Source of the DNA: an uncultured Bacteroidales bacterium
Lineage (GTDB): Bacteria; Bacteroidota; Bacteroidia; Bacteroidales; Muribaculaceae
Reading direction: 5' to 3'
DNA: 64,000 nt
Assembly: GCA_902792435.1 (NCBI GenBank)
Contig: CADAZN010000014.1
Span: 40,224 to 104,223, forward strand
Made by a program: the position numbers and the translations under genes. Position 1 is the first letter of the stretch, and each line of letters begins with the position of its first letter. A model generated the notes under the pieces. The model was not told the origin of the DNA and did no database searches. It saw only the letters and a list, made by a program, of their open reading frames with translations. This document shows, in pieces, positions 1 through 64,000 of this stretch.

Positions 1-1298
1 ATGGGGTTACCATCCTCATCAACGGTGATATCGCGAATGACTCTTCTGTTGCCGTTGTCATCAATATAGCGGCCGTCAGGGGTGGTGATGTGCTCAATTG
101 CATGGCCGTTGCCTCCGCCCCAGCGGTTACATCCGCCCACATAGTGGGTGCACGATGAGCAATGGGTAAGCACGAGTGCAATCAACAACAGCAGTAATAG
201 TGCTAGCAAGAACCATAACAATGTGCGCAGGCAGCCCTCGGTAAACAAGGTCTTCCACCATGGCAATGCAATCTTCTCATAGGTGGCATAGAATGTGGTG
301 TCGCTATGGATGGGATTGCCCAATGGGGTGTTCCACCCTGTGAAGCGGTAACCCTCTATTGGAGTAACCATGGGCACCTGAGTGGGAGCTATAACCATTC
401 CGTCGGCAACTTGGGTGTCGGCAGGAGCACCGCTAAAGGTGCCAAAACCTCCGTGCTCAAAGTGCACGTTGTGCATCACGGGTGGCAATGGCTCGGGCTC
501 GGGTTCGGGCTCGGGTTCGGGCTCGGGTTCGGGCATGATGGGCAAAACAGGTGGCTCGGGAGTGGTTGGCATTTCTGGCGGTAGCACGATAGCTTCGCAC
601 ATGGCTGTGAATTCCAAATCCCTGTCAACTAAAGCATTGCTTGGGTCGTTAGGCGACCAGCCCACAAACTTGAATCCTTCGGCTGGAGTAACCGAGGGAA
701 CGTCGATGCCTGGGTGCAGGCGATAGCCGTGACGACGCATGAACGAGGCAGTGCCTTTCAATCTTGCGTTATCTGATTTGAATGTGATGCGGTGGAGCCT
801 TGTGTCGTCAACATCGGTAACGATAGCCGATACCATGTCGCCACCTGGCAACGCTTTCATTCCCCACACTCCAAGAATAACTTGCGACGGAGTAACAAAT
901 ACCATATCGTCGATATCCTCGCTGTCGATATATTTCAACATGCAGTTGAAATAGCGAGCTTCCTGTTCGCTGGCTTGACGCTTGAGGTTGTTGAAATAGG
1001 CTTTGGCCTCCGAAATCTGACGCTTAGCATCGTTGTACTGGGAGGTGCCTCTAACCGACGACAGGCGCACGGCTTGCGCCAAATCGGTGTCGACATGCCA
1101 TTCCAAGCCATGGATTGTGGACTCGAAATAGGGCATGGCAAAGAAGTTCTTGAATTTGGGATTTGTGACATGTTTTGCAATCAAACGCTCAAAATCACTT
1201 CTCCTATTATAGAAAGGTGTGCCTCCTACACTCTCTACTGTAAAGACACTCATCGGTGCCGTGGTGCACAGACGCGCTTTGTTTATTACTCTTGGCAT
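1..1298 (-). CDS. Membrane protein with two Listeria-Bacteroides-type (Flg_new-like) repeats and a (PE)7 linker; 3' end runs off the window
   Basis: Absent from the supplied ORF track because it has no in-window stop. Manual minus-strand translation from the ATG at 1298 stays open to position 1 (MPRVINKARLCTTAPMSVFTVESVGG...). It contains EGFKFVGWSP...LEFTAMCE and EGYRFTGWNT...TFYATYE units, the linker MPEPEPEPEPEPEPEPLPP and a TM helix LLWFLLALLLLLLIALVL. It starts 23 nt after the stop of 1322..4141. An alternative start is M16 at 1253. Confidence 0.65.
   Translation of the reverse strand, partial: MPRVINKARLCTTAPMSVFTVESVGGTPFYNRRSDFERLIAKHVTNPKFKNFFAMPYFESTIHGLEWHVDTDLAQAVRLSSVRGTSQYNDAKRQISEAKAYFNNLKRQASEQEARYFNCMLKYIDSEDIDDMVFVTPSQVILGVWGMKALPGGDMVSAIVTDVDDTRLHRITFKSDNARLKGTASFMRRHGYRLHPGIDVPSVTPAEGFKFVGWSPNDPSNALVDRDLEFTAMCEAIVLPPEMPTTPEPPVLPIMPEPEPEPEPEPEPEPLPPVMHNVHFEHGGFGTFSGAPADTQVADGMVIAPTQVPMVTPIEGYRFTGWNTPLGNPIHSDTTFYATYEKIALPWWKTLFTEGCLRTLLWFLLALLLLLLIALVLTHCSSCTHYVGGCNRWGGGNGHAIEHITTPDGRYIDDNGNRRVIRDITVDEDGNP
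490..534. repeat. Hexanucleotide (GGCTCG/GGTTCG) coding microsatellite, (PE)7 on the minus strand
   Basis: ggctcgggctcgggttcgggctcgggttcgggctcgggttcgggc. Confidence 0.85.
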
Positions 1299-1321
1299 AG
1301 TATTGCGTTTTAAATAGGTCT

Positions 1322-4141
1322 TTATTCGTTATTCAATTCCTCGATTATCTCGCCCATGCGAGCGTTGGCGGCTACATCATAGTCGGGCAGGTCGCACGAG
1401 AACACATAGCCCACCTTGAGCATTTCAATCCATCTCCACTTGTAACCATATCGGGGCAAGCGTGTGAGAGCTTGACGGTCTGATGCTTTGTAACCCTTCT
1501 CCTGAAGGCTGCGGTTGGCGCGGTCTAGTTCTTCGAGCAGATGAACGCCTGTCATGTCGTTTTTGGCCGTAATAATACTATCCTTGATGTTTAGTTTCAA
1601 CCGCTCGTTTTTCTCCATTATGCTGGCTCGCTGCTTTTCATCAAGGTAGTCATAGCCAAATGAGGTGACGAAGTGGTTGAATTCCATTGCGAGATAGTCG
1701 GCAATAATACCCACCGCATTGTCATTGTTGAACATGTTGAGATACTCATCTATCTTTTGGGTGATGCGATCATGCATGTTAAGATAGCGATATAGTCGTG
1801 ACAGGTTGGTGACCATGTCGGTAATTGACGGGATTGTTTCTTTGCACATGGCGGCAGCATGCTGGTTGAGGAACTGGTCAAGCCAGAAGTTCTCTACCTG
1901 ATAAGCCACCTGGTCGGCGCGTGAACTCATGATTTGGCTCACACTAAGCAATTTGCTTAGCTCAATACCTTGGCTCATCAGCAACTGGGCGCACTCTTCC
2001 TCGGTGTCAACACCCAGAGTGTCGCACAGTGTTCTGATGTTGTCGTCGCGAGATGCCTCGGTGCTTAGTCCAAACTGCATGAACAAGGCACTCTCGGCAT
2101 CGGAGCGGGAACTTGTAGCGTTGCTGCTGTTGAGCGCGGAGTGTATAATCTCAAACAGGTGAGGCTCGTCAATCATCATCACATCGAGCATCTTTCCAAA
2201 TGCCGATGGGTCACGGCTGTCGAGAATACCTATCTGTAGATTGGCTTGAGCGGCTTGACGCTTGGCTTTCTTTATTTCTTCGTCGACCGAACCGCTGTGA
2301 TAGTAGAGGCTCAAGGTTGTTTTTAGCTTGTTGAGTAGTTCTTTTACTTCGGAGGCAAACTTGTTGTCACGAGCCTCTTTTACTCGTGGGGCTAGCTCGT
2401 TGAGTGCCGCGATAATGGCCTTGGTGCCATCGTTGTTGAGTGTTGCCGCTCCATCCCATGCCTGTGAGGCGTCGCTGAAGTGTTTGGTGACAAAGTCATA
2501 ACTGATGAACGACTGCTTCAAGCATTCCATGAAATTAGGGAAGGCAGTGGGTATCACTTCTTCAATCTCGGGAGAATTAGTATTGGGATTATATCCCATG
2601 AACGACTTGGTCGAATACTTGAAATCCCTAAGCATGAAGATGTTGCGGAATGGCATGCCAGTGGTCCACTGATTAAACCAGTGAGAGTTGTCCTCGTCGG
2701 TGTTGGCTCTAAGCACTTCTTTCTCAAGAACGGTCTTGAAACGGTTCTCCCAGCGCTTTCGCATCTCATCGGGTTTGTCGGGCATATCATTGGTTTGATA
2801 TTCCAGGTCGAGATTGAAGAATGTGCTGATAATAAACAGCGGCGAAATGCGGGTGTAGCTCATGAAGTTGTCACGGTCGGACAATGTCTTGCCCACATTG
2901 CTCTTTACCCATTCAATGAGCACCGAGCCCATCTTGCTTTCGGCCGACTGCATGTTGTTGTGGCACAGCATCAGCGAAGAAATGCGCTTGGTGTCGCTGT
3001 AGCGGTTAAACAGGTAGGTTACCTTTCCTCGGCGAAGCACTACCGAGAGGTTCTTGCTGTTGGAGAGTTTGCTTGCCTCCATGTTCTCGGGTCTGCGCTC
3101 GCCAGGGAAGTCAAGAATGTCAAGGTTGGATAGGAATGCACGGCTCTCGCTCTCCATTGCCGGAAGCGACATATACAGCTCGGCAACAAGTGCACTAAGC
3201 ACGCTCTTCGACATCTCAACCTGCTGGCCTTGCGATGTGCCAACGATTGTCGTGGCACGGTATTGGGGTAACTCTACCTCCGAGGCATCATAAATCTCGT
3301 CGAGACGGGCCACATCGAGTAGGGTGCCATATTTCTTGAGCACTGCATCAAATGGGATGTAAACAATATTGCTGAACCTTATGGTGCGATAAGCCTTTAT
3401 CAAGGTGTCGAAAAGGCGACTGATGTCGGGATTCTCAAACCATAGGAGCTTCACGAGTGATATCAGCTGGTCGTCGGTGAGCATGTTGACATTAAGCACC
3501 AAGAAGTCAAAGAAGCCTGTCTCGGGGTCGATAATGTTGGCAACACGCTGCCTCATTGACGATGCATCTCGGCCCAGGTAGTCGCGAATGTCGCCTACGT
3601 CGTCCTGTGAAATCAAGGGCGATGGATTGGCTGTTGAAGGAACATCAATGCCCTCATAGAAAGAACGGATATAATCAATCTTCTTTATTTCGTTATTGTC
3701 ATAGTTGGTTTGGGTGTGATAAGCCTCGCACAACACTAGGATAATGTCGGCCACAGTGAGCAATCGGGCTTTGAGATAGCCCTCGGGAACGGTAGGGTCC
3801 GACGATGATGTAAAGCGTGTCACAACTCCTGTTGCCTCAACACGAGAATTGGGGTTACTTGGGTTTATCTCGTCAATAAAATTGTAGCTGCGGCGACCGT
3901 CGGTCACGGTGAATGGCTTGCCAGGGTCGCTCATCAGGGCGCTTACCAAATAGGATTTTCCCATCTGGCTCTCGCCAAAGGCGGCTGTAGAGCAGCGCTC
4001 GTCGTTAGCAAATTTTATTTTCTTGAAAGCACGTCTAATTTCAACAAGCTTGTTTACATAGCTCGCGCGCTCACTCTCAGGCACATTGATTCTCCATGAG
4101 AGGGCCTTCTCGACTACTTGTAGGTAATGGTTGAGGTTCAT
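1322..4141 (-). CDS. Large P-loop GTPase-like protein (SrfC-like putative virulence-factor family), 939 aa
   Basis: N-terminal Walker A FGESQMGKSYL (nt 3953-3976), a switch-like TGVVTRFT and a distal LDILDFPGE (DxxG). The C-terminal ~550 aa reads as helical. The start lies 1 nt after the stop of the upstream gene. The SrfC assignment is from memory of the family, not from a search. Confidence 0.8.
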   Translation of the reverse strand: MNLNHYLQVVEKALSWRINVPESERASYVNKLVEIRRAFKKIKFANDERCSTAAFGESQMGKSYLVSALMSDPGKPFTVTDGRRSYNFIDEINPSNPNSRVEATGVVTRFTSSSDPTVPEGYLKARLLTVADIILVLCEAYHTQTNYDNNEIKKIDYIRSFYEGIDVPSTANPSPLISQDDVGDIRDYLGRDASSMRQRVANIIDPETGFFDFLVLNVNMLTDDQLISLVKLLWFENPDISRLFDTLIKAYRTIRFSNIVYIPFDAVLKKYGTLLDVARLDEIYDASEVELPQYRATTIVGTSQGQQVEMSKSVLSALVAELYMSLPAMESESRAFLSNLDILDFPGERRPENMEASKLSNSKNLSVVLRRGKVTYLFNRYSDTKRISSLMLCHNNMQSAESKMGSVLIEWVKSNVGKTLSDRDNFMSYTRISPLFIISTFFNLDLEYQTNDMPDKPDEMRKRWENRFKTVLEKEVLRANTDEDNSHWFNQWTTGMPFRNIFMLRDFKYSTKSFMGYNPNTNSPEIEEVIPTAFPNFMECLKQSFISYDFVTKHFSDASQAWDGAATLNNDGTKAIIAALNELAPRVKEARDNKFASEVKELLNKLKTTLSLYYHSGSVDEEIKKAKRQAAQANLQIGILDSRDPSAFGKMLDVMMIDEPHLFEIIHSALNSSNATSSRSDAESALFMQFGLSTEASRDDNIRTLCDTLGVDTEEECAQLLMSQGIELSKLLSVSQIMSSRADQVAYQVENFWLDQFLNQHAAAMCKETIPSITDMVTNLSRLYRYLNMHDRITQKIDEYLNMFNNDNAVGIIADYLAMEFNHFVTSFGYDYLDEKQRASIMEKNERLKLNIKDSIITAKNDMTGVHLLEELDRANRSLQEKGYKASDRQALTRLPRYGYKWRWIEMLKVGYVFSCDLPDYDVAANARMGEIIEELNNE

Positions 4142-4142
4142 A

Positions 4143-7100
4143 TCAGAGGTCGGTATTTAAATCGGTAGTAGCAATATTTAAGTTAAATTCTCCAGAGTCA
4201 AGCCAGTAGCATTGAGGATCGTTGATGCTCTGAACTTGTAGCATGAAGTCTTTGGTGTTGAGGTCCTCACCATTGACGTCGGTAACCGAAGCAATAGTGA
4301 GTAGCTCTTTATTCTCTTCATAGTCTTCGCGTTCTATCTCAAACTTGAAAGGACCGCGATTAAGAAGGGTGTTGCGATACTCTCTCAAGCGACGTTGCTG
4401 TTGCTCAGGCGATAGAGAACCATCTGGATTAATTCGCTTGGTGATGTTCCTGTCGTCGACGTCCAGCACATAGAATGGCCTCACAGGGTAGATGCTGATG
4501 TCAAACTGCTTGGCTCCAATGTAGCAAGGGAATGAGTTCACCACAATATTGCCTGTTGAGGTGGTTGGAGTTATGAAGCAGCCTTCATTGTTGCGACCGC
4601 CAGCCTTCGAGAAGTTCTCGGTAGTGGGGCGCAGACGCTGGCTCAACTCTTGCAAGTCTAACGAGAATTCTTTCAATCCACCAGTCATTGAGGCTAGATA
4701 ACCTATCATTGCACCCACTGGCACCACGCTCTTGGTGTCAAACATGTAACCATTCTCGTCTTTGAAAGGATACCAGCGACCTATGCGATACTTGCCTAGC
4801 ACAACAAGGCGGTTGGGGCTTACAGGGAAATACCTGAGGAAACAGTCCTTGATAGGCTTGAGCATGGTGGGACGGCCCGAAAGTACTACTATATCGCAGT
4901 CGTGGGCATAGAGCAAAGTTGAGATTGACTCGATTAGGGAGTCGAGTGATAGCTCAACATTCTTCGAGAGCAATTGGTAATCATAGGTCCACTTGATATC
5001 TTGTAATTCAAAACCAAAGCAGTTCTTGAATGCTTGGCACACTATCTCGCTTGGCTTATTGTCTTTGAAAATCTCATCAAATCCCACTTCGCGATAGCGC
5101 TCGCCCTCGCTCAGTAAGCTCAAGAAATGATACATTACTGGAACGTTGACCTGCATATTGAAGTCGCGACGCATGATGCGGTCTTTAAATGTCATCATGT
5201 TGTTGTCTTGACCAAAGAAGTGGTACAGGCGTCGATAAGCCTCTTGGCGAGTCATACCGGCCTCCTGAGTCATATGCTTGTAGAAGATACCATCCTCACT
5301 CTCGATTATGACATTTTGAATAAGTTTTTGAAGCATGTCATCGCCTGCCACGTTGAAACTATCCCAATATAGTGGCACAGGTCTGAGCTGGGATGGGTTG
5401 CTCTCATTATATTCATAGCGGCAAACCATCACGTCGGTGGTACCGGCGCCAATGTCAACCGAGCCAATGTGTAGGCTGTCGCGACTTCGGCCTTCTATGT
5501 CACGTTTCTTGCCATAGAGCTTGAAGAACATGTCGCTGCAGTTGTTATAACGCTCGCAGAATTGTGCATACAAGTACACAAATTGTGAGCATGTGGCTTC
5601 GTCGAAATACCAGCTGCGATTGCCGTCTGGATCGGGCTTGGTGTCGGGAATGATGTCTATCTGTAATGAGATGCTGTTCTCATCAATTATGTTGTTATAG
5701 GCATTTACTATGCTGATGGCGTCTTTCAAGCTGTCATATAGTGCCTCGCGCTCCACTTGCGACATGGCGGTGGGGCAAGTCACGATAACACGCTCTAGGC
5801 GGCGGGGAGTGTTACGCAGGTCGTGACGCTCTCGCGACTGGAAGCTGTTGATTTGCACAAGTGCTTGTTGCACAATCTCGATAAAGGCAAAGGTCATGAG
5901 CGAGCTGCGGGAGTAGTGAGCTCCTATACCAAAACCGTCGGGGTTGAACGTGCCATCATCGTTGATGAAACATGTCAAGCCCTCGATGATGGGTGGTAAG
6001 GTGTAGTTCTCATTGCCAATGTTTACAAAGCGCCATTCGCTCTGGCTGGGCTTGTTGTCCCACAAGTAGCGCTTGGGACTGGAGTTTGTCGATAAGGTCT
6101 CCTGACCTAAATTCAGGGCGGTGGCCTCATGATTCAGGAAATTGGCCTCGCGTCCCAGTCTGATTATACTTGGCCACACAAATTGGTTGCTGCCCATTAT
6201 GTTTTGACCAAACGACACTTTGCGGAAGGCCAAGCGCATGTCAAAGGTGTCCTCCTCGCGGTTCAAATGGCCGTTGGGGAGCAGCAGGTGGGTGTAGTTT
6301 TGTAATTTAAGTGGGTCTACTTTGGTGAAATCCTGAGTGAATTGGTTGTTCTCAAACAGCAATGCCGAGGTGCGTGAGTTACCAATGTCGATAATCATTT
6401 CTACGTTGACAACGTTTACGTCACGGTCGCGCATGAGTTTTACCGACGAGAACAGGTCGATACTGCTCAAGTACTTGATGAACATTAAGTAGGTTGCCAA
6501 GAATTCATATTTGTGATGACCATCACGAAGCTCGAGCATGTCAAAGTTGGCAACATCGGGGAATACTATCTCCATCAAGCAGTCGCGTATCCAGTTTTTG
6601 TTCCAGGCACAGTAATCAATGAGCTGGCGCTCGTTGCCACACAGGCCAAAACGTTTCTCGGTTTCTCCCTCGCTCATAAACACGGGGCTCTCTTTATAGA
6701 TGTCGCTAGTGTTGTAGTAACCTGCTCGAGTGTCAAAAGCAAAGAGGAGGTCGGCGGTCAGCACTCCACCTTCGGTGCCGCGGGGAACAATCATAAGCTT
6801 GCTCCAGTTATACGGACCATTCTTGTAGTCGCCAGCCTCATCCATCTCAATGAATGGAATGGGAAGCCAACGATTAAAGTATTTTTCAAGATATTTGTTG
6901 TTGTTGGCCAACTTGGAATAAAAAATTCCCGAGGCATCTTCGTCTTCATCGTCGCCCACGTTGAATTGCGTGACCTCGGGATTGGCTAGCACAACTGCCT
7001 CGCTTGTGGTGAGATTGTTGTCGCTATCAAGATATCCTTTCTCGCGTAGCTGGGAGGTGAGCAACACGGTCTCGTTGTTCAGTGTGTAGGCAAACTCTAA

Positions 7101-7226
7101 TTTCCATTGAAACATCTCGTCGTCAAACGACTCATAGAACCTGCATTTATAGCCTGCGTTTAGATCTATATTAATGCGCTTGGTTAATAACTGAATTCCT
7201 GAGTTGGCTATCAAAGAATAATCCAT
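4143..7226 (-). CDS. Actin/HSP70-fold (ASKHA) ATPase-like protein (SrfB-like), 1027 aa
   Basis: Three ordered ASKHA nucleotide-binding signatures are present: MIIDIGNSRTSALLF (phosphate-1), GSVDIGAGTTDVMVC (phosphate-2) and CDIVVLSGRPTMLKP (adenosine). It is the first gene of the three-gene operon. Confidence 0.8.
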   Translation of the reverse strand: MDYSLIANSGIQLLTKRINIDLNAGYKCRFYESFDDEMFQWKLEFAYTLNNETVLLTSQLREKGYLDSDNNLTTSEAVVLANPEVTQFNVGDDEDEDASGIFYSKLANNNKYLEKYFNRWLPIPFIEMDEAGDYKNGPYNWSKLMIVPRGTEGGVLTADLLFAFDTRAGYYNTSDIYKESPVFMSEGETEKRFGLCGNERQLIDYCAWNKNWIRDCLMEIVFPDVANFDMLELRDGHHKYEFLATYLMFIKYLSSIDLFSSVKLMRDRDVNVVNVEMIIDIGNSRTSALLFENNQFTQDFTKVDPLKLQNYTHLLLPNGHLNREEDTFDMRLAFRKVSFGQNIMGSNQFVWPSIIRLGREANFLNHEATALNLGQETLSTNSSPKRYLWDNKPSQSEWRFVNIGNENYTLPPIIEGLTCFINDDGTFNPDGFGIGAHYSRSSLMTFAFIEIVQQALVQINSFQSRERHDLRNTPRRLERVIVTCPTAMSQVEREALYDSLKDAISIVNAYNNIIDENSISLQIDIIPDTKPDPDGNRSWYFDEATCSQFVYLYAQFCERYNNCSDMFFKLYGKKRDIEGRSRDSLHIGSVDIGAGTTDVMVCRYEYNESNPSQLRPVPLYWDSFNVAGDDMLQKLIQNVIIESEDGIFYKHMTQEAGMTRQEAYRRLYHFFGQDNNMMTFKDRIMRRDFNMQVNVPVMYHFLSLLSEGERYREVGFDEIFKDNKPSEIVCQAFKNCFGFELQDIKWTYDYQLLSKNVELSLDSLIESISTLLYAHDCDIVVLSGRPTMLKPIKDCFLRYFPVSPNRLVVLGKYRIGRWYPFKDENGYMFDTKSVVPVGAMIGYLASMTGGLKEFSLDLQELSQRLRPTTENFSKAGGRNNEGCFITPTTSTGNIVVNSFPCYIGAKQFDISIYPVRPFYVLDVDDRNITKRINPDGSLSPEQQQRRLREYRNTLLNRGPFKFEIEREDYEENKELLTIASVTDVNGEDLNTKDFMLQVQSINDPQCYWLDSGEFNLNIATTDLNTDL

Positions 7227-7266
7227 AATTATTTATTCCTATAAAATATAAGTGATGATATTTGGC

Positions 7267-7291
7267 AAACTCGCTGTTTTTCAGCGAGTTT
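7267..7291 (-). promoter_or_regulatory. Perfect 10-bp stem / 5-nt loop hairpin in the 5' leader of the SrfB-like operon
   Basis: aaactcgctg-ttttt-cagcgagttt, located 41 nt upstream of the start codon at 7226. Confidence 0.4.
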
Positions 7292-7327
7292 CTGGTTAAT
7301 AGTCTTGAAGTATCTTTTAGTTCTGCA

Positions 7328-7335
7328 CAAAATTA
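7328..7335 (-). promoter_or_regulatory. -7 box TAATTTTG (minus strand) for the SrfB-like operon
   Basis: The reverse complement of caaaatta matches TAnnTTTG. It is preceded on the minus strand by a T9 run (7337-7345) and implies a ~95-nt leader. Confidence 0.4.
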
Positions 7336-7541
7336 GAAAAAAAAATCCATAATTGTTACTTTTTCACGAAAAATATAATGAATAAATTATAATCGTAATA
7401 TTAATATTATATATATCAATAGCCGTGGATAAGTTTGCCTATGAAACCACTATCGTTCTTTTTGGGCGTTTTATTTGCACAATTCAAGATTCTTTTAGAA
7501 TTTTGCAGCCCAAAAAATATTTTCACTTCACTCACACTATC

Positions 7542-8858
7542 ATGGGACAGATAAGCGACACTAATATTAACGATAACAATGAAGTTGCCACTCAGGCCGA
7601 CCTTGCCGAGGTGCTGGAGGTGGCGGCTAAAGCAGGGCACATCCTCCTGGAGAATGGGGCCGAGATATCGCGCGTTGAGGACATTATGGGTCGCATCTCG
7701 TCGCATTTTGGAGTTGATTCGGGCAATTTCTTTGTCCTTTCTAACGGCATTTTCACCACTGGACGGGCCAATAAGATTACCAAGTCGGGAGCGCAGGCTT
7801 CTACCTACGCTAATGTGGAGTTTATTCCGCTCAGAGCAATCCAATTGTCGAAGGTTGTAGCTGTGAACCGCTTGAGCTATGATATTTCTAATGGAAGAAT
7901 TAATTTGGCCGAGGCTCGTGAGAGACTTGAGCGCATCAGCTCGGCAGCGCCAAAGCCAGCTTGGGAGCAAATTCTGGGATCGGGACTGGGTGCAGGAGGT
8001 TTTTGCGCCGTGTTCGGTGGCGGATGGATGGACTGCCTTGCTGCATTGGTGGTGGGTTTGTTACTTTATGCCTTCGTTCTAGGAGTGAGCGGTCGTTATC
8101 TTTCTAAGATTGTGGGTGGCACATGCAATGCTCTTGTTGCCACGTTGTTGTGCGTGTTGTGCTGGCGCATGGGCTTTGGCGACAGTCTTGCCAACATCAT
8201 CATCGGTGCTATCATGCCATTGATTCCTGGGGTGCCGTTTGTCAATGGTGTTCGTGATCTTGCCAACAGCGATTACCTGGCAGGCTTCACCCGTCTCACC
8301 GACGCCATGCTTGGCTTCTTCTGCATTGCAGTGGGTGTGTCGTTGGGATTTATCCTCGATGGCACGTTGCATGGTGGCGTGGTGAGCATCAGCATGACTG
8401 TGAGTCCGCAAACGGCTAGCGTGTTCCTTCAGGCGCTTGCCGCATTCATTGGCACGGCGGCGTTTGCATTGTTGTTCGGTATCGACCGCGAGCATTATGT
8501 GCCTGCAGGAGTGATTGGCGCTATTGGTTGGGCTTTATATTTGGTTCTAGTGCGCCAATGCGGAGCTACGCCTGTTACTGCCACCCTGGCTTCATCCACT
8601 CTCGTGTGTATAGTTTCTCGAATGGCTGCCATTCCGTTCCGCATTCCGGCGCAGGGATTTCTTCTTTGTGGAATCTTCCCGCTAGTGCCTGGAGCCGGAA
8701 TCTTCTGGTTTACCTATTATCTCACCGACTCGCAGTTCGACCTCTCAATGCAGAGCGGCTGGATGGCTAGCAAGGTTGCTATTGCCATTGTTTTGGGTAT
8801 AATTTTGGCAATGGAGTTACCGCAGCGATTATTCTCTCATAATCACCGCACGCACTAG
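7542..8858 (+). CDS. Threonine/serine exporter family protein (fused ThrE N- and C-terminal halves)
   Basis: LENGAEISRVEDIMGRI motif followed by about 10 hydrophobic segments. The track ORF starts at 7425, but the first plausible ATG (MGQISDTN...) is at 7542. Confidence 0.75.
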   Translation: MGQISDTNINDNNEVATQADLAEVLEVAAKAGHILLENGAEISRVEDIMGRISSHFGVDSGNFFVLSNGIFTTGRANKITKSGAQASTYANVEFIPLRAIQLSKVVAVNRLSYDISNGRINLAEARERLERISSAAPKPAWEQILGSGLGAGGFCAVFGGGWMDCLAALVVGLLLYAFVLGVSGRYLSKIVGGTCNALVATLLCVLCWRMGFGDSLANIIIGAIMPLIPGVPFVNGVRDLANSDYLAGFTRLTDAMLGFFCIAVGVSLGFILDGTLHGGVVSISMTVSPQTASVFLQALAAFIGTAAFALLFGIDREHYVPAGVIGAIGWALYLVLVRQCGATPVTATLASSTLVCIVSRMAAIPFRIPAQGFLLCGIFPLVPGAGIFWFTYYLTDSQFDLSMQSGWMASKVAIAIVLGIILAMELPQRLFSHNHRTH

Positions 8859-8882
8859 ACCTTATTGCCTGAAAAAATCTTT

Positions 8883-10502
8883 TTACTTGTAAAGGAAGCG
8901 TTTGATGCTCATCTTCGGGGTTTTCTCGAAGGGTGCTTCCATTAGTTCTACCTTTGAAATTTTGCTGTAGCCAGGGAGCGATTTGTTGGCTTCGGTGCGA
9001 ATTTCACCGGCTATCTCGTCCTTTGCCTCATCGGTAGTATCTTCGGGAAGTTCACTGTAGACAAGGGCAATTATCTTACCGTCACGGTCCACCACAAGGC
9101 ACTCGTCAACATGTTGGCAGTTGGCCAGCACTGCTTCCACCTCTTCGGGGTAGATGTTTTGACCCGAGGAGTTGAGAATCATCGATTTGATGCGGCCTCT
9201 GATGAAGATGTTGTTGTTTTTGTCCATAATGCCCAGGTCGCCAGTGCGGAACCATCCATCATCGGTGAACGAAGCTGCAGTGGCTTCGGGATTCTTGTAA
9301 TAACCAATGGTAAGGTTGGCGCCACGAGCTTGGATTTCGCCGGCTTGGTGTTGTGGGTCTTCGCTGTCGATGCGCACCTCATGCACGGGTTTGCCGCATG
9401 AACCAGGTACAAATTCTTTCCACCACGAATATCCCAGTAGCGGGCATGCCTCGGTCATGCCGTAGCCCACGGTGAACGGCAGTTTCATCTTCTTGAAGCA
9501 TTTTTCAGCCTCGGGATTGAGGGCCGCGCCTCCCATAATGAAGCATTGCACCTGACCTCCAAACACCTTCATGATTGTTTTGCGGGCCATGGTATAAATA
9601 AGTCGTTTCATGCCTGGAATCATGAACAGCTTTTTCCTTTTCTCTAAAGCGGGCTTGATGGAATTGGCATACACTTTCTCCATCACAAGGGGCACTGTAA
9701 TCACCATGTAGGGCCTCACTTCCTGCATCGCTTTCAAGAGGGTAGTGGGAGAGGGTGTCTTGCCTAGGAAATAGACGGTTACACCATCCACATTGGGATG
9801 GATGAACTCGATTGCCAGGCCATACATGTGTGCCATGGGTAGCATCGAGACGATGGTCTCGCCAGGGGTGTTGGGGAAATGGGTGTTGGCAAAATCATCG
9901 GTGTCACTCATCGCACCATAGGTGAGCATCACGCCCTTGGGGGTGCCAGTGGTTCCCGATGTGTAGTTGATGATAGCTAGGTCATGGAAGTTGTCGCCAG
10001 GATAAGTCAAATCTCCCGGCATCATTCCGTTTGGATATTGTTTATTAAAAACTTCTTCGCGCTTCTCCCAAGCATCAGCCACAGCCTCGTCGCGATGCCA
10101 CAGCAAGTTGTTGTCCTTCACGTTGATGGTGGCACGGAGGTTTGGCATGTCATCGGGGTTCATCTTTGCCCAAATGTCATCGTTGGTAAAGAGAATCACA
10201 CTATCTGAATGGTTGGTGAGCTTAGATACGCTGTCGGGGTGGAAGTCGGCAAGGATAGGCACTACCACACATTCGTTCACGTTGACGCCCCAGAAGGCCA
10301 TCGCCCAACGGGCAGAGTTGCGGGCACAGATGGCGATTTTGTCGCCTTTTTTGATTCCTGTGGCGGCAAAAAATAGTCTCATCTGCTCAACGTGAGTGGC
10401 AAGATTGCCGTAAGTGAATGACTCGCCTCCGTAGTCACAGAGTGCTTTCAGATTCCAATGATTGCGTACAGTGTTCTCTAGTGTCTTCAGATAGTGTTTC
10501 AT
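8883..10502 (-). CDS. AMP-dependent synthetase/ligase (long-chain fatty acid-CoA ligase-like)
   Basis: Adenylate-forming core motifs YTSGTTGTPKGV, GYGMTE and TGDLG. Confidence 0.85.
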   Translation of the reverse strand: MKHYLKTLENTVRNHWNLKALCDYGGESFTYGNLATHVEQMRLFFAATGIKKGDKIAICARNSARWAMAFWGVNVNECVVVPILADFHPDSVSKLTNHSDSVILFTNDDIWAKMNPDDMPNLRATINVKDNNLLWHRDEAVADAWEKREEVFNKQYPNGMMPGDLTYPGDNFHDLAIINYTSGTTGTPKGVMLTYGAMSDTDDFANTHFPNTPGETIVSMLPMAHMYGLAIEFIHPNVDGVTVYFLGKTPSPTTLLKAMQEVRPYMVITVPLVMEKVYANSIKPALEKRKKLFMIPGMKRLIYTMARKTIMKVFGGQVQCFIMGGAALNPEAEKCFKKMKLPFTVGYGMTEACPLLGYSWWKEFVPGSCGKPVHEVRIDSEDPQHQAGEIQARGANLTIGYYKNPEATAASFTDDGWFRTGDLGIMDKNNNIFIRGRIKSMILNSSGQNIYPEEVEAVLANCQHVDECLVVDRDGKIIALVYSELPEDTTDEAKDEIAGEIRTEANKSLPGYSKISKVELMEAPFEKTPKMSIKRFLYK

Positions 10503-10670
10503 GCTTTATAGTTTTTAAGAGCAACAAAATTACAAAAAATAATTGAATCATTAAAAGTAATGGTAATTATTTTGATTTTTAGTCTTTAACTATAAAGCAA
10601 ACGAGCCTATAAAAGTGTATCCCTACACCTTTACAAGCTACTTTTATTTAGCCATAGGTTAAAGCAGTGT

Positions 10671-10988
10671 TTAGATAACCACTGCTGTCCCACTGGTGGC
10701 AACCATGAGCATCGAGCCATTGGCTCCGATGGTCTCGTAGTCGATATCGATGCCTACTATTGCGTTTGCGCCCATAGCTTGCGCACGCTCAATCATTTCT
10801 CGCAGTGCTGTGTCTTTGGCTTCACGCAGCACTTTCTCATAGCTGCTAGAGCGACCGCCAACTACGTCACGCACACCAGCAAAGAAGTCTTTTACTATGT
10901 TTGCACCAATGATGGTTTCTCCTGTCACCACACCGCGGTATTCGCGAATGGTGTAGCCCTGAATAGAGGGGGTTGTTGAAAGTAACAT
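10671..10988 (-). CDS. YbjQ/UPF0145 family protein
   Basis: The body [24 protein letters not shown]...[13 protein letters not shown] is typical of the ~105-aa YbjQ family. The track start at 11054 is an upstream extension. Confidence 0.75.
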
Positions 10989-11097
10989 AATATTCTTTTT
11001 TAAATTTATAATTCTATCATTAGACGTCACAATAGGAAGAAAAGTTGCAGACAATTGCGATTTTCTAAGAAATTTCCTGTCGCAGAGGTCTAAACCA

Positions 11098-11988
11098 CTA
11101 TTGTTTCCATCTCCTGAGCATGGGGAAGAAACTGCGCATCATTTTGACATATTCCTCACGAGTCATAGGTTGCGGCAGGTTCTTGTTGACCTCGTCAACA
11201 AATTGCGCGCAATGTTCAATCATCTCATCCATTGTGCAGTCTTGCAGAAATTTGCCATCCTGGTAGCAGTATTTGCAGTAGTCAAAGCAGATGCTGCCAT
11301 CGGCATTGGTGCCGCAGTCCTCGTTCTTGGTCAATGGCATGCCACAACTCTGGCAGAACTGTGGCAATTGGTTAGGAAGCAAGGTTTTCTCCTTGCCAGG
11401 AAACGTGGCTTCGTAGGCGGCAAAGGCTTCTGGATTCTCATCGGCGACGAAATAGCCTTTTGGAGGGCAATAGGTTGCCTCTTCTATGCCATTGCTTTTC
11501 AGCCAGCCTGGAATCAACTCTTGCGCAAGGAAATAGGGCACTTCGGCATCGCGAGGCTCAGCATGGTAATGGATTCCTTTCTTACTTGCGAGCCCAAAGC
11601 CAGCATGCTTGTAGAAGTTTATATTTCCCTCCATGCACAGGAAGCCAATGCCCATCTCGCGCGCCTTGTCAAGTGCATGGTTTAGCAGTTTAAGGCCATA
11701 TCCTTTTCGCTTGTAGTCGGGATGAATGCTGATGGGTCCAAAAGTCCAAGACTGTTGGCTAGTGCCGTCATCAAGCACCAGCTCTGCTTTAGAGAACATG
11801 ATGTGGCCTATTATCTTGCCGTCCACTTCCATCACGAGGTCGAGTTCGGGGATAAAGTCGGGGTCGTTCCTGAACCGATTGAGCACAAAATGCTCATAGC
11901 ATCCTGGGCGGTAAACGTTCCAAAACGCCTCTCGTGTGAGGTTCTCCACCTCGCGGTAGTCGCAAGGTTGTTCTAATCTTATCTTCAT
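11098..11988 (-). CDS. GNAT N-acetyltransferase fused to a C-terminal Cys-rich zinc-ribbon domain
   Basis: GNAT core (GHIMFS...[20 protein letters not shown]) plus CQSCGMP...CFDYCKYC. The ATG at 11988 sits 18 nt downstream of a TAACTTTG -7 box, and the track's TTG start lies inside that box. Confidence 0.75.
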
Positions 11989-12006
11989 TGTCGCTTGTTT
12001 TAATTG

Positions 12007-12014
12007 CAAAGTTA
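12007..12014 (-). promoter_or_regulatory. -7 box TAACTTTG (minus strand) for the GNAT/zinc-ribbon gene
   Basis: The reverse complement of caaagtta matches TAnnTTTG, 18 nt upstream of the ATG at 11988. Confidence 0.45.
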
Positions 12015-12035
12015 AGAAAAAAGCACATCACATGC

Positions 12036-12070
12036 AACTATGAACTCTTAACTGTGAACTATGAACTAAA
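12036..12070. repeat. Heptad array AACTNTG x5, abutting the TonB-receptor stop codon
   Basis: aactatg aactctt aactgtg aactatg aactaaa. Confidence 0.75.
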
Positions 12071-12071
12071 C

Positions 12072-14441
12072 TCACATTCTTGCTTTCTGCTTCTCGCCGG
12101 CGCCTGAGCCGCGGTACTTGCTGCCTGCGGCGTTGAATTTCCAGGTGAGATCGAGCATAAAGGTGCGGCGGGCGGGATTATATGTTGATATCTCTCGTAT
12201 TCCATAGATTACAGCACCAGTCTTGTTGGTGTTGAAAATGTCGTTGCAACGCAGGTCGGCAGTCAGTGTTCCCAGGCGTCCCAAGCTGAAGTCACGTTGG
12301 ATGCCCAGCGATGTGTTGAAACGGGTTTTGGTAAGGCGGAAGTTGTTGTAGTCACCACGTGACGCCCATACCATGACGGCGCTCAAACGGAAGCCCTTTG
12401 GCAGCTCAATATCATTTTGCCACACGAGGTTCACATAGGGATGGTTGAGTGTGAGGATTGAACCATCGGCGCAAGGAGTCTTATAGTTCTGGAACACTGC
12501 AAATGCACTCCACTGTGGATGCCAGCAACCAATCACTGGTCGCGCCACAAAGTTGATTGAGAGTTGGTTGAAGTCCTCGGTGCTATTGATTGGGCGCACG
12601 AGGCTCACCAATGGATCATCGGCACCTGGATAAGGTTCGGTCGACATTGTCTCACAGTCCTTGATGCGACCATAGTTAAGGGTGAGGTTCATCCACTTGT
12701 AGGCAGTGTTGAGCACGAGGCTGTGAGTGTAGGTAGGCTTCAGGTAAGGATTTCCGCTCTGGTAGGTGTAGCGGTTGATATACACAGTTGAACTGGTGAG
12801 ACTGCCATAGTTGGGACGCTGGATGTCGCGACGATAAGAGAGCGACAGTTGCACGTCGCCAATGGGCATGGTGATTGCTGCGGTGGGGAACCAGTCGCCG
12901 TAGTTGCGGCACACCTCGTCCTCGCGCACGCCAAAGTTGTAGTAGTCGTTCTTGAGGTGCTCATAGCGCAGTCCCACTTGTGCAAACACTCGGCCAAACA
13001 GTCTACCATATTCCACAAATGCTGCTGTTGAGGACTCGTTGATCTTGGTGTCGGTAGCCTTAACTGGTACAGCATCGGTAGCGGTGAACGAGTAAGCGTC
13101 GGTGCGATGGTTGTGTGAGTACTCGCCGCCGAGCGACAAGTTGCCTTTCCACACGGGATAAGAGAAGATTAATTTTGTTGCCCAGAAGTCGTTGCCGCTG
13201 CTGGTGTTGCTCTCAATGCTGCGTTGTGAGGTCTCTCCTGTAGCCGATGTGGCAGTCTCAACTGTGCTACCCGGAGTCTCAGTCTTGTCAAAGAGTCCGT
13301 CCACATTGAAGTCGATGCCAAGTTTGCCAATCTTGCCGTTGTAGTAGGCGTTGAAGATATGTTTCTTAAAGGTGTCACTTTGCCTGATGTCGCTCTCGGA
13401 ATGCTCTGTCAAGATGCCGTTCACATAGTTGTCGGTATAGAACATGTCGCTGAAATCGGTGCCGGGGTGGCGGTCATATTTATAGAATGCTCCCAAGCTA
13501 TGGTTCTCGTTAAACATATAGTTCACCTGCAATTGTGGCGACCAGCCTTTCCAGATGTTTTTGCCTTCCTGAGTTGTCACGCTCTTAATGTGGTCGGGAC
13601 CAACGTAGTAGATAAGCTCGTTGTCCTGCAGCTGCTTGGTGTGACCATAGCGTCCTGCCCAGAACGAGGCGGTGAGGTCAAGACCACCCGTGCGGTAGTT
13701 CATGTCGAGGTTGTTGGCAATGGTGTATCCATATTGATACATTCCATTCAGGTTATTCTGGAAGCTGAATCCCTCACCTTGTGCCTTCTTGAGCTGGATG
13801 CGCACAACGGCCTTGGTCGATGCGGCATAGCGTGCACCGGGGTTCTGGATTACATCAACGTGCTCGATTTGATCGGAACGCAGGCGCGAGAGCTCGCTCA
13901 TGTCTTGAACCTTGCGGCCGTTGATATACACCTCGGCATCGCCACGGCCAAGCACCTTCACGCCGCCGTCGCGCTCAGCTTCGAGCGATGGCACTCTCGC
14001 TAGTGCATCGGCCACAGTTCCAGCCTTCTCAAGGATAGTGCCTTCGATAGTGGTGCGCATAGCGTCACCCTTCACACGCGTTTTAGGCAGCTTGCTCACC
14101 ACTACCACCTCGCCCAGCAGTGTGGCTTCGGGCTGCAGGATGATTGTTCCCAGGTCAACAGCGCTTGAGTTGATATACAATGTCTGATAACCTATATAAG
14201 AAATCTTTACCAGTCCACCATTTTGCAAGGAGGTAAGGTTAAACGCGCCTTGCTCGTCGGTGATGCCGCCCTGCACATAGGCCGAGTCGGGCATCGATAG
14301 AATCACAACGTTGACAAATGGCATGGGCTCGCCATTCTCGTCAACAACTTTGCCGTTAACATCGGGAGTTTTTGCTACGGCGCTCAAAGCCATCATCATG
14401 ACAGCCATTAGAGCGGTAATTCTCAAAACTAAATCTTTCAT
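12072..14441 (-). CDS. TonB-dependent receptor-like outer-membrane protein with N-terminal CarboxypepD_reg-like domain
   Basis: Signal peptide, then GKVVDENGEPMPFVNVV (carboxypeptidase-regulatory-like), a plug-like segment and a long beta-rich C-terminus. Confidence 0.7.
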   Translation of the reverse strand: MKDLVLRITALMAVMMMALSAVAKTPDVNGKVVDENGEPMPFVNVVILSMPDSAYVQGGITDEQGAFNLTSLQNGGLVKISYIGYQTLYINSSAVDLGTIILQPEATLLGEVVVVSKLPKTRVKGDAMRTTIEGTILEKAGTVADALARVPSLEAERDGGVKVLGRGDAEVYINGRKVQDMSELSRLRSDQIEHVDVIQNPGARYAASTKAVVRIQLKKAQGEGFSFQNNLNGMYQYGYTIANNLDMNYRTGGLDLTASFWAGRYGHTKQLQDNELIYYVGPDHIKSVTTQEGKNIWKGWSPQLQVNYMFNENHSLGAFYKYDRHPGTDFSDMFYTDNYVNGILTEHSESDIRQSDTFKKHIFNAYYNGKIGKLGIDFNVDGLFDKTETPGSTVETATSATGETSQRSIESNTSSGNDFWATKLIFSYPVWKGNLSLGGEYSHNHRTDAYSFTATDAVPVKATDTKINESSTAAFVEYGRLFGRVFAQVGLRYEHLKNDYYNFGVREDEVCRNYGDWFPTAAITMPIGDVQLSLSYRRDIQRPNYGSLTSSTVYINRYTYQSGNPYLKPTYTHSLVLNTAYKWMNLTLNYGRIKDCETMSTEPYPGADDPLVSLVRPINSTEDFNQLSINFVARPVIGCWHPQWSAFAVFQNYKTPCADGSILTLNHPYVNLVWQNDIELPKGFRLSAVMVWASRGDYNNFRLTKTRFNTSLGIQRDFSLGRLGTLTADLRCNDIFNTNKTGAVIYGIREISTYNPARRTFMLDLTWKFNAAGSKYRGSGAGEKQKARM

Positions 14442-14691
14442 TTTACCTTATTTTTTAATTATACAATGTTATTTGCTTTGTTCTCACGTTTGACATAATG
14501 AGCGTTGAAAATGTTTCGGCGGTTTTAATGTTGTTCTCAACTTTTTAAACATTTTAACAATGACCATGTTTTAAAAAATCATGAACAGCGGTTTATCGTC
14601 TGCATGATTTTGACGCAAAATTACTACTAGAATTACAGCAATAACAAGCTTTTGGGATATTCTGCACGCTTTTGTGACGAATGGCAGAGAA

Positions 14692-14731
14692 ATATAAAAA
14701 ATGCTTGGTGACACTAACGGTACCAAGCATT
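14692..14731 (-). terminator. Rho-independent terminator of the S8 peptidase gene
   Basis: A 10-bp perfect stem aatgcttggt/accaagcatt (14700-14731) is followed on the minus strand by a T-run (complement of the A-run ending at 14700). Confidence 0.6.
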
Positions 14732-14802
14732 ATTAATTGTGCATTTATTCAGTTCTGCTCTCACTTAAAAATGCGATTAAGCGAGACAAAGGATGAGCTT
14801 GC

Positions 14803-16845
14803 TCAATGCTTTGCGGTGATGTCAAACCATAGGTTGCTGAGGGCTTTAGGGTTGTCGTGTGAGACAGTGCTGATTGGGGTCATTCCCTTGATGTATTCTA
14901 TGCCGGCTGCAGCGTCAATCTTGCCATAGCCCCACTTGATGGGGTTGACGGCAGTGAACTCGTCGTTGTGCGAGGTGGCGGCGAGCACTTCTTTTATTTC
15001 ATCTAATGTGAGAGTGGGGTCGGCTTGTAGCCACAGGGCGATGATGCCGCTCACAGTTGGGCACGACATCGAGGTGCCACTCATGCTGCTGTAAGGGAAT
15101 CCCTGCCACTGCATTGTCTCGGCAATCTCCTTGTCACATGTGTAGTGGTTGATAGACGACACGATGTTGGTGCCTGGAGCGGTAACAACGGGCTGTGCCA
15201 CACCGTTGAACGACGTTCCATAGCTTGAAGAGTAACTGATGTCATAAAGTGTGTTAAGCATGCTCGCATCAGCGACATTGCCAGTGTAAAGACGGCTGGA
15301 GGTGTTTGTCACATAATTGCCCACACTGATAACACGTGGCGTCGATGTCCAATCGCCACACGAGAACTCACTGTCGCCAGGGGTGAAACCTTCTAAACTC
15401 TCGGTGCCAATTACATCAAATCCTCCTGTCGTTTCCCACAAATCCATCTCGATGGGAGAAGTTGACGACAGCAAAATGAAGAACGGGTAACGCCTGGGGA
15501 GAAAGCCAGTTGCGGCAGCTGTGAGATCAATCTTGCCGTCAACAACTGAGCCATATATCGCCACAAAGCCATCCTGCATGTAATTTCCAAGAATCTCATC
15601 CTCGTCGCTAAATATCTCAACAGCTCCATTCTGGGTCAGGGAGATAGTGCATGGCTCTGATAGCCACAACGTCTCGGCGTCACCGCGATTTGCTATGCCA
15701 ATCTGAACATTTAACACATCGTTCTCGCCCAACTCGTAGCGTGAAAAGCCGCGCACTACCGAGCCAAGCAACCTCATTGTGTTGCCCTCTTCGTCAAAGG
15801 TAGTCATTGCTCGGGCAAGAAGCGCCTTCATGCTGCTGTTCTCCTCATCAAATGCCTTGTAAATGTGAACAGCGCTACCACCTTCATTTCCAACACTGAG
15901 CACGGGAATGACTTGATTAGACAACTCTTCAATGAGTTCAGGCATTGTGCCTGTGCCATTGTGGGGGCCATAGTGCGAGTTCATGCTTGCGCTAAGCACA
16001 ATGGGAGTTTCGATTTGCTTAGCATAATGTGCTACGAACTGGAAGGCAATTTCATTCACATCATCCTCGCTCTCAATCGACACCAGCACAATGTCGGCAT
16101 CGGGTGCCATGCCACCAAACCCCAGTGGTGAGCGACTGCCAGCGGCAATGCCAGCGGTGTGGGTGCCATGATCGCGATATTCGGTATCGGTGGTGAGAGT
16201 GGCGATTAGCTCAGGAGTGTCGAACACCGAGCCAGGATACTCTATCGTTCCTGCCTCATCATCCTCGACGATGAACTTGTGGCCACTGTCATCAGTGGGC
16301 ATATACACGCAACGCAGGCGCGTGTTGCCATTGGCATCCTTGAAGGCCGGATGCTGGAAGTCGAAGCCTCCATCCACGACGAATATGGTGATGCCCTCGC
16401 CAGTGTAAACCTCTTCAACACCAGGTGTGGTGCCGTCAATCAGGCTCACGCCAGTCTCCACACGCGAGATATCGGTTTTCAGCTCGCCTTTACTTGTGGC
16501 ATCCACCTTTTTCACGCCCTCAATGGCAACGAGGTCGTCAACATTGCCAGTGGGAATGCTTATCACAGCCTGGTGACCAAGCTTCGACAACACTGTGCCA
16601 CCACATTCACGGATTTGAGCAAACGTGCTTGCCGCATCTTTGGAATCAACCTCCACCACAAGCCTGATGACTGGGCTGGCATCAATAGCCTTAATTTTCT
16701 TGCCATTTGAGTCACGTTGTACCGTCTGTTTTTGCAGTAACGACAGTTGCGCGCTAGATGTTAGTTTGTTGTGTGCGCTCAACATAAAAGCGCATGAGCA
16801 AGCAACAATAGCAAATAATGCAATTTGTAATAATCTGTTTTTCAT
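14803..16845 (-). CDS. S8 family (subtilisin-like) serine peptidase, secreted
   Basis: Catalytic triad contexts VVDGGFD (Asp), HGTHTAGIAAG (His) and SGTSMSCPTVSG (Ser). The signal peptide starts at MKNRLLQIALFAIVA (ATG 16845), so the track start 16896 would overlap the upstream gene. Confidence 0.85.
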   Translation of the reverse strand: MKNRLLQIALFAIVACSCAFMLSAHNKLTSSAQLSLLQKQTVQRDSNGKKIKAIDASPVIRLVVEVDSKDAASTFAQIRECGGTVLSKLGHQAVISIPTGNVDDLVAIEGVKKVDATSKGELKTDISRVETGVSLIDGTTPGVEEVYTGEGITIFVVDGGFDFQHPAFKDANGNTRLRCVYMPTDDSGHKFIVEDDEAGTIEYPGSVFDTPELIATLTTDTEYRDHGTHTAGIAAGSRSPLGFGGMAPDADIVLVSIESEDDVNEIAFQFVAHYAKQIETPIVLSASMNSHYGPHNGTGTMPELIEELSNQVIPVLSVGNEGGSAVHIYKAFDEENSSMKALLARAMTTFDEEGNTMRLLGSVVRGFSRYELGENDVLNVQIGIANRGDAETLWLSEPCTISLTQNGAVEIFSDEDEILGNYMQDGFVAIYGSVVDGKIDLTAAATGFLPRRYPFFILLSSTSPIEMDLWETTGGFDVIGTESLEGFTPGDSEFSCGDWTSTPRVISVGNYVTNTSSRLYTGNVADASMLNTLYDISYSSSYGTSFNGVAQPVVTAPGTNIVSSINHYTCDKEIAETMQWQGFPYSSMSGTSMSCPTVSGIIALWLQADPTLTLDEIKEVLAATSHNDEFTAVNPIKWGYGKIDAAAGIEYIKGMTPISTVSHDNPKALSNLWFDITAKH

Positions 16846-16855
16846 AATTCTTATC

Positions 16856-17791
16856 TTATGTTTTATTATCTGTTTTATCGTTAACGGAAATATCAAGGTT
16901 TTGTGCCTCTTTCTTCTCCCTGCGTTTAAAGGTTATTTTGCTGATATACATGCCAACAAGAATAGGCACCACCGAAAAAAATATTAGTTCAATTATTGCC
17001 TTTAATTCTTCAGTATATGATTTGGGTGTAGTTATCAGTTCGGCTATTGTCAATGCCAGAGCTGCTAACAAGAAACCGCTTACTAATGTAATAATTACTC
17101 TCCAAAAGTTTCCCCAGAAGCCATAACCAAATAACTGCCTGTAGGCATAAAAATAGCATAAGGGAATCAAAATATAGAAAAAGTCACCGAAAGAGTCGGC
17201 AAGGATGTCTACAATGAGAACCTGAATGGCCATGAACACCGTGATGAAGAAACCTTGCGGCAGCGTGTGCTTGGTGTTGCGTGGCGCATAGCGGAAGAGA
17301 CACCATGTGGGAATAATGAAGAAGCATGTCATGATCAACCACCCCCATCCCGGACTGCTCTTAAGCCAGGCAAAGAACTGATCGATCAATGATGAGGAGC
17401 TTGCAACTTCCTTGGTTTTATTGATGCCGAACCAATTATCAATAAGGATACTTATGATTCCCATGACAATCAGCATCTTCATTGGTGGGAACGACACTTG
17501 CCGCTTGCCATTGATATAATCGCTGATGAAATAACCAGGGCGCCAAATCAGCTGCCACAGCGAGTAGAGCATCGAACGGTTGCCCATTCCCCACAGCTCG
17601 CCGATGCTTTGAAGCACATTCTTCCAAGATATCTTTTTCAAACCGGCCTTTTGCGAGCAATGCGGACAAAAATTGCCTGTAAAGTCATGCCCGCAATTCT
17701 CGCAATGATGGCGCTCGTTTTCGTCAAAACTCCAATCGTAGGGATTGATTTGCCATGCCTTGAATCGTTTATATCTTTCTTTTAAGGTCAT
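16856..17791 (-). CDS. DUF3667-type zinc-ribbon membrane protein
   Basis: CENCGH..CPHCSQ zinc ribbon, then WRPGYFISDYINGKRQVSFPPMKML and several TM segments. The ATG at 17791 follows a TACCTTTG -7 box (17806-17813). It is a paralog of 36159..37079. Confidence 0.75.
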   Translation of the reverse strand: MTLKERYKRFKAWQINPYDWSFDENERHHCENCGHDFTGNFCPHCSQKAGLKKISWKNVLQSIGELWGMGNRSMLYSLWQLIWRPGYFISDYINGKRQVSFPPMKMLIVMGIISILIDNWFGINKTKEVASSSSLIDQFFAWLKSSPGWGWLIMTCFFIIPTWCLFRYAPRNTKHTLPQGFFITVFMAIQVLIVDILADSFGDFFYILIPLCYFYAYRQLFGYGFWGNFWRVIITLVSGFLLAALALTIAELITTPKSYTEELKAIIELIFFSVVPILVGMYISKITFKRREKKEAQNLDISVNDKTDNKT

Positions 17792-17805
17792 TAAAAATCT
17801 TTTTG

Positions 17806-17813
17806 CAAAGGTA
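17806..17813 (-). promoter_or_regulatory. -7 box TACCTTTG (minus strand) for the DUF3667 gene
   Basis: The reverse complement of caaaggta matches TAnnTTTG, 14 nt upstream of the ATG at 17791. Confidence 0.45.
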
Positions 17814-17944
17814 GTTTTTTTCTTTCTAAATGACAATTTTGTGAGGCATTTAGATGAAAAGAGTGAATAATTCTGTTTTTTTGGGTAATGAACATAGTTT
17901 TGTGACGAGTGATAACATTATTTCATCATATCCCCAAAAAATTG

Positions 17945-17952
17945 TATCTTTG
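17945..17952 (+). promoter_or_regulatory. -7 box TATCTTTG (alcohol dehydrogenase promoter)
   Basis: Matches TAnnTTTG and lies 29 nt upstream of the ATG at 17981. Confidence 0.5.
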
Positions 17953-17980
17953 CGAAAAAGTTTCTAATAAGATTTTGATT

Positions 17981-19165
17981 ATGATAAAGGATTTCAATTT
18001 TTACGCACCCACACGCGTGGTGTTTGGTCGTGAGTCGGAGAAGAAGATTGGTGAACTGGTAGCTGCCAATGGTGGCAAAAAGGTGCTGATCCACTATGGT
18101 GGCGGCTCGGCGCAGCGGTCGGGCTTGCTCGATGTGGTGCGAGAGCAGTTGCGTGGTGCAGGCATCGCATTCTGCGAGCTGGGCGGCGTGGTGCCCAACC
18201 CATTGCTGTCAAAGGTTCGCGAGGGAATTGAGCTATGCCGTCGCGAGGGAGTGGACTTCATCCTCGCCGTGGGTGGAGGCAGTGTTATCGACTCGTCGAA
18301 GGCGATAGGCTATGGCGTGCCTTACGATGGCGACGTGTGGGACTTCTGGGCAGGAAAGGCTGTGCCCAAGCAGTGCTTGCCCATTGGTGTGGTGCTGACC
18401 ATCCCTGCTGCCGGTAGCGAGATGTCGTCGAGCTGCGTGATTACCGCCGATGAGGGACTGCTCAAGCGCGGCATCAACAGCGACTTGTGCCGATGCCGAT
18501 TTGCCGTGATGAATCCCGAGCGCACCTTCACCCTGCCTCCTTACCAAACGGCAGCCGGTGCCACCGATATAATGATGCACACCATGGAGCGCTACTTCTC
18601 GAAATATGAGGATATGACGCTCACCGACGCCATCAGCGAGGCGCTGCTGCGCACCGTCAAGGATTCAGCGCTGGTAGTGATGCGCAACCCCGAGGACTAT
18701 CGTCATCGTGCCCAAATCATGTGGGCAGGCTCGCTGGCACACAACGACTTGACCGAGTGCGGCACCGAGAAAGACTTTGCCACCCATCGCCTCGAGCATG
18801 AGCTCAGTGCCCTCTTCGGGGTTACCCATGGCGCTGGCTTAGCAGCCATCTGGCCCTCGTGGGCACGCTATGTCAAGGACAAGCACTTGAGCCGATTTGT
18901 GCAGTTTGCCGTCAATGTGATGGGAGTCCCCAACGACTTCTCGCATCCCGAGGAGACTGCCGAACGAGGCATCTGCGCCGTTGAGGTATTCTATCGTCAG
19001 ATTGGTATGCCAACCAACATCCATGAGTTGCTGGGCCGTGAAATCACCGACCAGGAAATCGACACCATGGTCGAGAAATGCTCGCGCGGCGGCACCATCA
19101 CCCTCGGCGCCATGGAGGTCCTCGACACCCAAGCCATGCGCGACATCTACCTTATGGCCCGATGA
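17981..19165 (+). CDS. Iron-containing alcohol dehydrogenase (butanol DH/YqhD-like)
   Basis: Fe-ADH motifs (GGGSVIDSSKAI, the His-rich region HRLEHELSALFGVTHGAGL). The ATG at 17981 follows a TATCTTTG -7 box at 17945-17952, and the track start at 17909 lies upstream of that promoter. Confidence 0.85.
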   Translation: MIKDFNFYAPTRVVFGRESEKKIGELVAANGGKKVLIHYGGGSAQRSGLLDVVREQLRGAGIAFCELGGVVPNPLLSKVREGIELCRREGVDFILAVGGGSVIDSSKAIGYGVPYDGDVWDFWAGKAVPKQCLPIGVVLTIPAAGSEMSSSCVITADEGLLKRGINSDLCRCRFAVMNPERTFTLPPYQTAAGATDIMMHTMERYFSKYEDMTLTDAISEALLRTVKDSALVVMRNPEDYRHRAQIMWAGSLAHNDLTECGTEKDFATHRLEHELSALFGVTHGAGLAAIWPSWARYVKDKHLSRFVQFAVNVMGVPNDFSHPEETAERGICAVEVFYRQIGMPTNIHELLGREITDQEIDTMVEKCSRGGTITLGAMEVLDTQAMRDIYLMAR

Positions 19166-19245
19166 GGGATTAGGGATGAGGGATGAGTGAGCGCTTCGCG
19201 CTGATGAGGGATGAGTGGGTAGTGAGCGCTGATTAAGGACGAAAG
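19163..19245. repeat. Heptad array (G-rich), starting at the ADH stop codon
   Basis: tgaggga ttaggga tgaggga tgagtga gcgcttc gcgctga tgaggga tgagtgg gtagtga gcgctga ttaagga cgaaaga. Confidence 0.8.
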
Positions 19246-19273
19246 ATTAGGGAGGGTTTAAGCCCTCCCTAAT
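19246..19273. terminator. Central hairpin between convergent ADH and M13 peptidase genes
   Basis: Perfect 11-bp stem attagggaggg/ccctccctaat with a 6-nt loop. No clear U-tract is present. Confidence 0.45.
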
Positions 19274-19317
19274 CTATTGAATCAGCTGCACCCCTAAGCT
19301 GGGGATGGGTGTGACAG

Positions 19318-19397
19318 CCTCTCTAATCAATCATCCCTAATCACTCATCTCTAATCACTAATCACTCATCACTCATCCCTCATCCCCAATCAGCGCT
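19318..19397. repeat. Heptad array (C-rich), complement of the 19163-19245 array and abutting the M13 peptidase stop
   Basis: cctctct aatcaat catccct aatcact catctct aatcact aatcact catcact catccct catcccc aatcagc. Confidence 0.8.
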
Positions 19398-19399
19398 CC

Positions 19400-21412
19400 T
19401 TACCAAATCACTGCGCGTTTCTCTTTGGGGAGATACATTTTGTCGGTCTTCTTGATGTTGAAGGCTTTGTACCAAGCGTCGATCATTGGCAGGGCGGCGT
19501 TGACGCGGAGCTCGTGGGGCGAGTGGGTGTCGCTGTCAACGAGGTTGGCAAGCGTTTCGGGGGTGCTGTTGCTTGCCCACACGCGGGCGTTGGCAAGGAA
19601 GAAGCGCTGTGCTGGAGTGAAGCCGTCAACCTTCTTGAGAGGCTCCACCTTCATGCGGTTCTCGAAGGCGCGGTAGGCGATGTTGAGGCCGCCGTTGTCG
19701 CTCACGTTCTCGCCCAGGGTCTTCAGGCCGTTAACCTTCACGCCGGGGAGGATTTCCTGTGAGCCAAACCAGTCGGCAATCACCTTGGTGCGCTGGTCAT
19801 AGTTGGTCTTGTCCTCGGGGGTCCACCAGTTGGCAAGGTTTCCGTCCTTGTCGAAGAGGCAGCCCTTGTCGTCAAATCCGTGAGTCATCTCGTGGCCGAT
19901 AACCATACCGATGGCGCCGTAGTTGCTTGCATAGTCTGATTCTGGGTCAAAGAATGGAGGTTGCAGGATGGCGGCGGGGAAGTTGATGCTGTTGTAGCGC
20001 GAGTTGTAGAAGGCGTTCACAGTTTGTGGAGTGCAAGCCATCACGGTTTTGTCAACGGGCTTGCGCCAGTGCTTGCGCAGGCTTGCCTGGGTGGTCTCCT
20101 GCGAGATGCGGATGTAGTTCTCCACCAGGTTCTCGTTCTCACGGATGTCGATGTATTTCTCCATGTCCTGCCACTTGTCGGGGTAGCCCACATTGATGTG
20201 CATGGCGTGGAGTTTCTCGATGGCTTTAGCCTTGGTCTCGGGGCTCATCCAGGTGTTGTCCTTCAGGCGGTCCTCAAAGGCTTGCTGCAAGTCTTTCACG
20301 AGCTTCACCACGCGCTGCTTGCTGCTCTCGGGGAAGTATTTTTGCACATAGAGCTTGCCGATGGTCTCGCCTAGGCTGCCGCTGATGAGGCCCACGGCGC
20401 GCTTCCAGCGTGGCTGCTGCTCCTGCACGCCCGAGATTTTCTTGCTGGCCTCAAACGAGCGGTCGCTGAAGTCGTCCGACAGGAATCCTGCAAATTCCTT
20501 GACGATGCTAAGCTCCATGAAAGCTTTCCAGTCCTCGATGCTGGCATTTGCGAGCAGGTCTTCCACCACATGCACTGGCTCAATCTGTCCCACGTTCACG
20601 GTGTCGATGTCCTGTGGATATTTAATCACGTCGCGATAGGTCTCCCAGTCGATGCCCTTGAAGTCCTTCTTCAGCTGGTCCCAAGTCATGATGTGGATGC
20701 GCTTGTAGGGGTCGCGTGATTCCACCTGGTCGAGCTGGGTAACGCCAATCTTGCTCTCGATGGCCCACTCGGCCTCCATCATGCGTTGTGCCTCCTCCTC
20801 GCTGTGGCCCACCATCTTCAAGAGGTCCTTGTTGAGCTCCTTGATGGTGCTCACCACGAGCTTCTGCTGCTCGCTGGGGTTGGCGTAATATTCCTTCGAG
20901 AGCGATGCACCGCCATGGCCGGCGCCCATCATGTACTCATCGCTGTTAAATGGGTTCATGCCCAGGTAGATGCCGAAGGGCGCTGTGCCAAAGCCCTTGG
21001 CGTCGAGCTCATACATCACGCGTAGCATCTCCTCGCGGGTCTTGATGGCGCGCACCTGGTTGAGGTAGGGGAGGATGGGTTTGTAGCCCATCTCGTTGCG
21101 GCTCACGGTGTCCATATACAGGCGGTAGAGGCTGCCAATCTTTTGGCCGTCGGTGCCTTGTGGCAGATGTTTGCCGGCATACTCCATGATGAGGTCGTTG
21201 ATGCGGTCGTTGTTCTGCTCATACAGATCCATGAACGCACCGTTCTGGGTGTGCTGCTTGTCGAGGGGGTTAGCCTTGAGCCAGCCACCAACGGCATACT
21301 GCCAGAAGTTCTCTCCGGGTTTCACACTAAGGTCCATATTGGCCTTGTTGACTTGTGCCATGCCTGCCATGAAACTCAGGGCAAGGGCAATCACTAGAAA
21401 AGCTTTTTTCAT
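19400..21412 (-). CDS. M13 family zinc metallopeptidase (PepO/neprilysin-like), secreted or lipoprotein
   Basis: HEMTHGFDD (HExxH) and GENVSDNGGL (ENxADxGG-like), with an N-terminal signal peptide. Confidence 0.85.
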   Translation of the reverse strand: MKKAFLVIALALSFMAGMAQVNKANMDLSVKPGENFWQYAVGGWLKANPLDKQHTQNGAFMDLYEQNNDRINDLIMEYAGKHLPQGTDGQKIGSLYRLYMDTVSRNEMGYKPILPYLNQVRAIKTREEMLRVMYELDAKGFGTAPFGIYLGMNPFNSDEYMMGAGHGGASLSKEYYANPSEQQKLVVSTIKELNKDLLKMVGHSEEEAQRMMEAEWAIESKIGVTQLDQVESRDPYKRIHIMTWDQLKKDFKGIDWETYRDVIKYPQDIDTVNVGQIEPVHVVEDLLANASIEDWKAFMELSIVKEFAGFLSDDFSDRSFEASKKISGVQEQQPRWKRAVGLISGSLGETIGKLYVQKYFPESSKQRVVKLVKDLQQAFEDRLKDNTWMSPETKAKAIEKLHAMHINVGYPDKWQDMEKYIDIRENENLVENYIRISQETTQASLRKHWRKPVDKTVMACTPQTVNAFYNSRYNSINFPAAILQPPFFDPESDYASNYGAIGMVIGHEMTHGFDDKGCLFDKDGNLANWWTPEDKTNYDQRTKVIADWFGSQEILPGVKVNGLKTLGENVSDNGGLNIAYRAFENRMKVEPLKKVDGFTPAQRFFLANARVWASNSTPETLANLVDSDTHSPHELRVNAALPMIDAWYKAFNIKKTDKMYLPKEKRAVIW

Positions 21413-21582
21413 AATGCAATTATTATAATAGTTGTTTTATAGATTTAGTGTCTCAGCCAGCGGCGATTCTAAACCGCTTTCTACTAATTAGACGCAACAA
21501 CCTTACAAAAACTACAAAAAAACTTCACTTTTTTCTCAAACAATTTGAAACAATTAATAAATAGTCCATTAGATGTTCGCTG

Positions 21583-21657
21583 TTTTTGGGGGCCGCGCTG
21601 CGCGCTAAAGATTATTGCCCTTCGGGCTAAAATTTTAAAAGTTGTCAGTTCTCAGTT
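21583..21657 (+). repeat. ~75-bp intergenic repeat, copy B1
   Basis: tttttgggggccgcgctgcgcgctaaagatt..gccc-ttc-gggctaaaatt.taaaagtt recurs at 22271-22345. Confidence 0.8.
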
Positions 21658-21670
21658 GCTCACGTGGGGA

Positions 21671-21841
21671 ACACAAATTACCGTTAATTGACCGTGAATT
21701 ATCATTTAATTATCAGTTTGCCTTGAGGCTGGAGGGGCGCTGCGCTTAAAATTGGGTCAAGTTCAAATCCCTTCGGGACCGCACACCGTGCTTCGCACGA
21801 CTTATGCTTTTGAATCTCCCCGAGCTGAAGGTTTAATGAAA
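21671..21841 (+). repeat. 171-bp intergenic repeat, copy A1
   Basis: By eye it is identical to 22058-22228 except for 3 mismatches. Confidence 0.9.
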
Positions 21842-21931
21842 GGTTCAGCTGGTTCAGCTGGTTCGGTTGGGTCGCATGAGGCTTTTGGGTCTTTTGGGGC
21901 GCTTGGGACAAATGGGACAAATGGGACAAGG
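21842..21931. repeat. Nonamer-phased degenerate array, 10 units
   Basis: ggttcagct ggttcagct ggttcggtt gggtcgcat gaggctttt gggtctttt ggggcgctt gggacaaat gggacaaat gggacaagg. Confidence 0.8.
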
Positions 21932-22057
21932 AGTCAACTTTTTTCAGGCAAAGACAGTTCATAGTTAAGAGTTTTTAGTTTATAATATGTTCGTGTGTGC
22001 GCAAAGGTAGGTAGGGGGAGCGGTGGGAACAAGATTGAAAAGTGACGCGGTGTTTTT

Positions 22058-22228
22058 ACACAAATTACCGTTAATTGACCATAAATTATCATTTAATTAT
22101 CAGTTTGCCTTGAGGCTGGAGGGGCGCTTCGCTTAAAATTGGGTCAAGTTCAAATCCCTTCGGGACCGCACACCGTGCTTCGCACGACTTATGCTTTTGA
22201 ATCTCCCCGAGCTGAAGGTTTAATGAAA
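22058..22228 (+). repeat. 171-bp intergenic repeat, copy A2 (followed by a ~45-nt degenerate restart at 22229-22272)
   Basis: Direct repeat of 21671-21841, offset by 387 bp. Confidence 0.9.
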
Positions 22229-22270
22229 AATTACCATTAATTGACCGCAAATTATCGTTTTATTGTCAGT

Positions 22271-22345
22271 TTTTTGGGGGCCGCGCTGCGCGCTAAAGAT
22301 TGCTGCCCTGCGGGCTAAAATTATAAAAGTTCTCAGTAATCGGTT
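22271..22345 (+). repeat. ~75-bp intergenic repeat, copy B2
   Basis: Same as B1 with a few substitutions. The mini-hairpin loop differs (ttc versus tgc) while the stem gccc/gggc is kept. Confidence 0.8.
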
Positions 22346-22607
22346 TCCAGTTATTTTTCACGACGATTAAGGACGATAATGATTTTTACTTTGGATTCTG
22401 GCACTTAGCCTTACGGCTTTAGAGTATTAATGACAATTGCTCGCGGTTTTATACATAAATTAGTATTAGTTCTCAGCTCTCAGTTTTTTGCTCGCAATTG
22501 TTTTGAGTTAAGCTAATTTAAGTTTGCCTGGCTAAGTTTTAGCCCGCAACCTTGCGTCCTTTGCAACATGAAAGCAAATATCCCTGATTTCTTTATAAGA
22601 AAGCGAA

Positions 22608-22623
22608 ACTCTATGAATAGAGT
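22608..22623 (+). promoter_or_regulatory. Candidate C-box operator: perfect inverted repeat ACTCTAT-GA-ATAGAGT
   Basis: A 7-bp perfect inverted repeat with a 2-bp spacer lies 25 nt upstream of the TAATTTTG -7 box (22648-22655) of the C-protein gene. Confidence 0.4.
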
Positions 22624-22647
22624 GTTGATTGGGGCTGGAATTAGGGA

Positions 22648-22655
22648 TAATTTTG
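22648..22655 (+). promoter_or_regulatory. Bacteroidota -7 box TAATTTTG (R-M operon promoter)
   Basis: Matches TAnnTTTG and lies 24 nt upstream of the ATG at 22679. Confidence 0.5.
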
Positions 22656-22678
22656 CATTCTAAAAATAGAGGGCTATC

Positions 22679-22891
22679 ATGGAAAATGAAATTCTAAAGA
22701 AATTTGGAGATAAGGTGCGGCATTACAGGAACTTACTTGGCTTGTCGCAAGAGAAGTTTGCCGAGAAAGCAAACGTTCACCGCACCTATATCGGCACAGT
22801 GGAACGTGGAGAAACCAACATAACTTTAGTCAATGTTTATAGATTGGCAGAGGCCCTAGAAGTGAGTGTATCAAAACTATTAGAGGAGTAA
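22679..22891 (+). CDS. XRE-family HTH protein, R-M controller (C-protein)-like, 70 aa
   Basis: LGLSQEKFAEKANVHRTYIGTVERGE helix-turn-helix. Its size and position, 5 nt upstream of the methyltransferase genes, are typical of C-proteins. Confidence 0.8.
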   Translation: MENEILKKFGDKVRHYRNLLGLSQEKFAEKANVHRTYIGTVERGETNITLVNVYRLAEALEVSVSKLLEE

Positions 22892-22896
22892 AATTA

Positions 22897-24105
22897 ATGA
22901 AGAAAGAGAAAAAATATAAAGAGCCACTCGAACTTGACAATCCTGTTGTTGAGGATGAACTTATTGCATATCAAAGAAGCTTGTTTGAACCACAAGTTGA
23001 ACACATAAAGAAAAATACATGTAAATCTTCTAGAAATAAATATACTGTTTTAGATTTATTTTGTGGTTGTGGAGGTTTGTCAAAAGGATTTATTGATGCT
23101 GGATTTGACGTGACCTTGGGCGTGGACTTTGATGATGCGGCATTAAAAACATTCTTATATAACCATCCAAATAGTACTGCCTTGAAGCTTGATTTGTTTA
23201 ATCTTGATAATGTTTCTAAAATTATAGATTTTTATAAATATAGAGGCTATACACCTGATGTTTTAGTTGGTGGTCCTCCTTGCCAAGGCTTTTCTTTAGC
23301 TGGACCTCGTCAAATTGACGACTCAAGAAATGTTCTTTATCGTGCTATGGTCAAAACGGCAACAGAGCTTAAACCAAAAGTTGTTTTACTAGAAAATGTT
23401 CCTGGAATAGTTCAATTACATGGTGGTCTTGTAAAAGATAAAATCATTTCTGATTTTGAAAGTATAGGTTATAACATAACTTATAGTATATTATATGCCC
23501 CAGATTTTGGAATTCCACAAACTAGGCGTCGAGCTTTTTTTATTGGACTATTAAATTCATCCTCGTCTTTCATTTATCCTGAACCTACCTTTTCCTCAGA
23601 GAATTATGTAACTTGTGAAGAGGCTATAGGTGACTTGCCTTCATTAGAAAACATTATTGGTGACGAAATTCAAGATTATCCTGTAGAACCATTATCCTCT
23701 TTTCAAAAACAAATGCGCGAGGGTTCAACAAAGATTTATAATAACCTAGGAACTATTCATGATAAGAAAACCATCAAATTTATATCTATGGTTCCTGAAG
23801 GTAAGAATTACAAATCTTTGCCAGAAAAATACAAAGGGATATATAAATATCATGAAGCTTTAACTAGATATCATAGTAAAAAACCTTCACCAACTATTAA
23901 TACAGGACATCGTTCACATTTTCATTACAAATGGAACAGAATTCCTACAGTTCGTGAGAGCGCTAGATTACAAACTTTCCCAGATACATTTATTTTCTTC
24001 GGAAATAAATCTCAACAATACAAGCAAGTCGGCAATGCAGTTCCTCCAATGTTAGGACAAGTATTAGCCAAAAAGATTAAGAAATGGCTAGAAAACGAAA
24101 AATAA
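22897..24105 (+). CDS. DNA (cytosine-5)-methyltransferase 1
   Basis: m5C MTase motifs I (DLFCGCGG), IV (GGPPCQGFS), VI (ENVPG), VIII (QTRRRAFF) and X (GNAVPP). Confidence 0.9.
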
Positions 24106-25331
24106 AACTACTTGATCTTTTTTCAGGATGTGGTGGTCTTACAGAAGGCTTCATGCAAACAAGAAAATATGAAGATATTACAGGCGTTGAATGGGATTAT
24201 TCAGCTCTATCAACTTTGAGAAATCGTCTCGCGTCTAAATGGGGGAAAAAGGATAGTCAAGAGTCTTTACTTCATTTTGATATTCAACGTGAAGAAGAAT
24301 TATTCAGAGGTTGGCAAGATGATCCAATATTTGGCTCAAGCCTAGGTATGGATTATTATGTTAATAAGCATAATGGTATTGATATAATAATAGGGGGGCC
24401 TCCTTGTCAAGCATATTCAATTGCAGGGAGAGTGCGTGATGAAGATGGTATGCAAAATGATTATCGCAACTACTTATTTGAGCATTATCTGTCAATTGTT
24501 AATAGGTATAAACCAGATGTTTTTGTTTTTGAAAACGTTCCTGGTCTGTTAAGTGCAGCGCCTCATGGTAAAAAAGTTACTGAATTAATTACAACAGCCT
24601 TTAAACGCATCGGTTATGAAATAATTGACAATTTGAAGCATGCTGTTGTCAATGCTGTAGATTATGGTGTTCCTCAAGTTAGAAAAAGAGTTATTATCGT
24701 AGGGATTAATGTCGACTCATTTAATCATAACCCTCAAGATATTCTTAAAGCTTTTTATAATGATATATTACCGAGCAAAAAAGATTCAAAAATTTATACG
24801 GTAAAAGATGCCATTGGTAATTTGCCGATAATAGAAGCTTATTGGGATTCAGCTCATCATGCTGAGCGCAAATCTCATTCTACACCCGAATGTTCTATCT
24901 CTTGGCACATTCCACGGTATAATAACTTGAGAGACATGGATACATTTAGGGTTCTTGCAGAAGATGTTATTTCTGGTAGAAATGAATATGATAGCAAAAG
25001 AATAGCGAAATTATATGAGGATAAAATAGGCTCAAAGTCCCCTATTCATAGATATCATGTTTTAAATCAAAACCTACCAAGCACAACAATTATAGCTCAC
25101 TTATATAAAGACGGCAATAGATTTATTCATTTTGATCCTAAACAAGCTCGAACTATAACACCTAGAGAGGCAGCTCTTCTACAGAGTTTTGATGTGGATT
25201 TTGAATTTATTGGTTCTAAAACTGATGTGTTCAAGATGATAGGCAATGCTGTTCCACCAAAGTTGGCAAAAGCTATAGCAGAGTCTATTTATGTTTTATT
25301 GAAAAAGTATAAATCAGATAAATATGCCTAA
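24084..25331 (+). CDS. DNA (cytosine-5)-methyltransferase 2
   Basis: Motifs [30 protein letters not shown] and GNAVPP. It overlaps the upstream MTase by 22 nt. Confidence 0.9.
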
Positions 25332-27288
25332 ATATACATTTACATCTGACCAAAGGATTTCATCTTTAGATGAAAGAATAAAATGGGTTGCTAATTACAT
25401 TAATCAAGGCAACTCTATTAGCAATTTAAGTGATAAATCAGAGAATAATAATGCTACCACCTTGAGATTTTATTACAATCTACATAGTGGCTCTGAAACT
25501 TGTAAGACTGCTGTTTCAAATCCAAAAGCGGTTATACGTAATTTTATTTTAAAATTCCAGTTCCCAAACACAAGGACTATTCAATCTTATAATGATTCTA
25601 TTACTGAGAATTGTTTTCTTGCACCATTTCGTGTTATTATATCTACACTTTACTTTATGGCGAAAGCAAATGAAGATGGTAATAGCTTTCTTACATTAAA
25701 TGAAATTCTATATTACATTTTTTGTGATAAACATATTTGTCAAAATCCCAGATTTAGTTATAAATACTTAATTTCTCGTATTTGTTTGGGTAGGCAATCT
25801 TATACTGACAACGATTTAGATAATAGGATTCAAAGCATAATTGAATGGAAACAATATACACGTCAATGTAGGGAATTATTGCAAGTTTTGAATTTTGCTT
25901 TTGATTCTATAAAATATAAAGAAGGGAAAGTTTCTTTTAATCATGTAGAATTTAGCAAAGACGATAGTTTTATACAAGAAGTAATCAATTATAATAAATA
26001 CTGGTACCCCTCAGATATTAATAATTTCTCATTAGCAGAAAAAGAATATATTAGCTATATGGATACAACTAACACACCTTACAATGTTATTGAGATAAAA
26101 AATTCAATAACTCCAATAAGTAATAATAGTGATAAACCCAGTGATTATCAAAAGTATCTATCTGCAATTCAAACTAAGCCATTTCTTTTACTTGCTGGCA
26201 TATCTGGAACAGGAAAAAGTCGCATAGTCCGTAGGTTAGCTCAAGCAAGTATTACCGAAGAATTGCAGAAGAAATATGACAAGAAGTCGGTAGAAAACGG
26301 CTTTGACCGCTGGAAGCTTCACAAGCCTGCCAACTTTGAGTTGATACAAGTGAAACCCAATTGGCATAATTCAATGGAAGTTGTTGGTTACAAGTCAAAT
26401 ATTAATGGAGCTCATTATGAGTTTACACCATTTATTGAGTTTGTCACACGAGCCTGGTTGCATCCTGCTGTGCCATTTTTCTTGTGCCTTGATGAGATGA
26501 ATCTTGCACCAGTTGAGCAGTATTTTGCTGAATTCTTGAGTGCGATAGAAAGCCGAACCAAAGAGAATGGTGAGTATATGACAGACCCAATTATCAAGCC
26601 TTTTGTTTCTTTTGGTGAGAAATTATGTGATGATATGCTTAATGCCATCTTACCAACTGTTTCTCCAAGTGAAACAGGAACTCCATTTGCTAAAAGAATA
26701 GAGTTCTTGAAGGGCCATTTCAAAGAAAAAGGTTTGACATTACCCGAGAACTTAATTGTCATGGGCACAGTAAATATGGATGAGACAACCTTCTCGTTCT
26801 CTCGCAAAGTACTTGACCGAGCAATGTCAATAGTGATGAACGATGTGAATTTGGAAGATTACTTTAGTTATCAATCGGATGTAATAACCTCTGAACTTTC
26901 AGATGACACTATATCAGCATTAATTAATCGTCCTATAAGTGGACTTGAAGTTATAGATGATGACTCACAAAAAGTCCGAGAGTTTTTTGAGGCAGTCAAT
27001 ATGATACTTGATGGCTCTCCATTTAAGTTGGGCTACCGTGCTATTAGTGAGGCTCTGCTCTATGTTCATGCAGCAAAAGTGTTTGGATGTGAGTCAATAA
27101 CAGATGCCCTTGACCAATTCACAATGATGAAGATAATAAGCAGGATTGAGGGGGATAAGCGCTCCATAAGTGATTTGCTTGATAAATTGCAGTCGGTTAT
27201 AACAACTGATTTTAAGCAATCAAACGAGAAATTGCAATCAATGGCAAGAACTCTTAATGCTAGTCAATTCGTTTCATATTGGACTTAA
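25324..27288 (+). CDS. McrB-like AAA+ NTPase restriction subunit (LlaJI.R1-like)
   Basis: Walker [13 protein letters not shown], a McrB-type Walker B region [21 protein letters not shown] and [20 protein letters not shown]. The ~280-aa N-terminal domain is unassigned. The start overlaps the MTase stop by 8 nt (ATGCCTAA). Confidence 0.8.
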
Positions 27289-29633
27289 ATCTTGCTACGA
27301 CTATGGCTTTTGACCGCAATATGCTACATTTTGAGGTTCGTAATTTGGACGTAAGTATCAAATTTACTTGTCCAAATTACGGCAAGCGTATTGCAGATTG
27401 TATAACTAACCTCCAAATAAACGAAGAAAGCGAAGACAAGGCTTTAGCTTTGTTTCGCTCAAGTGCTGAAGATGTTGAATTTTGTTTTGGAGAAACAGAC
27501 GAATGGCAACAAGGAGATATCAAGCATCAAGCTTATTTATTTGAAAACACAGACTACCCTGTTAGAATAATGCCGAGGCCTAACACAAGTGGTATTAAAC
27601 TATTGCGTCTAGTAATTGGAAAGAATTCCAGTGAGCAAGTGGCAACTGAGGATGAATTAATATTTGGCACAATCAATTTCCACAACCAAGTAGGCCACAC
27701 CGATATTAAGGTAGCTTATGAGCGAGAAGGGATAGAGAAGTTTCTTGTTTTTAGCACAGAGGTTTTAAGTTATAAAATGGATTACCGTAGCGATATGCGT
27801 CAGGTAATTGGTGATATTGAGAAGGAATTCTCAATGTTGAGTTACTCTTTGCTGAAAGAAACCTACCTTACGTTTAGTTCATCGAGTAAGGATAGCACCG
27901 ACCTTATTTGGTGGCAAATTTTCCGTGATTGTTACAATAAGATTGTTACTGCTGCCGACTATATTATTAACCGTCCCAAGAGAAGACTGAAGAGTGAGGT
28001 GCGTTATGAACGAGCGGAGTGGTTGCCATATATTCCTGCTGAACTTGAGAACGAGTATGCCGAATTCTCTAACCGTCCAGAATATCTCTACCGTATTGAA
28101 GAGATGTATCTTTCAAAAGATACTATTGAGAACCGTTTTTTGAAATACGCACTGTTGAATATTTCGAACCGTTTTAAGTTGGTGAAACGTAATGTTCTAG
28201 CGATACTCAATGCAGAGAACATCACTATGAGAGCGGAAATTGATGAAATGACCAATGAGTTAGATCGCCTAACCATTCATCCTTTTTTCCGCAATATAGG
28301 TACATTCAAAGGTTTCTCGCAGGATTCACTTGTGATGAAACAAGCCATGGGTTATAAAGACGTTTATGAGAATTGGATTTTACTTCAATGTGGTTATGAA
28401 CTCCAAGAGGGCATAATGCAGCTTGAAGTTAAGGAGATTTCAGACCTTTATGAGATTTGGTGTTTCATTAAGATAAAGAACATTGTTGAACATATACTTA
28501 AGAATCGCACTAAAATCATTACTAGCGGTAACCAAACACGAGGAGAATTCATTAAGAAACTTGTTCAAGGAAAATCATCGGATGTTAAGTTTATAGACAA
28601 AGATAATGAGATAGAACTCGCATCAGTAATGTATAATGCGACCACAGATGATGAGGCGATTCAAGACTTTGACCCAACAAAGCAAACAACAGATATAGAG
28701 AACACAACATCAAAGACTACGGAACAACGTCCAGATATAGTACTAAGATTGACCAAAGATGATAACGTTATTCAATACACCTATTTATTTGACGCAAAAT
28801 ATCGTTTAAATGACAAGCGCATTTTGGGTGCAGACGTGCCTCCTGTTGATGCGATAAACCAAATGCATCGTTATCGTGACGCAATTTATTACACTCAATC
28901 GGAAGATCAACAACTCAAGCGAGAAGTGATAGGTGGATATGTGCTTTATCCAGGAAATCTTGATAAAGAGAAGTTCCTTAATTCATACTATTACAATAGC
29001 ATAGATACAGTTAATATTGGCGCATTTCCTCTAAAGCCTGGCGGCAAATGGAATAATATTGAAGATGAATTGTTGCTTGACCCAAATAGCAGCGAGGATG
29101 TCTTGTATAAAGTAATAAAAAAATGGCTCACTGAAAACAGAAGTCATGACGAATTATTACGCAAATCGCTTCCACAAAAAGGTTTGAATTACTCGATAGA
29201 GGAAGTAAAAGAACCTAAGTATTTCATTGCAATTATTGACAAATCAGTTAATGATAATTTTGAAGAACTTGCTTCAGGTACAGCCACGGAATTTTATTCT
29301 GGCTATATGGGTACTAGAGACAATCTTGACCTTCAAGAAATAAGGTATTTTGCTCCAAAATTTGGTCATGAGGTTTTTGGATATTATGTTGTTAAATCAA
29401 TAAAACTCGTTTCTTTGGGAAATATTGGTAAACCTCATCGTGTGAAATTTGAGCTTGGTAAATATACTGAATTTAAGAATATTAGACCTATAGGAAGAGA
29501 TAAGGAAGCGGCAAGAGGTTTTACAATGACAAGAGATGAATTCTATTCATTCTTTATGACTGATGAACAGATAGAAGATATGAAAAAACCTGGTTTCTTT
29601 TTCTTCTTTTTTGATGAGAACAAGGAATCTTAG
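27279..29633 (+). CDS. McrC-like PD-(D/E)xK nuclease subunit (LlaJI.R2-like)
   Basis: PD-(D/E)xK core RPDIVLRL...YLFDAKYR, as in the McrC/DUF2357 family. It is translationally coupled to the NTPase gene. The start may instead be the ATG at 27303 (MAFDRN...). Confidence 0.75.
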   Translation: MDLNLATTMAFDRNMLHFEVRNLDVSIKFTCPNYGKRIADCITNLQINEESEDKALALFRSSAEDVEFCFGETDEWQQGDIKHQAYLFENTDYPVRIMPRPNTSGIKLLRLVIGKNSSEQVATEDELIFGTINFHNQVGHTDIKVAYEREGIEKFLVFSTEVLSYKMDYRSDMRQVIGDIEKEFSMLSYSLLKETYLTFSSSSKDSTDLIWWQIFRDCYNKIVTAADYIINRPKRRLKSEVRYERAEWLPYIPAELENEYAEFSNRPEYLYRIEEMYLSKDTIENRFLKYALLNISNRFKLVKRNVLAILNAENITMRAEIDEMTNELDRLTIHPFFRNIGTFKGFSQDSLVMKQAMGYKDVYENWILLQCGYELQEGIMQLEVKEISDLYEIWCFIKIKNIVEHILKNRTKIITSGNQTRGEFIKKLVQGKSSDVKFIDKDNEIELASVMYNATTDDEAIQDFDPTKQTTDIENTTSKTTEQRPDIVLRLTKDDNVIQYTYLFDAKYRLNDKRILGADVPPVDAINQMHRYRDAIYYTQSEDQQLKREVIGGYVLYPGNLDKEKFLNSYYYNSIDTVNIGAFPLKPGGKWNNIEDELLLDPNSSEDVLYKVIKKWLTENRSHDELLRKSLPQKGLNYSIEEVKEPKYFIAIIDKSVNDNFEELASGTATEFYSGYMGTRDNLDLQEIRYFAPKFGHEVFGYYVVKSIKLVSLGNIGKPHRVKFELGKYTEFKNIRPIGRDKEAARGFTMTRDEFYSFFMTDEQIEDMKKPGFFFFFFDENKES

Positions 29634-29692
29634 TGTCATTTGCGTGATTCGTGTAATTCGCTGTTTTTAATTGTATGACTTTATAAAGCGAC

Positions 29693-29730
29693 AGGGCCTG
29701 CCCGGGTGGGGCAGGTCCTGCTTTGTTGTT
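29693..29730. terminator. GC-rich hairpin and T-rich tail between the R-M operon and the convergent T9SS-cargo gene
   Basis: agggcctgccc-gggt-ggggcaggtcct, followed by gctttgttgtt. Confidence 0.5.
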
Positions 29731-29750
29731 AGTTGAGGGGTGATGGGCGA

Positions 29751-31472
29751 TTAGCGGATCACTTTGTTGGTAACCTTAGAGCCGTCGGTCATGGTCTTCA
29801 CCTCGATGTTCACGCCAGGGAATGGGGTGTCGCTCTCAACGCCAGCGAGGTTGACATATTTAACGCTCTGCACGCCCGGTGCAGCGTCTACCACGCTGAT
29901 GGCGGTAGATGTTCCGGCCTGAGAAACTTGGAGGGTGATTTCCTCGGCAGCTGGCTGGGTGATGGTGATGACTGCGCTGCGGTCGGCACCGTCGTTCTCG
30001 TCAACGGTAACGGTCATTACTGAGCGGTGGGTGTACTCGCCGTCGCTCATCACGTCCTGAATCTCATAGTTGATCCACTCGGGAACTTCGCCGCCATCGG
30101 TAGCCTTGAGCTGTGGAGCGCCCGAAGGATTGCTGCTGGTGAATATCCAGTTGGTTGATGGGTCGGAAGACCAGATGGGGAGCTGGTTGCCGGCATAGTC
30201 GCCTACGCCCTCGCTGGTGCACTCGCCTTCAACGGTGAACTCCATCTGTGGGTCGGTAACGTTGGTGTAGTAGTAGCGCATGAATGGGAACTTCACGTCG
30301 AGCAGGATGCTTGGAGCGGTAACACCCAGGTTGGTGTTAGAGAAGAAGTTGCCAAGGCCCACGATTTGGGTAGGCATGCCTTCTTCATCCACATGAAGCA
30401 TGTAGCCGTGCTGACCGTGTCCCTCGTCCCAGCCGTCGCGAGCCACCGAGAGGGTAAAGCCCTTGATGGCCTCGTTGTCGTAGCCTCTTGCCACAACAGC
30501 GATGGCTTGAGTTACTTCCAGTGGCTGTTCAAACTCATAGAGGAAGCCTCCAGCAGCAGGGCTCTCGTTGGTAAGGTATGTGGTGGCAGTAGCCAGTTTC
30601 TCGCCCAGCTCGAGAGTTTGGTCGGTGTGAGTGGTTACAGCGTAAACGTCGATGTAGAAGGGCACGTTGTTGTCGGCGGTAGCGTCAACAAAGGCAAGAT
30701 TGGAGTAGCGCACTGCACCACCCATGAGCATGTAGGGATTCTGTGGCTCCTCTACATAGGTTGCCATGCCGTTCCAGCCGCTGGTGTTGAAGCCAAACCA
30801 GTAGCCAGTGCCACCATTGTAACCGTTGGTAGAGCCGGTAAAGTATCTTGTGCCGCCGCCAGTGTTGTCACGGTCGCGATAAGCAAAGTACTTGGGGCTT
30901 GCATAGTAAGGGCCTGAACTTGCCGAGCCAATGTAGTCGATGGGACGTGGCACAGCATAGAGCATGCTGTAGCGGTTCTTGGGCAGATCGGCGCTCTGGT
31001 TGCCAAACACGTGATACTCGGTCTCGCCCACGGTGAGTGAGGGCACGCTGTCGGTCTCGAAGTTGTACTTCGCGTTTATGTTTCTTGAAGTAAGGTTTTC
31101 GTACCAGTTGCTGCCAATCTGGAAGCGCCAAGAATAGCTGTCGGCTTCCTGGGCCTTGAAGGTGTAGGTCTTGTAGGGACTTACAACGAGATAGGGAGTG
31201 TACTGCGAATAGGTGGTGGTGCCAGCGGTACCAACGAAGAATGTGCCTGCGGGGCGATAGTAGTAGGCCTCGCCAGCGGCGGGAGCGGCCTTGAGGGCTG
31301 CCTCGGCGCGCTCGGCGGCTGTGGCCACAACGGCGTTGCCTGCGTTTTCGGCCTCAATCATCTCGGCTTTGAATTCGTTGCCCTTGGTGACACCTACCTG
31401 GTGAGCGGGCTGTGCCTGCAGTGCTGCGGCACCTAGCAGCGCAAATGCTGCAATTGCGTAGATTTTTCTCAT
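29751..31472 (-). CDS. Secreted hypothetical protein with BACON-like segment and T9SS C-terminal sorting domain
   Basis: Signal peptide MRKIYAIAAFALLGAAALQA. The C-terminus KYVNLAGVESDTPFPGVNIEVKTMTDGSKVTNKVIR matches the Por/T9SS CTD pattern. DGADRSAVITITQPAA...VSQAG is BACON-like. Confidence 0.7.
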   Translation of the reverse strand: MRKIYAIAAFALLGAAALQAQPAHQVGVTKGNEFKAEMIEAENAGNAVVATAAERAEAALKAAPAAGEAYYYRPAGTFFVGTAGTTTYSQYTPYLVVSPYKTYTFKAQEADSYSWRFQIGSNWYENLTSRNINAKYNFETDSVPSLTVGETEYHVFGNQSADLPKNRYSMLYAVPRPIDYIGSASSGPYYASPKYFAYRDRDNTGGGTRYFTGSTNGYNGGTGYWFGFNTSGWNGMATYVEEPQNPYMLMGGAVRYSNLAFVDATADNNVPFYIDVYAVTTHTDQTLELGEKLATATTYLTNESPAAGGFLYEFEQPLEVTQAIAVVARGYDNEAIKGFTLSVARDGWDEGHGQHGYMLHVDEEGMPTQIVGLGNFFSNTNLGVTAPSILLDVKFPFMRYYYTNVTDPQMEFTVEGECTSEGVGDYAGNQLPIWSSDPSTNWIFTSSNPSGAPQLKATDGGEVPEWINYEIQDVMSDGEYTHRSVMTVTVDENDGADRSAVITITQPAAEEITLQVSQAGTSTAISVVDAAPGVQSVKYVNLAGVESDTPFPGVNIEVKTMTDGSKVTNKVIR

Positions 31473-31637
31473 GATGTTGTGAATTAGTTAATAAAAATTT
31501 ATTTGTTATTAATGGTTAATGAAAAGGCGAGTATTGTAAGGGTTAAACCGTTAAGCAACTTAAGTATGAATCGCAAAGGTAATAATATTTTACTTTTATT
31601 GCAAAAATATACCTAAAAAATTAATGCATAACTCATT

Positions 31638-31763
31638 ATTAGGGGAGAGTGAGAGGGATGAGTGATGAGTGATGAGGGGAGAGTGATGAGTGATGAGTGA
31701 TGAGGTGGGAGTGATGAGTGATGAGTGATGAGGGGGGAGTGATGAGGGGGGAGTGAGAGGGGG
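31638..31763. repeat. Heptad array, 18 units (TGAGTGA/TGAGGGG words) in the divergent spacer upstream of pckA
   Basis: attaggg gagagtg agaggga tgagtga tgagtga tgagggg agagtga tgagtga tgagtga tgaggtg ggagtga tgagtga tgagtga tgagggg ggagtga tgagggg ggagtga gaggggg. Confidence 0.85.
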
Positions 31764-31792
31764 TGTGCATTAACCAAGGCGCAGCTACTATA

Positions 31793-31820
31793 AACTATGA
31801 ACTCTGAACTCTTAACTAAT
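31793..31820. repeat. Heptad array AACTNTG x4
   Basis: aactatg aactctg aactctt aactaat. Confidence 0.7.
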
Positions 31821-31882
31821 AAAAAAACTGCTTAATTAAGGAAATTTTTCTTTAATTGTGCGTTTGATATAAAATAAATATG

Positions 31883-31890
31883 TATCTTTG
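31883..31890 (+). promoter_or_regulatory. Bacteroidota -7 box TATCTTTG (pckA promoter)
   Basis: Matches TAnnTTTG, with a TTTG at 31863-31866 as a possible -33 element. It implies a ~105-nt leader. Confidence 0.5.
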
Positions 31891-32001
31891 CGTTCTAATA
31901 GTAAAGAGTGTTTCACTCGTGGGTGAAATCGCTCACTTAAATGAGGTTATTAATCAATAGGAAAAAACTTTTAAAAAACACATTATAAATCATTTACAGC
32001 T

Positions 32002-33615
32002 ATGGCAAAATTTGATAAGTCAGTATTAGCGAAGTATGGTATCACCGACGTTCAGGAGGTGCTCTACAACCCCACCTATGAGGTATTGTTCAACGAAGAG
32101 ACCAAAGAAGGTCTTGAGGGATTTGACGTTGGCCAGGAAACTGAGCTCGGCGCCATCAACGTGATGACCGGTATCTACACCGGACGCTCGCCTAAGGACA
32201 AATTCATCGTTATGGACGAGAACAGCAAGGACACCGTTTGGTGGACTACCCCTGAGTATCCCAACGACAACCACCCCGCAAGCCTCGAGACTTGGGCTGC
32301 CGTTAAAGGCATGGCTCAAAAGCAGCTGAGCGGCAAGCGCCTGTTTGTGGTTGACGGTTTCTGCGGCACTCACAAGGACACTCGCATGAAGGTTCGCTTC
32401 ATCATGGAGGTGGCATGGCAGGCTCACTTTGTGACCAACATGTTTATCCGTCCACAGAACGAGGCAGAATTTGACCAGGAGCCCGACTTCATCGTTTACA
32501 CCGCCAGCAAGGCTAAGGTTGAGAACTACAAGGAGCTCGGCCTCAACAGCGAGACCGCCGTTGTGTTTAACGTATCGAGCAAGGAGCAGGTAATCCTCAA
32601 CACCTGGTATGGTGGCGAGATGAAGAAAGGCCTGTTCTCGATGATGAACTACTACCTGCCACTGAAGGGCATCGCCGCTATGCACTGCAGCGCCAACACC
32701 GACATGAACGGCGAGAACACCGCCATATTCTTCGGACTGAGCGGTACTGGTAAGACAACATTGTCGACCGATCCTAAGCGCAAACTCATTGGCGACGACG
32801 AGCACGGCTGGGACGACGAGGGTATCTTCAACTTCGAGGGTGGCTGCTATGCCAAGGTTATCAACCTCGACAAGGAGAGCGAGCCCGACATCTACAACGC
32901 TATCCACCGCGACGCACTGCTCGAGAACGTCACTGTTGACGCCGAGGGCAAGATTGACTTCGCCGACAAGAGCGTTACCGAGAACACTCGCGTTTCTTAT
33001 CCAATCTACCACATCAAGAACATCGTGCGCCCATTCAGCCACGGACCCGCTGCTAAGCAGGTTATCTTCTTGAGCGCCGACGCATTTGGCGTGCTGCCTC
33101 CAGTATCAATTCTGACTCCCGAGCAGACCAAGTACTACTTCCTGAGCGGCTTCACCGCTAAGTTGGCTGGTACCGAGCGCGGCATCACCGAGCCCACTCC
33201 AACCTTCAGCGCATGCTTTGGCCAGGCATTCCTTGAGTTGCACCCAACCAAGTATGCCGAGGAGCTCGTTAAGCGCATGCAGGTGAGTGGCGCCAAGGCT
33301 TACTTGGTTAACACTGGCTGGAACGGCACTGGCAAGCGCATCTCTATCAAGGACACCCGCGGCATCATCGACGCAATCCTTAACCACAGCATCGACAACG
33401 CTCCAACCAAGGAGATTCCATTCTTCAACTTCACCGTGCCTACTCAGCTCGAGGGCGTAGATCCTGGCATCCTTGATCCACGCGACACCTATGCTAACCC
33501 CGCCGAGTGGGAGGAGAAGGCTAAGGACTTGGCAAGCCGCTTCATCAAGAACTTTGCCAAGTATGAGAGCAACGAGGCTGGTAAGGCACTCGTAGCCGCT
33601 GGCCCACAGCTTTAA
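32002..33615 (+). CDS. pckA: Phosphoenolpyruvate carboxykinase (ATP)
   Basis: [13 protein letters not shown] kinase-1a P-loop, GDDEHGW, and length and N-terminus typical of ATP-dependent PckA. Confidence 0.95.
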
Positions 33616-33689
33616 TTTAATGCATAATGCACAATGCATAATGCATAATTGGGGCTGCGCTTTGGTTAATGCTTAATGCACAATTGATG
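33613..33689. repeat. Heptad array (ATGCATA words) starting at the pckA stop codon
   Basis: taattta atgcata atgcaca atgcata atgcata attgggg ctgcgct ttggtta atgctta atgcaca attgatg. Confidence 0.8.
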
Positions 33690-33755
33690 GAGGTTCGCTT
33701 ATCGCACACCGTGCTTCGCACGACTTATGCTGCTCACTCCATCGAGCTAAAGGTT
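33686..33755 (+). repeat. Short relative of the A repeat carrying the identical 29-nt core
   Basis: The core cgcacaccgtgcttcgcacgacttatgct (33703-33731) equals 21780-21808 and 22167-22195. It is flanked by gatggag/ctccatc (a 7-bp inverted repeat) and followed by cgagctaaaggtt (A copies: cgagctgaaggtt). Confidence 0.8.
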
Positions 33756-33783
33756 AGGCTGGCGCTTGATTAATGTAAAATTT

Positions 33784-33820
33784 AGGGACGAGGCTTTTAG
33801 GGCTTCGTCCCTTGTTGTCG
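33784..33820 (+). terminator. Hairpin downstream of pckA
   Basis: An 11-bp stem agggacgaggc/gcttcgtccct (one G:U pair) with a 7-nt loop, followed by tgttgt. Confidence 0.4.
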
Positions 33821-33824
33821 TGCC

Positions 33825-33873
33825 CCCCTCTCACTCATCACTCATCCCTCATCTCTCCTCCCTCCTCCCTCAA
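33825..33873. repeat. C-rich heptad array, inverted relative to 31638-31763
   Basis: ccctctc actcatc actcatc cctcatc tctcctc cctcctc. Its reverse complement shares the 20-mer gagggatgagtgatgagtga with the upstream array. Confidence 0.75.
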
Positions 33874-34028
33874 TTAAACCTTGATAATGAGGTCAAGTCT
33901 AATGATTACAGAGCAGAGAAAAAGACGCGCCGAGGGCTATTTTGTTAGTTTAAGTGCGTGATTATTTGAAAATTCTGCTTAAATTTGCATTTTGAATTAA
34001 TATTACTCACATTTTAAAACTTACTGAA

Positions 34029-34460
34029 ATGAAGACTTTGATGCGAAATATGATACTTTTGGTTGCAATGTTCGCCTTGTGTGGAACTGCTACAAGTGTG
34101 GCTCAAACACTGCGCGACGCCAGCTACAACTACGTTGGCAAAATCGCTCCTAACGGAACGGTTCGCAACAGTGAGTATGGCTCGCTGGGCTTCTTCAACA
34201 ACGATGGCACCATCGCCAACGCCAAGAACAAAGTGGTGGGTCGCATAGATTCCAAGATGCAGATTTTTGACAAGGACGGCGAGCGCCTGGGCTTTGTTAA
34301 CAGCGACGGCTCAGTGTTTGATGGCGACAGCAAGCCTCTGGGCAAGATTGATATCAAGTCGGGGAAGGTCACCAACGACGAAGGCGATGTGCTGGGCTAT
34401 GCCAACGGCATCTCAATTCAGCGCGTGGCAGCCTACTTCTTCTTTGACTTCTTCAAATAA
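34029..34460 (+). CDS. Secreted small protein built of five 17-aa repeats (5-fold beta-flower-like), poly-aromatic tail
   Basis: Signal peptide, then five divergent G-x-(I/F)-x(3)-(D/N)G units with 17-aa spacing, ending AAYFFFDFFK. It is preceded by a TAAATTTG -7 box at 33980-33987. Confidence 0.7.
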   Translation: MKTLMRNMILLVAMFALCGTATSVAQTLRDASYNYVGKIAPNGTVRNSEYGSLGFFNNDGTIANAKNKVVGRIDSKMQIFDKDGERLGFVNSDGSVFDGDSKPLGKIDIKSGKVTNDEGDVLGYANGISIQRVAAYFFFDFFK

Positions 34461-34511
34461 GTGCCTTGTGTGCGAGAAACGAAAACCGAATAATGACCAA
34501 CGAATATAGTT

Positions 34512-34922
34512 ATGAAACATTTTTTACTTATTGCACTTACTCTGTTGCTGACGGCCATCTCGGCCAACGCGCAGTCGGTCTACAACAGTAACAATTCCAC
34601 TGTGGGCTATGTGCGCAGCGACGGCCGTGTTGAGAACAACAACCACAGCTGCATAGGCTACATACGCAGCGATGGTCGCGTTGAGAACAACAATCACAGC
34701 TGCATAGGCTACATACGCAGCGACGGCCGCGTTGAGAACAGCAACCACAGCTGCGTAGGCTACATACGCAGCGACGGTCGCATCGAGAACAGCAACCACA
34801 GTTGCATTGGCTACGTGCGTGACGACGGCCGCGTCGAGAACAGCAACCACAGCTGCATAGGCCGTGTCGACGGCGTGTCGCGAGAGTGGGCCGCAGCATT
34901 TTTCTTTTTTTTCTTCAATTAA
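34512..34922 (+). CDS. Secreted small protein with five near-identical 17-aa repeats (GYIRSDGRVENxNHSCI), poly-Phe tail
   Basis: Signal peptide MKHFLLIALTLLLTAISANA, then 5 x 51-bp units at 34605-34859, ending AAAFFFFFFN. It is a paralog of 34029..34460. Confidence 0.75.
   Translation: MKHFLLIALTLLLTAISANAQSVYNSNNSTVGYVRSDGRVENNNHSCIGYIRSDGRVENNNHSCIGYIRSDGRVENSNHSCVGYIRSDGRIENSNHSCIGYVRDDGRVENSNHSCIGRVDGVSREWAAAFFFFFFN
34605..34859 (+). repeat. Five tandem 51-bp coding repeats
   Basis: Each unit encodes GY(I/V)R(S/D)DGR(V/I)EN(N/S)NHSC(I/V), with very few nucleotide differences between units. Confidence 0.9.
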
Positions 34923-34931
34923 AGTAGTTTT

Positions 34932-36059
34932 ATGACTAAAAAACTTATTATGCCAGTACTTGCAATGCTGGCATTTTTTCAGTTAATGGCGCAAGAGTCG
35001 CTGTCCAGCGACTCGCTGCTGCGCCGTGAGGTGGCCCGCATGCTCATGGTGGGCTTCCGTGGCGACCAAATCGATGACAATAGTGATGCGGCACGCTATG
35101 TGCGCGACCTGCACGTGGGTAGCATAGTGCTCTTTGACGTGGACCTCACCAGCAATGGCCCTCGCAAGACAGGCACCCGCAACATCACCACCAAGAAGCG
35201 CTTGGCTAAGCTCACCGAGCAGCTGCAAGGCTATGCCGATGAGCCCCTGATTATCGCCGCCGACCAAGAGGGCGGCATGGTGTGCAGGCTCAAGCCCGAG
35301 TATGGCTTCCAGCCCACGGTAAATGCTCTATATCTAGGCACTCAAGACAACTGCGACACCACGCTTTACTACGCGATGCGCATTGCCAAGGAGATGAAGG
35401 AGTGTGGCGTGAATCTCAATCTGGCACCGGTGCTCGACATCCACCGCGAGGACAGTCCGCACCTAGGCCATTTCAAACGTTGTTTCTCGACCGATGTGGA
35501 CGTGATTGCACGCAACGCTGGCTGGTTTATCGACGCGCACTATAAGCACGGCATCTTGTGCGCTGTGAAGCATTTTCCAGGCCACGGCAGCGCCCTGGGT
35601 GACTCGCACGAGGGAATGGTCGACGTCACGTCGACGTGGAACGTTACCGAGCTAACGCCCTTTGAGAAACTTATATCACAGGAAAAGGTTGACGTGGTGA
35701 TGACGGCACACATCTACAACCGAAAGCTCGATCCCGATTATCCCGCAACCTTGTCACACAAAATCATTACCGAACTGCTGCGCAACAATCTGCACTACGA
35801 CGGCGTGGTGGTGACCGACGATATGTACATGGAAGGTATCTTGAGCCAGTACAGCATTCCCGAGGCTCTGGCTCTAGCAATCAACGCTGGCGCCGACATC
35901 CTGCTTGTGGGCAACAACATCGACACAGGATTTGAGGCTAACCGTCCGTTCAAGCTGGTTGACATCATCGTCAACCTGGTGAAGACCGGGAAGGTGCCCT
36001 ATGAGCGCATCCATGAGTCGAGCGAGCGCATCCTGCGCCTGAAGAATCGACTGAAGTGA
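34932..36059 (+). CDS. Glycoside hydrolase family 3 N-terminal-domain protein (NagZ-like beta-N-acetylhexosaminidase)
   Basis: KHFPGHGSALGDSHEG and VVVTDDMYMEG motifs, with a signal peptide. Confidence 0.8.
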   Translation: MTKKLIMPVLAMLAFFQLMAQESLSSDSLLRREVARMLMVGFRGDQIDDNSDAARYVRDLHVGSIVLFDVDLTSNGPRKTGTRNITTKKRLAKLTEQLQGYADEPLIIAADQEGGMVCRLKPEYGFQPTVNALYLGTQDNCDTTLYYAMRIAKEMKECGVNLNLAPVLDIHREDSPHLGHFKRCFSTDVDVIARNAGWFIDAHYKHGILCAVKHFPGHGSALGDSHEGMVDVTSTWNVTELTPFEKLISQEKVDVVMTAHIYNRKLDPDYPATLSHKIITELLRNNLHYDGVVVTDDMYMEGILSQYSIPEALALAINAGADILLVGNNIDTGFEANRPFKLVDIIVNLVKTGKVPYERIHESSERILRLKNRLK

Positions 36060-36126
36060 GATTAGGAATGAGGGATGAGTGATGAGGGATGAGTGATGAG
36101 GGATGAGTGATGATAGATTAGAGGGT
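36057..36126. repeat. Heptad array, 10 units, starting at the GH3 stop codon
   Basis: tgagatt aggaatg agggatg agtgatg agggatg agtgatg agggatg agtgatg atagatt agagggt. Confidence 0.85.
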
Positions 36127-36152
36127 GCGGCAGTGGCTGCGCCCTTTTATTT
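36123..36152 (+). terminator. Rho-independent terminator of the GH3 gene
   Basis: gggtgcggc-agtg-gctgcgccc, followed by ttttattt. Confidence 0.6.
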
Positions 36153-36158
36153 CATGTT

Positions 36159-37079
36159 CTATCCATTAATGACATCAAATAATTTAACGCCAATAAACAG
36201 CAAGAACAGCAAGAAGAGATAGAAGGCAAAAATCAAAAGCACAAACAGAAGAGTGCGCCACACCGACTGCCACACGGTCAATCCATAAAGCTGTTTGTAG
36301 TCAATCATCAGGATGAAGACTGCTAATGTTGCAGGCATGTAATAGGGCAGAAACACCGTTGGAGGCAAATTCCAAGTCACCAGCATCAACACCAAAGTTA
36401 TCAAGTGAATCTGGCAATTGATGTAGATTTGCGAGAAGAAAGTCTCAACTAGGTTGAAACCTTTGTCACGGAACACAAGCCATGCTATGGGCACAACTAT
36501 AACGTTCTGCAGTAGAATGCGATAAAGGTCATTCTTGTCGAGATAAATCAACAGACGGCCAACGTAGTCAAACACAATCTCGGAGTGCTCGCTCTCCCAA
36601 TCAATATTTTTTAAAAAATCGGCAACTGATTTGCCAACGAGGGGGTCTTTGAAACCGAAAACCCAAGCCAAGAAGAAGATGAAGATGGTGAGCACTGCCA
36701 GCATCTTGAATGGAGGGAAGTAGCTCAAGTGATGGCCTCCCAGGTAGTCACGAATCATGTAACCTGGGCGCCACAGCAAGTCACGCATGGTGCGGAACAT
36801 AGGGCGATTGCCCATTCCCCAAATGTCAAGAAAATTGTGAATCAGGCGTTTGAAAGTGAAGCGCATGTCACCTGCATGCATGCCGCACTGCGGGCAGCAG
36901 CGACCGTGGTAGCCATAGCCACAGTGAGAGCAAATGTGATACTCATGCTCTGGCTCTGGAATAGCCACGGGCTCCTTCTTGAGCTCGCTAATGTGTCGCC
37001 ACCACGCCCTTATTGATTCTATTTTGGATTTTCCTCCCATTGATTTTATTGACGTGCAAAGTTCGTTAAAATACTTCAT
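36159..37079 (-). CDS. DUF3667-type zinc-ribbon membrane protein (paralog of 16856..17791)
   Basis: CSHCGY..CPQCGM, then WRPGYMIRDYLGGHHLSYFPPFKML and multiple TM segments. Confidence 0.75.
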   Translation of the reverse strand: MKYFNELCTSIKSMGGKSKIESIRAWWRHISELKKEPVAIPEPEHEYHICSHCGYGYHGRCCPQCGMHAGDMRFTFKRLIHNFLDIWGMGNRPMFRTMRDLLWRPGYMIRDYLGGHHLSYFPPFKMLAVLTIFIFFLAWVFGFKDPLVGKSVADFLKNIDWESEHSEIVFDYVGRLLIYLDKNDLYRILLQNVIVVPIAWLVFRDKGFNLVETFFSQIYINCQIHLITLVLMLVTWNLPPTVFLPYYMPATLAVFILMIDYKQLYGLTVWQSVWRTLLFVLLIFAFYLFLLFLLFIGVKLFDVING

Positions 37080-37168
37080 TTACGCAAATTGTAGCGGTTG
37101 ATTGCCATTTTTCGACACAACAAAACCTATAATATAAACGTTATATTAATAAAATAGATTTTATTTTA

Positions 37169-38737
37169 TTGTCAAGAATTAAAAAGGAAATATGGTGCCT
37201 GATGGTGGCAATGGTTGTGGGTTGTGCTATGGCATGCGCTACCGACAGCATCGCTGTTGACTATGGCGTGGGGCTCACCATCAACACTGGTGGCAGCGAG
37301 TTTGCACCTTATTACATCGCCAGCAACTGCCGTGGCACCGTCACTCAGCAAAACTCGGTTTTGCTCTCGGCCTCGCTCAAGCATGAGATGGACACCACTC
37401 GCCGCCTGTCGTGGGGTGCCGGAGCCGAGGTGTGGGGAGGCTGGTCGTCGAGCGTTGACTATCAGCGCTATGACAGTGAGAGCAAGACGATGATTGCCAA
37501 CCCTCAGCATCCCGCCCGCCTGTGGGTGCAGCAATTGTGGATTGAGGGTAAGCATCGCGGCGTGTTCTTGACCATTGGCCAAAAAGATATCGACCCGGGG
37601 TTGGTGAACCGCAGCCTGAGTAGCGGCGACCTGGTGATGAGTGGAAACGCTCGAGCAGCTTTTGGCGCCCGAGCAGGTTTTATCAATTACCAGAATGTGC
37701 CATTCACTCGTGGCTGGTTGCAAATCAAGGGCGAGTATGGTTACTACAGGCACAACAGCACGCCCTGGCTCAAGAATCATTTTGACTATTACAACAGCTT
37801 CATCACCGAGCACTATTGGTTCAACTACAAGAATATCCATTTTCGCACCAATCCCTCGAAGCGGTTGGTGCTCACCATCGGCGCTCAGGCTGCATGCCAG
37901 TTTGCAGGCACAGCTACCTACTATAAAGATGGGGAGATTGTTGATAGGGTTGAGATGAAACCCACTCTCAAGGCCTTTTGGCGTGCGCTATTTGCAGGCA
38001 GCGGAGGAGAGAATATGGGCGACCAAATTTATGTCCAGGGCAACCATGTGGGTTCATGGGACATCGCTCTCGATTACCATATGACTAATGGCGCTACTTT
38101 GCGGGCCTACTATCAGTCGCTGTGGGAAGAAGGCTCGGGAATAGGCAAGCAGAATGGTTTTGATGGCCTGTGGGGATTTGAATACCGCAGTGGCGGGCGA
38201 GGACTGGTGACAGGCTTTGTGGCCGAGTACATTGACCTGATGAATCAGAGTGGCCCTATTCACTTTGCTTATAAAGACTTTACCGACAACGATCACCCTA
38301 ATGGCAGCGAAATAGGTGTTAATGTCACTGGCAGCGATGATTATTACAACAATTACTGCTATAACGGCTACCAGAATCGTGGCATGTCGATAGGTTCCCC
38401 TATGGCAAAGTCGCCATTATATAACACCGACGGCTACATGCGTTTTACCGACAATCGACTGCGGGGTTTCCATTTGGGCATTATGGGCGACCTTGGTAGC
38501 CAGGTGGGATATCGTGCACTGCTGTCGTGGCGCAAATCGTTTGGAACTCCCTTCATTCCCCGACTAGAACCAAGAACATGCACCTCGATGATGCTCGAGG
38601 CGACCTACACTCCCCGTTGGCTCGAGGGGCTGCAAATCCGTGCCCAGCTGGCGCATGACCACGGCAAGCTTTATGGCGGCAATAATACGGGAGCTCTCTT
38701 ATCTCTCACCTATAACGGCAATTTCACATTTAAATGA
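37169..38737 (+). CDS. Putative outer-membrane beta-barrel protein (possibly Wzi-like; weak)
   Basis: Long Gly/aromatic-rich beta-strand-like sequence ending NGNFTFK. The track start at 37169 is a TTG and the first ATG is at 37202. The family assignment is tentative. Confidence 0.55.
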   Translation: MSRIKKEIWCLMVAMVVGCAMACATDSIAVDYGVGLTINTGGSEFAPYYIASNCRGTVTQQNSVLLSASLKHEMDTTRRLSWGAGAEVWGGWSSSVDYQRYDSESKTMIANPQHPARLWVQQLWIEGKHRGVFLTIGQKDIDPGLVNRSLSSGDLVMSGNARAAFGARAGFINYQNVPFTRGWLQIKGEYGYYRHNSTPWLKNHFDYYNSFITEHYWFNYKNIHFRTNPSKRLVLTIGAQAACQFAGTATYYKDGEIVDRVEMKPTLKAFWRALFAGSGGENMGDQIYVQGNHVGSWDIALDYHMTNGATLRAYYQSLWEEGSGIGKQNGFDGLWGFEYRSGGRGLVTGFVAEYIDLMNQSGPIHFAYKDFTDNDHPNGSEIGVNVTGSDDYYNNYCYNGYQNRGMSIGSPMAKSPLYNTDGYMRFTDNRLRGFHLGIMGDLGSQVGYRALLSWRKSFGTPFIPRLEPRTCTSMMLEATYTPRWLEGLQIRAQLAHDHGKLYGGNNTGALLSLTYNGNFTFK

Positions 38738-39192
38738 AACTGAAACTCACACATATTGTTCTTGCGCTCACCGCGTTGTTGGCAATGAGCAGTTGCACCC
38801 ACAACAACGGTGACATCGGTCTGTGGTTTGGCTTGTGGCACCTCGACTCAATTGAGATTGACGGGGAACCCGATAGTGACTACGATGGCAACTACTATTT
38901 TTTGTTCCAAGGTAAAGTGTTCTGTGTGAGATATGTTAATGAGGAGTCTCACAATCAGTTTCAGTCCGATAGTTTTGCTCTGTGGAGCGAGAATGCTGCC
39001 GATGCCACAATCACAATCAACTTTGTTGACAACCGCTATTCACCTCGAGTTAGTGATGCGTTTCCCGACCCACACCTGAGCACGGTGACTACAATGAACG
39101 TCGTCACTCTGACCTCCAAAAACATGGTGCTTAGCTACCTGAATCCCGACACTGGCGTCATCTACACCTATCATCTCACCCATTGGCAATAA
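38734..39192 (+). CDS. Small lipoprotein (lipocalin-like)
   Basis: Lipobox LLAMSSC. A 4-nt ATGA overlap with the upstream gene indicates co-translation. Confidence 0.65.
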   Translation: MKLKLTHIVLALTALLAMSSCTHNNGDIGLWFGLWHLDSIEIDGEPDSDYDGNYYFLFQGKVFCVRYVNEESHNQFQSDSFALWSENAADATITINFVDNRYSPRVSDAFPDPHLSTVTTMNVVTLTSKNMVLSYLNPDTGVIYTYHLTHWQ

Positions 39193-39340
39193 CACGAGAG
39201 AGACAAGCGAGACTGGAGTAAATGATACTTTTTCAAGGTTTTATAAAATTATAATACGATTTTTACGTTAAATAAATATTACAGAGCTAACGAGATAGTT
39301 GTAATTGCTCAAAATCACATAACGCCGAAATTAATTACAC

Positions 39341-42300
39341 ATGAGAAAGCTATTATTTTTTTTGCGTCAATCAGTTTTTGTGTTTATAGCATCATTGATA
39401 GTTATAGCGGCATCGGTCGATGCACAAGCCTATGACTTCACAGCAAGTGATAGTCACAATAATACCATCTATTATAATATCAATGCTGCTACAGGCACAG
39501 CCGAGGTGACATTTAAAGATGCCAGCTACAACAGTTATAGCGGGATAGTCACGATACCCTCACAGGTGAGCAATGGCAACAATGTATATAGCGTCACTGC
39601 TGTGGGTGATAATGCTTTCCGTGATTGCGGCCAACTAAGTGCCGTGGAAATAGGGGAGAACGTTGAGACAATAGGCAAGCGCTCGTTTATGAACTGCTCA
39701 AATCTCACGTTGATGACAATTGCTAAGAGTGTTACTGCAATTGGCGATTATGCTTTTGCTCAGTGTACAAATCTTTACAAGGTGACATTTAACAACGATG
39801 AGGCGTTGGAGATAGGTGCTGGTGCTTTCTTGAGATGCAACAAGCTGAAAACAGTGAAATGGGACTCAAGCGAGTTCCTTGACGGCCGTGGTGGTCTTTC
39901 TAGCCTAGGGACCAATGCTTTTGCTCATTGTAGCTCATTGGAAAACATTCTGCTTCCTGGTCCATTGCTCGACATGGGAATAACAATTTTTGATGGTTGC
40001 ACTAGCCTCAACAACATCACGGTGATGAGGGAAAGTCCATTGCCAGTTAGTGGCGATCCATTTTCTCTCCCTTCATCGCTAGCCACCATTAGCGTGCCGT
40101 CAAGCGGTGAGCAAGGTGTTACACAGGCCCTTTATGAAAATGCGATAGGCTGGAAGGATTATTCAATCCAAGAGCTTCCCTATTCGTTTGTCGACAGCGA
40201 AGGCTACACTTATCTCAAGAGTTCCTCGACAAGTGTGGCACTCACAGGGCGCAGCATCAATGCTGATGTAGTCGCCGTGCGAAACTCCATCACTGGTTAT
40301 AACGACGACACCTACTATGTGACCTCTATTGCCGATGAGGCATTTAAGAACTCAACCGTCAAGACCCTTGACACTAGCAACGCTTTCCGCCTTAAATCGA
40401 TAGGAACTGAGAGTTTTGCTGGCTGTGAGCAATTGACATCGATAACTTTGGTTGAAGGTATTAATCACATGGGAGATAGAGCATTTGCTGGTTGCAAGGC
40501 TCTAACAGCGGTGAAACTGCCTTCGACACTTAGCAAGGTGCCTTTTGAAGCTTTTGAAGGCTGCAGCAGTTTGGTCAACCTTGAAATATTGCATGGGGTG
40601 CTTGAGATTTCAGCGAGAGCATTTGCTAATTGTTCTAGCCTCGAGTCGTTCACTCTGCCGCGTTCGGTAAATCATGTGGAGACTCACGCTTTCTATCACG
40701 ACACTTCACTCGAGGAAGTGAATGTCGACCCTCAAAGCTCTTATTATGCTTCACTTGAGGGTGTGCTCTTTGAGCGCAAGTTCGGTGAAGGTTTTGATGA
40801 GGGCGAGATAGGCGAGATGGGCCGCTTGATACTCTATCCCATGCGCAAGACCAGTGCGGATTTCTACATCCCTTATTGTGTTACATCAATAGATGCTAGC
40901 GCTCTTGAGGGCGCAACCATGCTCAAGTATTTAGGTGTTCCTGAAACAACAAATGACTTTGGCGAAGATTGTTTTAAGAACACAGGAATTGAATATATAA
41001 ACTACCGCAACAGCGAGCCATCCAACGAGGGTACAACCGGCTTGACAGCGACACTGAAAAGTCATGCCACGCTGCTGGTTCCTATGGGTAGCACAGCCAC
41101 CTATAACGCACAGTCGCAATGGCAGGGATTTAAGGCTATTGTAGAGCAAGACTACGTCTATCAAGACCAGCATTTCACTTTTGACTGGAATACCACAAAT
41201 AAAATCACACTGATAAAAGTGAAAGAAGGTGCGGTTGATGCATCAGGAAATCTCACAATTCCTTCAATAGTGGCTATCTCAAGCTATCCCTACCAGATCG
41301 CTAAGATTGTCAATACCTCAACCTCACAGGTGGCTAATTTAGTTAAAAAACTTACTATTTCGGCCGATAGCCTTTCGGTGATTGAGGTTACTGATGACAT
41401 TAACCCAGTTGCACTAATTACCAATCTTAAGTCGATATCGGTAAGTGAAGGAAATCCCTTTTTCTCGGTAATTGGCGGGAACCTCTACAACTACCGAGGT
41501 AGCGAGATTTATTGTTACCTTCGTTTTAACACTCAAGAGTCATTCACTATGCCTAGTAGTCTTGAGACGATTCTGCCATGGGCTTTTGCCAACAATCCAT
41601 ATCTGAAGAACATCACTTTCAGTAACCGATTGTTTAGAATGGGACGCAATGCTTTTAATGGGTCTTCTTCGCTAGAAAAAGTATATAACGTCAAGTGGGT
41701 TGAAACAATTCCCGACAATGCTTTCGCCAATTGTAGCTCTCTTACCTACCTTGATGGAGGCGAACGAATAAACATTATAGAGAAGGATGCATTCTTAAAT
41801 TGTTCCAACTTGCGGTTTATGCCTTTCTGCCATGGAGTGATAAAGATGGTGGGCGATAGAGCTTTCAAGGGGTGCTCTTCACTTGAAATGGTTGCATTCT
41901 CCAGTAATCTCAATAGCTTAGGAGAGGAGGCTTTTAGGAACTGCTCTTCGCTTAATAAAGTGTTCTTTACTTCTAAATTGGAAAATTTTGGAAACAAAGT
42001 GTTCCAAGGATGCGGTTCTTTGTCCCAAATGTGGCTGAGAAACATTTCGGCTCCACAAGCATCTAACGATATCTTCGACAGCCAGTGTTTAAGCGGTTTG
42101 ACACTCTATGTTCCCGGAGCATCAATAGCTGATTACAGTCTGCAAAGTCCTTGGTCACAAGCTGCTCACTTCAACAGCAGTTCATTCTTAGACAATGGTG
42201 TTGATGTTAATAATGATGGTGTTGTTAATGTGCTTGATCTCACCCTCACAATATCAACGATGCTGGGCGAAACAGATGGCGAAATAATTGGAAACTATGA

Positions 42301-42670
42301 TGTGAATCACGATGGAACGGTGACGGCTGCCGATTTGACCCTAATCTATGACTATATCCTTACTGGACAAGGAGTGACTAATTCTTATAAGTTTGTTGAC
42401 AACGCTCTTTTAGATGTGGCGAATATTATATCTTTAACAGGACCTCATCAAAAAATTAGAGCGTTAAACACAGCTACCAGTCAGTATGTTACAACAGGTC
42501 TTTTAGGATATATCGACAACCCTGAGGTTGCTACATTGACTACTGGCACAATAGCTGGAGCTCAATGTCTTGAGATAGTGCCTGTGAGTGCTGGATATTG
42601 CACGTTTGTGGCAATAGTGTACGATGGGAACGAGTATTTCTACCGAGCATTCCCGCTTATAATAAGGTAG
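39341..42670 (+). CDS. BspA-type leucine-rich-repeat surface protein with internal dockerin-like module and C-terminal Ig-like domain
   Basis: Many repeats of the form IG(D/E)xAFxxCxxLxxVxIPxSV. The dockerin-like pair DVNNDGVVNVLDLTL...DVNHDGTVTAADLTLIYDYIL lies at 42200-42367. A signal or TM segment is present at the N-terminus. Confidence 0.8.
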   Translation: MRKLLFFLRQSVFVFIASLIVIAASVDAQAYDFTASDSHNNTIYYNINAATGTAEVTFKDASYNSYSGIVTIPSQVSNGNNVYSVTAVGDNAFRDCGQLSAVEIGENVETIGKRSFMNCSNLTLMTIAKSVTAIGDYAFAQCTNLYKVTFNNDEALEIGAGAFLRCNKLKTVKWDSSEFLDGRGGLSSLGTNAFAHCSSLENILLPGPLLDMGITIFDGCTSLNNITVMRESPLPVSGDPFSLPSSLATISVPSSGEQGVTQALYENAIGWKDYSIQELPYSFVDSEGYTYLKSSSTSVALTGRSINADVVAVRNSITGYNDDTYYVTSIADEAFKNSTVKTLDTSNAFRLKSIGTESFAGCEQLTSITLVEGINHMGDRAFAGCKALTAVKLPSTLSKVPFEAFEGCSSLVNLEILHGVLEISARAFANCSSLESFTLPRSVNHVETHAFYHDTSLEEVNVDPQSSYYASLEGVLFERKFGEGFDEGEIGEMGRLILYPMRKTSADFYIPYCVTSIDASALEGATMLKYLGVPETTNDFGEDCFKNTGIEYINYRNSEPSNEGTTGLTATLKSHATLLVPMGSTATYNAQSQWQGFKAIVEQDYVYQDQHFTFDWNTTNKITLIKVKEGAVDASGNLTIPSIVAISSYPYQIAKIVNTSTSQVANLVKKLTISADSLSVIEVTDDINPVALITNLKSISVSEGNPFFSVIGGNLYNYRGSEIYCYLRFNTQESFTMPSSLETILPWAFANNPYLKNITFSNRLFRMGRNAFNGSSSLEKVYNVKWVETIPDNAFANCSSLTYLDGGERINIIEKDAFLNCSNLRFMPFCHGVIKMVGDRAFKGCSSLEMVAFSSNLNSLGEEAFRNCSSLNKVFFTSKLENFGNKVFQGCGSLSQMWLRNISAPQASNDIFDSQCLSGLTLYVPGASIADYSLQSPWSQAAHFNSSSFLDNGVDVNNDGVVNVLDLTLTISTMLGETDGEIIGNYDVNHDGTVTAADLTLIYDYILTGQGVTNSYKFVDNALLDVANIISLTGPHQKIRALNTATSQYVTTGLLGYIDNPEVATLTTGTIAGAQCLEIVPVSAGYCTFVAIVYDGNEYFYRAFPLIIR

Positions 42671-42731
42671 AGATTTACAGATAGTTTTTTCGGATGAAAG
42701 ATATATTTTTTAGGTCGTTTGGTCAATCAGG

Positions 42732-43265
42732 CTAAAACGACCTAAATGCATTAAAGAAGTGCCACATGGTGATGGCGGCCGAGCAGGCAATGTTGAGCGA
42801 GTGCTTAGTGCCGAGTTGGGGAATCTCAATGCAGCAGTCGCTGGCATCGACCACAGCTTGGCTTACACCCTTAACCTCATTGCCGAATACGATGGCATAT
42901 TTCTCTCCCTGCTTGATTGAGAACTGTTCGAGGCTAATGCTGCCGTGCACCTGCTCGATGGAGCAAATCTTGTAGCCCTGCTGTCGCAGCAGTTCAACAG
43001 CCTCGAGCGCGTTGCTGTAGTAGCTCCACTCAACACTATCCTCGGCACCGAGGGCGGTCTTGTGAATCTCGTGACTGGGCGGTTTCCCGGTGATGCCACA
43101 CAAGGCTATACGCTCAATGACAAACGCGTCGGCCGTGCGGAACACACTACCCACATTCATCTCGCTGCGCACGTCATCAAGCACCACAGCAACTGGTATT
43201 TTCTCTACTTGCTTGAACTCCTCGGCACTGACGCGATGCAAGTCAAGCATTGATTTCTTCAGCAT
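42732..43265 (-). CDS. TrmH/SpoU-family RNA 2'-O-methyltransferase
   Basis: SpoU motifs NVGSVFRTADAF, IVFGNEVKGVS and IPQLGTKHSLNIACSAAI. The real start is MLKKSML at 43265, and the track's 43460 start would overlap pgi. Confidence 0.8.
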   Translation of the reverse strand: MLKKSMLDLHRVSAEEFKQVEKIPVAVVLDDVRSEMNVGSVFRTADAFVIERIALCGITGKPPSHEIHKTALGAEDSVEWSYYSNALEAVELLRQQGYKICSIEQVHGSISLEQFSIKQGEKYAIVFGNEVKGVSQAVVDASDCCIEIPQLGTKHSLNIACSAAITMWHFFNAFRSF

Positions 43266-43282
43266 AATTAGGCTATTAAAAA

Positions 43283-43336
43283 CTAGAATTTCTAGATTGT
43301 CTAGATATACTAGATTCTCTAGAAATTCTAGATATG
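43283..43336. repeat. Nonamer array CTAGANNNN x6
   Basis: CTAG occurs at 43283, 43292, 43301, 43310, 43319 and 43328, exactly 9 nt apart: ctagaattt ctagattgt ctagatata ctagattct ctagaaatt ctagatatg. Confidence 0.85.
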
Positions 43337-43347
43337 ATGGGTTTTGA

Positions 43348-44661
43348 TTACAGGCGCTTGGCCAGTTCGGCGCTTTGGGCTTCGTAGCCGGGCTTGTTGA
43401 GGAGGGCGAACATGTTTTTCTTGTAGGCCTCCACGCCGGGCTGGTTGAATGGGTTGACACCGAGCATGTAGCCGCTCATGCCGCAGGCTTTCTCGAAGAA
43501 ATAGATGAGCTGTCCCAGATACTTCTCGGTAAGGGCAGGCAGTGTGATGAGCATGCAGGGCACGCCACCGTCAACGTGAGCTAGACGGGTGCCGAGCTCT
43601 GCCATCTTGTTCACCTCGTCAACACGCTTGCCAGCGATGTAGTTGAGGCCGTCGAGGTCGGCATCGTCGGTGGGGATAACCACCTCGTTGCGCTGCTTCT
43701 CAACAGTGATGACGGTCTCGAAGATGGTGCGCTCGCCATCCTGAATCCACTGACCCATTGAGTGCAGGTCGGTAGTGAAGTCAACGCTGGCAGGGAAGAT
43801 GCCCTTGCCGTCCTTACCCTCGCTCTCGCCGTAGAGCTGTTTCCACCACTCGGCGAGGAAGTGCAAGTTGGGGTTGTAGTTCACCAGAATCTCAATCTTC
43901 TTGCCAGCCTGATACAAGGCGTTGCGGGTGGCGGCATAGTTGACCATCATGTCGGCAGGAGCCTTCTCCATCTCAACGGCACCAGCTACCAGGGCGTTGA
44001 TGTCGAAGCCAGCAATAGCAACTGGGAGCAGACCAACTGGAGTGAGCACCGAGAAGCGGCCGCCCACGTTGTCGGCGATAACATAGGTCTTGTAGCCCTC
44101 TTGAGTAGCGAGGCTGCGCAGAGCACCACGCTTAGCATCGGTGATTGCCACGATGCGCTTGGCTGCCACGTCCTTGCCAACCTGCTTCTCGAGCATATTC
44201 TTCAAGAGACGGAAGGCGATAGCTGGCTCGGTAGTAGTTCCCGATTTTGAGATTACCACGATGCCGAAGCGCTTGCCCTCGAGCAGACGCATGAGGTCAC
44301 TTAGGTAATCCTCGCCGATGTTGTTGCCGGCAAACACCACCTTGGCGCCCTCGCTCTGCTTATAGGCAGCGAAGTTGTCGCTCAGTGCCTCAATCACGGC
44401 TTTAGCACCCAGATAACTGCCGCCAATGCCAATCACTACCACGTATTCGCACTCTTGGCGTAGCTGCTGTGCTGTGGCGTTGATGTCGTCGAGCTCGGCA
44501 GCGGTTATCTCACTAGGCAGGTGAAGCCATCCCAGGAAATCGTTGCCTGCACCGTCGCCCTTCTCAAGGGTCTCGGCAGCAGCAAGTGCCTGTGGTTTCA
44601 ACGCTTCAATGTCTTTCTCACTAACAGTCCCAAGGACCGACTTGTTGCAAATGCTAATCAT
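43348..44661 (-). CDS. pgi: Glucose-6-phosphate isomerase
   Basis: Bacteroidota-type short Pgi with [24 protein letters not shown] and [10 protein letters not shown] motifs. Confidence 0.9.
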
Positions 44662-44666
44662 TATAT

Positions 44667-44807
44667 TATAGTTCTTAGTTTATAGTTTTTAGTTCTTAGT
44701 TACTTAGTTACTTGAGAGGGGAGTTAATAGTTCATAGTTGAGAGTTCATAGTTCATAGTGGGGAGAGTTGAGAGGGGCTTAATCAATGCACAATTCTCTT
44801 CCCTCTC
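44667..44807. repeat. Heptad array, about 20 units (TAGTT/TCATAG words) with one 1-nt phase slip at 44702
   Basis: tatagtt cttagtt tatagtt tttagtt cttagtt (a) cttagtt acttgag aggggag ttaatag ttcatag ttgagag ttcatag ttcatag tggggag agttgag aggggct taatcaa tgcacaa ttctctt ccctctc. Confidence 0.8.
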
Positions 44808-44809
44808 CA

Positions 44810-45943
44810 CTAAATTGGCATTGTGTAGGCGCGGCGGCGCTTGTTGAGCGTGGTATCGAAGTATTGCCACTGTTTTTGCACCATCTCGTTGTGCTCTAGT
44901 TCGTGGCTACTCTCGGCCCATTTATAACCTAACTTGAAGAAGCAAGGGAGAAGGTCGGTGAAGAGCAATGAGTTCACGCCCTTGCTCTGATATTCAGGCT
45001 TCACTGCCACGAGCAGCAGGTCGACCACATCGTTCTTCTTGAACGCCTTGAGCATGTGATACCATCCAAATGGGAAGAGACGGCCACGGTTCTTGATTAA
45101 GGCCTTTGAGAGCGATGGTATTGCAATGCCCACACCTATCAGCTCTCGAGTGTCGTTCTTGATGATGAGCGACAGGTCGTCGAGTGGCAGATAGGGCAAG
45201 TACATCTTGATGTAGTGCTCAATTTGTTTCTCGCTCAGTTGCGAGTAGCCGAAGAGGTTCTCAAAGGCCTCGTTGATGAGCTTGAAAATCGCCTGGCCAT
45301 AGTCGGCAACGAGCTGCTTGCGGTTGGTGTACTTGATATTGTCAACGTTGAAGCGTTTCTTCACGATGTCGCTGATGCGCTGCATCTTCTCAGGTATCTC
45401 ATCGGGTACCTTGATGTGGAATTCCACCCAGTCAACGTCCTTGACAAAGCCCATGCGCTCGAGCTGCTTGGGATAGTAGTCATAGTTGTAGATAGTGGCA
45501 TTGGTGCCCACCTCGTCAAATCCCATTACCAAGCAGCCTTCGGGATCCATATCGGTAAAACCAAGAGGACCAGTGAATTCGGTCATGCCTTTCTCTTTGT
45601 TCCATTGCTTTGCTGCATCGAAGAGAGCGTCGACCACCTCGTCATCGTCGATAAAGTCGACCCAGCCAAATCGGCCTTCTTTCTTGTTGTGGCTCTCGTT
45701 GAAGCGGTGGTTGATGATGGCGGCAATGCGACCCACGGGCTTGCCATCGCGATAGGCCATGAAATAAGCGCTCTCGCAGAATTCAAATGCAGGGTTCTTG
45801 TCGGGCATGAGAGTGCCAATCTCGTCGCTGATTAGCGCAGGAACATAGCACTTGCTATCGCGGTATAGGTCATCGATTGGAAACTTCACATATTTGGTCA
45901 GCTCCTTCTTGGTAGGTTCTATTTTTCTGATTTCTACTGCCAT
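44810..45943 (-). CDS. Conserved hypothetical protein (possible GNAT-fold acyltransferase)
   Basis: Clean 377-aa ORF with no competing frame. GKPVGRIAAIIN... and the C-terminal QSKGVNSLLF resemble acyl-CoA N-acyltransferase folds, but the functional call is weak. Confidence 0.6.
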   Translation of the reverse strand: MAVEIRKIEPTKKELTKYVKFPIDDLYRDSKCYVPALISDEIGTLMPDKNPAFEFCESAYFMAYRDGKPVGRIAAIINHRFNESHNKKEGRFGWVDFIDDDEVVDALFDAAKQWNKEKGMTEFTGPLGFTDMDPEGCLVMGFDEVGTNATIYNYDYYPKQLERMGFVKDVDWVEFHIKVPDEIPEKMQRISDIVKKRFNVDNIKYTNRKQLVADYGQAIFKLINEAFENLFGYSQLSEKQIEHYIKMYLPYLPLDDLSLIIKNDTRELIGVGIAIPSLSKALIKNRGRLFPFGWYHMLKAFKKNDVVDLLLVAVKPEYQSKGVNSLLFTDLLPCFFKLGYKWAESSHELEHNEMVQKQWQYFDTTLNKRRRAYTMPI

Positions 45944-46011
45944 AATCTTTTCGTTTTATTTCTTATTGACTGCAAAGATACAGTTTTTATAATAAGTATT
46001 CAAATTATGGC

Positions 46012-46050
46012 AAAAAAATCCCGCCACAGGACATTATGAACCTGGGCGGG
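46012..46050 (-). terminator. Rho-independent terminator of rubrerythrin
   Basis: The minus strand reads cccgcccagg...cctgtggcggg followed by attttttt (complement of the A7 run at 46012-46018). Confidence 0.65.
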
Positions 46051-46061
46051 ATTGTAGTTTA

Positions 46062-46138
46062 GGGGGGATAATCTCTAATCACTAATCAATAATCCCTAAT
46101 CCCTAATCTCTAATCTCTAATCAGCGCTAATCGCTTAA
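46062..46138. repeat. Heptad array TAATCNC x11, abutting the rubrerythrin stop codon
   Basis: gggggga taatctc taatcac taatcaa taatccc taatccc taatctc taatctc taatcag cgctaat cgcttaa. Confidence 0.85.
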
Positions 46139-46677
46139 TAGTTCTCGGCCTTGATTTGGAAGTAAGACTGTGGATGGTTGCACACTGGGCACATCTCGGG
46201 AGCCTTCTTGCCAACAACGATGTGGCCGCAGTTGCTGCAGTGCCAAATTACATCGCCGTCGCGTGAGAACACCACTTCATCCTCGATGTTCTTCAACAGC
46301 TTGCGATAGCGCTCCTCGTGCTCCTTCTCGATGGCTGCCACGCCGCGCATGCGCTCGGCAATCTCGATGAAGCCTTCTTCCTCGGCCTCGCGTGCCATGC
46401 GGTCATACATGTCGGTCCACTCAAAGTTCTCGCCAGCAGCTGCAGCTGCCAAATTCTCGGTAGTAGCCTTGATAGCTCCACCCTCAAGATACTTGAACCA
46501 CAGCTTAGCGTGCTCTTTCTCGTTCTTGGCAGTCTCCTCAAAGATAGCGGCAATCTGTACATAGCCGTCCTTCTTGGCCTTGCTTGCGAAGTAGTCGTAC
46601 TTGTTGCGAGCCATCGACTCACCGGCAAATGCTTCGAGCAGGTTTTTCTCAGTTTTTGTGCCTTTTAAATCTTTCAT
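46135..46677 (-). CDS. rbr: Rubrerythrin
   Basis: N-terminal ferritin-like diiron region ([21 protein letters not shown]) and a C-terminal rubredoxin-like CSNCGH...CPVCNHP. Confidence 0.9.
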
Positions 46678-46804
46678 CTTGTTTTAAAATTTTAAAGTGA
46701 ATATTATTTATTTTTTATTGTGAATTCGTGCTATGCTGCTACGGTGTTGCAAATTTCGTCAAAAAACTTGACGTGGACAAATCTATTGGCAATTAAGATT
46801 TGGT

Positions 46805-48112
46805 TTATTCAACCCCAAGCAGGATGTTGTAGATTGCAGTAATGTCGGACGAGGTGATTGCGCCGTCGTTGTTTACATCGCTTGTTTCATAGAACGTCAT
46901 GTCGCCGTTGAGAAGGTAGTTGTAAAGTGCTGTAATATCTGAGGCACTTAAACTGCCGTCGCCGTTCACGTCACCCGCTACCGCTACATCTTGCTTGTTG
47001 GGATACAAGCCAACGTACATTGCCTGCCAGTCATCGTAGGTGTAGAGCCCTGGATCGAGCACAGCAATGTCAAAAAATCCATTCTCCTGTCCGTGCCATC
47101 CCCAGTTGACATGCACCAATCCGTTTTCATCATATCCGTCAATGATGAAATTGTGTCCCCCAAAGATGCCCAGCTCGATGTTGATGTCGCGTGCCGAGTA
47201 GAAAATTGGGCGACGGTTGCTAATCTCGGTGTAGACCATTTCCATCCACTCAGGCTCGGTGTAACGAGACCTGATAATGTAATGAGCAGTGTCGTTATAG
47301 TTGAAATGGTTGATAAAAGCGTTGATGCATTTAGTGTCGCTGGAGCCAGTGCCAAATTGATCGTAGGTTGATTGCGCTGCCACACTGCAGTAGTAACATA
47401 ACTGCGCTGCTGCTTGCGCTTGCTCGAGGGTGTACTCGCCGTTGTAATCGTCAATCATGTTGTCCCAATCAAAAGGAGTCTGCTCGAAGTCGACCTTGAA
47501 AGTCACATTCCGCGTGGTGCTTGTGCCAGGAATTTCATACTTTACCGTTACCGAGTCTTGACCAAAGCCGTGAGCAGGGAACTTGTAATAATTCATAAAC
47601 TGAGCCATAGCAACACCCACGCATCCAACCACATAATGATTGTCGCTGGGAAAATACTCACCACCTAGCGGTTGTCCGTCAACCCACGTTTTGAGTGGCT
47701 CCATGTAGTTGAAGGGCTCATGTTGCCCCCACAATGTGGTGATGAGCGAATCTACTCTTGCGGGAAACCGTGCTGGGTCGGGGGGAGTGGTGGGATAAAC
47801 GTTTGGAGCGTTTTTCACGGCATTCATCCACCAGTTAAAACCTGGATTCTTGTCGTTGAGGTCGAGTCGAGAGCTCTCGGAATAGGCGATTACTTGATTG
47901 CGAGTGCCATCATTTTTCACGACTGCGAAGCCACCACCGTCTTTCTCAAACAGAGCCAGCTTGTCATTACCAGCCACTTGCTTAACAGTAGCAGGGAAAC
48001 CTTTGCCAATCTTGGCTTGAGCAACATTAAGCATTGAGCGATGGGCACTATCTTGTGCCTGCGTCGAGAAAACGACAGTCAATGCAGCAAAAAATGTAAT
48101 AAGTGTTCTCAT
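46805..48112 (-). CDS. C10 family cysteine peptidase (streptopain-like) with C-terminal dockerin-like module
   Basis: Catalytic contexts VVGCVGVAMAQFMNYY (Cys), GGHNFIIDGYD (His) and VNWGWHG. An N-terminal propeptide-like region follows the signal peptide (ATG 48112). The dockerin pair lies at 46805-46975. Confidence 0.8.
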   Translation of the reverse strand: MRTLITFFAALTVVFSTQAQDSAHRSMLNVAQAKIGKGFPATVKQVAGNDKLALFEKDGGGFAVVKNDGTRNQVIAYSESSRLDLNDKNPGFNWWMNAVKNAPNVYPTTPPDPARFPARVDSLITTLWGQHEPFNYMEPLKTWVDGQPLGGEYFPSDNHYVVGCVGVAMAQFMNYYKFPAHGFGQDSVTVKYEIPGTSTTRNVTFKVDFEQTPFDWDNMIDDYNGEYTLEQAQAAAQLCYYCSVAAQSTYDQFGTGSSDTKCINAFINHFNYNDTAHYIIRSRYTEPEWMEMVYTEISNRRPIFYSARDINIELGIFGGHNFIIDGYDENGLVHVNWGWHGQENGFFDIAVLDPGLYTYDDWQAMYVGLYPNKQDVAVAGDVNGDGSLSASDITALYNYLLNGDMTFYETSDVNNDGAITSSDITAIYNILLGVE

Positions 48113-48401
48113 GTACATTTGGTTTATTATTTTTGTGTTTAGCAATGGCAAAAATATGTAGAAAAGATGATTGATGCAAGTTTTTTAGACAAATAGGTTT
48201 AAAGACTGCATAAAACTGTAGTGCCACAGTGCCTATTACCTTTATTCACAGTATTATTTTATTGGGTACAGCGATGAAATCTCACACATGATTATTGCAA
48301 ACAAAGAAATAAATACCTAATTTTGTTGGCCTAAACACCTCTCCATGTTGGTAGGTTGAGATAAAAATACATAAGTTTTATAATCATAGATTTTAACTAA
48401 A

Positions 48402-48874
48402 ATGTTTAAAAGGGCCATCTTCTTACTAGTTGTGATTGCCGCTACAAGTGTGATGCTCAATGCGGAACAAGTGAGCGAGACACAGGCAAGAGCCATTGCC
48501 TCGCAGTTCTTTAACACCTCATTGCCAGTGCAGGCACCAGCAATGAAATCCAAAATCAAGGGAAAGAGCGGTGCGACGCCTTACTATGTGTACAACAACC
48601 CCGCGCAGCCTGGATGGGTAATCGTTGCTGGCGATGATCGTGCTCGCTCTGTCCTCGCCTACGGCGACGAGTACTACTTCGATGCCGATGAAGTGCCCGA
48701 CTGCGTGCAAGACTGGCTTGACGACTATGCACAGCAAATTGTCAAAATTGACAACGCCACTTGCTTAACAACGACAGCAGCCACATCGTGAACGGCGACC
48801 AAACTGGCGACGGCATCATCACCGCTGCCGATATCACCGCGGTTTATACCATCATGCTAAGCAGCAAAGAATAA
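48402..48874 (+). pseudogene. Decayed C10 peptidase: intact signal peptide and propeptide, catalytic domain deleted, dockerin remnant out of frame
   Basis: 48402-48750 encodes a close paralog of the propeptides of 51065.. and 53473.. (QARAIASQFFN...PGWVIVAGDDRARSVLAYGDE...VQDWLDDYAQQI). After a stop at 48789-48791, a different frame reads NGDQTGDGIITAADITAVYTIML to a TAA at 48872-48874, followed by a terminator. Confidence 0.75.
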
Positions 48875-48891
48875 TAATCAATGCACAATCT

Positions 48892-48918
48892 AAGCGCCTT
48901 TCGGGGCGCTTATTTTTT
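48892..48918 (+). terminator. Rho-independent terminator after the decayed C10 gene
   Basis: aagcgcc-tttcgg-ggcgctt, followed by attttttg. Confidence 0.6.
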
Positions 48919-49309
48919 GCGCTACCTATTTTTGGAAGACAATTAAGGACAAACGATGTTGCAATAGACTCTGTTTTATTAAGGACAATTGCTCCCTCTG
49001 CGTTAGATGCTCGAAGGGCGCGCTCCGCGCTTAAAATGGAATGAAAATTTAAAGAAAAAAATACCCCGAGCGACTATGAAATTTTAAATCAAATTTTAAA
49101 TAAATTTTAAGCGAAGCGCCCATCCTGCATCAAGGGGGGGATAAACCGAAACGTAGGGGAAAACTGCAACACTGCTTTTATGTATTGATTAAAAGGAAAA
49201 AATGCGGTCGTTATTGGTGGAAGCGAAAAAATATACTAACTTTGCAAATTGCAATAATTTCATCTAAATTGTTTCAGAAACTAAGAGTTACACTATAAAT
49301 CACAATACA

Positions 49310-50374
49310 ATGGTGAAAAAGGTTGTTTCAGCATTATTAAAATATGGAATCCCCATTGCCATCAGTGTGGGACTGGCATGGTTCTTGTCAAAAAATGTGG
49401 ACTGGGGGGCTATCAAGCAGAGCTTAAGTAACGATGTCAACTATTGGTGGTTTGTGCCTGTGATAGTGGTGAGCATCTTTAGCCATATCTTCAGGGCGTT
49501 GCGCTGGCGACTGCAGCTCAATGCCATAGGCATCAAGCCCTCGCTCAGTGCGCTCATAAACTCAATTTTTGGCACCTACTTTGTGAACTTGCTGTTTCCT
49601 CGCTTGGGCGAGGTGTGGCGCTCGGGCTACATCGCTCAGCGCGAGAAGGCGTCGTTCACCCAGGTGCTGGGCTCGATGGTGGGCGACCGCTTGAGCGATA
49701 CAGTGACAGTGGGACTGCTAACCGTTTTCACCTTTTTCATCGCGCAGGATGCCTTCATCAAGTTCTTTGACCAGCGTGGCGACGGTGGGGGCTCAATCTA
49801 CACCTCATGGGTGTTTTGGCTGCTGGTAGTGCTAGGCGTCTTGGGTGTGCTAGCTCTTGTGTGGATATTCCGCAGCAAGAGCAAGAACAAGGTCATTGCC
49901 AAGATTAGATTGATGCTTCGCAACTTGTGGGACGGCTTTGCTGCCATCGGCAAGATGGACGGCAAGTGGATGTTCGTGCTTTACACCATCCTGATTTGGG
50001 GCTGTTACTTTATGCAATTATATCTTGCCTCGTTTGCCTTCTCATGCACCAAGGATTTAGGCGTAGTGGCCATCCTTGTCCTCTTCGTCCTAAGCAGCAT
50101 TGGCATGGCAGTGCCTAGCAACGGCGGCCTTGGCCCATGGCAGTTTGCCATTATTTTTGGTCTTACTCTCTATGGTGTGGGAGCTTTCCCTCCCAGCACT
50201 CCTTACGATCCTCAGGCCTCGGCCTTTGCATGGGTGGTGTGGGGCGTGCAAACGTGCCTTCTCATTGTGCTTGGCGTCTACGCATTCATCAGCATGGCTA
50301 TCGACCGCAAGCGCATCGCTCAGGGAAAGACAGTGATAAAAACCGAGAGCACTGGTGACGGCATGAGCATTTAA
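49310..50374 (+). CDS. UPF0104/LPG-synthase-TM-like (flippase-like) integral membrane protein
   Basis: About 8 TM segments with the characteristic FRALRWRLQL motif near TM2. A TAACTTTG -7 box lies at 49237-49244. Confidence 0.7.
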   Translation: MVKKVVSALLKYGIPIAISVGLAWFLSKNVDWGAIKQSLSNDVNYWWFVPVIVVSIFSHIFRALRWRLQLNAIGIKPSLSALINSIFGTYFVNLLFPRLGEVWRSGYIAQREKASFTQVLGSMVGDRLSDTVTVGLLTVFTFFIAQDAFIKFFDQRGDGGGSIYTSWVFWLLVVLGVLGVLALVWIFRSKSKNKVIAKIRLMLRNLWDGFAAIGKMDGKWMFVLYTILIWGCYFMQLYLASFAFSCTKDLGVVAILVLFVLSSIGMAVPSNGGLGPWQFAIIFGLTLYGVGAFPPSTPYDPQASAFAWVVWGVQTCLLIVLGVYAFISMAIDRKRIAQGKTVIKTESTGDGMSI

Positions 50375-50375
50375 T

Positions 50376-50431
50376 CAACTCATAACTCATAACTGAATAC
50401 TCACAACTGATAACTGATAACTCTGAACTAA
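50376..50431. repeat. Heptad array (T/C)AACT(C/G)A x8 filling the whole spacer between two same-strand genes
   Basis: caactca taactca taactga atactca caactga taactga taactct gaactaa. Confidence 0.85.
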
Positions 50432-50432
50432 T

Positions 50433-51011
50433 ATGAAACTCATTGACGACAACTTTGACGACTATTTTGAGAGCGGTGCACCCAAGAAGAACAATGTTCC
50501 CCACGAGGAAACCGAAGAAGAGCGTGAAGAACGCGAGCTAATCGAGACTACCATTGAGCGTCGCAGCAACAAGAAGCGCATATTGCTTGCGCTGGGCTCG
50601 CTTGTGGTGATTCTGTTGCTGGTTTTCATCATCCGTGACCAGTTCTTCAGTGTCTATCAGGAAAAAGATGTGAAAGGGCGCATTCTGGACATTGCCCTGC
50701 GCGGCACAATCTTCAACACCTACGAGGCACAGATGCTGTGCTACGATGTTGTCGCACCAGGCAATGTGCTCAAGAGCGAGTTCAATTTCTCGGTGTCAAA
50801 CGACTCGATTGTTAAGAAACTGGGAGAATTAAAGCAGACTCCGCTTGCCGTGCAAGTGCATTTCAAGGAATATAAGCACAGTGTGCCATGGCGTGGCGAG
50901 ACAAAATATGTGGTTACTGCAATCGACACTGTCACCATCAGTTCCTATGTTGACAATGTAAAGGATATCCCACTGCCACCCAAGCCTCAAGAGCCCGAAA
51001 AAAAGAAATGA
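50433..51011 (+). CDS. Hypothetical single-pass membrane protein (acidic N-terminus, ~115-aa beta-rich C-terminal domain, Pro/Lys tail)
   Basis: TM segment ILLALGSLVVILLLVFII. I recognise no family. It sits 54 nt upstream of a C10 peptidase gene. Confidence 0.6.
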   Translation: MKLIDDNFDDYFESGAPKKNNVPHEETEEEREERELIETTIERRSNKKRILLALGSLVVILLLVFIIRDQFFSVYQEKDVKGRILDIALRGTIFNTYEAQMLCYDVVAPGNVLKSEFNFSVSNDSIVKKLGELKQTPLAVQVHFKEYKHSVPWRGETKYVVTAIDTVTISSYVDNVKDIPLPPKPQEPEKKK

Positions 51012-51064
51012 GTTAACTCCTAATATAATTGTAAGTCTTTAGATTTCATACCATTACACCTATC

Positions 51065-53437
51065 ATGAGTAAAAAAATAATAGCTTTACTGATAATAGCC
51101 CTTGCAGCATTTGATGCTGTGAATGCTGCGATAGTGACCGAGTCACAAGCCCGCACTATTGCTGGGCGCTTCTTCAACGTTGACATGCCCGCGCGGCCAG
51201 CTGCGATGAAGGCCAAAGGCAAGAGAGGCAATGCAGCCCCATTCTATGTGTTTAACAACCCCGAGCAGCCAGGATGGGTGATAGTGGCCGGCGACGACCG
51301 AGCACGCACCATTCTTGCCTATGGCGATGAGGATTATTTCGACGAGGGCGAGGTGCCCGAGTGCGTTCAAGACTGGCTCAGCGGTTATGTGGAACAAATC
51401 GAGGCTATCGACAAAGTCGAGGCCGAGCCACAGGTAGTCACCGAAGCAAGTGTGATAGGTGCAACGAAAACGAAAATAGCTCCGCTTCTATGCACCAAGT
51501 GGGCACAAGGCTTGCCTTTCAACCAAGGGTGCCCTAGCTACTCTACAACCGATGGCACTAGCTACTGCCCGGCAGGTTGTGTTGCAATTGCTATGGCTCA
51601 AATCATGTATTATTACAAGTCGAGTTATGGCTGCAATGCCATTCCTGCTTATACCTCAAATTACGACGGTTTCATCAACGAGCGCCCAGCACTTCCTAAA
51701 ACCACCTTCAACTGGGCAATCATGAATCCTTGGTATCACAATCAAGCCAGCTCCTCTACTAGTGCTAAGGAGGTTCAGAAGCTTGTGAAATACTGTGGTC
51801 AGGCAGTGCAAATGGACTATGGAAAGAAAACGTCGAGCGCCACTAGCCAACGCAATGCTTTTACCTACTACTTTGGCTATGACAAACTTAGCCAGCAAAT
51901 CAAGCGCGAGGATGTGAACGCCACTACGTGGGAAAACGTCATCTACACCGAGATTGCATCGGGGCGTCCTGTCTACTTCAGCGCGCGCAAGCTCAATGGT
52001 GGGCACGCATTCATTTGCGACGGATATGATGGGAATGGACTATACCACATCAACTGGGGATGGCGGGGTAGCAACAATGGCTTCTTCGCTCTCAATGCAT
52101 TGAGCGACGGCAATAGCGGTGGCACTGGTGCCGCCAGCGGTGAGGAAGGTTACACTATGAGTCTTCAGGTCATTATCGGTCTTGAGCCAAGCAAATCTAA
52201 TTCGACAAGCACTGACTACAACACTGTGGCACTATATAGAAACGATGACGATAATATTGTTCCTGTTCAGGTCCCCACCACTAGCTACAGCCGTTCGGGC
52301 ACGTCGTCTTCGTTTACCGATGTGAAACTTATTGCCAACTACTGGAACAACTCTAGCCAGACCTACACCTACGACTTGGGTTGGGCGCTCTACGACAGCA
52401 ACGGTAATGTCAAGAGCGTACACACTGTGGTAAGCGGTAAGAGCATCCAGCCTGGTTACTACACCTATCCCACTAGCAGCATTGCAATTGGCAGTGGTCT
52501 ATCGTCGGGCACCTATTATCTTAAGCCCATTTGCCGCCTCAGTGGTCAAAACACATGGTACTTGGTTCGTGGAGCCCAAATGAACTATGTGAAAGCTAAA
52601 ATCACCTCAACCAGTCTCACTCTTGAAGTGTTTGACGATTTGAAAATGCAGAACCTGAAAATCAATTCAGTGACATTTGGCTCGGTGAAGAAGGTTGGCA
52701 GCCCACTGGAAATAAAGTTGGGAGTTTCTAATCAAGGCCAAACCGATTACAGTTACATCTACATGTGGGTCAACAACACTCTCGTGAGCGCCACTACAAC
52801 CGACGTGGCAGCAGGTGGTAGCGGCATTGTGACAATGTACCACACTCCATCGCAGGTGGGCACCAACAGCTTTAAATTCACTGCCGATCGTCAAGGGACC
52901 AAGACCCTTTACACCACCAGCGTGAACATTGGCGCTGCAACTGCTGCATCGTTCACCGCAAGCAACTCGTCCACCATGTCGGGCACTACAATAACTGTAA
53001 AGAGCGTGCTCAAGAACACTGGTTCGGCAACCTACAACGACTACATTGTGGCCAAGATGTGGAAACACTGGCCCACATCGGGCAACACAGGCTATAGCGA
53101 CAATTCAATAGCTCAACCACTTTACCTCAATAGTGGTGGCTCAACAACCTTGAACTTCAAGTTCACTGGTCTTGAGCATGGCACTAAGTACCATTTCTCG
53201 ATTTTCTATTATAGCAACGGTGAACTTGTGAAGGCAGGTGAGAGCACTTACAACATGACTCCCAGCATCTACGACATCAATGAGGACGGCGCTGTGACCG
53301 CTGCCGACATAACAGCCATTTACGATGCTATGCTTAATGGAGACTTGAGATACCTGGGTTACAGCGACCTTAATGGCGACGGCGTAGTAACCGCTGCCGA
53401 TATCACCATGCTTTATACTTATATTTTACAGCAATAA
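51065..53437 (+). CDS. C10 family cysteine peptidase with propeptide, CARDB/Ig-like middle region and C-terminal dockerin-like module
   Basis: Propeptide QARTIAGRFFN, Cys context CPAGCVAIAMAQIMYYY, His context GGHAFICDGYD and INWGWRG. The dockerin pair DINEDGAVTAADITAIY...DLNGDGVVTAADITMLY lies at 53270-53434. Confidence 0.85.
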   Translation: MSKKIIALLIIALAAFDAVNAAIVTESQARTIAGRFFNVDMPARPAAMKAKGKRGNAAPFYVFNNPEQPGWVIVAGDDRARTILAYGDEDYFDEGEVPECVQDWLSGYVEQIEAIDKVEAEPQVVTEASVIGATKTKIAPLLCTKWAQGLPFNQGCPSYSTTDGTSYCPAGCVAIAMAQIMYYYKSSYGCNAIPAYTSNYDGFINERPALPKTTFNWAIMNPWYHNQASSSTSAKEVQKLVKYCGQAVQMDYGKKTSSATSQRNAFTYYFGYDKLSQQIKREDVNATTWENVIYTEIASGRPVYFSARKLNGGHAFICDGYDGNGLYHINWGWRGSNNGFFALNALSDGNSGGTGAASGEEGYTMSLQVIIGLEPSKSNSTSTDYNTVALYRNDDDNIVPVQVPTTSYSRSGTSSSFTDVKLIANYWNNSSQTYTYDLGWALYDSNGNVKSVHTVVSGKSIQPGYYTYPTSSIAIGSGLSSGTYYLKPICRLSGQNTWYLVRGAQMNYVKAKITSTSLTLEVFDDLKMQNLKINSVTFGSVKKVGSPLEIKLGVSNQGQTDYSYIYMWVNNTLVSATTTDVAAGGSGIVTMYHTPSQVGTNSFKFTADRQGTKTLYTTSVNIGAATAASFTASNSSTMSGTTITVKSVLKNTGSATYNDYIVAKMWKHWPTSGNTGYSDNSIAQPLYLNSGGSTTLNFKFTGLEHGTKYHFSIFYYSNGELVKAGESTYNMTPSIYDINEDGAVTAADITAIYDAMLNGDLRYLGYSDLNGDGVVTAADITMLYTYILQQ

Positions 53438-53472
53438 CCTGTTTTTTTCAGTTAAATAACGATGCTAATACC

Positions 53473-55818
53473 ATGAGAAAGATATCTTTTTGGATATTGG
53501 TGACAATCGCTGCGTTTCTAAACGTAGTGAGTGCCACCACGGTTACCGAGAGCCAGGCCCGCGCCATTGCTGGCAGGTTTTTCAATGTGGACATGCCACA
53601 ACGGCCAGCGGCATTGAAGGGCAAAGGTGCTGCGGCAGCCTATTATGTGTTCAACAATCCCGAGCAGCCTGGGTGGGTGATAGTCGCTGGCGACGACCGG
53701 GCGCTCACCATTCTTGCCTATGGCAACGAGGGTTATTTCGACGACACCGAAGTGCCCGAGTGCGTTCAGGACTGGCTCAATGACTATGCCGAGCAGCTGG
53801 AGCATCTCGACACCGCACAAAATCTCTCCCCTCTCGACTCTCCCCTCTCAACTGTTTCAGCAGGCAACAAAATGCGCGTCGCTCCGTTGCTTAGCTGCAA
53901 CTGGGCGCAGGGGCTGCCCTTCAACCAGCAATGCCCCACCTACACCACATCTTCGGGGGCTACAAGTTACTGCCCAGCAGGCTGTGTGGCCACAGCAATG
54001 GCGCAGATTCTGTACTACTACAAGTCGGGCACTCCCACTGCTGTCCTTCCTGCCTACACCTCGAGCACTCTCGATAATTACTTGGAAGAACTGCCTGCCA
54101 CCACGTTCAACTACAGCATTATGAACGATTGGTATGACAAAGCCGAGAACACCAGCGCCAGCGCTCAAGAAGCAGCGCGCCTGGTGCGCTACTGCGCGCA
54201 ATCGGTAAAGATGAAGTTTGGCAAGTCGTCATCGAGCGCAACTAGCCAGCGCAACGCTTTTGTCTATTACTTTGGTTTTGATAAAGACGCACAACAGCTG
54301 GCACGCACCGACTACACCGCTGCCGAGTGGGAGGACATCGTGTATAACGAGCTTGCCAACGGACGACCAGTTTTCATTAGCGCCCACAAGTCGAGTGGCG
54401 GCCATGCTTTCGTGTGCGATGGCTACACCGATGGCCTTTACCACATCAATTGGGGGTGGCGCGGGCACCAGAACGGATATTTCGCCCTTAATGCCCTCAA
54501 CGACGATAATGCCGGTGGCACAGGAGCAGCAAGCGGCGAGGAAGGTTACACCATCAACGTGCAAATCATGACTGGCTTGCAGCCCGACCTGGGCTCGGGC
54601 ACCAGCACCAATGGCAACATCGTGGGCTTGTACCTGCCATGTGAGGCGGGAGCCACAAGCTACACTCGCAGCAACAGCTCGGAGAACTTCACCGGCGTGT
54701 CGCTCACTGCCTACTATTGGAACTACTCCTCTCAAAACTATGTCTACGACCTGGGATGGGGACTCTATGACAGTGACGGGAACCTTGTGAGCACTCACAA
54801 CGTGGCATCGGGACGCTCGCTGAGCGGAGGTTACTACACCACCATCACTAAGTCGATAAGTTTTGGTAAAGACCTCACTGGCACTTACTATCTCAAACCA
54901 GTGTGCCGCCTCAATGGCAGCAGCACCTATTATCCCTGTCGTGGCTCGGGTGTGAATCACATTAAGGCGACTATCACAGCAACTAAAGTCATTTTGAAGG
55001 CATATGATGAGCAGGAAATGCAGAAATTGAAAATCAACTCGGTGACTGCAGGTCCTATCAAGAAAGTGGGTAGCCCATTGAAGCTCACGCTCAATGTCAC
55101 CAACCAGGGCCTCACCGACTACAGCAGCATCTACATGTGGGTAGATGATAATATGGTTAGTGGCACCTATACCGACATCGCCCCAGGCGAGACAGGCGAC
55201 GTGGTGATGAACTACACCCCATCACAAGCCGGGACCCTAACGTTTGAGTTCACCTCCGACAAGGATGGAACCAAGACTCTCAAGACGCAAAATATCACCA
55301 TCAGTTCGGCAACGGCAGCCACCATCACTGGCAGCACTACATCGTCGGTGACTGGCACAACATTCAACGCTAAGATTGCAGCCAAGAACACCAATACCAA
55401 CACTTACAACGACTACATCGTTGCCAAGCTCTACAAGAAAGAGAACAACGCTGGCTCCAGTGGTTATTACTGCTCAGCACAGTCACAAATTGTGAATCTT
55501 GCGTCAGGCAACACTCAAAATGTGGAGTTTGCCTTTACCAACCTTGACTACAACGAGACCTATTTCGTGATTTTCTACTATTATAATAACGGTGAACTGG
55601 TGCGCATCAACGCCACAGCATCTAGGAAAGTGGAATCACCCTACGATGTGCTCGACGTGAATCAAGACGGAGCAGTAACTTCCAGCGACATCACCGCAAT
55701 CTACGATGTGCTCCTAGGTAATGGAAACCGTTATCGCCCATATAGCGACGTGAATGGCGACGGCTCGGTTACCGCAGCCGACATCACCACCATCTACAAC
55801 TACATCCTCGGCAACTAA
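53473..55818 (+). CDS. C10 family cysteine peptidase, tandem paralog of 51065..53437, C-terminal dockerin-like module
   Basis: Same architecture: CPAGCVATAMAQILYYY, GGHAFVCDGY and INWGWRG, with the dockerin pair at 55654-55815. Confidence 0.85.
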   Translation: MRKISFWILVTIAAFLNVVSATTVTESQARAIAGRFFNVDMPQRPAALKGKGAAAAYYVFNNPEQPGWVIVAGDDRALTILAYGNEGYFDDTEVPECVQDWLNDYAEQLEHLDTAQNLSPLDSPLSTVSAGNKMRVAPLLSCNWAQGLPFNQQCPTYTTSSGATSYCPAGCVATAMAQILYYYKSGTPTAVLPAYTSSTLDNYLEELPATTFNYSIMNDWYDKAENTSASAQEAARLVRYCAQSVKMKFGKSSSSATSQRNAFVYYFGFDKDAQQLARTDYTAAEWEDIVYNELANGRPVFISAHKSSGGHAFVCDGYTDGLYHINWGWRGHQNGYFALNALNDDNAGGTGAASGEEGYTINVQIMTGLQPDLGSGTSTNGNIVGLYLPCEAGATSYTRSNSSENFTGVSLTAYYWNYSSQNYVYDLGWGLYDSDGNLVSTHNVASGRSLSGGYYTTITKSISFGKDLTGTYYLKPVCRLNGSSTYYPCRGSGVNHIKATITATKVILKAYDEQEMQKLKINSVTAGPIKKVGSPLKLTLNVTNQGLTDYSSIYMWVDDNMVSGTYTDIAPGETGDVVMNYTPSQAGTLTFEFTSDKDGTKTLKTQNITISSATAATITGSTTSSVTGTTFNAKIAAKNTNTNTYNDYIVAKLYKKENNAGSSGYYCSAQSQIVNLASGNTQNVEFAFTNLDYNETYFVIFYYYNNGELVRINATASRKVESPYDVLDVNQDGAVTSSDITAIYDVLLGNGNRYRPYSDVNGDGSVTAADITTIYNYILGN

Positions 55819-55858
55819 CCAGGGATAAATATTTAGTAATGAGAAAAAACTAAGGAAA

Positions 55859-56149
55859 TCATCGAAAGATGATATCCTTTATTACTGGCTTGCCCACGAG
55901 GTTGTTGAGCTGGGCGATAAGATTTGAGCGCGAGAGCATGAGGTCGTTGCGCAGCGAGGCCGACGCTATTTTTACCGTTATCACACCGTCGTCGACATAT
56001 CGCTCGGTTGTCAAGCGATTGATGCCTTGTCCCACCACTTGTGGCCACAATCGCAGCGCCTTTTGTTCGAGCACAGCAGTCTCAATGTCCTCTTGCTGCA
56101 TGAAGTCGCCGATAATCTCGGCTATTGATTTAGCATTGGTGCGTTTCAT
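55859..56149 (-). CDS. DUF721 (DciA-like) protein
   Basis: 96 aa with ...ALRLWPQVVG...VITVKIASASLRNDL..., typical of DUF721. It overlaps the recF stop by 4 nt. Confidence 0.75.
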   Translation of the reverse strand: MKRTNAKSIAEIIGDFMQQEDIETAVLEQKALRLWPQVVGQGINRLTTERYVDDGVITVKIASASLRNDLMLSRSNLIAQLNNLVGKPVIKDIIFR

Positions 56150-57270
56150 AGTTTTGCCTCCTCCCGTCGGCTGGCGATTGGGTTTATGGCACCGTTCTCT
56201 ACTATCATCATTGAGTAGTCGCCACTCATCATCGAGACAATCTCGTCGAGGTGGGTGCGGTTAGTGTCGGTGATGAAAATCTGCCCGAAGTCCTGGCTGT
56301 TGCTCACCACATTGATGATGCTCACCACTCGCCGCTCGTCGAGCTTGTCGAAGATGTCGTCGAGGAGCAGGATGGGCGTTGTGCCGGTATATTTTTTCAA
56401 GAATTCAAACTGTGCCATGCGCAGAGCTATAGTATAGGTCTTGCACTGGCCTTGCGACCCCGTTTTGCGCATTGAGTGATTGCCGAGCCACAGGTCGATA
56501 TCGTCGCGGTGCACGCCGCGTGTGGTGTAGCCCATTATCATGTCGCGGTCGCGGTTGGCGTTGAGCAATTGCTGCATCGAGAGCTCGGTTAAGTGGCTCT
56601 TATAGCTCAGTCGCACCTGTTCGGCATCGCCCGAGATGGCGCTGTAGTAGCGCATGAAGATGGGGGTGAACTCCTCGAGCCATTGCTTGCGCGACTCGTG
56701 AAGCGTTGCAGCAGTACTATCCATTACGTTTTCCACGCTCTCATAGAGCAATGGGTCGCGGTAGTCGTTCTTTATCATCGAGTTGCGCTGTTCCAAGGCT
56801 TTGTTATAGCGGATGAGGGCATCAAGATACTTGCGGTTGCCTTGTGAGATAATCTGGTCCATGAGCCGGCGGCGCTCGTCGCCACCACCGCGAATCAGGT
56901 CCCAATCCAGTGGCGATATCATCACTAGCGGGAGTAGCCCAACGTGCTCGCTCAGTCGCTTGTAGTCCTTGCCATTGCGCTTCACCGTCTTGCGCTTACC
57001 TCGCTGCACACTGAGCGAAATCTCCTCGGTCGAGCCTTTGCGGCTATAACGACCTTGGAGCATCAAGAAGTTGGCATCATGGTTGATTGCTGCGCTGTGC
57101 TCGTTGTTGCTTGTGAAACTCTTGCAGTAGCTCAGGTAATAGATAGCGTCGAGCACATTGGTCTTGCCCATGCCATTATTGCCTATCAGGCAGTTGACTT
57201 TGGGCGAGAACTGCAATTGCGCCTCGGCGATATTCTTATAGTTCAATATTGTGAGCTGCTCAAGTGTCAT
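56146..57270 (-). CDS. recF: DNA replication/repair protein RecF
   Basis: Walker A GNNGMGKTNVLDAI, an SMC-like signature region and Walker B ILLLDDIFDKLD. Confidence 0.9.
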   Translation of the reverse strand: MTLEQLTILNYKNIAEAQLQFSPKVNCLIGNNGMGKTNVLDAIYYLSYCKSFTSNNEHSAAINHDANFLMLQGRYSRKGSTEEISLSVQRGKRKTVKRNGKDYKRLSEHVGLLPLVMISPLDWDLIRGGGDERRRLMDQIISQGNRKYLDALIRYNKALEQRNSMIKNDYRDPLLYESVENVMDSTAATLHESRKQWLEEFTPIFMRYYSAISGDAEQVRLSYKSHLTELSMQQLLNANRDRDMIMGYTTRGVHRDDIDLWLGNHSMRKTGSQGQCKTYTIALRMAQFEFLKKYTGTTPILLLDDIFDKLDERRVVSIINVVSNSQDFGQIFITDTNRTHLDEIVSMMSGDYSMMIVENGAINPIASRREEAKL

Positions 57271-57295
57271 AGCACTGCAAAGTTAATAAAAAGTT

Positions 57296-57449
57296 TTTAG
57301 TTATCAGTAATCAGTTATCAGTAATCAGTTTTCAGTAATCAGTTTTCAGCAATCAGTTTTTAGTTCTTAGTTCTCTAATCCCTAATCCCTCATCTCTCAT
57401 CCCTCATCCCTCATCCCTCATCCCTCATCTCTCATCCCTAATCATTAAT
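57296..57449. repeat. Heptanucleotide-phased degenerate tandem array, 22 units
   Basis: Splits without any phase slip into tttagtt atcagta atcagtt atcagta atcagtt ttcagta atcagtt ttcagca atcagtt tttagtt cttagtt ctctaat ccctaat ccctcat ctctcat ccctcat(x4) ctctcat ccctaat cattaat. Confidence 0.85.
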
Positions 57450-58379
57450 TTAGAACAGGAAGAAAAGCGACACGCCAGTCACCGAAATCAATGCACCTAG
57501 CACACTCTTGGCGGTTATGGGCTGCTTGAAGAGCCACCATGCCGGCAGGATGATAATGATGGGTGTCAATGCCATAAGGGTGCTGGCGATGCCGGCACTA
57601 GTATATTGCACGGCGAGCAACGAGCATCCCACTCCCACAAAGGGGCCAAAGATTGTTGTCAATGTGGCAACTGTCATGCTTGTGCGGTCGGTCACGTTCT
57701 TGCGCAGCGAGGTGAAACCTTCGCGGAAAGCGAGCAAGAGGAAGAAGCCTGTGATACCCGCCAGACAGCGGAAAACGTTGGCATAGAAAGGCAATATCCA
57801 TGGCTCGCAAGGTGCTGCCAGCGAGGCTTCGTAGTGATCCATACCTATTTTGCTCAGCACAAGACCCACGCCTTGGCACACGGCGGCACCTATGGCAAAG
57901 AGCACTCCGTTGAGAGGCAACTTGAGCGAGAGACGATGGCTGCCATCGCCACGGCCAAGCACCGTGATGGCGATACCCGTGAGTGTTACCACCATGGCTA
58001 CAATGCCCATGGGCCTTATCTCCTGTCCTAGTGTGAACCACGCCATGATGGCGGCGGTAATGGGCGCCAGTGTCATGAACAGTTGGCCGAACTTCGATCC
58101 AATGATGATGTAGCATTGAAAGAGGCAGAAGTCGCCTATCACATAGCCCACAAGTCCTGAGAGCATCATCCACATGTAGGCCTCGCCACTAGCCTTGGCA
58201 GGCAACGGGCTGCCCGTCACCACCCAAAACAAGATAGCCGAGAACACTAAAGTGATGGCCATGCGCACAAAGTTGAGCGTCACGTTGCCCATGCGCTTGC
58301 TGCCCATTTCACTGAGCAGTGCTGTCGCGGTCCACGAGAATGCCACGCCAATTGATATCAGTTCGCCTAAATATTGCAT
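57450..58379 (-). CDS. EamA/DMT-superfamily transporter
   Basis: Ten TM segments arranged as two EamA-like halves. Confidence 0.75.
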   Translation of the reverse strand: MQYLGELISIGVAFSWTATALLSEMGSKRMGNVTLNFVRMAITLVFSAILFWVVTGSPLPAKASGEAYMWMMLSGLVGYVIGDFCLFQCYIIIGSKFGQLFMTLAPITAAIMAWFTLGQEIRPMGIVAMVVTLTGIAITVLGRGDGSHRLSLKLPLNGVLFAIGAAVCQGVGLVLSKIGMDHYEASLAAPCEPWILPFYANVFRCLAGITGFFLLLAFREGFTSLRKNVTDRTSMTVATLTTIFGPFVGVGCSLLAVQYTSAGIASTLMALTPIIIILPAWWLFKQPITAKSVLGALISVTGVSLFFLF

Positions 58380-59113
58380 TTGCTACTATTTAAATCATCT
58401 TGTTCTCGTTCCCGAATTATTGCTACCGACGCAACCGCCCCTGTGAGCTTTATTGTCTTGAAAATAGCGTTAGGCGACAATTCCGACAAGGGCATCACTT
58501 CGCCATCGCTTGTAATATCAAACGATGGGAACTCATGAGTCAATCCACGGCCTGTAGCCTTGGCATAGCACTCCTTGAGAGTCCACAGCTGGGTGAAAAA
58601 CAACTCCTGCTCATCAATGCTTGCCATTGCATCAAGACGTGCAATCTCGGCTTCGCTCATCGTGTATTCCACAAGGCCACGGCGGAGCTTGACAATAGTT
58701 TGCACATCAACTCCTACAGGCCCATCGCCTAGCGCACATGCAACTAGAGTGCCACTGTGCGACAGGCTGAAGTGGAGTTCGGGATGGTTGAGCAGCAAGG
58801 GCTTGCCATGTTCGCCCGAGGCATATTCCATGTCGCGCTCACGCAGCCCATGCTCCATGAGCATGTTGTCGAGCAGCAGCCCGGCACCGGCACTGAGCCA
58901 CTTGCCGCGTTCAAAGCGGTAAGGAGCCACCTTCTCGCGACGGTAGCGCGACAATTGGCGCAATGCGTCGTCAAGAGCCCCAGGAGCTCCCAGTGGTTCC
59001 ACATTGGCAATCTTTACCACGCAGTTGCGCAATGTGAATTGTCTCAATATCTCAATGCCTTGCATCATTGTTTTTCGTGCAAAAGTATTATAAATCTCGC
59101 ATATGACCAACAA
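58367..59113 (-). CDS. 4'-phosphopantetheinyl transferase (Sfp-type)
   Basis: GKPLL...FSLSHSG, VGVDVQ and WTLKECYAKATG motifs. The true start may be MMQGIE at about 59068. It overlaps the downstream gene by 13 nt. Confidence 0.75.
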   Translation of the reverse strand: MLVICEIYNTFARKTMMQGIEILRQFTLRNCVVKIANVEPLGAPGALDDALRQLSRYRREKVAPYRFERGKWLSAGAGLLLDNMLMEHGLRERDMEYASGEHGKPLLLNHPELHFSLSHSGTLVACALGDGPVGVDVQTIVKLRRGLVEYTMSEAEIARLDAMASIDEQELFFTQLWTLKECYAKATGRGLTHEFPSFDITSDGEVMPLSELSPNAIFKTIKLTGAVASVAIIREREQDDLNSSKCNI

Positions 59114-59122
59114 GTTGCCTCT

Positions 59123-59968
59123 TTATGCAAGTAGTGTGCCCGTGGCAATTACTGAGATGTTGCCTCCAGCCCAAATGGTGCCGTCGTCGAGCAATGATGT
59201 CTCAACTACCGAAGGGCGTCCCATAACCTCGCCTTGAAGGAAACGGCACTCGGCCAAACCATTAATGATGCCGTTGTGGTGCAGATAGTGGGTCAAGGCG
59301 GCATTTGCAGTGCCTGTGGCGCTCTCCTCGGGAATGCCATAGAGTGGTCCGAAGTTGCGCACGTGGGCGGTATACTCATCGTCCTCAATGGCAAAGGCAT
59401 GCACGCCAGTAACGCCCAGCTCCTTGCTCAACTGTGCCAGTGCGTCCATGTCGGGACGCAGAGCATTGAGCTCATCAACGCTTGCCACTGGCATCATTAT
59501 GTCGGGGAGGCCAGTACTCACCACCATCACGGGGAGATTTTCAGGCGCTCTCTCAACACCCATAATGCTGTGCAAACGTTCCACATCGACCTTGGCGGGC
59601 AACACCTGTGGCGATGCCATCTCCATCATTACCTTACCGCCAACTTTAACCTTTAGGTCGCCAGCCAGAGTGTGGTTGAGGCACATCGTCCCAACAGGAA
59701 CTGCGCCCGATTGGCCAAGCGCCCCAAAGGTGGCGACGGTGGCATGACCGCACAGGTCCACCTCGCCGCAACCAGTGAAGTAGCGCACCGTGAATTCGGC
59801 CTCGCCGTGGCGTTTCACAAACGCCGTCTCCGAATACCGGAACTCAGCAGCCACCTGCTGCATGAATTCATCGCTAGGGAACTCTTTCCCATCCTCAATC
59901 AGCACCACCCCAGCAGTATTCCCACCAAAAGGTTTCTCAGTAAACGCGTCAACAATATAGTACCTCAT
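59123..59968 (-). CDS. PhzF-family isomerase
   Basis: FGGNTAGVV, SETAFV and CGHATVA motifs. Confidence 0.8.
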   Translation of the reverse strand: MRYYIVDAFTEKPFGGNTAGVVLIEDGKEFPSDEFMQQVAAEFRYSETAFVKRHGEAEFTVRYFTGCGEVDLCGHATVATFGALGQSGAVPVGTMCLNHTLAGDLKVKVGGKVMMEMASPQVLPAKVDVERLHSIMGVERAPENLPVMVVSTGLPDIMMPVASVDELNALRPDMDALAQLSKELGVTGVHAFAIEDDEYTAHVRNFGPLYGIPEESATGTANAALTHYLHHNGIINGLAECRFLQGEVMGRPSVVETSLLDDGTIWAGGNISVIATGTLLA

Positions 59969-60113
59969 AAATATTCTAGTTTAAGGTTACAAAGGTAGAT
60001 AAAAAGATTGTTAGTGTGTCTACGTTAACAATAAAATGTTTACCTTTGTGGGAGTTTTTGAAAAAAGAGAACAAAGAAATTTGTCCTTAATTGTTTTAAA
60101 AAAGTGATAACTA

Positions 60114-60830
60114 ATGGTTGAGATTGGTGATATTTTCCAGCGCACTGAGATGTTGCTTGGCAAGGAGGCGGTGGCTGCGCTTGCCGAGTGCCGTGTAGCG
60201 GTGTTTGGCGTGGGCGGCGTGGGCGGCTATGCCGTCGAGGTGCTGGCGCGCAGTGGGGTAGGGGCGATTGACCTCTATGACAACGATGTGGTGGCTCCAT
60301 CCAATATCAACCGTCAGATTATCGCTACCACTAGCACCATTGGCCGTCACAAGGTGGATGTGGCGGTAGAGCGGGTGCGCGACATCAACCCCGCTTGCAA
60401 GGTGCAGGGCTTCAAGATGTTTTACGTTGTGGCCAATGCCGATGAGGTGGACCTCTCGCAATATGACTATGTTGTCGACTGCATTGACACTGTGAGTGCC
60501 AAGATGGAACTCGTGCGTCGTTGCACGCGGTTGGGTGTGCCCATCATTTGCAGCATGGGAGCAGCCAATAAGTTAGATGCCAGCGCATTCCGCGTAGCCG
60601 ACATCAGCGACACCGATGTGGATCCACTCGCACGCATCATGCGCAAAAAGCTGCGCAAGGAAGGCATCGAGCACTTCAAGTGCGTTTTCAGCAAGGAGCA
60701 GCCCCGTGAGCCATTAACTACTCAAGAGTCACAAGAAGGTTCACGGCCCATCCCCGCCAGCAACGCCTGGGTGCCGGCAGCAGCAGGCCTCATCCTGGGT
60801 GGAGAAGTTGTCCTTGACCTTATTCGCTAA
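60114..60830 (+). CDS. tcdA: ThiF/E1-like tRNA threonylcarbamoyladenosine dehydratase (TcdA-like)
   Basis: Rossmann motif VAVFGVGGVGGYAVEVLARSG plus DNDVVAPSNINRQ. A TACCTTTG -7 box lies at 60041-60048. Confidence 0.75.
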   Translation: MVEIGDIFQRTEMLLGKEAVAALAECRVAVFGVGGVGGYAVEVLARSGVGAIDLYDNDVVAPSNINRQIIATTSTIGRHKVDVAVERVRDINPACKVQGFKMFYVVANADEVDLSQYDYVVDCIDTVSAKMELVRRCTRLGVPIICSMGAANKLDASAFRVADISDTDVDPLARIMRKKLRKEGIEHFKCVFSKEQPREPLTTQESQEGSRPIPASNAWVPAAAGLILGGEVVLDLIR

Positions 60831-61374
60831 TTTCCAAATTTTGCATCAATAGCTTAGCGAGACGCTGGGCAGTGTCGTTGATTTCCTCTTCGTTCTCGAG
60901 ATAGGTAGAGTCAAACTGCAACTGTGCTTTCTTGTAGAACTTGTTCCTTGCTTTCAATCCTTTTTTTACCGATTCCTTTATCTCCTCGTCGCTCATGTTG
61001 TTGAGCAACGGACGCTTGCTGCGCTGCTCAGGAAGCACCAGGCGCGAAGTGATGCGCTCAACGCTCGTACGCAGCCACACCGTGACGCCCACGCGGTTCA
61101 TCAGCTCCATGTTGCCTGGTTGCAGCGGAGTGCCACCGCCACACGCCACAATCGCGTTACCACCAGTGCCAGCAACCTCCTCAAGAGCCTCACGCTCCAA
61201 TTGGCGGAAATGAGCCTCGCCATGCGTCATGAAGACCTCCTTCGCCGTCATCCCGCACTTCTCCTCAATAAAAACGTCAAGGTCGACAAACCGCCAGCCA
61301 AGCAACCGCGCCAGCGGCTCCCCAAGCGTCGTCTTCCCGCACCCCATATATCCTATCAAAAACACAGCCTTCAT
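60820..61374 (-). CDS. aroK: Shikimate kinase
   Basis: GYMGCGKTTLG P-loop, with FRQLE and GGG motifs. The ATG at 61374 gives MKAVFLIG. The 3' end overlaps the convergent tcdA-like gene by 11 nt. Confidence 0.85.
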   Translation of the reverse strand: MKAVFLIGYMGCGKTTLGEPLARLLGWRFVDLDVFIEEKCGMTAKEVFMTHGEAHFRQLEREALEEVAGTGGNAIVACGGGTPLQPGNMELMNRVGVTVWLRTSVERITSRLVLPEQRSKRPLLNNMSDEEIKESVKKGLKARNKFYKKAQLQFDSTYLENEEEINDTAQRLAKLLMQNLEISE

Positions 61375-61546
61375 CGCCCACAAAAATACACATTTTCTCC
61401 CTCACCACAAAATCAAAACAAATTTTTGCTGCGAAAGCAATCATTCAGAGTTCAGAATTGCCTCGTAAATAAAAATCAAAAACTTTGTCTTTGATTTTGC
61501 ATTTATCTCGTCTTGCACTATCTTTGCGAGGAAAAAGAAAAAGACT

Positions 61547-62203
61547 ATGTCGAGCAATAAGAGAAAATGGTATGTGGTGTGGGTAGGTACCGAGCAAGGT
61601 ATCTGCGACACGTGGACCGAGTGCCAGCTGCGCACCAAGGGCTATCCTGGGGCTCGCTACAAGAGCTTCGACAACCAGGAGGATGCTATTGAGGCGTGGC
61701 GCAATGGATATGAGGAGGAGGCACGCAATGTGCTGCGAGCCATCGCCAACGCACCTCGTCGCAAGGACGAGGTAGACTACACTCTCATTCCCGAAATCAT
61801 CCCCGGCAGCTGGGCAGTGGATGCCGCCTGCAGCAAGAATCCAGGCGCGTTGGAATATCGCGGCGTGGATGTCTACACTGGCGCACAAATCTTCCATAAG
61901 GGCCCCTTCCTGCAGGGAACCAACAACATTGGCGAGTTCCTCGCTATCGTGCATGCCCTAGCGTTGCTCTACAACCGCGGCGACTCGACCACTGCCATCT
62001 ACAGCGACAGCCGCACGGCACAAATTTGGGTAAAAAAACGCAAATGCGGTACCAAACTCGAACGTACGCCACAAAACTCGCAACTGCTCGACATCGTGGC
62101 TCGCGCCGAGCAATGGCTGCAGACACACTCCACCAGCAATCCCATCTACAAGTGGCAAACCGATAAATGGGGCGAAATCCCCGCCGACTTTGGCCGAAAA
62201 TAA
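61547..62203 (+). CDS. rnhA: Ribonuclease HI with N-terminal hybrid-binding (dsRHbd) domain
   Basis: KWYVVWVGTEQGICDTWTEC...YKSFDNQEDAIEAW (dsRHbd), then an RNase H core (WAVDAACS, NNIGEFLAIVHAL, IYSDS). A TATCTTTG -7 box lies at 61519-61526. Confidence 0.85.
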   Translation: MSSNKRKWYVVWVGTEQGICDTWTECQLRTKGYPGARYKSFDNQEDAIEAWRNGYEEEARNVLRAIANAPRRKDEVDYTLIPEIIPGSWAVDAACSKNPGALEYRGVDVYTGAQIFHKGPFLQGTNNIGEFLAIVHALALLYNRGDSTTAIYSDSRTAQIWVKKRKCGTKLERTPQNSQLLDIVARAEQWLQTHSTSNPIYKWQTDKWGEIPADFGRK

Positions 62204-62221
62204 CACCAAGCAAAATAGAAG

Positions 62222-62248
62222 AAGCCCTAGACAAATCATCTAGGGCTT
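62222..62248. terminator. Hairpin between convergent rnhA and the dockerin-protein gene
   Basis: A 9-bp perfect stem aagccctag/ctagggctt with a 9-nt loop and T-rich sequence on both sides. Confidence 0.5.
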
Positions 62249-62259
62249 AAATCTTTCTA

Positions 62260-62294
62260 CTGAAAACTGATTACTGAGAACTGAAAGCTCTGCG
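62260..62294. repeat. Heptad array CTGANNN x5
   Basis: ctgaaaa ctgatta ctgagaa ctgaaag ctctgcg. Confidence 0.7.
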
Positions 62295-62297
62295 TTC

Positions 62298-63524
62298 TTA
62301 GTCAAGTAGTATGTTATAGATGGCTGTAATATCACCCGATGTGATGTTGCCGTCGCCATTAACATCGCTCGTAGAGAGATAAGTTTCGTCGCTATTGAGC
62401 AGGTAGTTGTAGAGTGCGGTGATGTCGGCCGCAGTTACGTTGCCGTCGCCGTTCACATCGCCAGGCTCTGCCGCAGCCACTGCATCGGGATGCAGGTCGA
62501 TGGCGCCACACACCTCGGTAGAGGTCTCGCCAAGCCAACCGCATTGCTGAAGCACTGCACAATACACCTTAACAAAGTCAATCTTCTTGAGCTCTTTGGG
62601 GGTTCCGTCATCATTCACAGCCCAGTCAAGCTTGAAGCCTTTGTTGGCTGTTTCATAGCCAGCAGGGTCATCATAGGTATAGCCATAAGACCAGTCGGTG
62701 CGGTTGTCAACATATCCCCAGTCATAGAATCGCTGAACCCAGTATTCTGTGTTGCCTGTGCCCTCGTTTGCGGCATTACATGGCAACTTGGTGCCCTCGA
62801 AGGTCAAGGTCTCACCCTCTACCCATTGTGGCCAATAGCTTTGACGATGGAAAGAGTTCTTTGAAACATATCCTTCCTGCAGGCTGTCAACACTGTTGCA
62901 AGTCCAACGGATGTACTCGGCATCGATAATTGATCCTGTTCCAGGAACTGGAACCTTGTCTTCATCGGGCTTGTAATAAGTGATTGTGAAATGATGCTGC
63001 GTGCGTGGATTGTAATATTCGCTGCCGGCAAGCTCATACCAGGGGTCATCGGGAATGCCGTTGCCGTTCACATCACGGCTCACCATCACGATGCCTGGCT
63101 CGCTGCTGCCACCCGCTGTTGAAGACCCTTGGGCCTGGAAACCATTGCCGAAAATCTGCAAGTCATACTCGCCCTCGACATTCACAACTGGGTGGTCGAA
63201 GCCAAACACAACATATCCGCCAAATGAGCCCAGACTTATCATGCCTGGCTTCACGTTGTGGGTAGTGTCGTTAACAACGACAATAGAGCCGTCGGGCATC
63301 TCCACTTCCTCGCTTGTGATAGTTGTCTTGCCGCAAATAGCCTTCTCGGCACGGGCAATAACACTGTCGCGAGGTTCACCTTGAACATAGTTATACGTAG
63401 GAAGTGTGTTGATAAACTGTCCTGGCGCTGGCACTAGGTCAAAAACCTTAGTGATGTAAGGCTTGTTCTGCGCTTGCACCATCAGTGCAATAAATACTAA
63501 CGATAAAAGTAATGTACGTTTCAT
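62298..63524 (-). CDS. Secreted hypothetical protein with C-terminal dockerin-like module
   Basis: Signal peptide MKRTLLLSLVFIALMVQA. The C-terminal DVNGDGNVTAADITALYNYLL...DVNGDGNITSGDITAIYNILLD lies at 62301-62462. Confidence 0.7.
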   Translation of the reverse strand: MKRTLLLSLVFIALMVQAQNKPYITKVFDLVPAPGQFINTLPTYNYVQGEPRDSVIARAEKAICGKTTITSEEVEMPDGSIVVVNDTTHNVKPGMISLGSFGGYVVFGFDHPVVNVEGEYDLQIFGNGFQAQGSSTAGGSSEPGIVMVSRDVNGNGIPDDPWYELAGSEYYNPRTQHHFTITYYKPDEDKVPVPGTGSIIDAEYIRWTCNSVDSLQEGYVSKNSFHRQSYWPQWVEGETLTFEGTKLPCNAANEGTGNTEYWVQRFYDWGYVDNRTDWSYGYTYDDPAGYETANKGFKLDWAVNDDGTPKELKKIDFVKVYCAVLQQCGWLGETSTEVCGAIDLHPDAVAAAEPGDVNGDGNVTAADITALYNYLLNSDETYLSTSDVNGDGNITSGDITAIYNILLD

Positions 63525-63543
63525 TTATGTTTCGTTTTTTAAT

Positions 63544-64000
63544 TTATTTCTCGTTTATGTTGTCTCCCAGGAACACGAAGTGGGCGGGTATGTCGCCAGT
63601 GCGCACGTCCCATTGTTTCACGCCCTCGGGGCTGAAGCAGTAGAGTCGCCCGGGCGAGATATAGTCCTTGGCGTCGGTGACATAAATTTCCTTGGTGATG
63701 GGATTGACAGCCACACTATAGGGCATCGTGATTTCCTTCTCGGTGCCATCGGTAATGAAATGGTCCGACACTAGCTCTAAAGTTGAGGTATTGATAAGAG
63801 CATAGGAAATCTCGTTCTGCATTGTCACATAACTGAACTGCACGCCAATGACATAGAGCGAGTCACCATCGAGCCACATGCTGCTCACCTCGGTGTCAAA
63901 GGTCTTGAGCAACCGCTCGTGGCGCGTGTCGTAGACAAACAGACGGCTTGGATTGTCGTAGTAGTCACCACGCGACGAAATCCACAGGTTACCATGCTTG
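63544..64000 (-). CDS. Beta-propeller-like (YncE/DUF5074-like) protein, 5' end outside the window
   Basis: The frame stays open upstream of the track's TTG start to position 64000 (...GNLWISSRGDYYDNPSRLFVYDTRHERLLKTFD...). The blade-like motif YVTDAKDYISPGRLYCFSPEG is present. Confidence 0.6.
   Translation of the reverse strand, partial: KHGNLWISSRGDYYDNPSRLFVYDTRHERLLKTFDTEVSSMWLDGDSLYVIGVQFSYVTMQNEISYALINTSTLELVSDHFITDGTEKEITMPYSVAVNPITKEIYVTDAKDYISPGRLYCFSPEGVKQWDVRTGDIPAHFVFLGDNINEK

Follow-up and report, generated by a model that had tools for sequence, protein, structure and literature searches.

What system do three closely packed minus-strand genes at the edge of a Bacteroidales genome fragment belong to, and what might their products do together? 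We analyzed a window of 64,000 nucleotides (the whole stretch of DNA considered here) from an uncultured Bacteroidales bacterium (GCA_902792435.1 CADAZN010000014.1:40224-104223), the beginning of which had been read in the original prediction as a three-gene module: an actin-fold ATPase resembling SrfB, a P-loop GTPase resembling SrfC, and a repeat-bearing membrane protein. Here, we find that the three genes in the window open a Bacteroidota-type Srf operon, in the order srfB-srfC-srfA', and that the module is instead a conserved operon of 6 to 9 genes that continues past the window edge. We hold this identity and architecture with high confidence. A literature search found no work on a Bacteroidota Srf system and, as first supposed, no characterized pathway, PADLOC model, or solved structure matched.

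Operon layout and leader region

On the minus strand, srfB (gene 1; 4143 to 7226) is the first gene of the operon and is separated by 1 nt (4142) from srfC (gene 2; 1322 to 4141), which is in turn followed after 23 nt (1299 to 1321) by the srfA-like gene 3 (1 to 1298). The first two genes encode cytoplasmic proteins of 1027 and 939 aa, respectively, while the 5' half of gene 3 (aa 1 to 432 of 865) is an open frame leaving the window. Rereading of the sequence confirmed the coordinates, spacers, and motifs of the original prediction, and co-transcription of the three genes is plausible, since about 70 species have them in the same order and equally close together. The part of the operon beyond window position 1 was read from the assembly L001, which is 98.9% identical in DNA over 7.4 kb.

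Upstream of srfB, the leader and a divergent promoter region (7227 to 7424, minus strand) are common to srfB and a plus-strand gene of the ThrE family (7425 to 8858). Both leader elements that had been described are present: a perfect 10-bp hairpin with a 5-nt loop (7267 to 7291; fold z = -3.5, with 0 of 200 shuffles as good) and a T9 run (7337 to 7345, minus strand), the latter followed by TAATTTTG at 7328 to 7335, which we take to be a match to the Bacteroidota -7 consensus. The suggested control by attenuation or slippage did not hold up. Neither the hairpin nor the T-run occurs in the closest relatives at species level (L009 to L011), the hairpin and the length of T9 are constant in four strain-level assemblies (L001 to L004), no Rfam family matched in the leader region, and no terminator-like T-tail follows the hairpin. 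A leader attenuator or phase variation was rejected on these grounds.

SrfB and SrfC

The SrfB family assignment of gene 1 was borne out by Pfam, in which PF07520 matched at full length and above its gathering score (E = 1.5e-176; 589.7 bits versus a cut-off of 27.1; residues 3 to 1014 on profile positions 12 to 991 of 992). The ASKHA motifs DIGNSRT, DIGAGTTD, and VVLSGRP are present, D280/G282, D591/G593/G595, and G784/R785/P786 are invariant across 67 aligned homologs, and the protein has no transmembrane (TM) segment. When the AF2 model of SrfB (pLDDT 85.8, pTM 0.88) was compared with the PDB by Foldseek, the top matches were DnaK, BiP, and Hsp110 (E ~3e-15, prob 1.0), with NBD-only matches at TMt 0.63 to 0.67. 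The proposed "actin-fold ATPase" was therefore right as to the ASKHA fold but not as to actin, the best PDB matches being DnaK and BiP. As modeled, SrfB is a soluble Hsp70-like (ASKHA) ATPase rather than an actin-like one.

Gene 2 likewise kept its family: Virul_Fac/SrfC (PF10139) matched residues 23 to 847 above the gathering score (E = 1.2e-100; 338.5 bits versus a cut-off of 28.1) and was found in all 27 aligned SrfC homologs. The motifs GESQMGKS (G1), TGVVTRF, and DFPGE (G3) are present. Across the 27 homologs, which represent three classes and include Klebsiella and Mesorhizobium, G56/G61/K62/S63, T104, and D344/P346/G347 are invariant, so that the P-loop motifs read originally (G1 and G3) stand. 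No clear NKxD guanine-specificity motif was seen in SrfC, and weak Pfam matches to MMR_HSR1 and RsgA each occurred in 4/27 homologs. There is no TM segment, and SrfC is predicted to be a soluble P-loop GTPase-like protein. Sequence and profile searches of the PDB returned no solved relatives of SrfB, SrfC, or g5 (a downstream gene described below), nor did the profile search return a GTPase relative of SrfC; these searches gave only P-loop-level or spurious nanobody/designed-repeat matches.

Could the pair instead be cytoskeletal or membrane remodeling, with SrfB as an actin-like filament former and SrfC as a dynamin-like partner that, anchored by gene 3, shape the membrane or make vesicles? 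An ASKHA fold beside a large GTPase with a long C-terminal region is consistent with this idea, as are weak FtsA and MreB Pfam matches at the phosphate-1 motif of SrfB. However, the structural neighbors of SrfB are Hsp70 chaperones and not actin, MreB, ParM, or FtsA, the 27 SrfC homologs have no Pfam match to Dynamin_N, GBP, or septin at E values up to 1, and no solved relative was found. We regard a cytoskeletal pair as very unlikely.

Gene 3 is a SrfA homolog with a predicted periplasmic protease

The original prediction had left a ~170-aa N-terminal domain of gene 3 unrecognized and had found no srfA-like gene. Both points are overturned by the homology of this cytoplasmic domain, which is ~150 aa long (aa 1 to ~150; 849 to 1298, minus strand), to SrfA-N. 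hhalign aligned the two over 132 of 145 columns (prob 97.0%, E = 1.1e-10), jackhmmer searches from the window's N-domain retrieved 118/120 SrfA proteins, and an HMM of g3 N-domains matched Mesorhizobium and Klebsiella SrfA-type proteins. Residues A54, P56, W67, W145, and G146 are invariant in SrfA-N, which AF2 models with a pLDDT of 70 to 92. In an NCBIfam scan at E values up to 1, gene 3 did not match the SrfA family (the family model is NF040486, accession as cited in bioRxiv 10.64898/2026.09.18.752743). Judged by sequence homology, gene 3 is a SrfA homolog, and the locus is a permuted srfB-srfC-srfA'. A protein-kinase-like fold has been claimed for SrfA-N in a preprint (bioRxiv 10.64898/2026.09.18.752743). 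Foldseek with our model of gene 3 aa 1 to 590 gave no significant match (best E = 0.06), and the kinase matches were weak (MARK4, E = 0.08, prob 0.47; GCN2; Nek2). In 17 Bacteroidales loci with SrfB, SrfC, and a signal-anchored S8 protease, SrfA-N was not detected by six-frame HMM and jackhmmer searches, suggesting that the SrfA-N platform is not universally required.

Two Flg_new-like β repeats had been proposed to follow. The second (aa ~275 to 342; 273 to 476, minus strand; AF2 pLDDT 85 to 91) is supported by Pfam (Flg_new_2, E = 2.5e-5, 24.6 bits versus 23.6; Flg_new, E = 2.2e-4), whereas the first, on the cytoplasmic side (aa ~168 to 236; 591 to 797, minus strand), falls below Pfam thresholds and is supported by a β-rich AF2 model (pLDDT 84 to 92) and by matches in relatives. 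Flg_new and Flg_new_2 matched 28/53 and 22/53 relatives, respectively, and the number of repeats ranges from 0 to 4 among homologs. The remaining features attributed to this protein were all found in the translation. The Pro-rich (PE)7 linker (aa ~238 to 272; 483 to 587, minus strand; AF2 pLDDT <50) is polymorphic among strains (PEPEPE/PEPIPE). The very hydrophobic helix is a single TM helix (aa ~356 to 379; 162 to 233, minus strand; hydropathy peak 3.11; AF2 helix at 356 to 379) in a predicted N-in/C-out orientation, with K, K, and R on its N side and no N-terminal signal peptide on the protein. Exactly one TM helix follows the N-domain in 53/53 non-S8-motif SrfA-N proteins examined. The Cys/Gly-rich juxtamembrane segment (aa 380 to 432; 3 to 161, minus strand) begins the periplasmic part.

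The rest of the periplasmic part lies outside the window and is known from L001, in which the complete homolog (L001:12844-15441; 865 aa) carries a Peptidase_S8 domain at aa 587 to 838 (Pfam E = 2.2e-48; 165.5 bits versus 21.8). The catalytic His is conserved in 76/76 homologs and the Asn and Ser in 70/76 each, the exceptions being non-S8 variants; the catalytic Asp is present in 52 of the 53 homologs that reach that column. Ahead of S8, AF2 places a β-α-β-β-α-β domain (strands at aa 469 to 479, 503 to 508, 513 to 517, and 539 to 546; helices at 486 to 496 and 520 to 533; pLDDT 83 to 90), which in this model is propeptide-like by topology and position only. Identity as an I9 propeptide found support in the topology but not in Foldseek, which gave generic ferredoxin/RRM folds at E ≥ 0.06. 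Gene 3 thus encodes not a mere repeat-bearing adaptor but a predicted bitopic, membrane-tethered subtilase of 865 aa with an intact catalytic triad.

Downstream genes of the operon

The operon reads srfB-srfC-srfA'(S8)-polytopic membrane protein-TPR+GTPase (DO-GTPase-like)-bitopic protein and comprises about nine genes where both ends are visible. The fourth gene, g4, encodes a 4-TM membrane protein, and g5 encodes a TPR-like region joined to a TRAFAC GTPase that resembles DO-GTPases; g5 is followed by genes for further proteins with a single membrane pass or a coiled coil. Among 24 g5 homologs, 11 matched DO-GTPase1 (PF19975; best E = 3.2e-8) and DO-GTPase2 (PF19993; best E = 1.5e-7), and g5 of L001, the strain closest to the window, matched DO-GTPase1 only at E = 0.18. 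Its G1, G3, and TKxD G4 motifs are invariant, the Walker B/G3 motif being DLAGE or SGE. No GAP1 partner of g5 was recognized in the operon. Two candidate relationships were tried and rejected: SrfC and g5 as paralogous "double GTPases" (hhalign prob 1.6%) and g4 as a RexB-like Abi channel (PF15968), which matched 1/36 homologs below the gathering score (E = 8.9e-4) and was attributed to chance.

This membrane-rich tail raises the possibility of a dedicated machine for export or assembly that includes a subtilase, in which SrfB, SrfC, and g5 would power the insertion, export, or maturation of g6 to g9 and S8 would process them. The mycosin of type VII secretion is an analog for a subtilase integrated in an export machine, and Hsp70-type ATPases are known to serve as translocation motors. 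At least five operon products are membrane anchored, several with coiled-coil or low-complexity sequence, and, clade by clade, the tail genes vary along with the core (clusters 5, 6, 8, and 15). Against this, no channel-forming or secretin-like component was recognized in the operon, the tail genes are poorly conserved relative to the core, and proteobacterial systems lack them entirely: no homology was found between g4, g5, and g6 and the genes that follow srfC in Klebsiella and Mesorhizobium. An export machine is, in our judgment, quite unlikely.

Distribution and genomic context

A neighborhood census showed that the ATPase-GTPase pair and the third gene are conserved together in Bacteroidota. 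SrfB was present in 84 of 84 Bacteroidota loci, SrfC in 80, g3 in 74, g5 in 69, and g4 in 65, with the full conserved order kept in ~65 to 74 of the 84. The order was identical in loci retrieved via distant g3 homologs and on a Runella plasmid. Across GTDB species representatives, at least 590 Srf loci were confirmed by pattern; SrfB clusters numbered 2119 at E ≤ 1e-5. Carriers include rumen and gut commensals as well as free-living Bacteroidota (Niastella, Runella, Fluviicola, and Algoriphagus). Cultured carriers suitable for genetics are Bacteroides sp. OF04-15BH, B. muris, Xylanibacter muris, Niastella yeongjuensis DSM 17621, and Runella sp. SP2.

Whether the module sits in defense or variable islands received a divided answer: the flanks are variable, but clear enrichment in defense islands was not observed. 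The 139 ORFs of the upstream flanks spanned 173 Pfam families, integrases occurred in 5/47 loci, and the Runella plasmid module adjoins BREX and restriction-modification (RM) genes. The three window proteins had no meaningful match in PADLOC-DB v2 (best E = 0.003 to 0.03, over short stretches), PADLOC on the 139 upstream-flank ORFs gave only a few single-member matches, and most neighbors of Srf loci are housekeeping genes. The GC content of the module (0.488) is that of the genome background (0.479), and composition gave no evidence of recent transfer of the module. Together, these observations make the defense-island signal weak.

The distribution also bears on whether SrfABC is a secreted tripartite cytotoxin or virulence factor. 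Such a role has been proposed for Xenorhabdus stockiae, with export in OMVs, for example, and eukaryotic cells as the target. Escherichia coli lysates containing Xenorhabdus SrfABC were cytotoxic and insecticidal (PMC6950479), OMV export has been argued in a preprint (bioRxiv 10.64898/2026.09.18.752743), and database names read "virulence factor." However, the hosts here are rumen or gut commensals and free-living Bacteroidota, SrfB and SrfC have neither signal peptide nor TM segment and would need cytosolic nucleotides, SrfA' is an integral membrane protein, and the system has an extra cytoplasmic GTPase and membrane components. In addition, the same preprint (bioRxiv 10.64898/2026.09.18.752743) states that the Srf proteins of Salmonella are no substrates of the T3SS. 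We consider a secreted toxin highly improbable.

Proposed mechanism

The periplasmic position is occupied by S8 in most Bacteroidota Srf loci, and by other proteases elsewhere. In Mesorhizobium pMLa, Trypsin_2 is fused to SrfA-N-TM; L046 and L048 have separate trypsin-like genes and a SrfA' without S8; and there is one papain C1 fusion. Lipocalin-like, vWA, or OmpA-like domains are further variants of the SrfA-type periplasmic part. The constant NTPase core, the swappable periplasmic modules, the scattered locations, and the occasional integrase, plasmid, or BREX neighbors suggest that the operon probably has a conflict or envelope-directed role rather than a housekeeping one. A role specifically in conflict is possible, at somewhat less than even confidence.

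As to mechanism, SrfA, SrfB, and SrfC interact physically in Xenorhabdus by co-immunoprecipitation (PMC6950479), and a published AF3 model placed SrfB and then SrfC on SrfA (bioRxiv 10.64898/2026.09.18.752743). By analogy, SrfA-N would be the site, on the inner face of the cytoplasmic membrane, where SrfB and SrfC come together, and we consider such docking fairly likely. The cycles of ATP and GTP may then govern the periplasmic protease by way of the single TM helix, and g5, the second GTPase, would provide a further switch. Control could take the form of clustering, activation, or release of a zymogen that is tethered to the membrane via its propeptide side. The best explanation of the data as a whole, to which we give only slightly less than even weight, is that cytoplasmic NTPases on SrfA-N control a membrane-tethered periplasmic protease. 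That this control is inside-out and gated by NTPases, a direction of signaling that we infer, is a tentative proposal.

Signaling in the opposite direction was also considered. The variable periplasmic domain may detect an envelope insult (such as a phage that adsorbs or injects, or a toxin arriving from outside) and signal through the TM helix to SrfA-N, whereupon SrfB, SrfC, and g5 would execute a response, for instance by repairing the membrane or by abortive infection. Diversifying sensors typically combine a constant NTPase core with variable extracytoplasmic modules, and the Runella copy adjoins BREX and RM genes. Furthermore, the C-domain of enterobacterial SrfA is a ligand binder of lipocalin/avidin type and not an enzyme (bioRxiv 10.64898/2026.09.18.752743), and g5 appears related to the DO-GTPases of predicted conflict systems, which are switches near the membrane (PMC7159879). 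Nevertheless, the operon encodes no recognizable cytoplasmic effector (nuclease, TIR, or pore-forming toxin), PADLOC matches are absent, and the recruitment of three protease chemistries to one position looks more like effectors than sensors. We consider an outside-in sensor unlikely.

Returning to control of the protease from the cytoplasm, a bolder version would make the operon a new class of trans-envelope machine, in which an Hsp70-like ATPase and two unrelated GTPases on SrfA-N mechanically gate or release a protease zymogen, S8, S1, and C1 are polymorphic effectors, and the outcome is envelope-level immunity or antagonism. This proposal is speculative and rather unlikely; if true, it would also account for the enterobacterial srfABC genes.

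Comparison with known systems

Control of a periplasmic hydrolase by a cytoplasmic NTPase is known from mechanotransmission of the FtsEX-EnvC/PcsB and MacB types, and MycP is a membrane-anchored subtilase of a secretion machine. These serve as a working analogy; they have no sequence or fold relationship to the Srf operon. FtsEX and MacB use ABC ATPases, whereas Srf has an Hsp70-like ATPase and GTPases, and its coupling would run via a single TM helix.

Closer in composition are the GTPase-centric conflict systems, some with HSP70, described by Kaur, Burroughs, Iyer and Aravind (2020, PMC7159879), many of which are predicted to act at the membrane. The DO-GTPase systems among them resemble the Srf operon in having TRAFAC GTPase switches, an Hsp70-superfamily ATPase, membrane components, and variable effectors or peptidases. 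They differ in that DO-GTPases pair with GAP1, which was not recognized in the Bacteroidota operon, and in using canonical DnaK with GrpE, whereas SrfB is a distinct family of ~1000 aa. Srf proteins are unmentioned in that work (PMC7159879), and the likeness forms a thematic link between them and NTPase-centered conflict systems.

Like gene 3, a Mesorhizobium japonicum pMLa protein (annotated "serine protease") combines SrfA-N, one TM helix, and a periplasmic serine protease beside srfB and srfC. In contrast to gene 3, its protease is S1/Trypsin_2 and not S8, its gene lies upstream of srfB, a second SrfA-like protein coexists with it, and it belongs to another phylum. The trypsin fusion looks like an independent recruitment of a protease.

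The nearest relative is enterobacterial srfABC (SsrB regulated in Salmonella; the "SrfABC toxin" of Xenorhabdus; plasmid copies in Klebsiella and others), with which the operon shares the SrfB and SrfC families, a homologous SrfA-N, a bitopic N-in SrfA-type protein, and adjacent srfB and srfC; the SrfC profile matched Klebsiella and Mesorhizobium SrfC at E = 1e-105 to 1e-115. Gene order differs, being B-C-A' in the window and ~74 Bacteroidota loci but A-B-C in enterobacterial srfABC and Klebsiella plasmids. Enterobacterial SrfA has a lipocalin-like SrfA-C (FLNGxW, four Cys) and a disordered linker, where Bacteroidota SrfA' has the propeptide-like domain with Peptidase_S8 and structured Flg_new repeats. 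Klebsiella and Mesorhizobium lack counterparts of g4, g5, and g6, and the Bacteroidota operon in turn lacks the accessory genes of the proteobacterial systems (vWA, Lol-like ABC transporter, and SUMF1). We conclude that the locus is a widespread Bacteroidota variant of the known srfABC system in which SrfA' is fused to a periplasmic subtilisin-type protease. The annotation "virulence factor" has been attached to srfABC since 2000, but no mechanism has come with it, and lysate cytotoxicity (PMC6950479) makes up the sole functional data. The Bacteroidota operon argues against the label of "secreted effector." With its recognizable enzyme in the SrfA component, conserved second GTPase, and membrane partners, it gives testable hypotheses for srfABC: protease substrates, NTPase dependence, and docking on SrfA-N.

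Results

Three minus-strand genes of the window, gene 1 (4143-7226; a reading frame of 1027 aa), gene 2 (1322-4141; 939 aa), and gene 3 (an open frame running from 1298 off the window start), are separated by spacers of 1 nt and 23 nt. The frames and spacers of the original prediction agreed with the ORF coordinates, and every motif that it quoted was found in the translations of genes 1 to 3. Gene 1 matched SrfB (PF07520) end to end (E 1.5e-176; 589.7 bits, cut-off 27.1) and gene 2 matched Virul_Fac/SrfC (PF10139) over residues 23-847 (E 1.2e-100; 338.5 bits, cut-off 28.1), bearing out the family assignments proposed for both. Nucleotide-binding residues showed no variation in 67 SrfB homologues or in 27 SrfC homologues, the latter including Klebsiella and Mesorhizobium proteins. 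The predicted structure of SrfB was confident (pLDDT 85.8, pTM 0.88), and its PDB neighbours were the full-length Hsp70s DnaK, BiP, Hsp110, and Ssb (E ~3e-15); entries consisting of the NBD only gave TMt values of 0.63-0.67. With Hsp70s as the model's neighbours, the earlier label "ASKHA" was right, and "Hsp70-like" describes the predicted fold more precisely than "actin-fold." A rival reading takes genes 1 and 2 for a cytoskeletal or dynamin-like pair; SrfC showed no signal of dynamin, GBP, or septin, and sequence profiles gave no solved relative of it. SrfC as a paralogue of g5, a gene downstream of gene 3, was rejected.

The leader of the srf operon in the window contains a putative promoter (TAATTTTG), a hairpin (fold z −3.5), and a T9 tract. 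Both the hairpin and the tract are real and are kept among 99%-identical strains, so that the elements themselves stood, but nothing was found in favor of the attenuation or slippage control proposed from them: both are missing from the nearest species-level relatives, T9 length did not vary among the 99%-identical strains compared, and the leader matched no Rfam family.

The exact SrfC protein was found on many metagenome contigs. One strain-level relative, L001, shares 98.9% identity with the window across 7.4 kb and carries the whole of gene 3, which encodes 865 aa with a Peptidase_S8 (subtilase; S8) domain at residues 587-838 (E 2.2e-48). Gene 3, described previously as a repeat-bearing membrane protein, is therefore far more than the window shows. 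The features read within the window were all recovered from the translation, namely, a (PE)7 linker, one very hydrophobic helix (also by hydropathy scan), and a Cys/Gly-rich continuation, and the second Flg_new-type repeat was matched by Pfam. The PE linker (window 483-587) reads PEPEPEPE... in the window and L002 and PEPEPIPE... in the strain-level relatives L001, L003, and L004, a small polymorphism among ~99%-identical strains. In an AF2 model of residues 1-590, the N-domain is alpha/beta (pLDDT 70-92), the two repeats are rich in beta structure, the PE linker is disordered, and the TM helix spans residues 356-379. A juxtamembrane stretch of low confidence follows, and then, directly before the catalytic domain, a confident beta-alpha-beta-beta-alpha-beta unit at residues 469-546. 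Since Foldseek gave no significant match for this unit, we only infer, from its topology and position in the model, that it is a subtilase propeptide. Essentially all S8-bearing homologues keep the catalytic His, the oxyanion Asn, and the Ser. Gene 3 has no signal peptide and carries basic residues on the N-side of the TM helix, which places the N-domain and repeats in the cytoplasm and the protease in the periplasm. One 653-aa homologue (P0021) is 54% identical to gene 3 in its N-half, as far as the point where the propeptide-like region begins (motif SDRLN), past which its C-half is polytopic and Peptidase_A24-like; this reflects either a real exchange of modules or a chimera of the assembly.

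In a preprint (bioRxiv 10.64898/2026.09.18.752743), SrfA is described as a domain in the cytoplasm (SrfA-N) joined by a TM helix to a lipocalin-like domain in the periplasm. We aligned 18 gene-3-type N-domains, in which A54, P56, W67, W145, and G146 are invariant, and compared their profile with that of 10 gammaproteobacterial SrfA N-domains plus one Mesorhizobium SrfA-like protein, gathered with the SrfA of a Klebsiella plasmid. The two domains aligned end to end over 132 columns (probability 97.0%, E 1.1e-10), and jackhmmer started from the N-domain of the window's gene 3 recovered 118/120 SrfA proteins. Of 1.84 billion representatives, 698 proteins matched the gene-3-type profile at E ≤ 1e-3; SrfA-N was always N-terminal among the best 150 of these. 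Exactly one TM helix follows SrfA-N in 53/53 full-length proteins examined that lack the S8 motif. Because an NCBIfam scan of gene 3 (E up to 1) gave no SrfA family match and the C-terminal domain differs from that of enterobacterial SrfA, gene 3 is, as judged by sequence comparison, a domain-level homologue of SrfA (here SrfA') that falls outside the SrfA family proper. A "tellurite resistance domain protein" encoded just upstream of srfA on a Klebsiella pneumoniae plasmid (L090:6133-7242; NZ_CP071386.1) has a weak SrfA-N-like match (E 2.3e-4, iterated search) and may be a second SrfA-N paralogue.

S8 is the usual periplasmic module of Bacteroidota SrfA'. Two loci (L046 and L048) have an SrfA' without S8 and two trypsin-like peptidase genes in the operon; papain C1, vWA, OmpA, and IgGFc-binding domains each occur as single cases. 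In Flavobacteriales, the SrfA-N-TM and TM-S8 parts are two separate genes. On Mesorhizobium japonicum pMLa, an annotated "serine protease" (L091:5689-7344) combines SrfA-N, a TM helix, and Trypsin_2; genes for another SrfA-like protein, SrfB, and SrfC come after it, and several PAN-domain proteins also lie near these srf genes. Since three protease chemistries occupy one position, we argue that a periplasmic protease is the working end of the system. SrfA-N was undetected in any frame of 17 Bacteroidales loci with SrfB, SrfC, and a signal-anchored S8, which cuts against a universal SrfA-N platform. The clade without detectable SrfA-N (L053, L058, L062, L063, L068, L070, L072, L073, L076-L078, L080-L085, and L088) has a longer SrfB (~1063-1083 aa) and SrfC (~957-985 aa) alongside the signal-anchored S8.

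Scanning GTDB species representatives with SrfB patterns yielded at least 590 confirmed loci, the best 80 of which were all Bacteroidota-type. Gene order, determined by ORF calling and clustering over 84 loci, was SrfB (84 loci), SrfC (80), SrfA' (74), g4 (~330 aa with four TM helices; 65), g5 (~450-650 aa; 69), and bitopic g6 variants (~52). The order was identical in loci reached from distant gene 3 homologues, where housekeeping genes bound the operon after about nine genes, and a Runella plasmid copy was colinear. Across Bacteroidota, the conserved srf unit is thus an operon of 6 to 9 genes, not the three-gene module first proposed. The g5 protein joins a TPR-like N-half to a TRAFAC GTPase in which G1, G3, and TKxD do not vary; 11/24 homologues matched Pfam DO-GTPase1/2 (best E 3.2e-8), a family defined in GTPase-centric conflict systems, some with HSP70 (PMC7159879). 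The partial ninth gene of L001 (L001:22323-22820) encodes a further small bitopic protein, whose juxtamembrane segment is Cys/Gly-rich; by BLAST it groups with the gene 3 family (cluster 1), which suggests paralogous periplasmic modules inside the operon. Typical Bacteroidota-type modules also occur on contigs of GTDB MAGs labelled Clostridiales, Dialister, or Staphylococcus (L017, L019, L035, L041, and L079), most likely through binning contamination and not true cross-phylum spread.

Upstream flanks were highly diverse (173 Pfam families among 139 ORFs), with integrases at 5/47 loci and NusG-like genes at 4/47. PADLOC gave no match on the module itself and isolated matches only on the flanks, and module GC equals the genome background. 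A Runella sp. SP2 plasmid (pSP2_1; L089, NZ_CP031031.1 47391-74570) carries a colinear srfB-srfC-S8-g4-g5-g6 directly downstream of genes for a type II RM subunit, an AAA ATPase, a restriction endonuclease, BREX pglZ, and brxL, and srfABC accompanies vWA, ABC transporter, and SUMF1 genes on 114 Klebsiella plasmid records. The module is thus self-contained and moves between contexts; its defence-island signature is weak.

Several neighbors of the module were also recorded. A NusG-like gene (KOW-containing, UpxY-type) lies directly upstream of srfB at L033:7311-8039 and 3-6 other related Bacteroidales loci, suggesting operon-specific antitermination of a long operon; the window's srf locus has none. 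In 5-6 loci (L026:2473-3672, L025, L031, and others), the gene immediately upstream of srfB encodes a tyrosine recombinase (Phage_int_SAM_5/Arm-DNA-bind_5), a hint that integrative elements carry some of the copies. Within the window, a low-GC island (22000-30000; GC 0.32-0.39 versus ~0.48 elsewhere) contains four closely packed ORFs, all on the plus strand (22897-24105, 24084-25331, 25324-27288, and 27279-29633), and may be a cassette gained by horizontal transfer; its two largest ORFs gave no match in sequence searches of the PDB.

Discussion

Beyond the family identities, SrfA-N homology, topology, intact protease, and conserved gene order established here for the Bacteroidota srf system, we infer that it would work as an inside-out, NTPase-gated envelope protease. 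SrfA, SrfB, and SrfC co-immunoprecipitate (PMC6950479), and in an AF3 model SrfB and then SrfC bind SrfA (bioRxiv 10.64898/2026.09.18.752743). SrfA-N would be the assembly site for SrfB and SrfC, with g5 as a further switch beside them; the ATP and GTP cycles of these NTPases would control a protease zymogen held at the membrane on its propeptide side. Its probable use would be in conflict or in envelope surveillance. Besides the cytoskeletal or dynamin-like pair, the rival readings are outside-in sensing, a mycosin-like export machine, and a secreted toxin. The observation behind the original prediction was confirmed, and its interpretation was supported in part.

In the literature searched, no characterisation of Bacteroidota Srf genes was found. 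The distribution of srf was previously described for Proteobacteria only (PMC6950479), and the SrfA-N preprint (bioRxiv 10.64898/2026.09.18.752743) mentions neither the protease fusion nor Bacteroidota homologues. The Srf families are already known and named in databases; therefore, the Bacteroidota operon is a new version of a known system. The Bacteroidota operon has g4, g5, and g6, whereas no counterparts of these genes were found beside proteobacterial srfABC. With its protease fusion and additional GTPase, it offers concrete, testable handles on the old srfABC problem.

Follow-up and report, generated by a model that had tools for sequence, protein, structure and literature searches.

The spacer between the genes for an EamA transporter and RecF raises the question of what the arrays of seven-nucleotide words that fill it are, and what has placed them there. 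The spacer lies in a 64,000-nt stretch of DNA (hereafter, the window) whose host, judged from RecF homologues and contig records, is an uncultured member of the Muribaculaceae (Bacteroidales) from gut metagenomes. The relatives of its RecF were named Muribaculaceae MAGs, and contig L001 in the comparisons below is GCA_016648415.1. An initial annotation had described the spacers of the window as filled with strictly 7-nt-phased, stop-codon-rich, STRR-like arrays and had offered four roles for them: frame-independent stop pads, 3′-UTR or RNA-stability elements, binding arrays for a protein, and slippage-generated filler. Our sample comprised the 64 kb and the flanks of a few loci; the gene map of the window was a crude one drawn from long ORFs and largely confirmed by Pfam, and gene calls outside the window were ORF heuristics.

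Tandem Repeats Finder (TRF) identified tandem arrays with a period of 7 (or 14, 21 or 28) at every tract in the annotation. In the pooled spacers (34 spacers, 7,282 nt) nucleotides seven positions apart matched at a frequency of 0.340, versus 0.2705 ± 0.006 in dinucleotide shuffles (z 11.5), with harmonics against the same shuffles at lag 14 (z 9.9) and lag 21 (z 8.7). The coding DNA of the window had a lag-7 match of 0.247, and its autocorrelation showed no signal beyond the 3-nt periodicity. A sliding scan found 13 period-7 segments, all 13 of them intergenic and between ORFs with Pfam-supported products; periods 4 to 13 other than 7, and period 15, gave zero to two segments each, while the seven segments with period 14 were the same arrays. 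Array density in the window species was 2.0 per 10 kb. Arrays were present in 3/7 convergent spacers, in 6/18 co-directional ones and in 1/8 divergent ones, the sole divergent case being a strain-specific rearrangement. No Rfam family (gathering scan) and no tRNA were found in the 64-kb window, and CRISPR, MITE and REP elements were rejected as identities, based on there being no spacers, head-to-tail 7-nt units and no terminal inverted repeats.

The intergenic heptamer arrays were therefore where the annotation had placed them, and its description of them as STRR-like and spacer-filling was right. The word "strictly" held for the TRF sub-arrays at the flagship locus, the EamA-recF spacer, and failed elsewhere: the tract at 44667-44807 is a composite with non-periodic inserts and an 8-nt slip, and 31647-31746 has 5% indels. 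The flagship itself (57296-57449, 154 nt) was resolved by TRF into three sub-arrays with 0% indels, at 57299-57364, 57355-57374 and 57378-57443. Phase across blocks of unrelated words is not definable. The features of the locus are as follows.

57373-57449, minus strand: G-family array of 11 units, GATGAGR then GATTAGR, which starts right behind the TAA stop (57450-57452) of the EamA transporter gene and is purine-rich in the sense of that gene
57296-57372, minus strand: AACT-family array of 11 units, AACTGAT/TACTGAT/AACTAAG/AACTAAA, upstream of recF and in its sense
57278-57285, minus strand: putative -7 promoter box TAACTTTG, 7 nt before the recF ATG (57270)

Read in the sense of the genes, the spacer runs TAA, (GATGAGR)n, (GATTAGR)n, (AACTRAN)n, AACTTTTTAYTAACTTTGCAGTGCT, ATG, with an invariant AACTTTTTAYTAACTTTG between array and ATG. 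The consensus of the Bacteroidetes -7 promoter box is TAnnTTTG, which TAACTTTG matches, and we read it from the sequence as a candidate box of this kind; a sigma-70-type promoter scan is uninformative for Bacteroidota. All strains, as well as other species and genera, retained the TAACTTTG box, while the arrays that precede it varied.

Two main families of words recurred in the window. The G family (GATGAGG/GATGAGT/GATTAGG) has a purine-rich, C-free strand, and the AACT family comprises AACTGAT/TAACTGA/AACTAAG/AACTATG and also AACTCAT; TAATGCA was a further word. The remaining loci, with the hairpins beside them, were these.

12036-12070, plus strand: short AACT-family array of 5 units, antisense to both flanking minus-strand genes
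19163-19245, plus strand: G-family array with a two-unit GC hairpin, GCGCTTCGCGCTGA, and a 28-nt higher-order duplication, beginning with the TGA stop of an Fe-alcohol dehydrogenase (Fe-ADH) gene
19244-19275, no strand assigned: central hairpin AGATTAGGGAGGG-TTTAA-GCCCTCCCTAATCT of head-to-head heptamer units, the core of a long hairpin across the whole convergent spacer
19318-19397, minus strand: G-family array directly after the stop of an M13 peptidase gene, purine-rich in the sense of that gene and the mirror image of the array at 19163
31638-31763, plus strand: G-family array of GATGAGT/GATGAGG with G-runs and a 28-nt higher-order unit, in a divergent spacer, strain-specific and at a synteny breakpoint
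31793-31820, plus strand: AACT-family array, AACTATG/AACTCTG, beyond the conserved promoter region and some 180 nt ahead of the PEPCK start; other strains are without it
33613-33689, plus strand: TAATGCA-family array in two blocks, beginning with the PEPCK TAA stop, each block differing by exactly 7 nt more or less between strains
33825-33873, minus strand: G-family array, C-rich on the plus strand, after a hairpin; 65, 44 or 70 nt between anchors, depending on the strain
36057-36126, plus strand: G-family array of alternating GATGAGG/GATGAGT, beginning with the TGA stop of a GH3 gene
36120-36147, plus strand: intrinsic-terminator-like hairpin and T-run immediately after that array, the top match of the terminator scan, kept between strains
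44667-44762, minus strand: two AACT-family arrays, AACTAAG/AACTATA at 44667-44709, which abuts the PGI start, and TATGAAC at 44722-44762, with non-periodic DNA between them and an 8-nt slip in the tract
46018-46056, minus strand: terminator hairpin AATCCCGCCCAGG...CCTGTGGCGGGATT with T7 behind it, downstream of the next array
46062-46134, minus strand: G-family array of GATTAGR directly after the rubrerythrin TAA stop, 28 nt (4 units) shorter in L001
50376-50431, plus strand: AACT-family array, AACTCAT and TAACTGA, between the LPG-synthase stop and the next start; the spacers of other strains are 49 or 56 nt longer
62260-62294, plus strand: short AACT-family array of 5 units, AACTGAA/TACTGAG, after a hairpin, sense to the upstream RNase H gene and antisense to the stop of the adjacent dockerin gene

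Several smaller claims of the annotation were accurate: all five contacts with stop codons (19163, 33613, 36057, 46135 and 57450), the 58-nt spacer at 50375-50432 that is array in its entirety, and the GC mini-hairpin at 19190-19202 that spans two units. Five of the seven G-arrays are sense to the upstream gene and begin at its stop codon or no more than 3 nt from it: 19163 (plus), 19318 (minus), 36057 (plus), 46134 (minus) and 57449 (minus). The exceptions in the G family are 31638, in the divergent spacer, and 33825, which is C-rich in the sense of the plus-strand genes; a search for a small minus-strand ORF that could account for the latter produced no convincing candidate. At 36057-36147 and 46134-46018 the array sits between the stop codon and a terminator-like hairpin with a T-run, thus inside the predicted 3′ UTR, which for 46062 is that of the rubrerythrin gene. 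Four of the six AACT arrays are in forward orientation upstream of a start, two of them abutting the start codon (44667 and 50376), one behind the -7 box (recF) and one at 180 nt. The other two (12036 and 62260) are reversed and directly after stop codons. Literal TAACTGA occurs three times in 50376-50431, the flagship has TAACTGA, TTACTGA and AAACTGA, and a further example is L009 11890-12025. Overall, the arrays occupy the unconstrained space from the stop codon to the next functional signal, whether terminator hairpin, -7 box or start codon.

The genes beside the arrays are housekeeping genes by Pfam (recF, EamA transporter, PEPCK, PGI, rubrerythrin, Fe-ADH, M13 peptidase and GH3) and have no function in common, and most genes in the window have no array. 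Replication-strand bias was rejected as the cause of array orientation because adjacent plus and minus genes both have sense G-arrays (19163 and 19318). A G-quadruplex (G4) was likewise rejected as the unifying property for this genome, since a canonical motif is found in only one of the seven G-arrays, that at 57373-57449, and in no other array of the window. These arrays ranged from 7 to 18 units with no preference for four, and the pure arrays were essentially unstructured as RNA.

The richness in stop codons that the annotation had reported was confirmed. The purine-rich strand has 144 stop triplets in 950 array nt, versus 70.9 expected from composition (z 12.8, a value inflated by the repeated units not being independent), and the complementary strand of the same 950 nt has 55. 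Stops number about one per unit on the purine-rich strand, twice the compositional expectation, so that any array of six or more units is closed there in all three frames, and five arrays begin at a stop codon. These findings could suggest that the arrays were selected as frame-independent stop pads, a reserve behind the natural stop codon. However, one or two backup stops would be enough and 10–18 units are not needed, most genes of the window manage without an array, and two AACT arrays (12036 and 62260) follow stops directly in the stop-poor orientation. The G-arrays at 31638 and 33825 are not in sense after a stop. In addition, the GGGAATC arrays of Xanthomonas follow the same placement rule and, when read directly, are free of stop triplets on both strands. 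The stop-pad role proposed in the annotation is weakened by these observations to the point that we consider it very improbable.

A RecF protein of 100% identity was encoded on eight contigs, five of which keep both flanking genes, and the flagship spacer in those five was 179, 179, 151, 151 and 137 nt. The block order GATGAGR, GATTAGR, AACT was constant across strains while unit numbers and variants differed, and alleles gained and lost the flagship G4 motif. Among 14 differences in array length between strains, 11 were multiples of 7 (chance 1/7 each): the flagship spacer (-42, -28 and -28 nt), the 46062 array (-28 nt), the GH3 3′ UTR (-35 nt), the blocks downstream of PEPCK (-7, +7 and -21 nt) and the 50375 spacer (+49, +56 and +49 nt). 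The remaining three were not multiples of 7. The GH3 stop-to-terminator distance was 63 nt in the window, 28 nt in L136 and L137, and 37 nt in L135. Array-free spacers of the same strains differed by 0 or 1 nt, a 123-nt non-array stretch downstream of PEPCK was constant in length, and strains with an identical RecF or PEPCK protein differed in array length.

Arrays of this kind do disturb assembly, as two Logan contigs begin inside the flagship array, and the tracts might on that basis be artefacts of short-read metagenome assembly or polishing. We give this explanation almost no credence. The same 179-nt spacer was recovered from independent samples and assemblers (window, L002 and L004), the allelic series was coherent among the assemblies from NCBI, ENA and Logan, typical read or k-mer spans exceed the length of the arrays, and published work on finished genomes documents the same repeat class. 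Together, the whole-unit differences between strains and the constancy of array-free spacers indicate that the arrays are real and hypermutable by whole units. Two synteny breakpoints also fell at arrays, one upstream of recF in L003 and one in the region upstream of PEPCK, where the divergent-spacer arrays are strain-specific.

In a congener at 90% RecF identity the EamA-recF spacer is 84 nt and holds degenerate relics only; that species has arrays elsewhere, including a mirror-image G-first pair built from the word GGATCGA (L009 2827-2996) and an AACT/TAACTGA-type array of about 130 nt that runs up to a start codon. A congener at 86% RecF identity kept only a short AACT array. Both congeneric species had fewer arrays than the window species, and at other loci, and in genera at 66–72% RecF identity there were no arrays in 11–21 kb. 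Individual arrays are thus not conserved between species, and array load is lineage-specific.

The LSSR class of Mrázek 2007 is defined by tandem units of 5–11 nt in arrays that exceed chance length, with heptamers predominant. Period-7 arrays of this kind, a non-coding location and copy-number polymorphism between close relatives were all found here, and the arrays belong to the known class of heptanucleotide simple sequence repeats (STRR / LSSR). Heptameric STRR sequences are known from heterocystous cyanobacteria. Contingency repeats for phase variation usually have units of 1–5 nt and lie inside ORFs or between the promoter elements of surface or virulence genes. The arrays share with the latter their tandem structure and high copy-number mutability, but they flank housekeeping genes (recF, PEPCK, PGI and rubrerythrin) with the core promoter outside the variable part. 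With the cyanobacterial STRR and the LSSR of Mrázek they have in common tandem heptamers in many dispersed non-coding copies, a sporadic phylogeny, seven as by far the commonest period and slippage as the proposed origin, although the canonical STRR words are not used in the window and the host is not a cyanobacterium. Mrázek 2007, as relayed in PMC4679880, found that among the long SSRs of prokaryotes the heptanucleotide unit is the most frequent.

The placement of the G family is closest to that described by Rehm 2015 (PMC4692102) for Xanthomonas and Nostoc, in which G-rich heptamer SSRs lie within 50 bp after a stop on the coding strand, or upstream of ORFs on the non-coding strand, and are rare in divergent spacers, such that the G strand has its 5′ end next to an ORF, whichever way the ORF is oriented. 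Those repeats vary in length between Xanthomonas species and are mostly transcribed, and no regulatory role was found for them. The resemblance extends to the G-rich heptamer unit, dispersed intergenic arrays, rarity between divergent genes, unit number that varies between relatives, inverted pairs and association with housekeeping genes, and the after-stop sense rule is followed here by 5/7 G-arrays. In contrast to the GGGNATC repeats of that study, the words here are GATGAGG, GATTAGG and GATGAGT, the host is a gut bacterium of the Bacteroidales, the units carry stop triplets, and arrays of 7–18 units show neither a preference for four nor, in six of seven cases, a canonical G4 motif.

The AACT family corresponds to the TAACTGA arrays that MacGregor 2015 (PMC4679880) reported shortly before start codons in Beggiatoaceae, in cyanobacteria and in five Bacteroidetes; those Bacteroidetes, in which other heptamer arrays were found as well, include a member of the Bacteroidales, Paludibacter. 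Common to both are literal TAACTGA/AACTGAT units (here in 50376-50431, the flagship and L009), other heptamer arrays in the same spacer, reversed sets directly after stops, and related species that lack arrays at the corresponding spacer. Degeneracy is greater in the units here (AACTAAG, AACTATG and AACTCAT), the recF array is upstream of the -7 promoter box and not in the leader, and the Muribaculaceae are outside the list of that paper. The statement in the annotation that no equivalent had been described for Bacteroidota is therefore outdated, on account of these five Bacteroidetes. Our literature search for GATGAGG, CCCTCAT and GATTAGG returned nothing bacterial, and no heptamer arrays were reported for Muribaculaceae in the papers searched.

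A scan for (GATKAGR)x4 with one genome per species returned at least 120 stretches, and the matches listed included Cyanobacteria, Planctomycetota, Bacteroidota, Acidobacteriota, Chloroflexota, Myxococcota, Verrucomicrobiota, Firmicutes, Proteobacteria and Patescibacteria. Among the matches listed, arrays no more than 40 nt after a stop were G-rich in the sense strand in 38 cases versus 12 antisense (p 3e-4), or 18 versus 6 in the subset with GC < 0.56, and arrays just before starts were antisense in 18 cases versus 9 sense. Inverted pairs of arrays, whose orientation is independent of gene calls, had the G-arm first in 13/13 cases among the matches listed, and in 17/17 when the pairs at window 19166-19399, in L009 and in the viral contigs L144 and L158 were included.

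The arrays may be functional cis-elements in RNA: the G-arrays as 3′-UTR elements that act in termination or stability through a G-quadruplex, an R-loop or pause, or a bound protein, and the AACT/TAACTGA arrays as sites for translation initiation or regulator binding directly upstream of starts. The sense placement of 5/7 G-arrays at stops and upstream of terminator hairpins, the sense placement of 4/6 AACT arrays upstream of starts, the ~130-nt array in L009 that reaches the start codon, the 38 versus 12 and 17 versus 0 counts (the former, and 13 of the 17, among the matches listed) and the lack of structure in the pure arrays are all consistent with such roles. Furthermore, MacGregor 2015 (PMC4679880) and Pradhan 2022 (bioRxiv 10.1101/2022.06.06.494920) report or propose expression effects of heptamers, the latter for repeats upstream of Nostoc recF and recO. 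Against this, the canonical G4 motif is in 1/7 G-arrays and is gained and lost between alleles, strains differ freely in unit number (from 28 to 63 nt in the GH3 3′ UTR), arrays are missing from the orthologous recF spacer of the congener and from the other genera examined, the genes served have no common function, and Rehm 2015 (PMC4692102) found no regulatory role. We regard functional cis-elements as a possibility worth keeping, but an unlikely one.

The inverted pairs bear also on whether the arrays serve as insulators or terminators. The convergent spacer 19160-19405 folds as one long hairpin (MFE -116.9 kcal/mol, z -8.8), and the same mirror arrangement is built from different words at L009 2827-2996. 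A polymerase heading into an ORF would here transcribe C-rich, G-poor RNA of the Rho-utilisation type, and G-first pairs would form bidirectional terminator hairpins in convergent spacers. The 17 to 0 count of G-first pairs (13 of them among the matches listed) and the rule of Rehm 2015 (PMC4692102) on the G strand, whose 5′ end adjoins the ORF in either orientation, would fit this reading. Most arrays in the window, however, are unpaired and precede a small terminator hairpin of the ordinary type, neither strand of the AACT family is C-rich, and the reading is inferential throughout, including the role given to Rho in this lineage. We therefore judge it distinctly improbable.

We favor the explanation, and hold it to be probably correct, that the arrays are slippage-generated, selection-filtered filler carried in UTRs. 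Of the four roles in the annotation, slippage-generated filler was the best supported, given that strains differ mostly by whole units and that individual arrays are not kept from one species to another. The arrays would be made by replication slippage or unequal recombination, favoring 7-nt units, and selection would purge coding DNA of them, since 7 is not divisible by 3, and filter their orientation. The purine-rich, C-free, stop-rich GATGAGG/GATTAGG strand would be tolerated as sense right after stops and transcribed in 3′ UTRs, transcription being suggested by the position of arrays relative to predicted terminators. The A-rich, unstructured AACTGAT/TAACTGA arrays may be tolerated, or mildly useful, as leaders upstream of the SD-independent starts of Bacteroidota. 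Head-to-head arrays in convergent spacers would then give long terminator-like hairpins secondarily, and arrays would probably also act as sites of synteny breakage.

Three observations sit less easily with slippage and filtering. The polarity (17/17 inverted pairs G-first; 38 versus 12 after stops) exceeds what a weak tolerance filter predicts, stop codons are not a general cause of the filter since the stop-free GGGAATC repeats obey the same rule, and the flagship block order is constant in all strains. What needs explanation is why the G strand is so strongly polarized with respect to ORFs across phyla and why arrays have proliferated in particular lineages. One speculative answer to both, which we consider improbable, is that polar heptamer arrays are functional gene-boundary elements across phyla. 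Their polarity would come from contact with the transcription or translation machinery, with G-rich sense RNA or R-loops assisting termination on leaving a gene and C-rich, Rho-loading RNA made on entering one, and a lineage-specific factor would drive proliferation in scattered lineages, this gut Muribaculaceae genus among them.

These arrays add a gut Bacteroidales lineage to the scattered heptamer-rich bacteria, and they reproduce in an independent phylum the placement and polarity rules of the Xanthomonas, Nostoc and Beggiatoaceae repeats. They are also natural multi-locus VNTR markers, able to tell apart strains whose housekeeping proteins are identical, and the contig breaks and synteny breakpoints at arrays matter for MAG quality and for strain tracking in mouse- and human-gut Muribaculaceae.

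As for the words themselves, TRF found 295 period-7 arrays with 114 other words at the loci of the cross-phylum scan, among the matches listed, and period 7 dominated every other period there. Arrays of composition-matched permutations of GATGAGG were only 2–3 times rarer in viral contigs. A special cross-phylum word was rejected on the basis of these two results; the period is general and the word is not. Among the matches listed, arrays in other phyla drift among GACTGGG, GACTAGG, GATTAGG and GATGAGG. Mazel et al. reportedly described, in 1990, the cyanobacterial units STRR1 as CCCCAGT, STRR2 as TTGGTCA and STRR3 as CAACAGT. In the cross-phylum arrays listed, the drift to GATTAGG passes through GACTAGG and sets out from GACTGGG, which is the complement of STRR1.

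Breaks in synteny were found to fall at heptamer arrays, both at recF and at the PEPCK region. At 9676-10003 of L003, one of the recF-bearing contigs, a different gene lies upstream of recF and the junction of the replacement falls within the array, where the additional words GAACTGA, GAAGTGA and GATGGAA are present. When window 31473-31820 is set against 2100-2500 of L135-L137, the window's arrays upstream of PEPCK are missing from these three other strains, in which the neighbouring gene is different. The coincidence of breakpoints and arrays could reflect recombination at the arrays; alternatively, the L003 breakpoint could be an assembly chimera. Two Logan contigs, L006 (1-119) and L007 (1-126), both start within the flagship array between the EamA transporter gene and recF, so such arrays break contigs when short-read metagenomes are assembled.

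A TAnnTTTG(CA) -7 promoter box was identified 5-23 nt ahead of the recF ATG in all the Muribaculaceae examined except contig L138; it lies within 57271-57286 in the window and is also present upstream of recF in L009, from a congener, and in contigs L012 and L140. In the window's species the box is just 7 nt from the ATG, a spacing that implies that the recF mRNA is almost leaderless.

The window also contained the following repeats and palindromes:

21671-21841 and 22058-22228, 171-nt direct repeat, copies 98% identical
21583-21657 and 22271-22345, 75-nt repeat, copies 89% identical
34614-34862, tandem repeat with a 51-nt unit present in 4.9 copies (87% matches), within the gene of a 5-fold beta-flower (Bflower_2) protein
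43283-43333, period-9 array CTAGATTTT, alternatively 18- and 27-nt units, in the convergent spacer adjoining the PGI stop
19188-19202, 19226-19231, 19391-19396 and 46122-46127, palindrome AGCGCT, often as GAGCGCTGAT

The spacer that holds both the 171-nt and the 75-nt repeat is 1.5 kb long and lies upstream of a C5-methylase/restriction cluster and an HTH gene. A core sequence of 28 nt, CGCACACCGTGCTTCGCACGACTTATGC, is found again without any change in the PEPCK 3' spacer (window 33703-33730), where it is kept across other strains. Neither the core nor the repeats at 21583-22345 had an Rfam match, and the core could be a small dispersed element or an sRNA.

The 51-nt repeat is coding, specifying a 17-residue repeat of the Bflower_2 protein. 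The array adjoining PGI is tandem but non-heptameric, with palindromic CTAG cores. AGCGCT was repeatedly located beside stop codons, within G-family (GATGAGG/GATTAGG-type) arrays or at their edges.

The window (51065-55818 and 62298-63524) and the compared contigs L001-L014 encode several proteins with dockerin domains, among them C10 peptidases that occur in pairs and bear an Inhibitor_I69 domain; such a combination of domains is unusual for a Bacteroidales genome.
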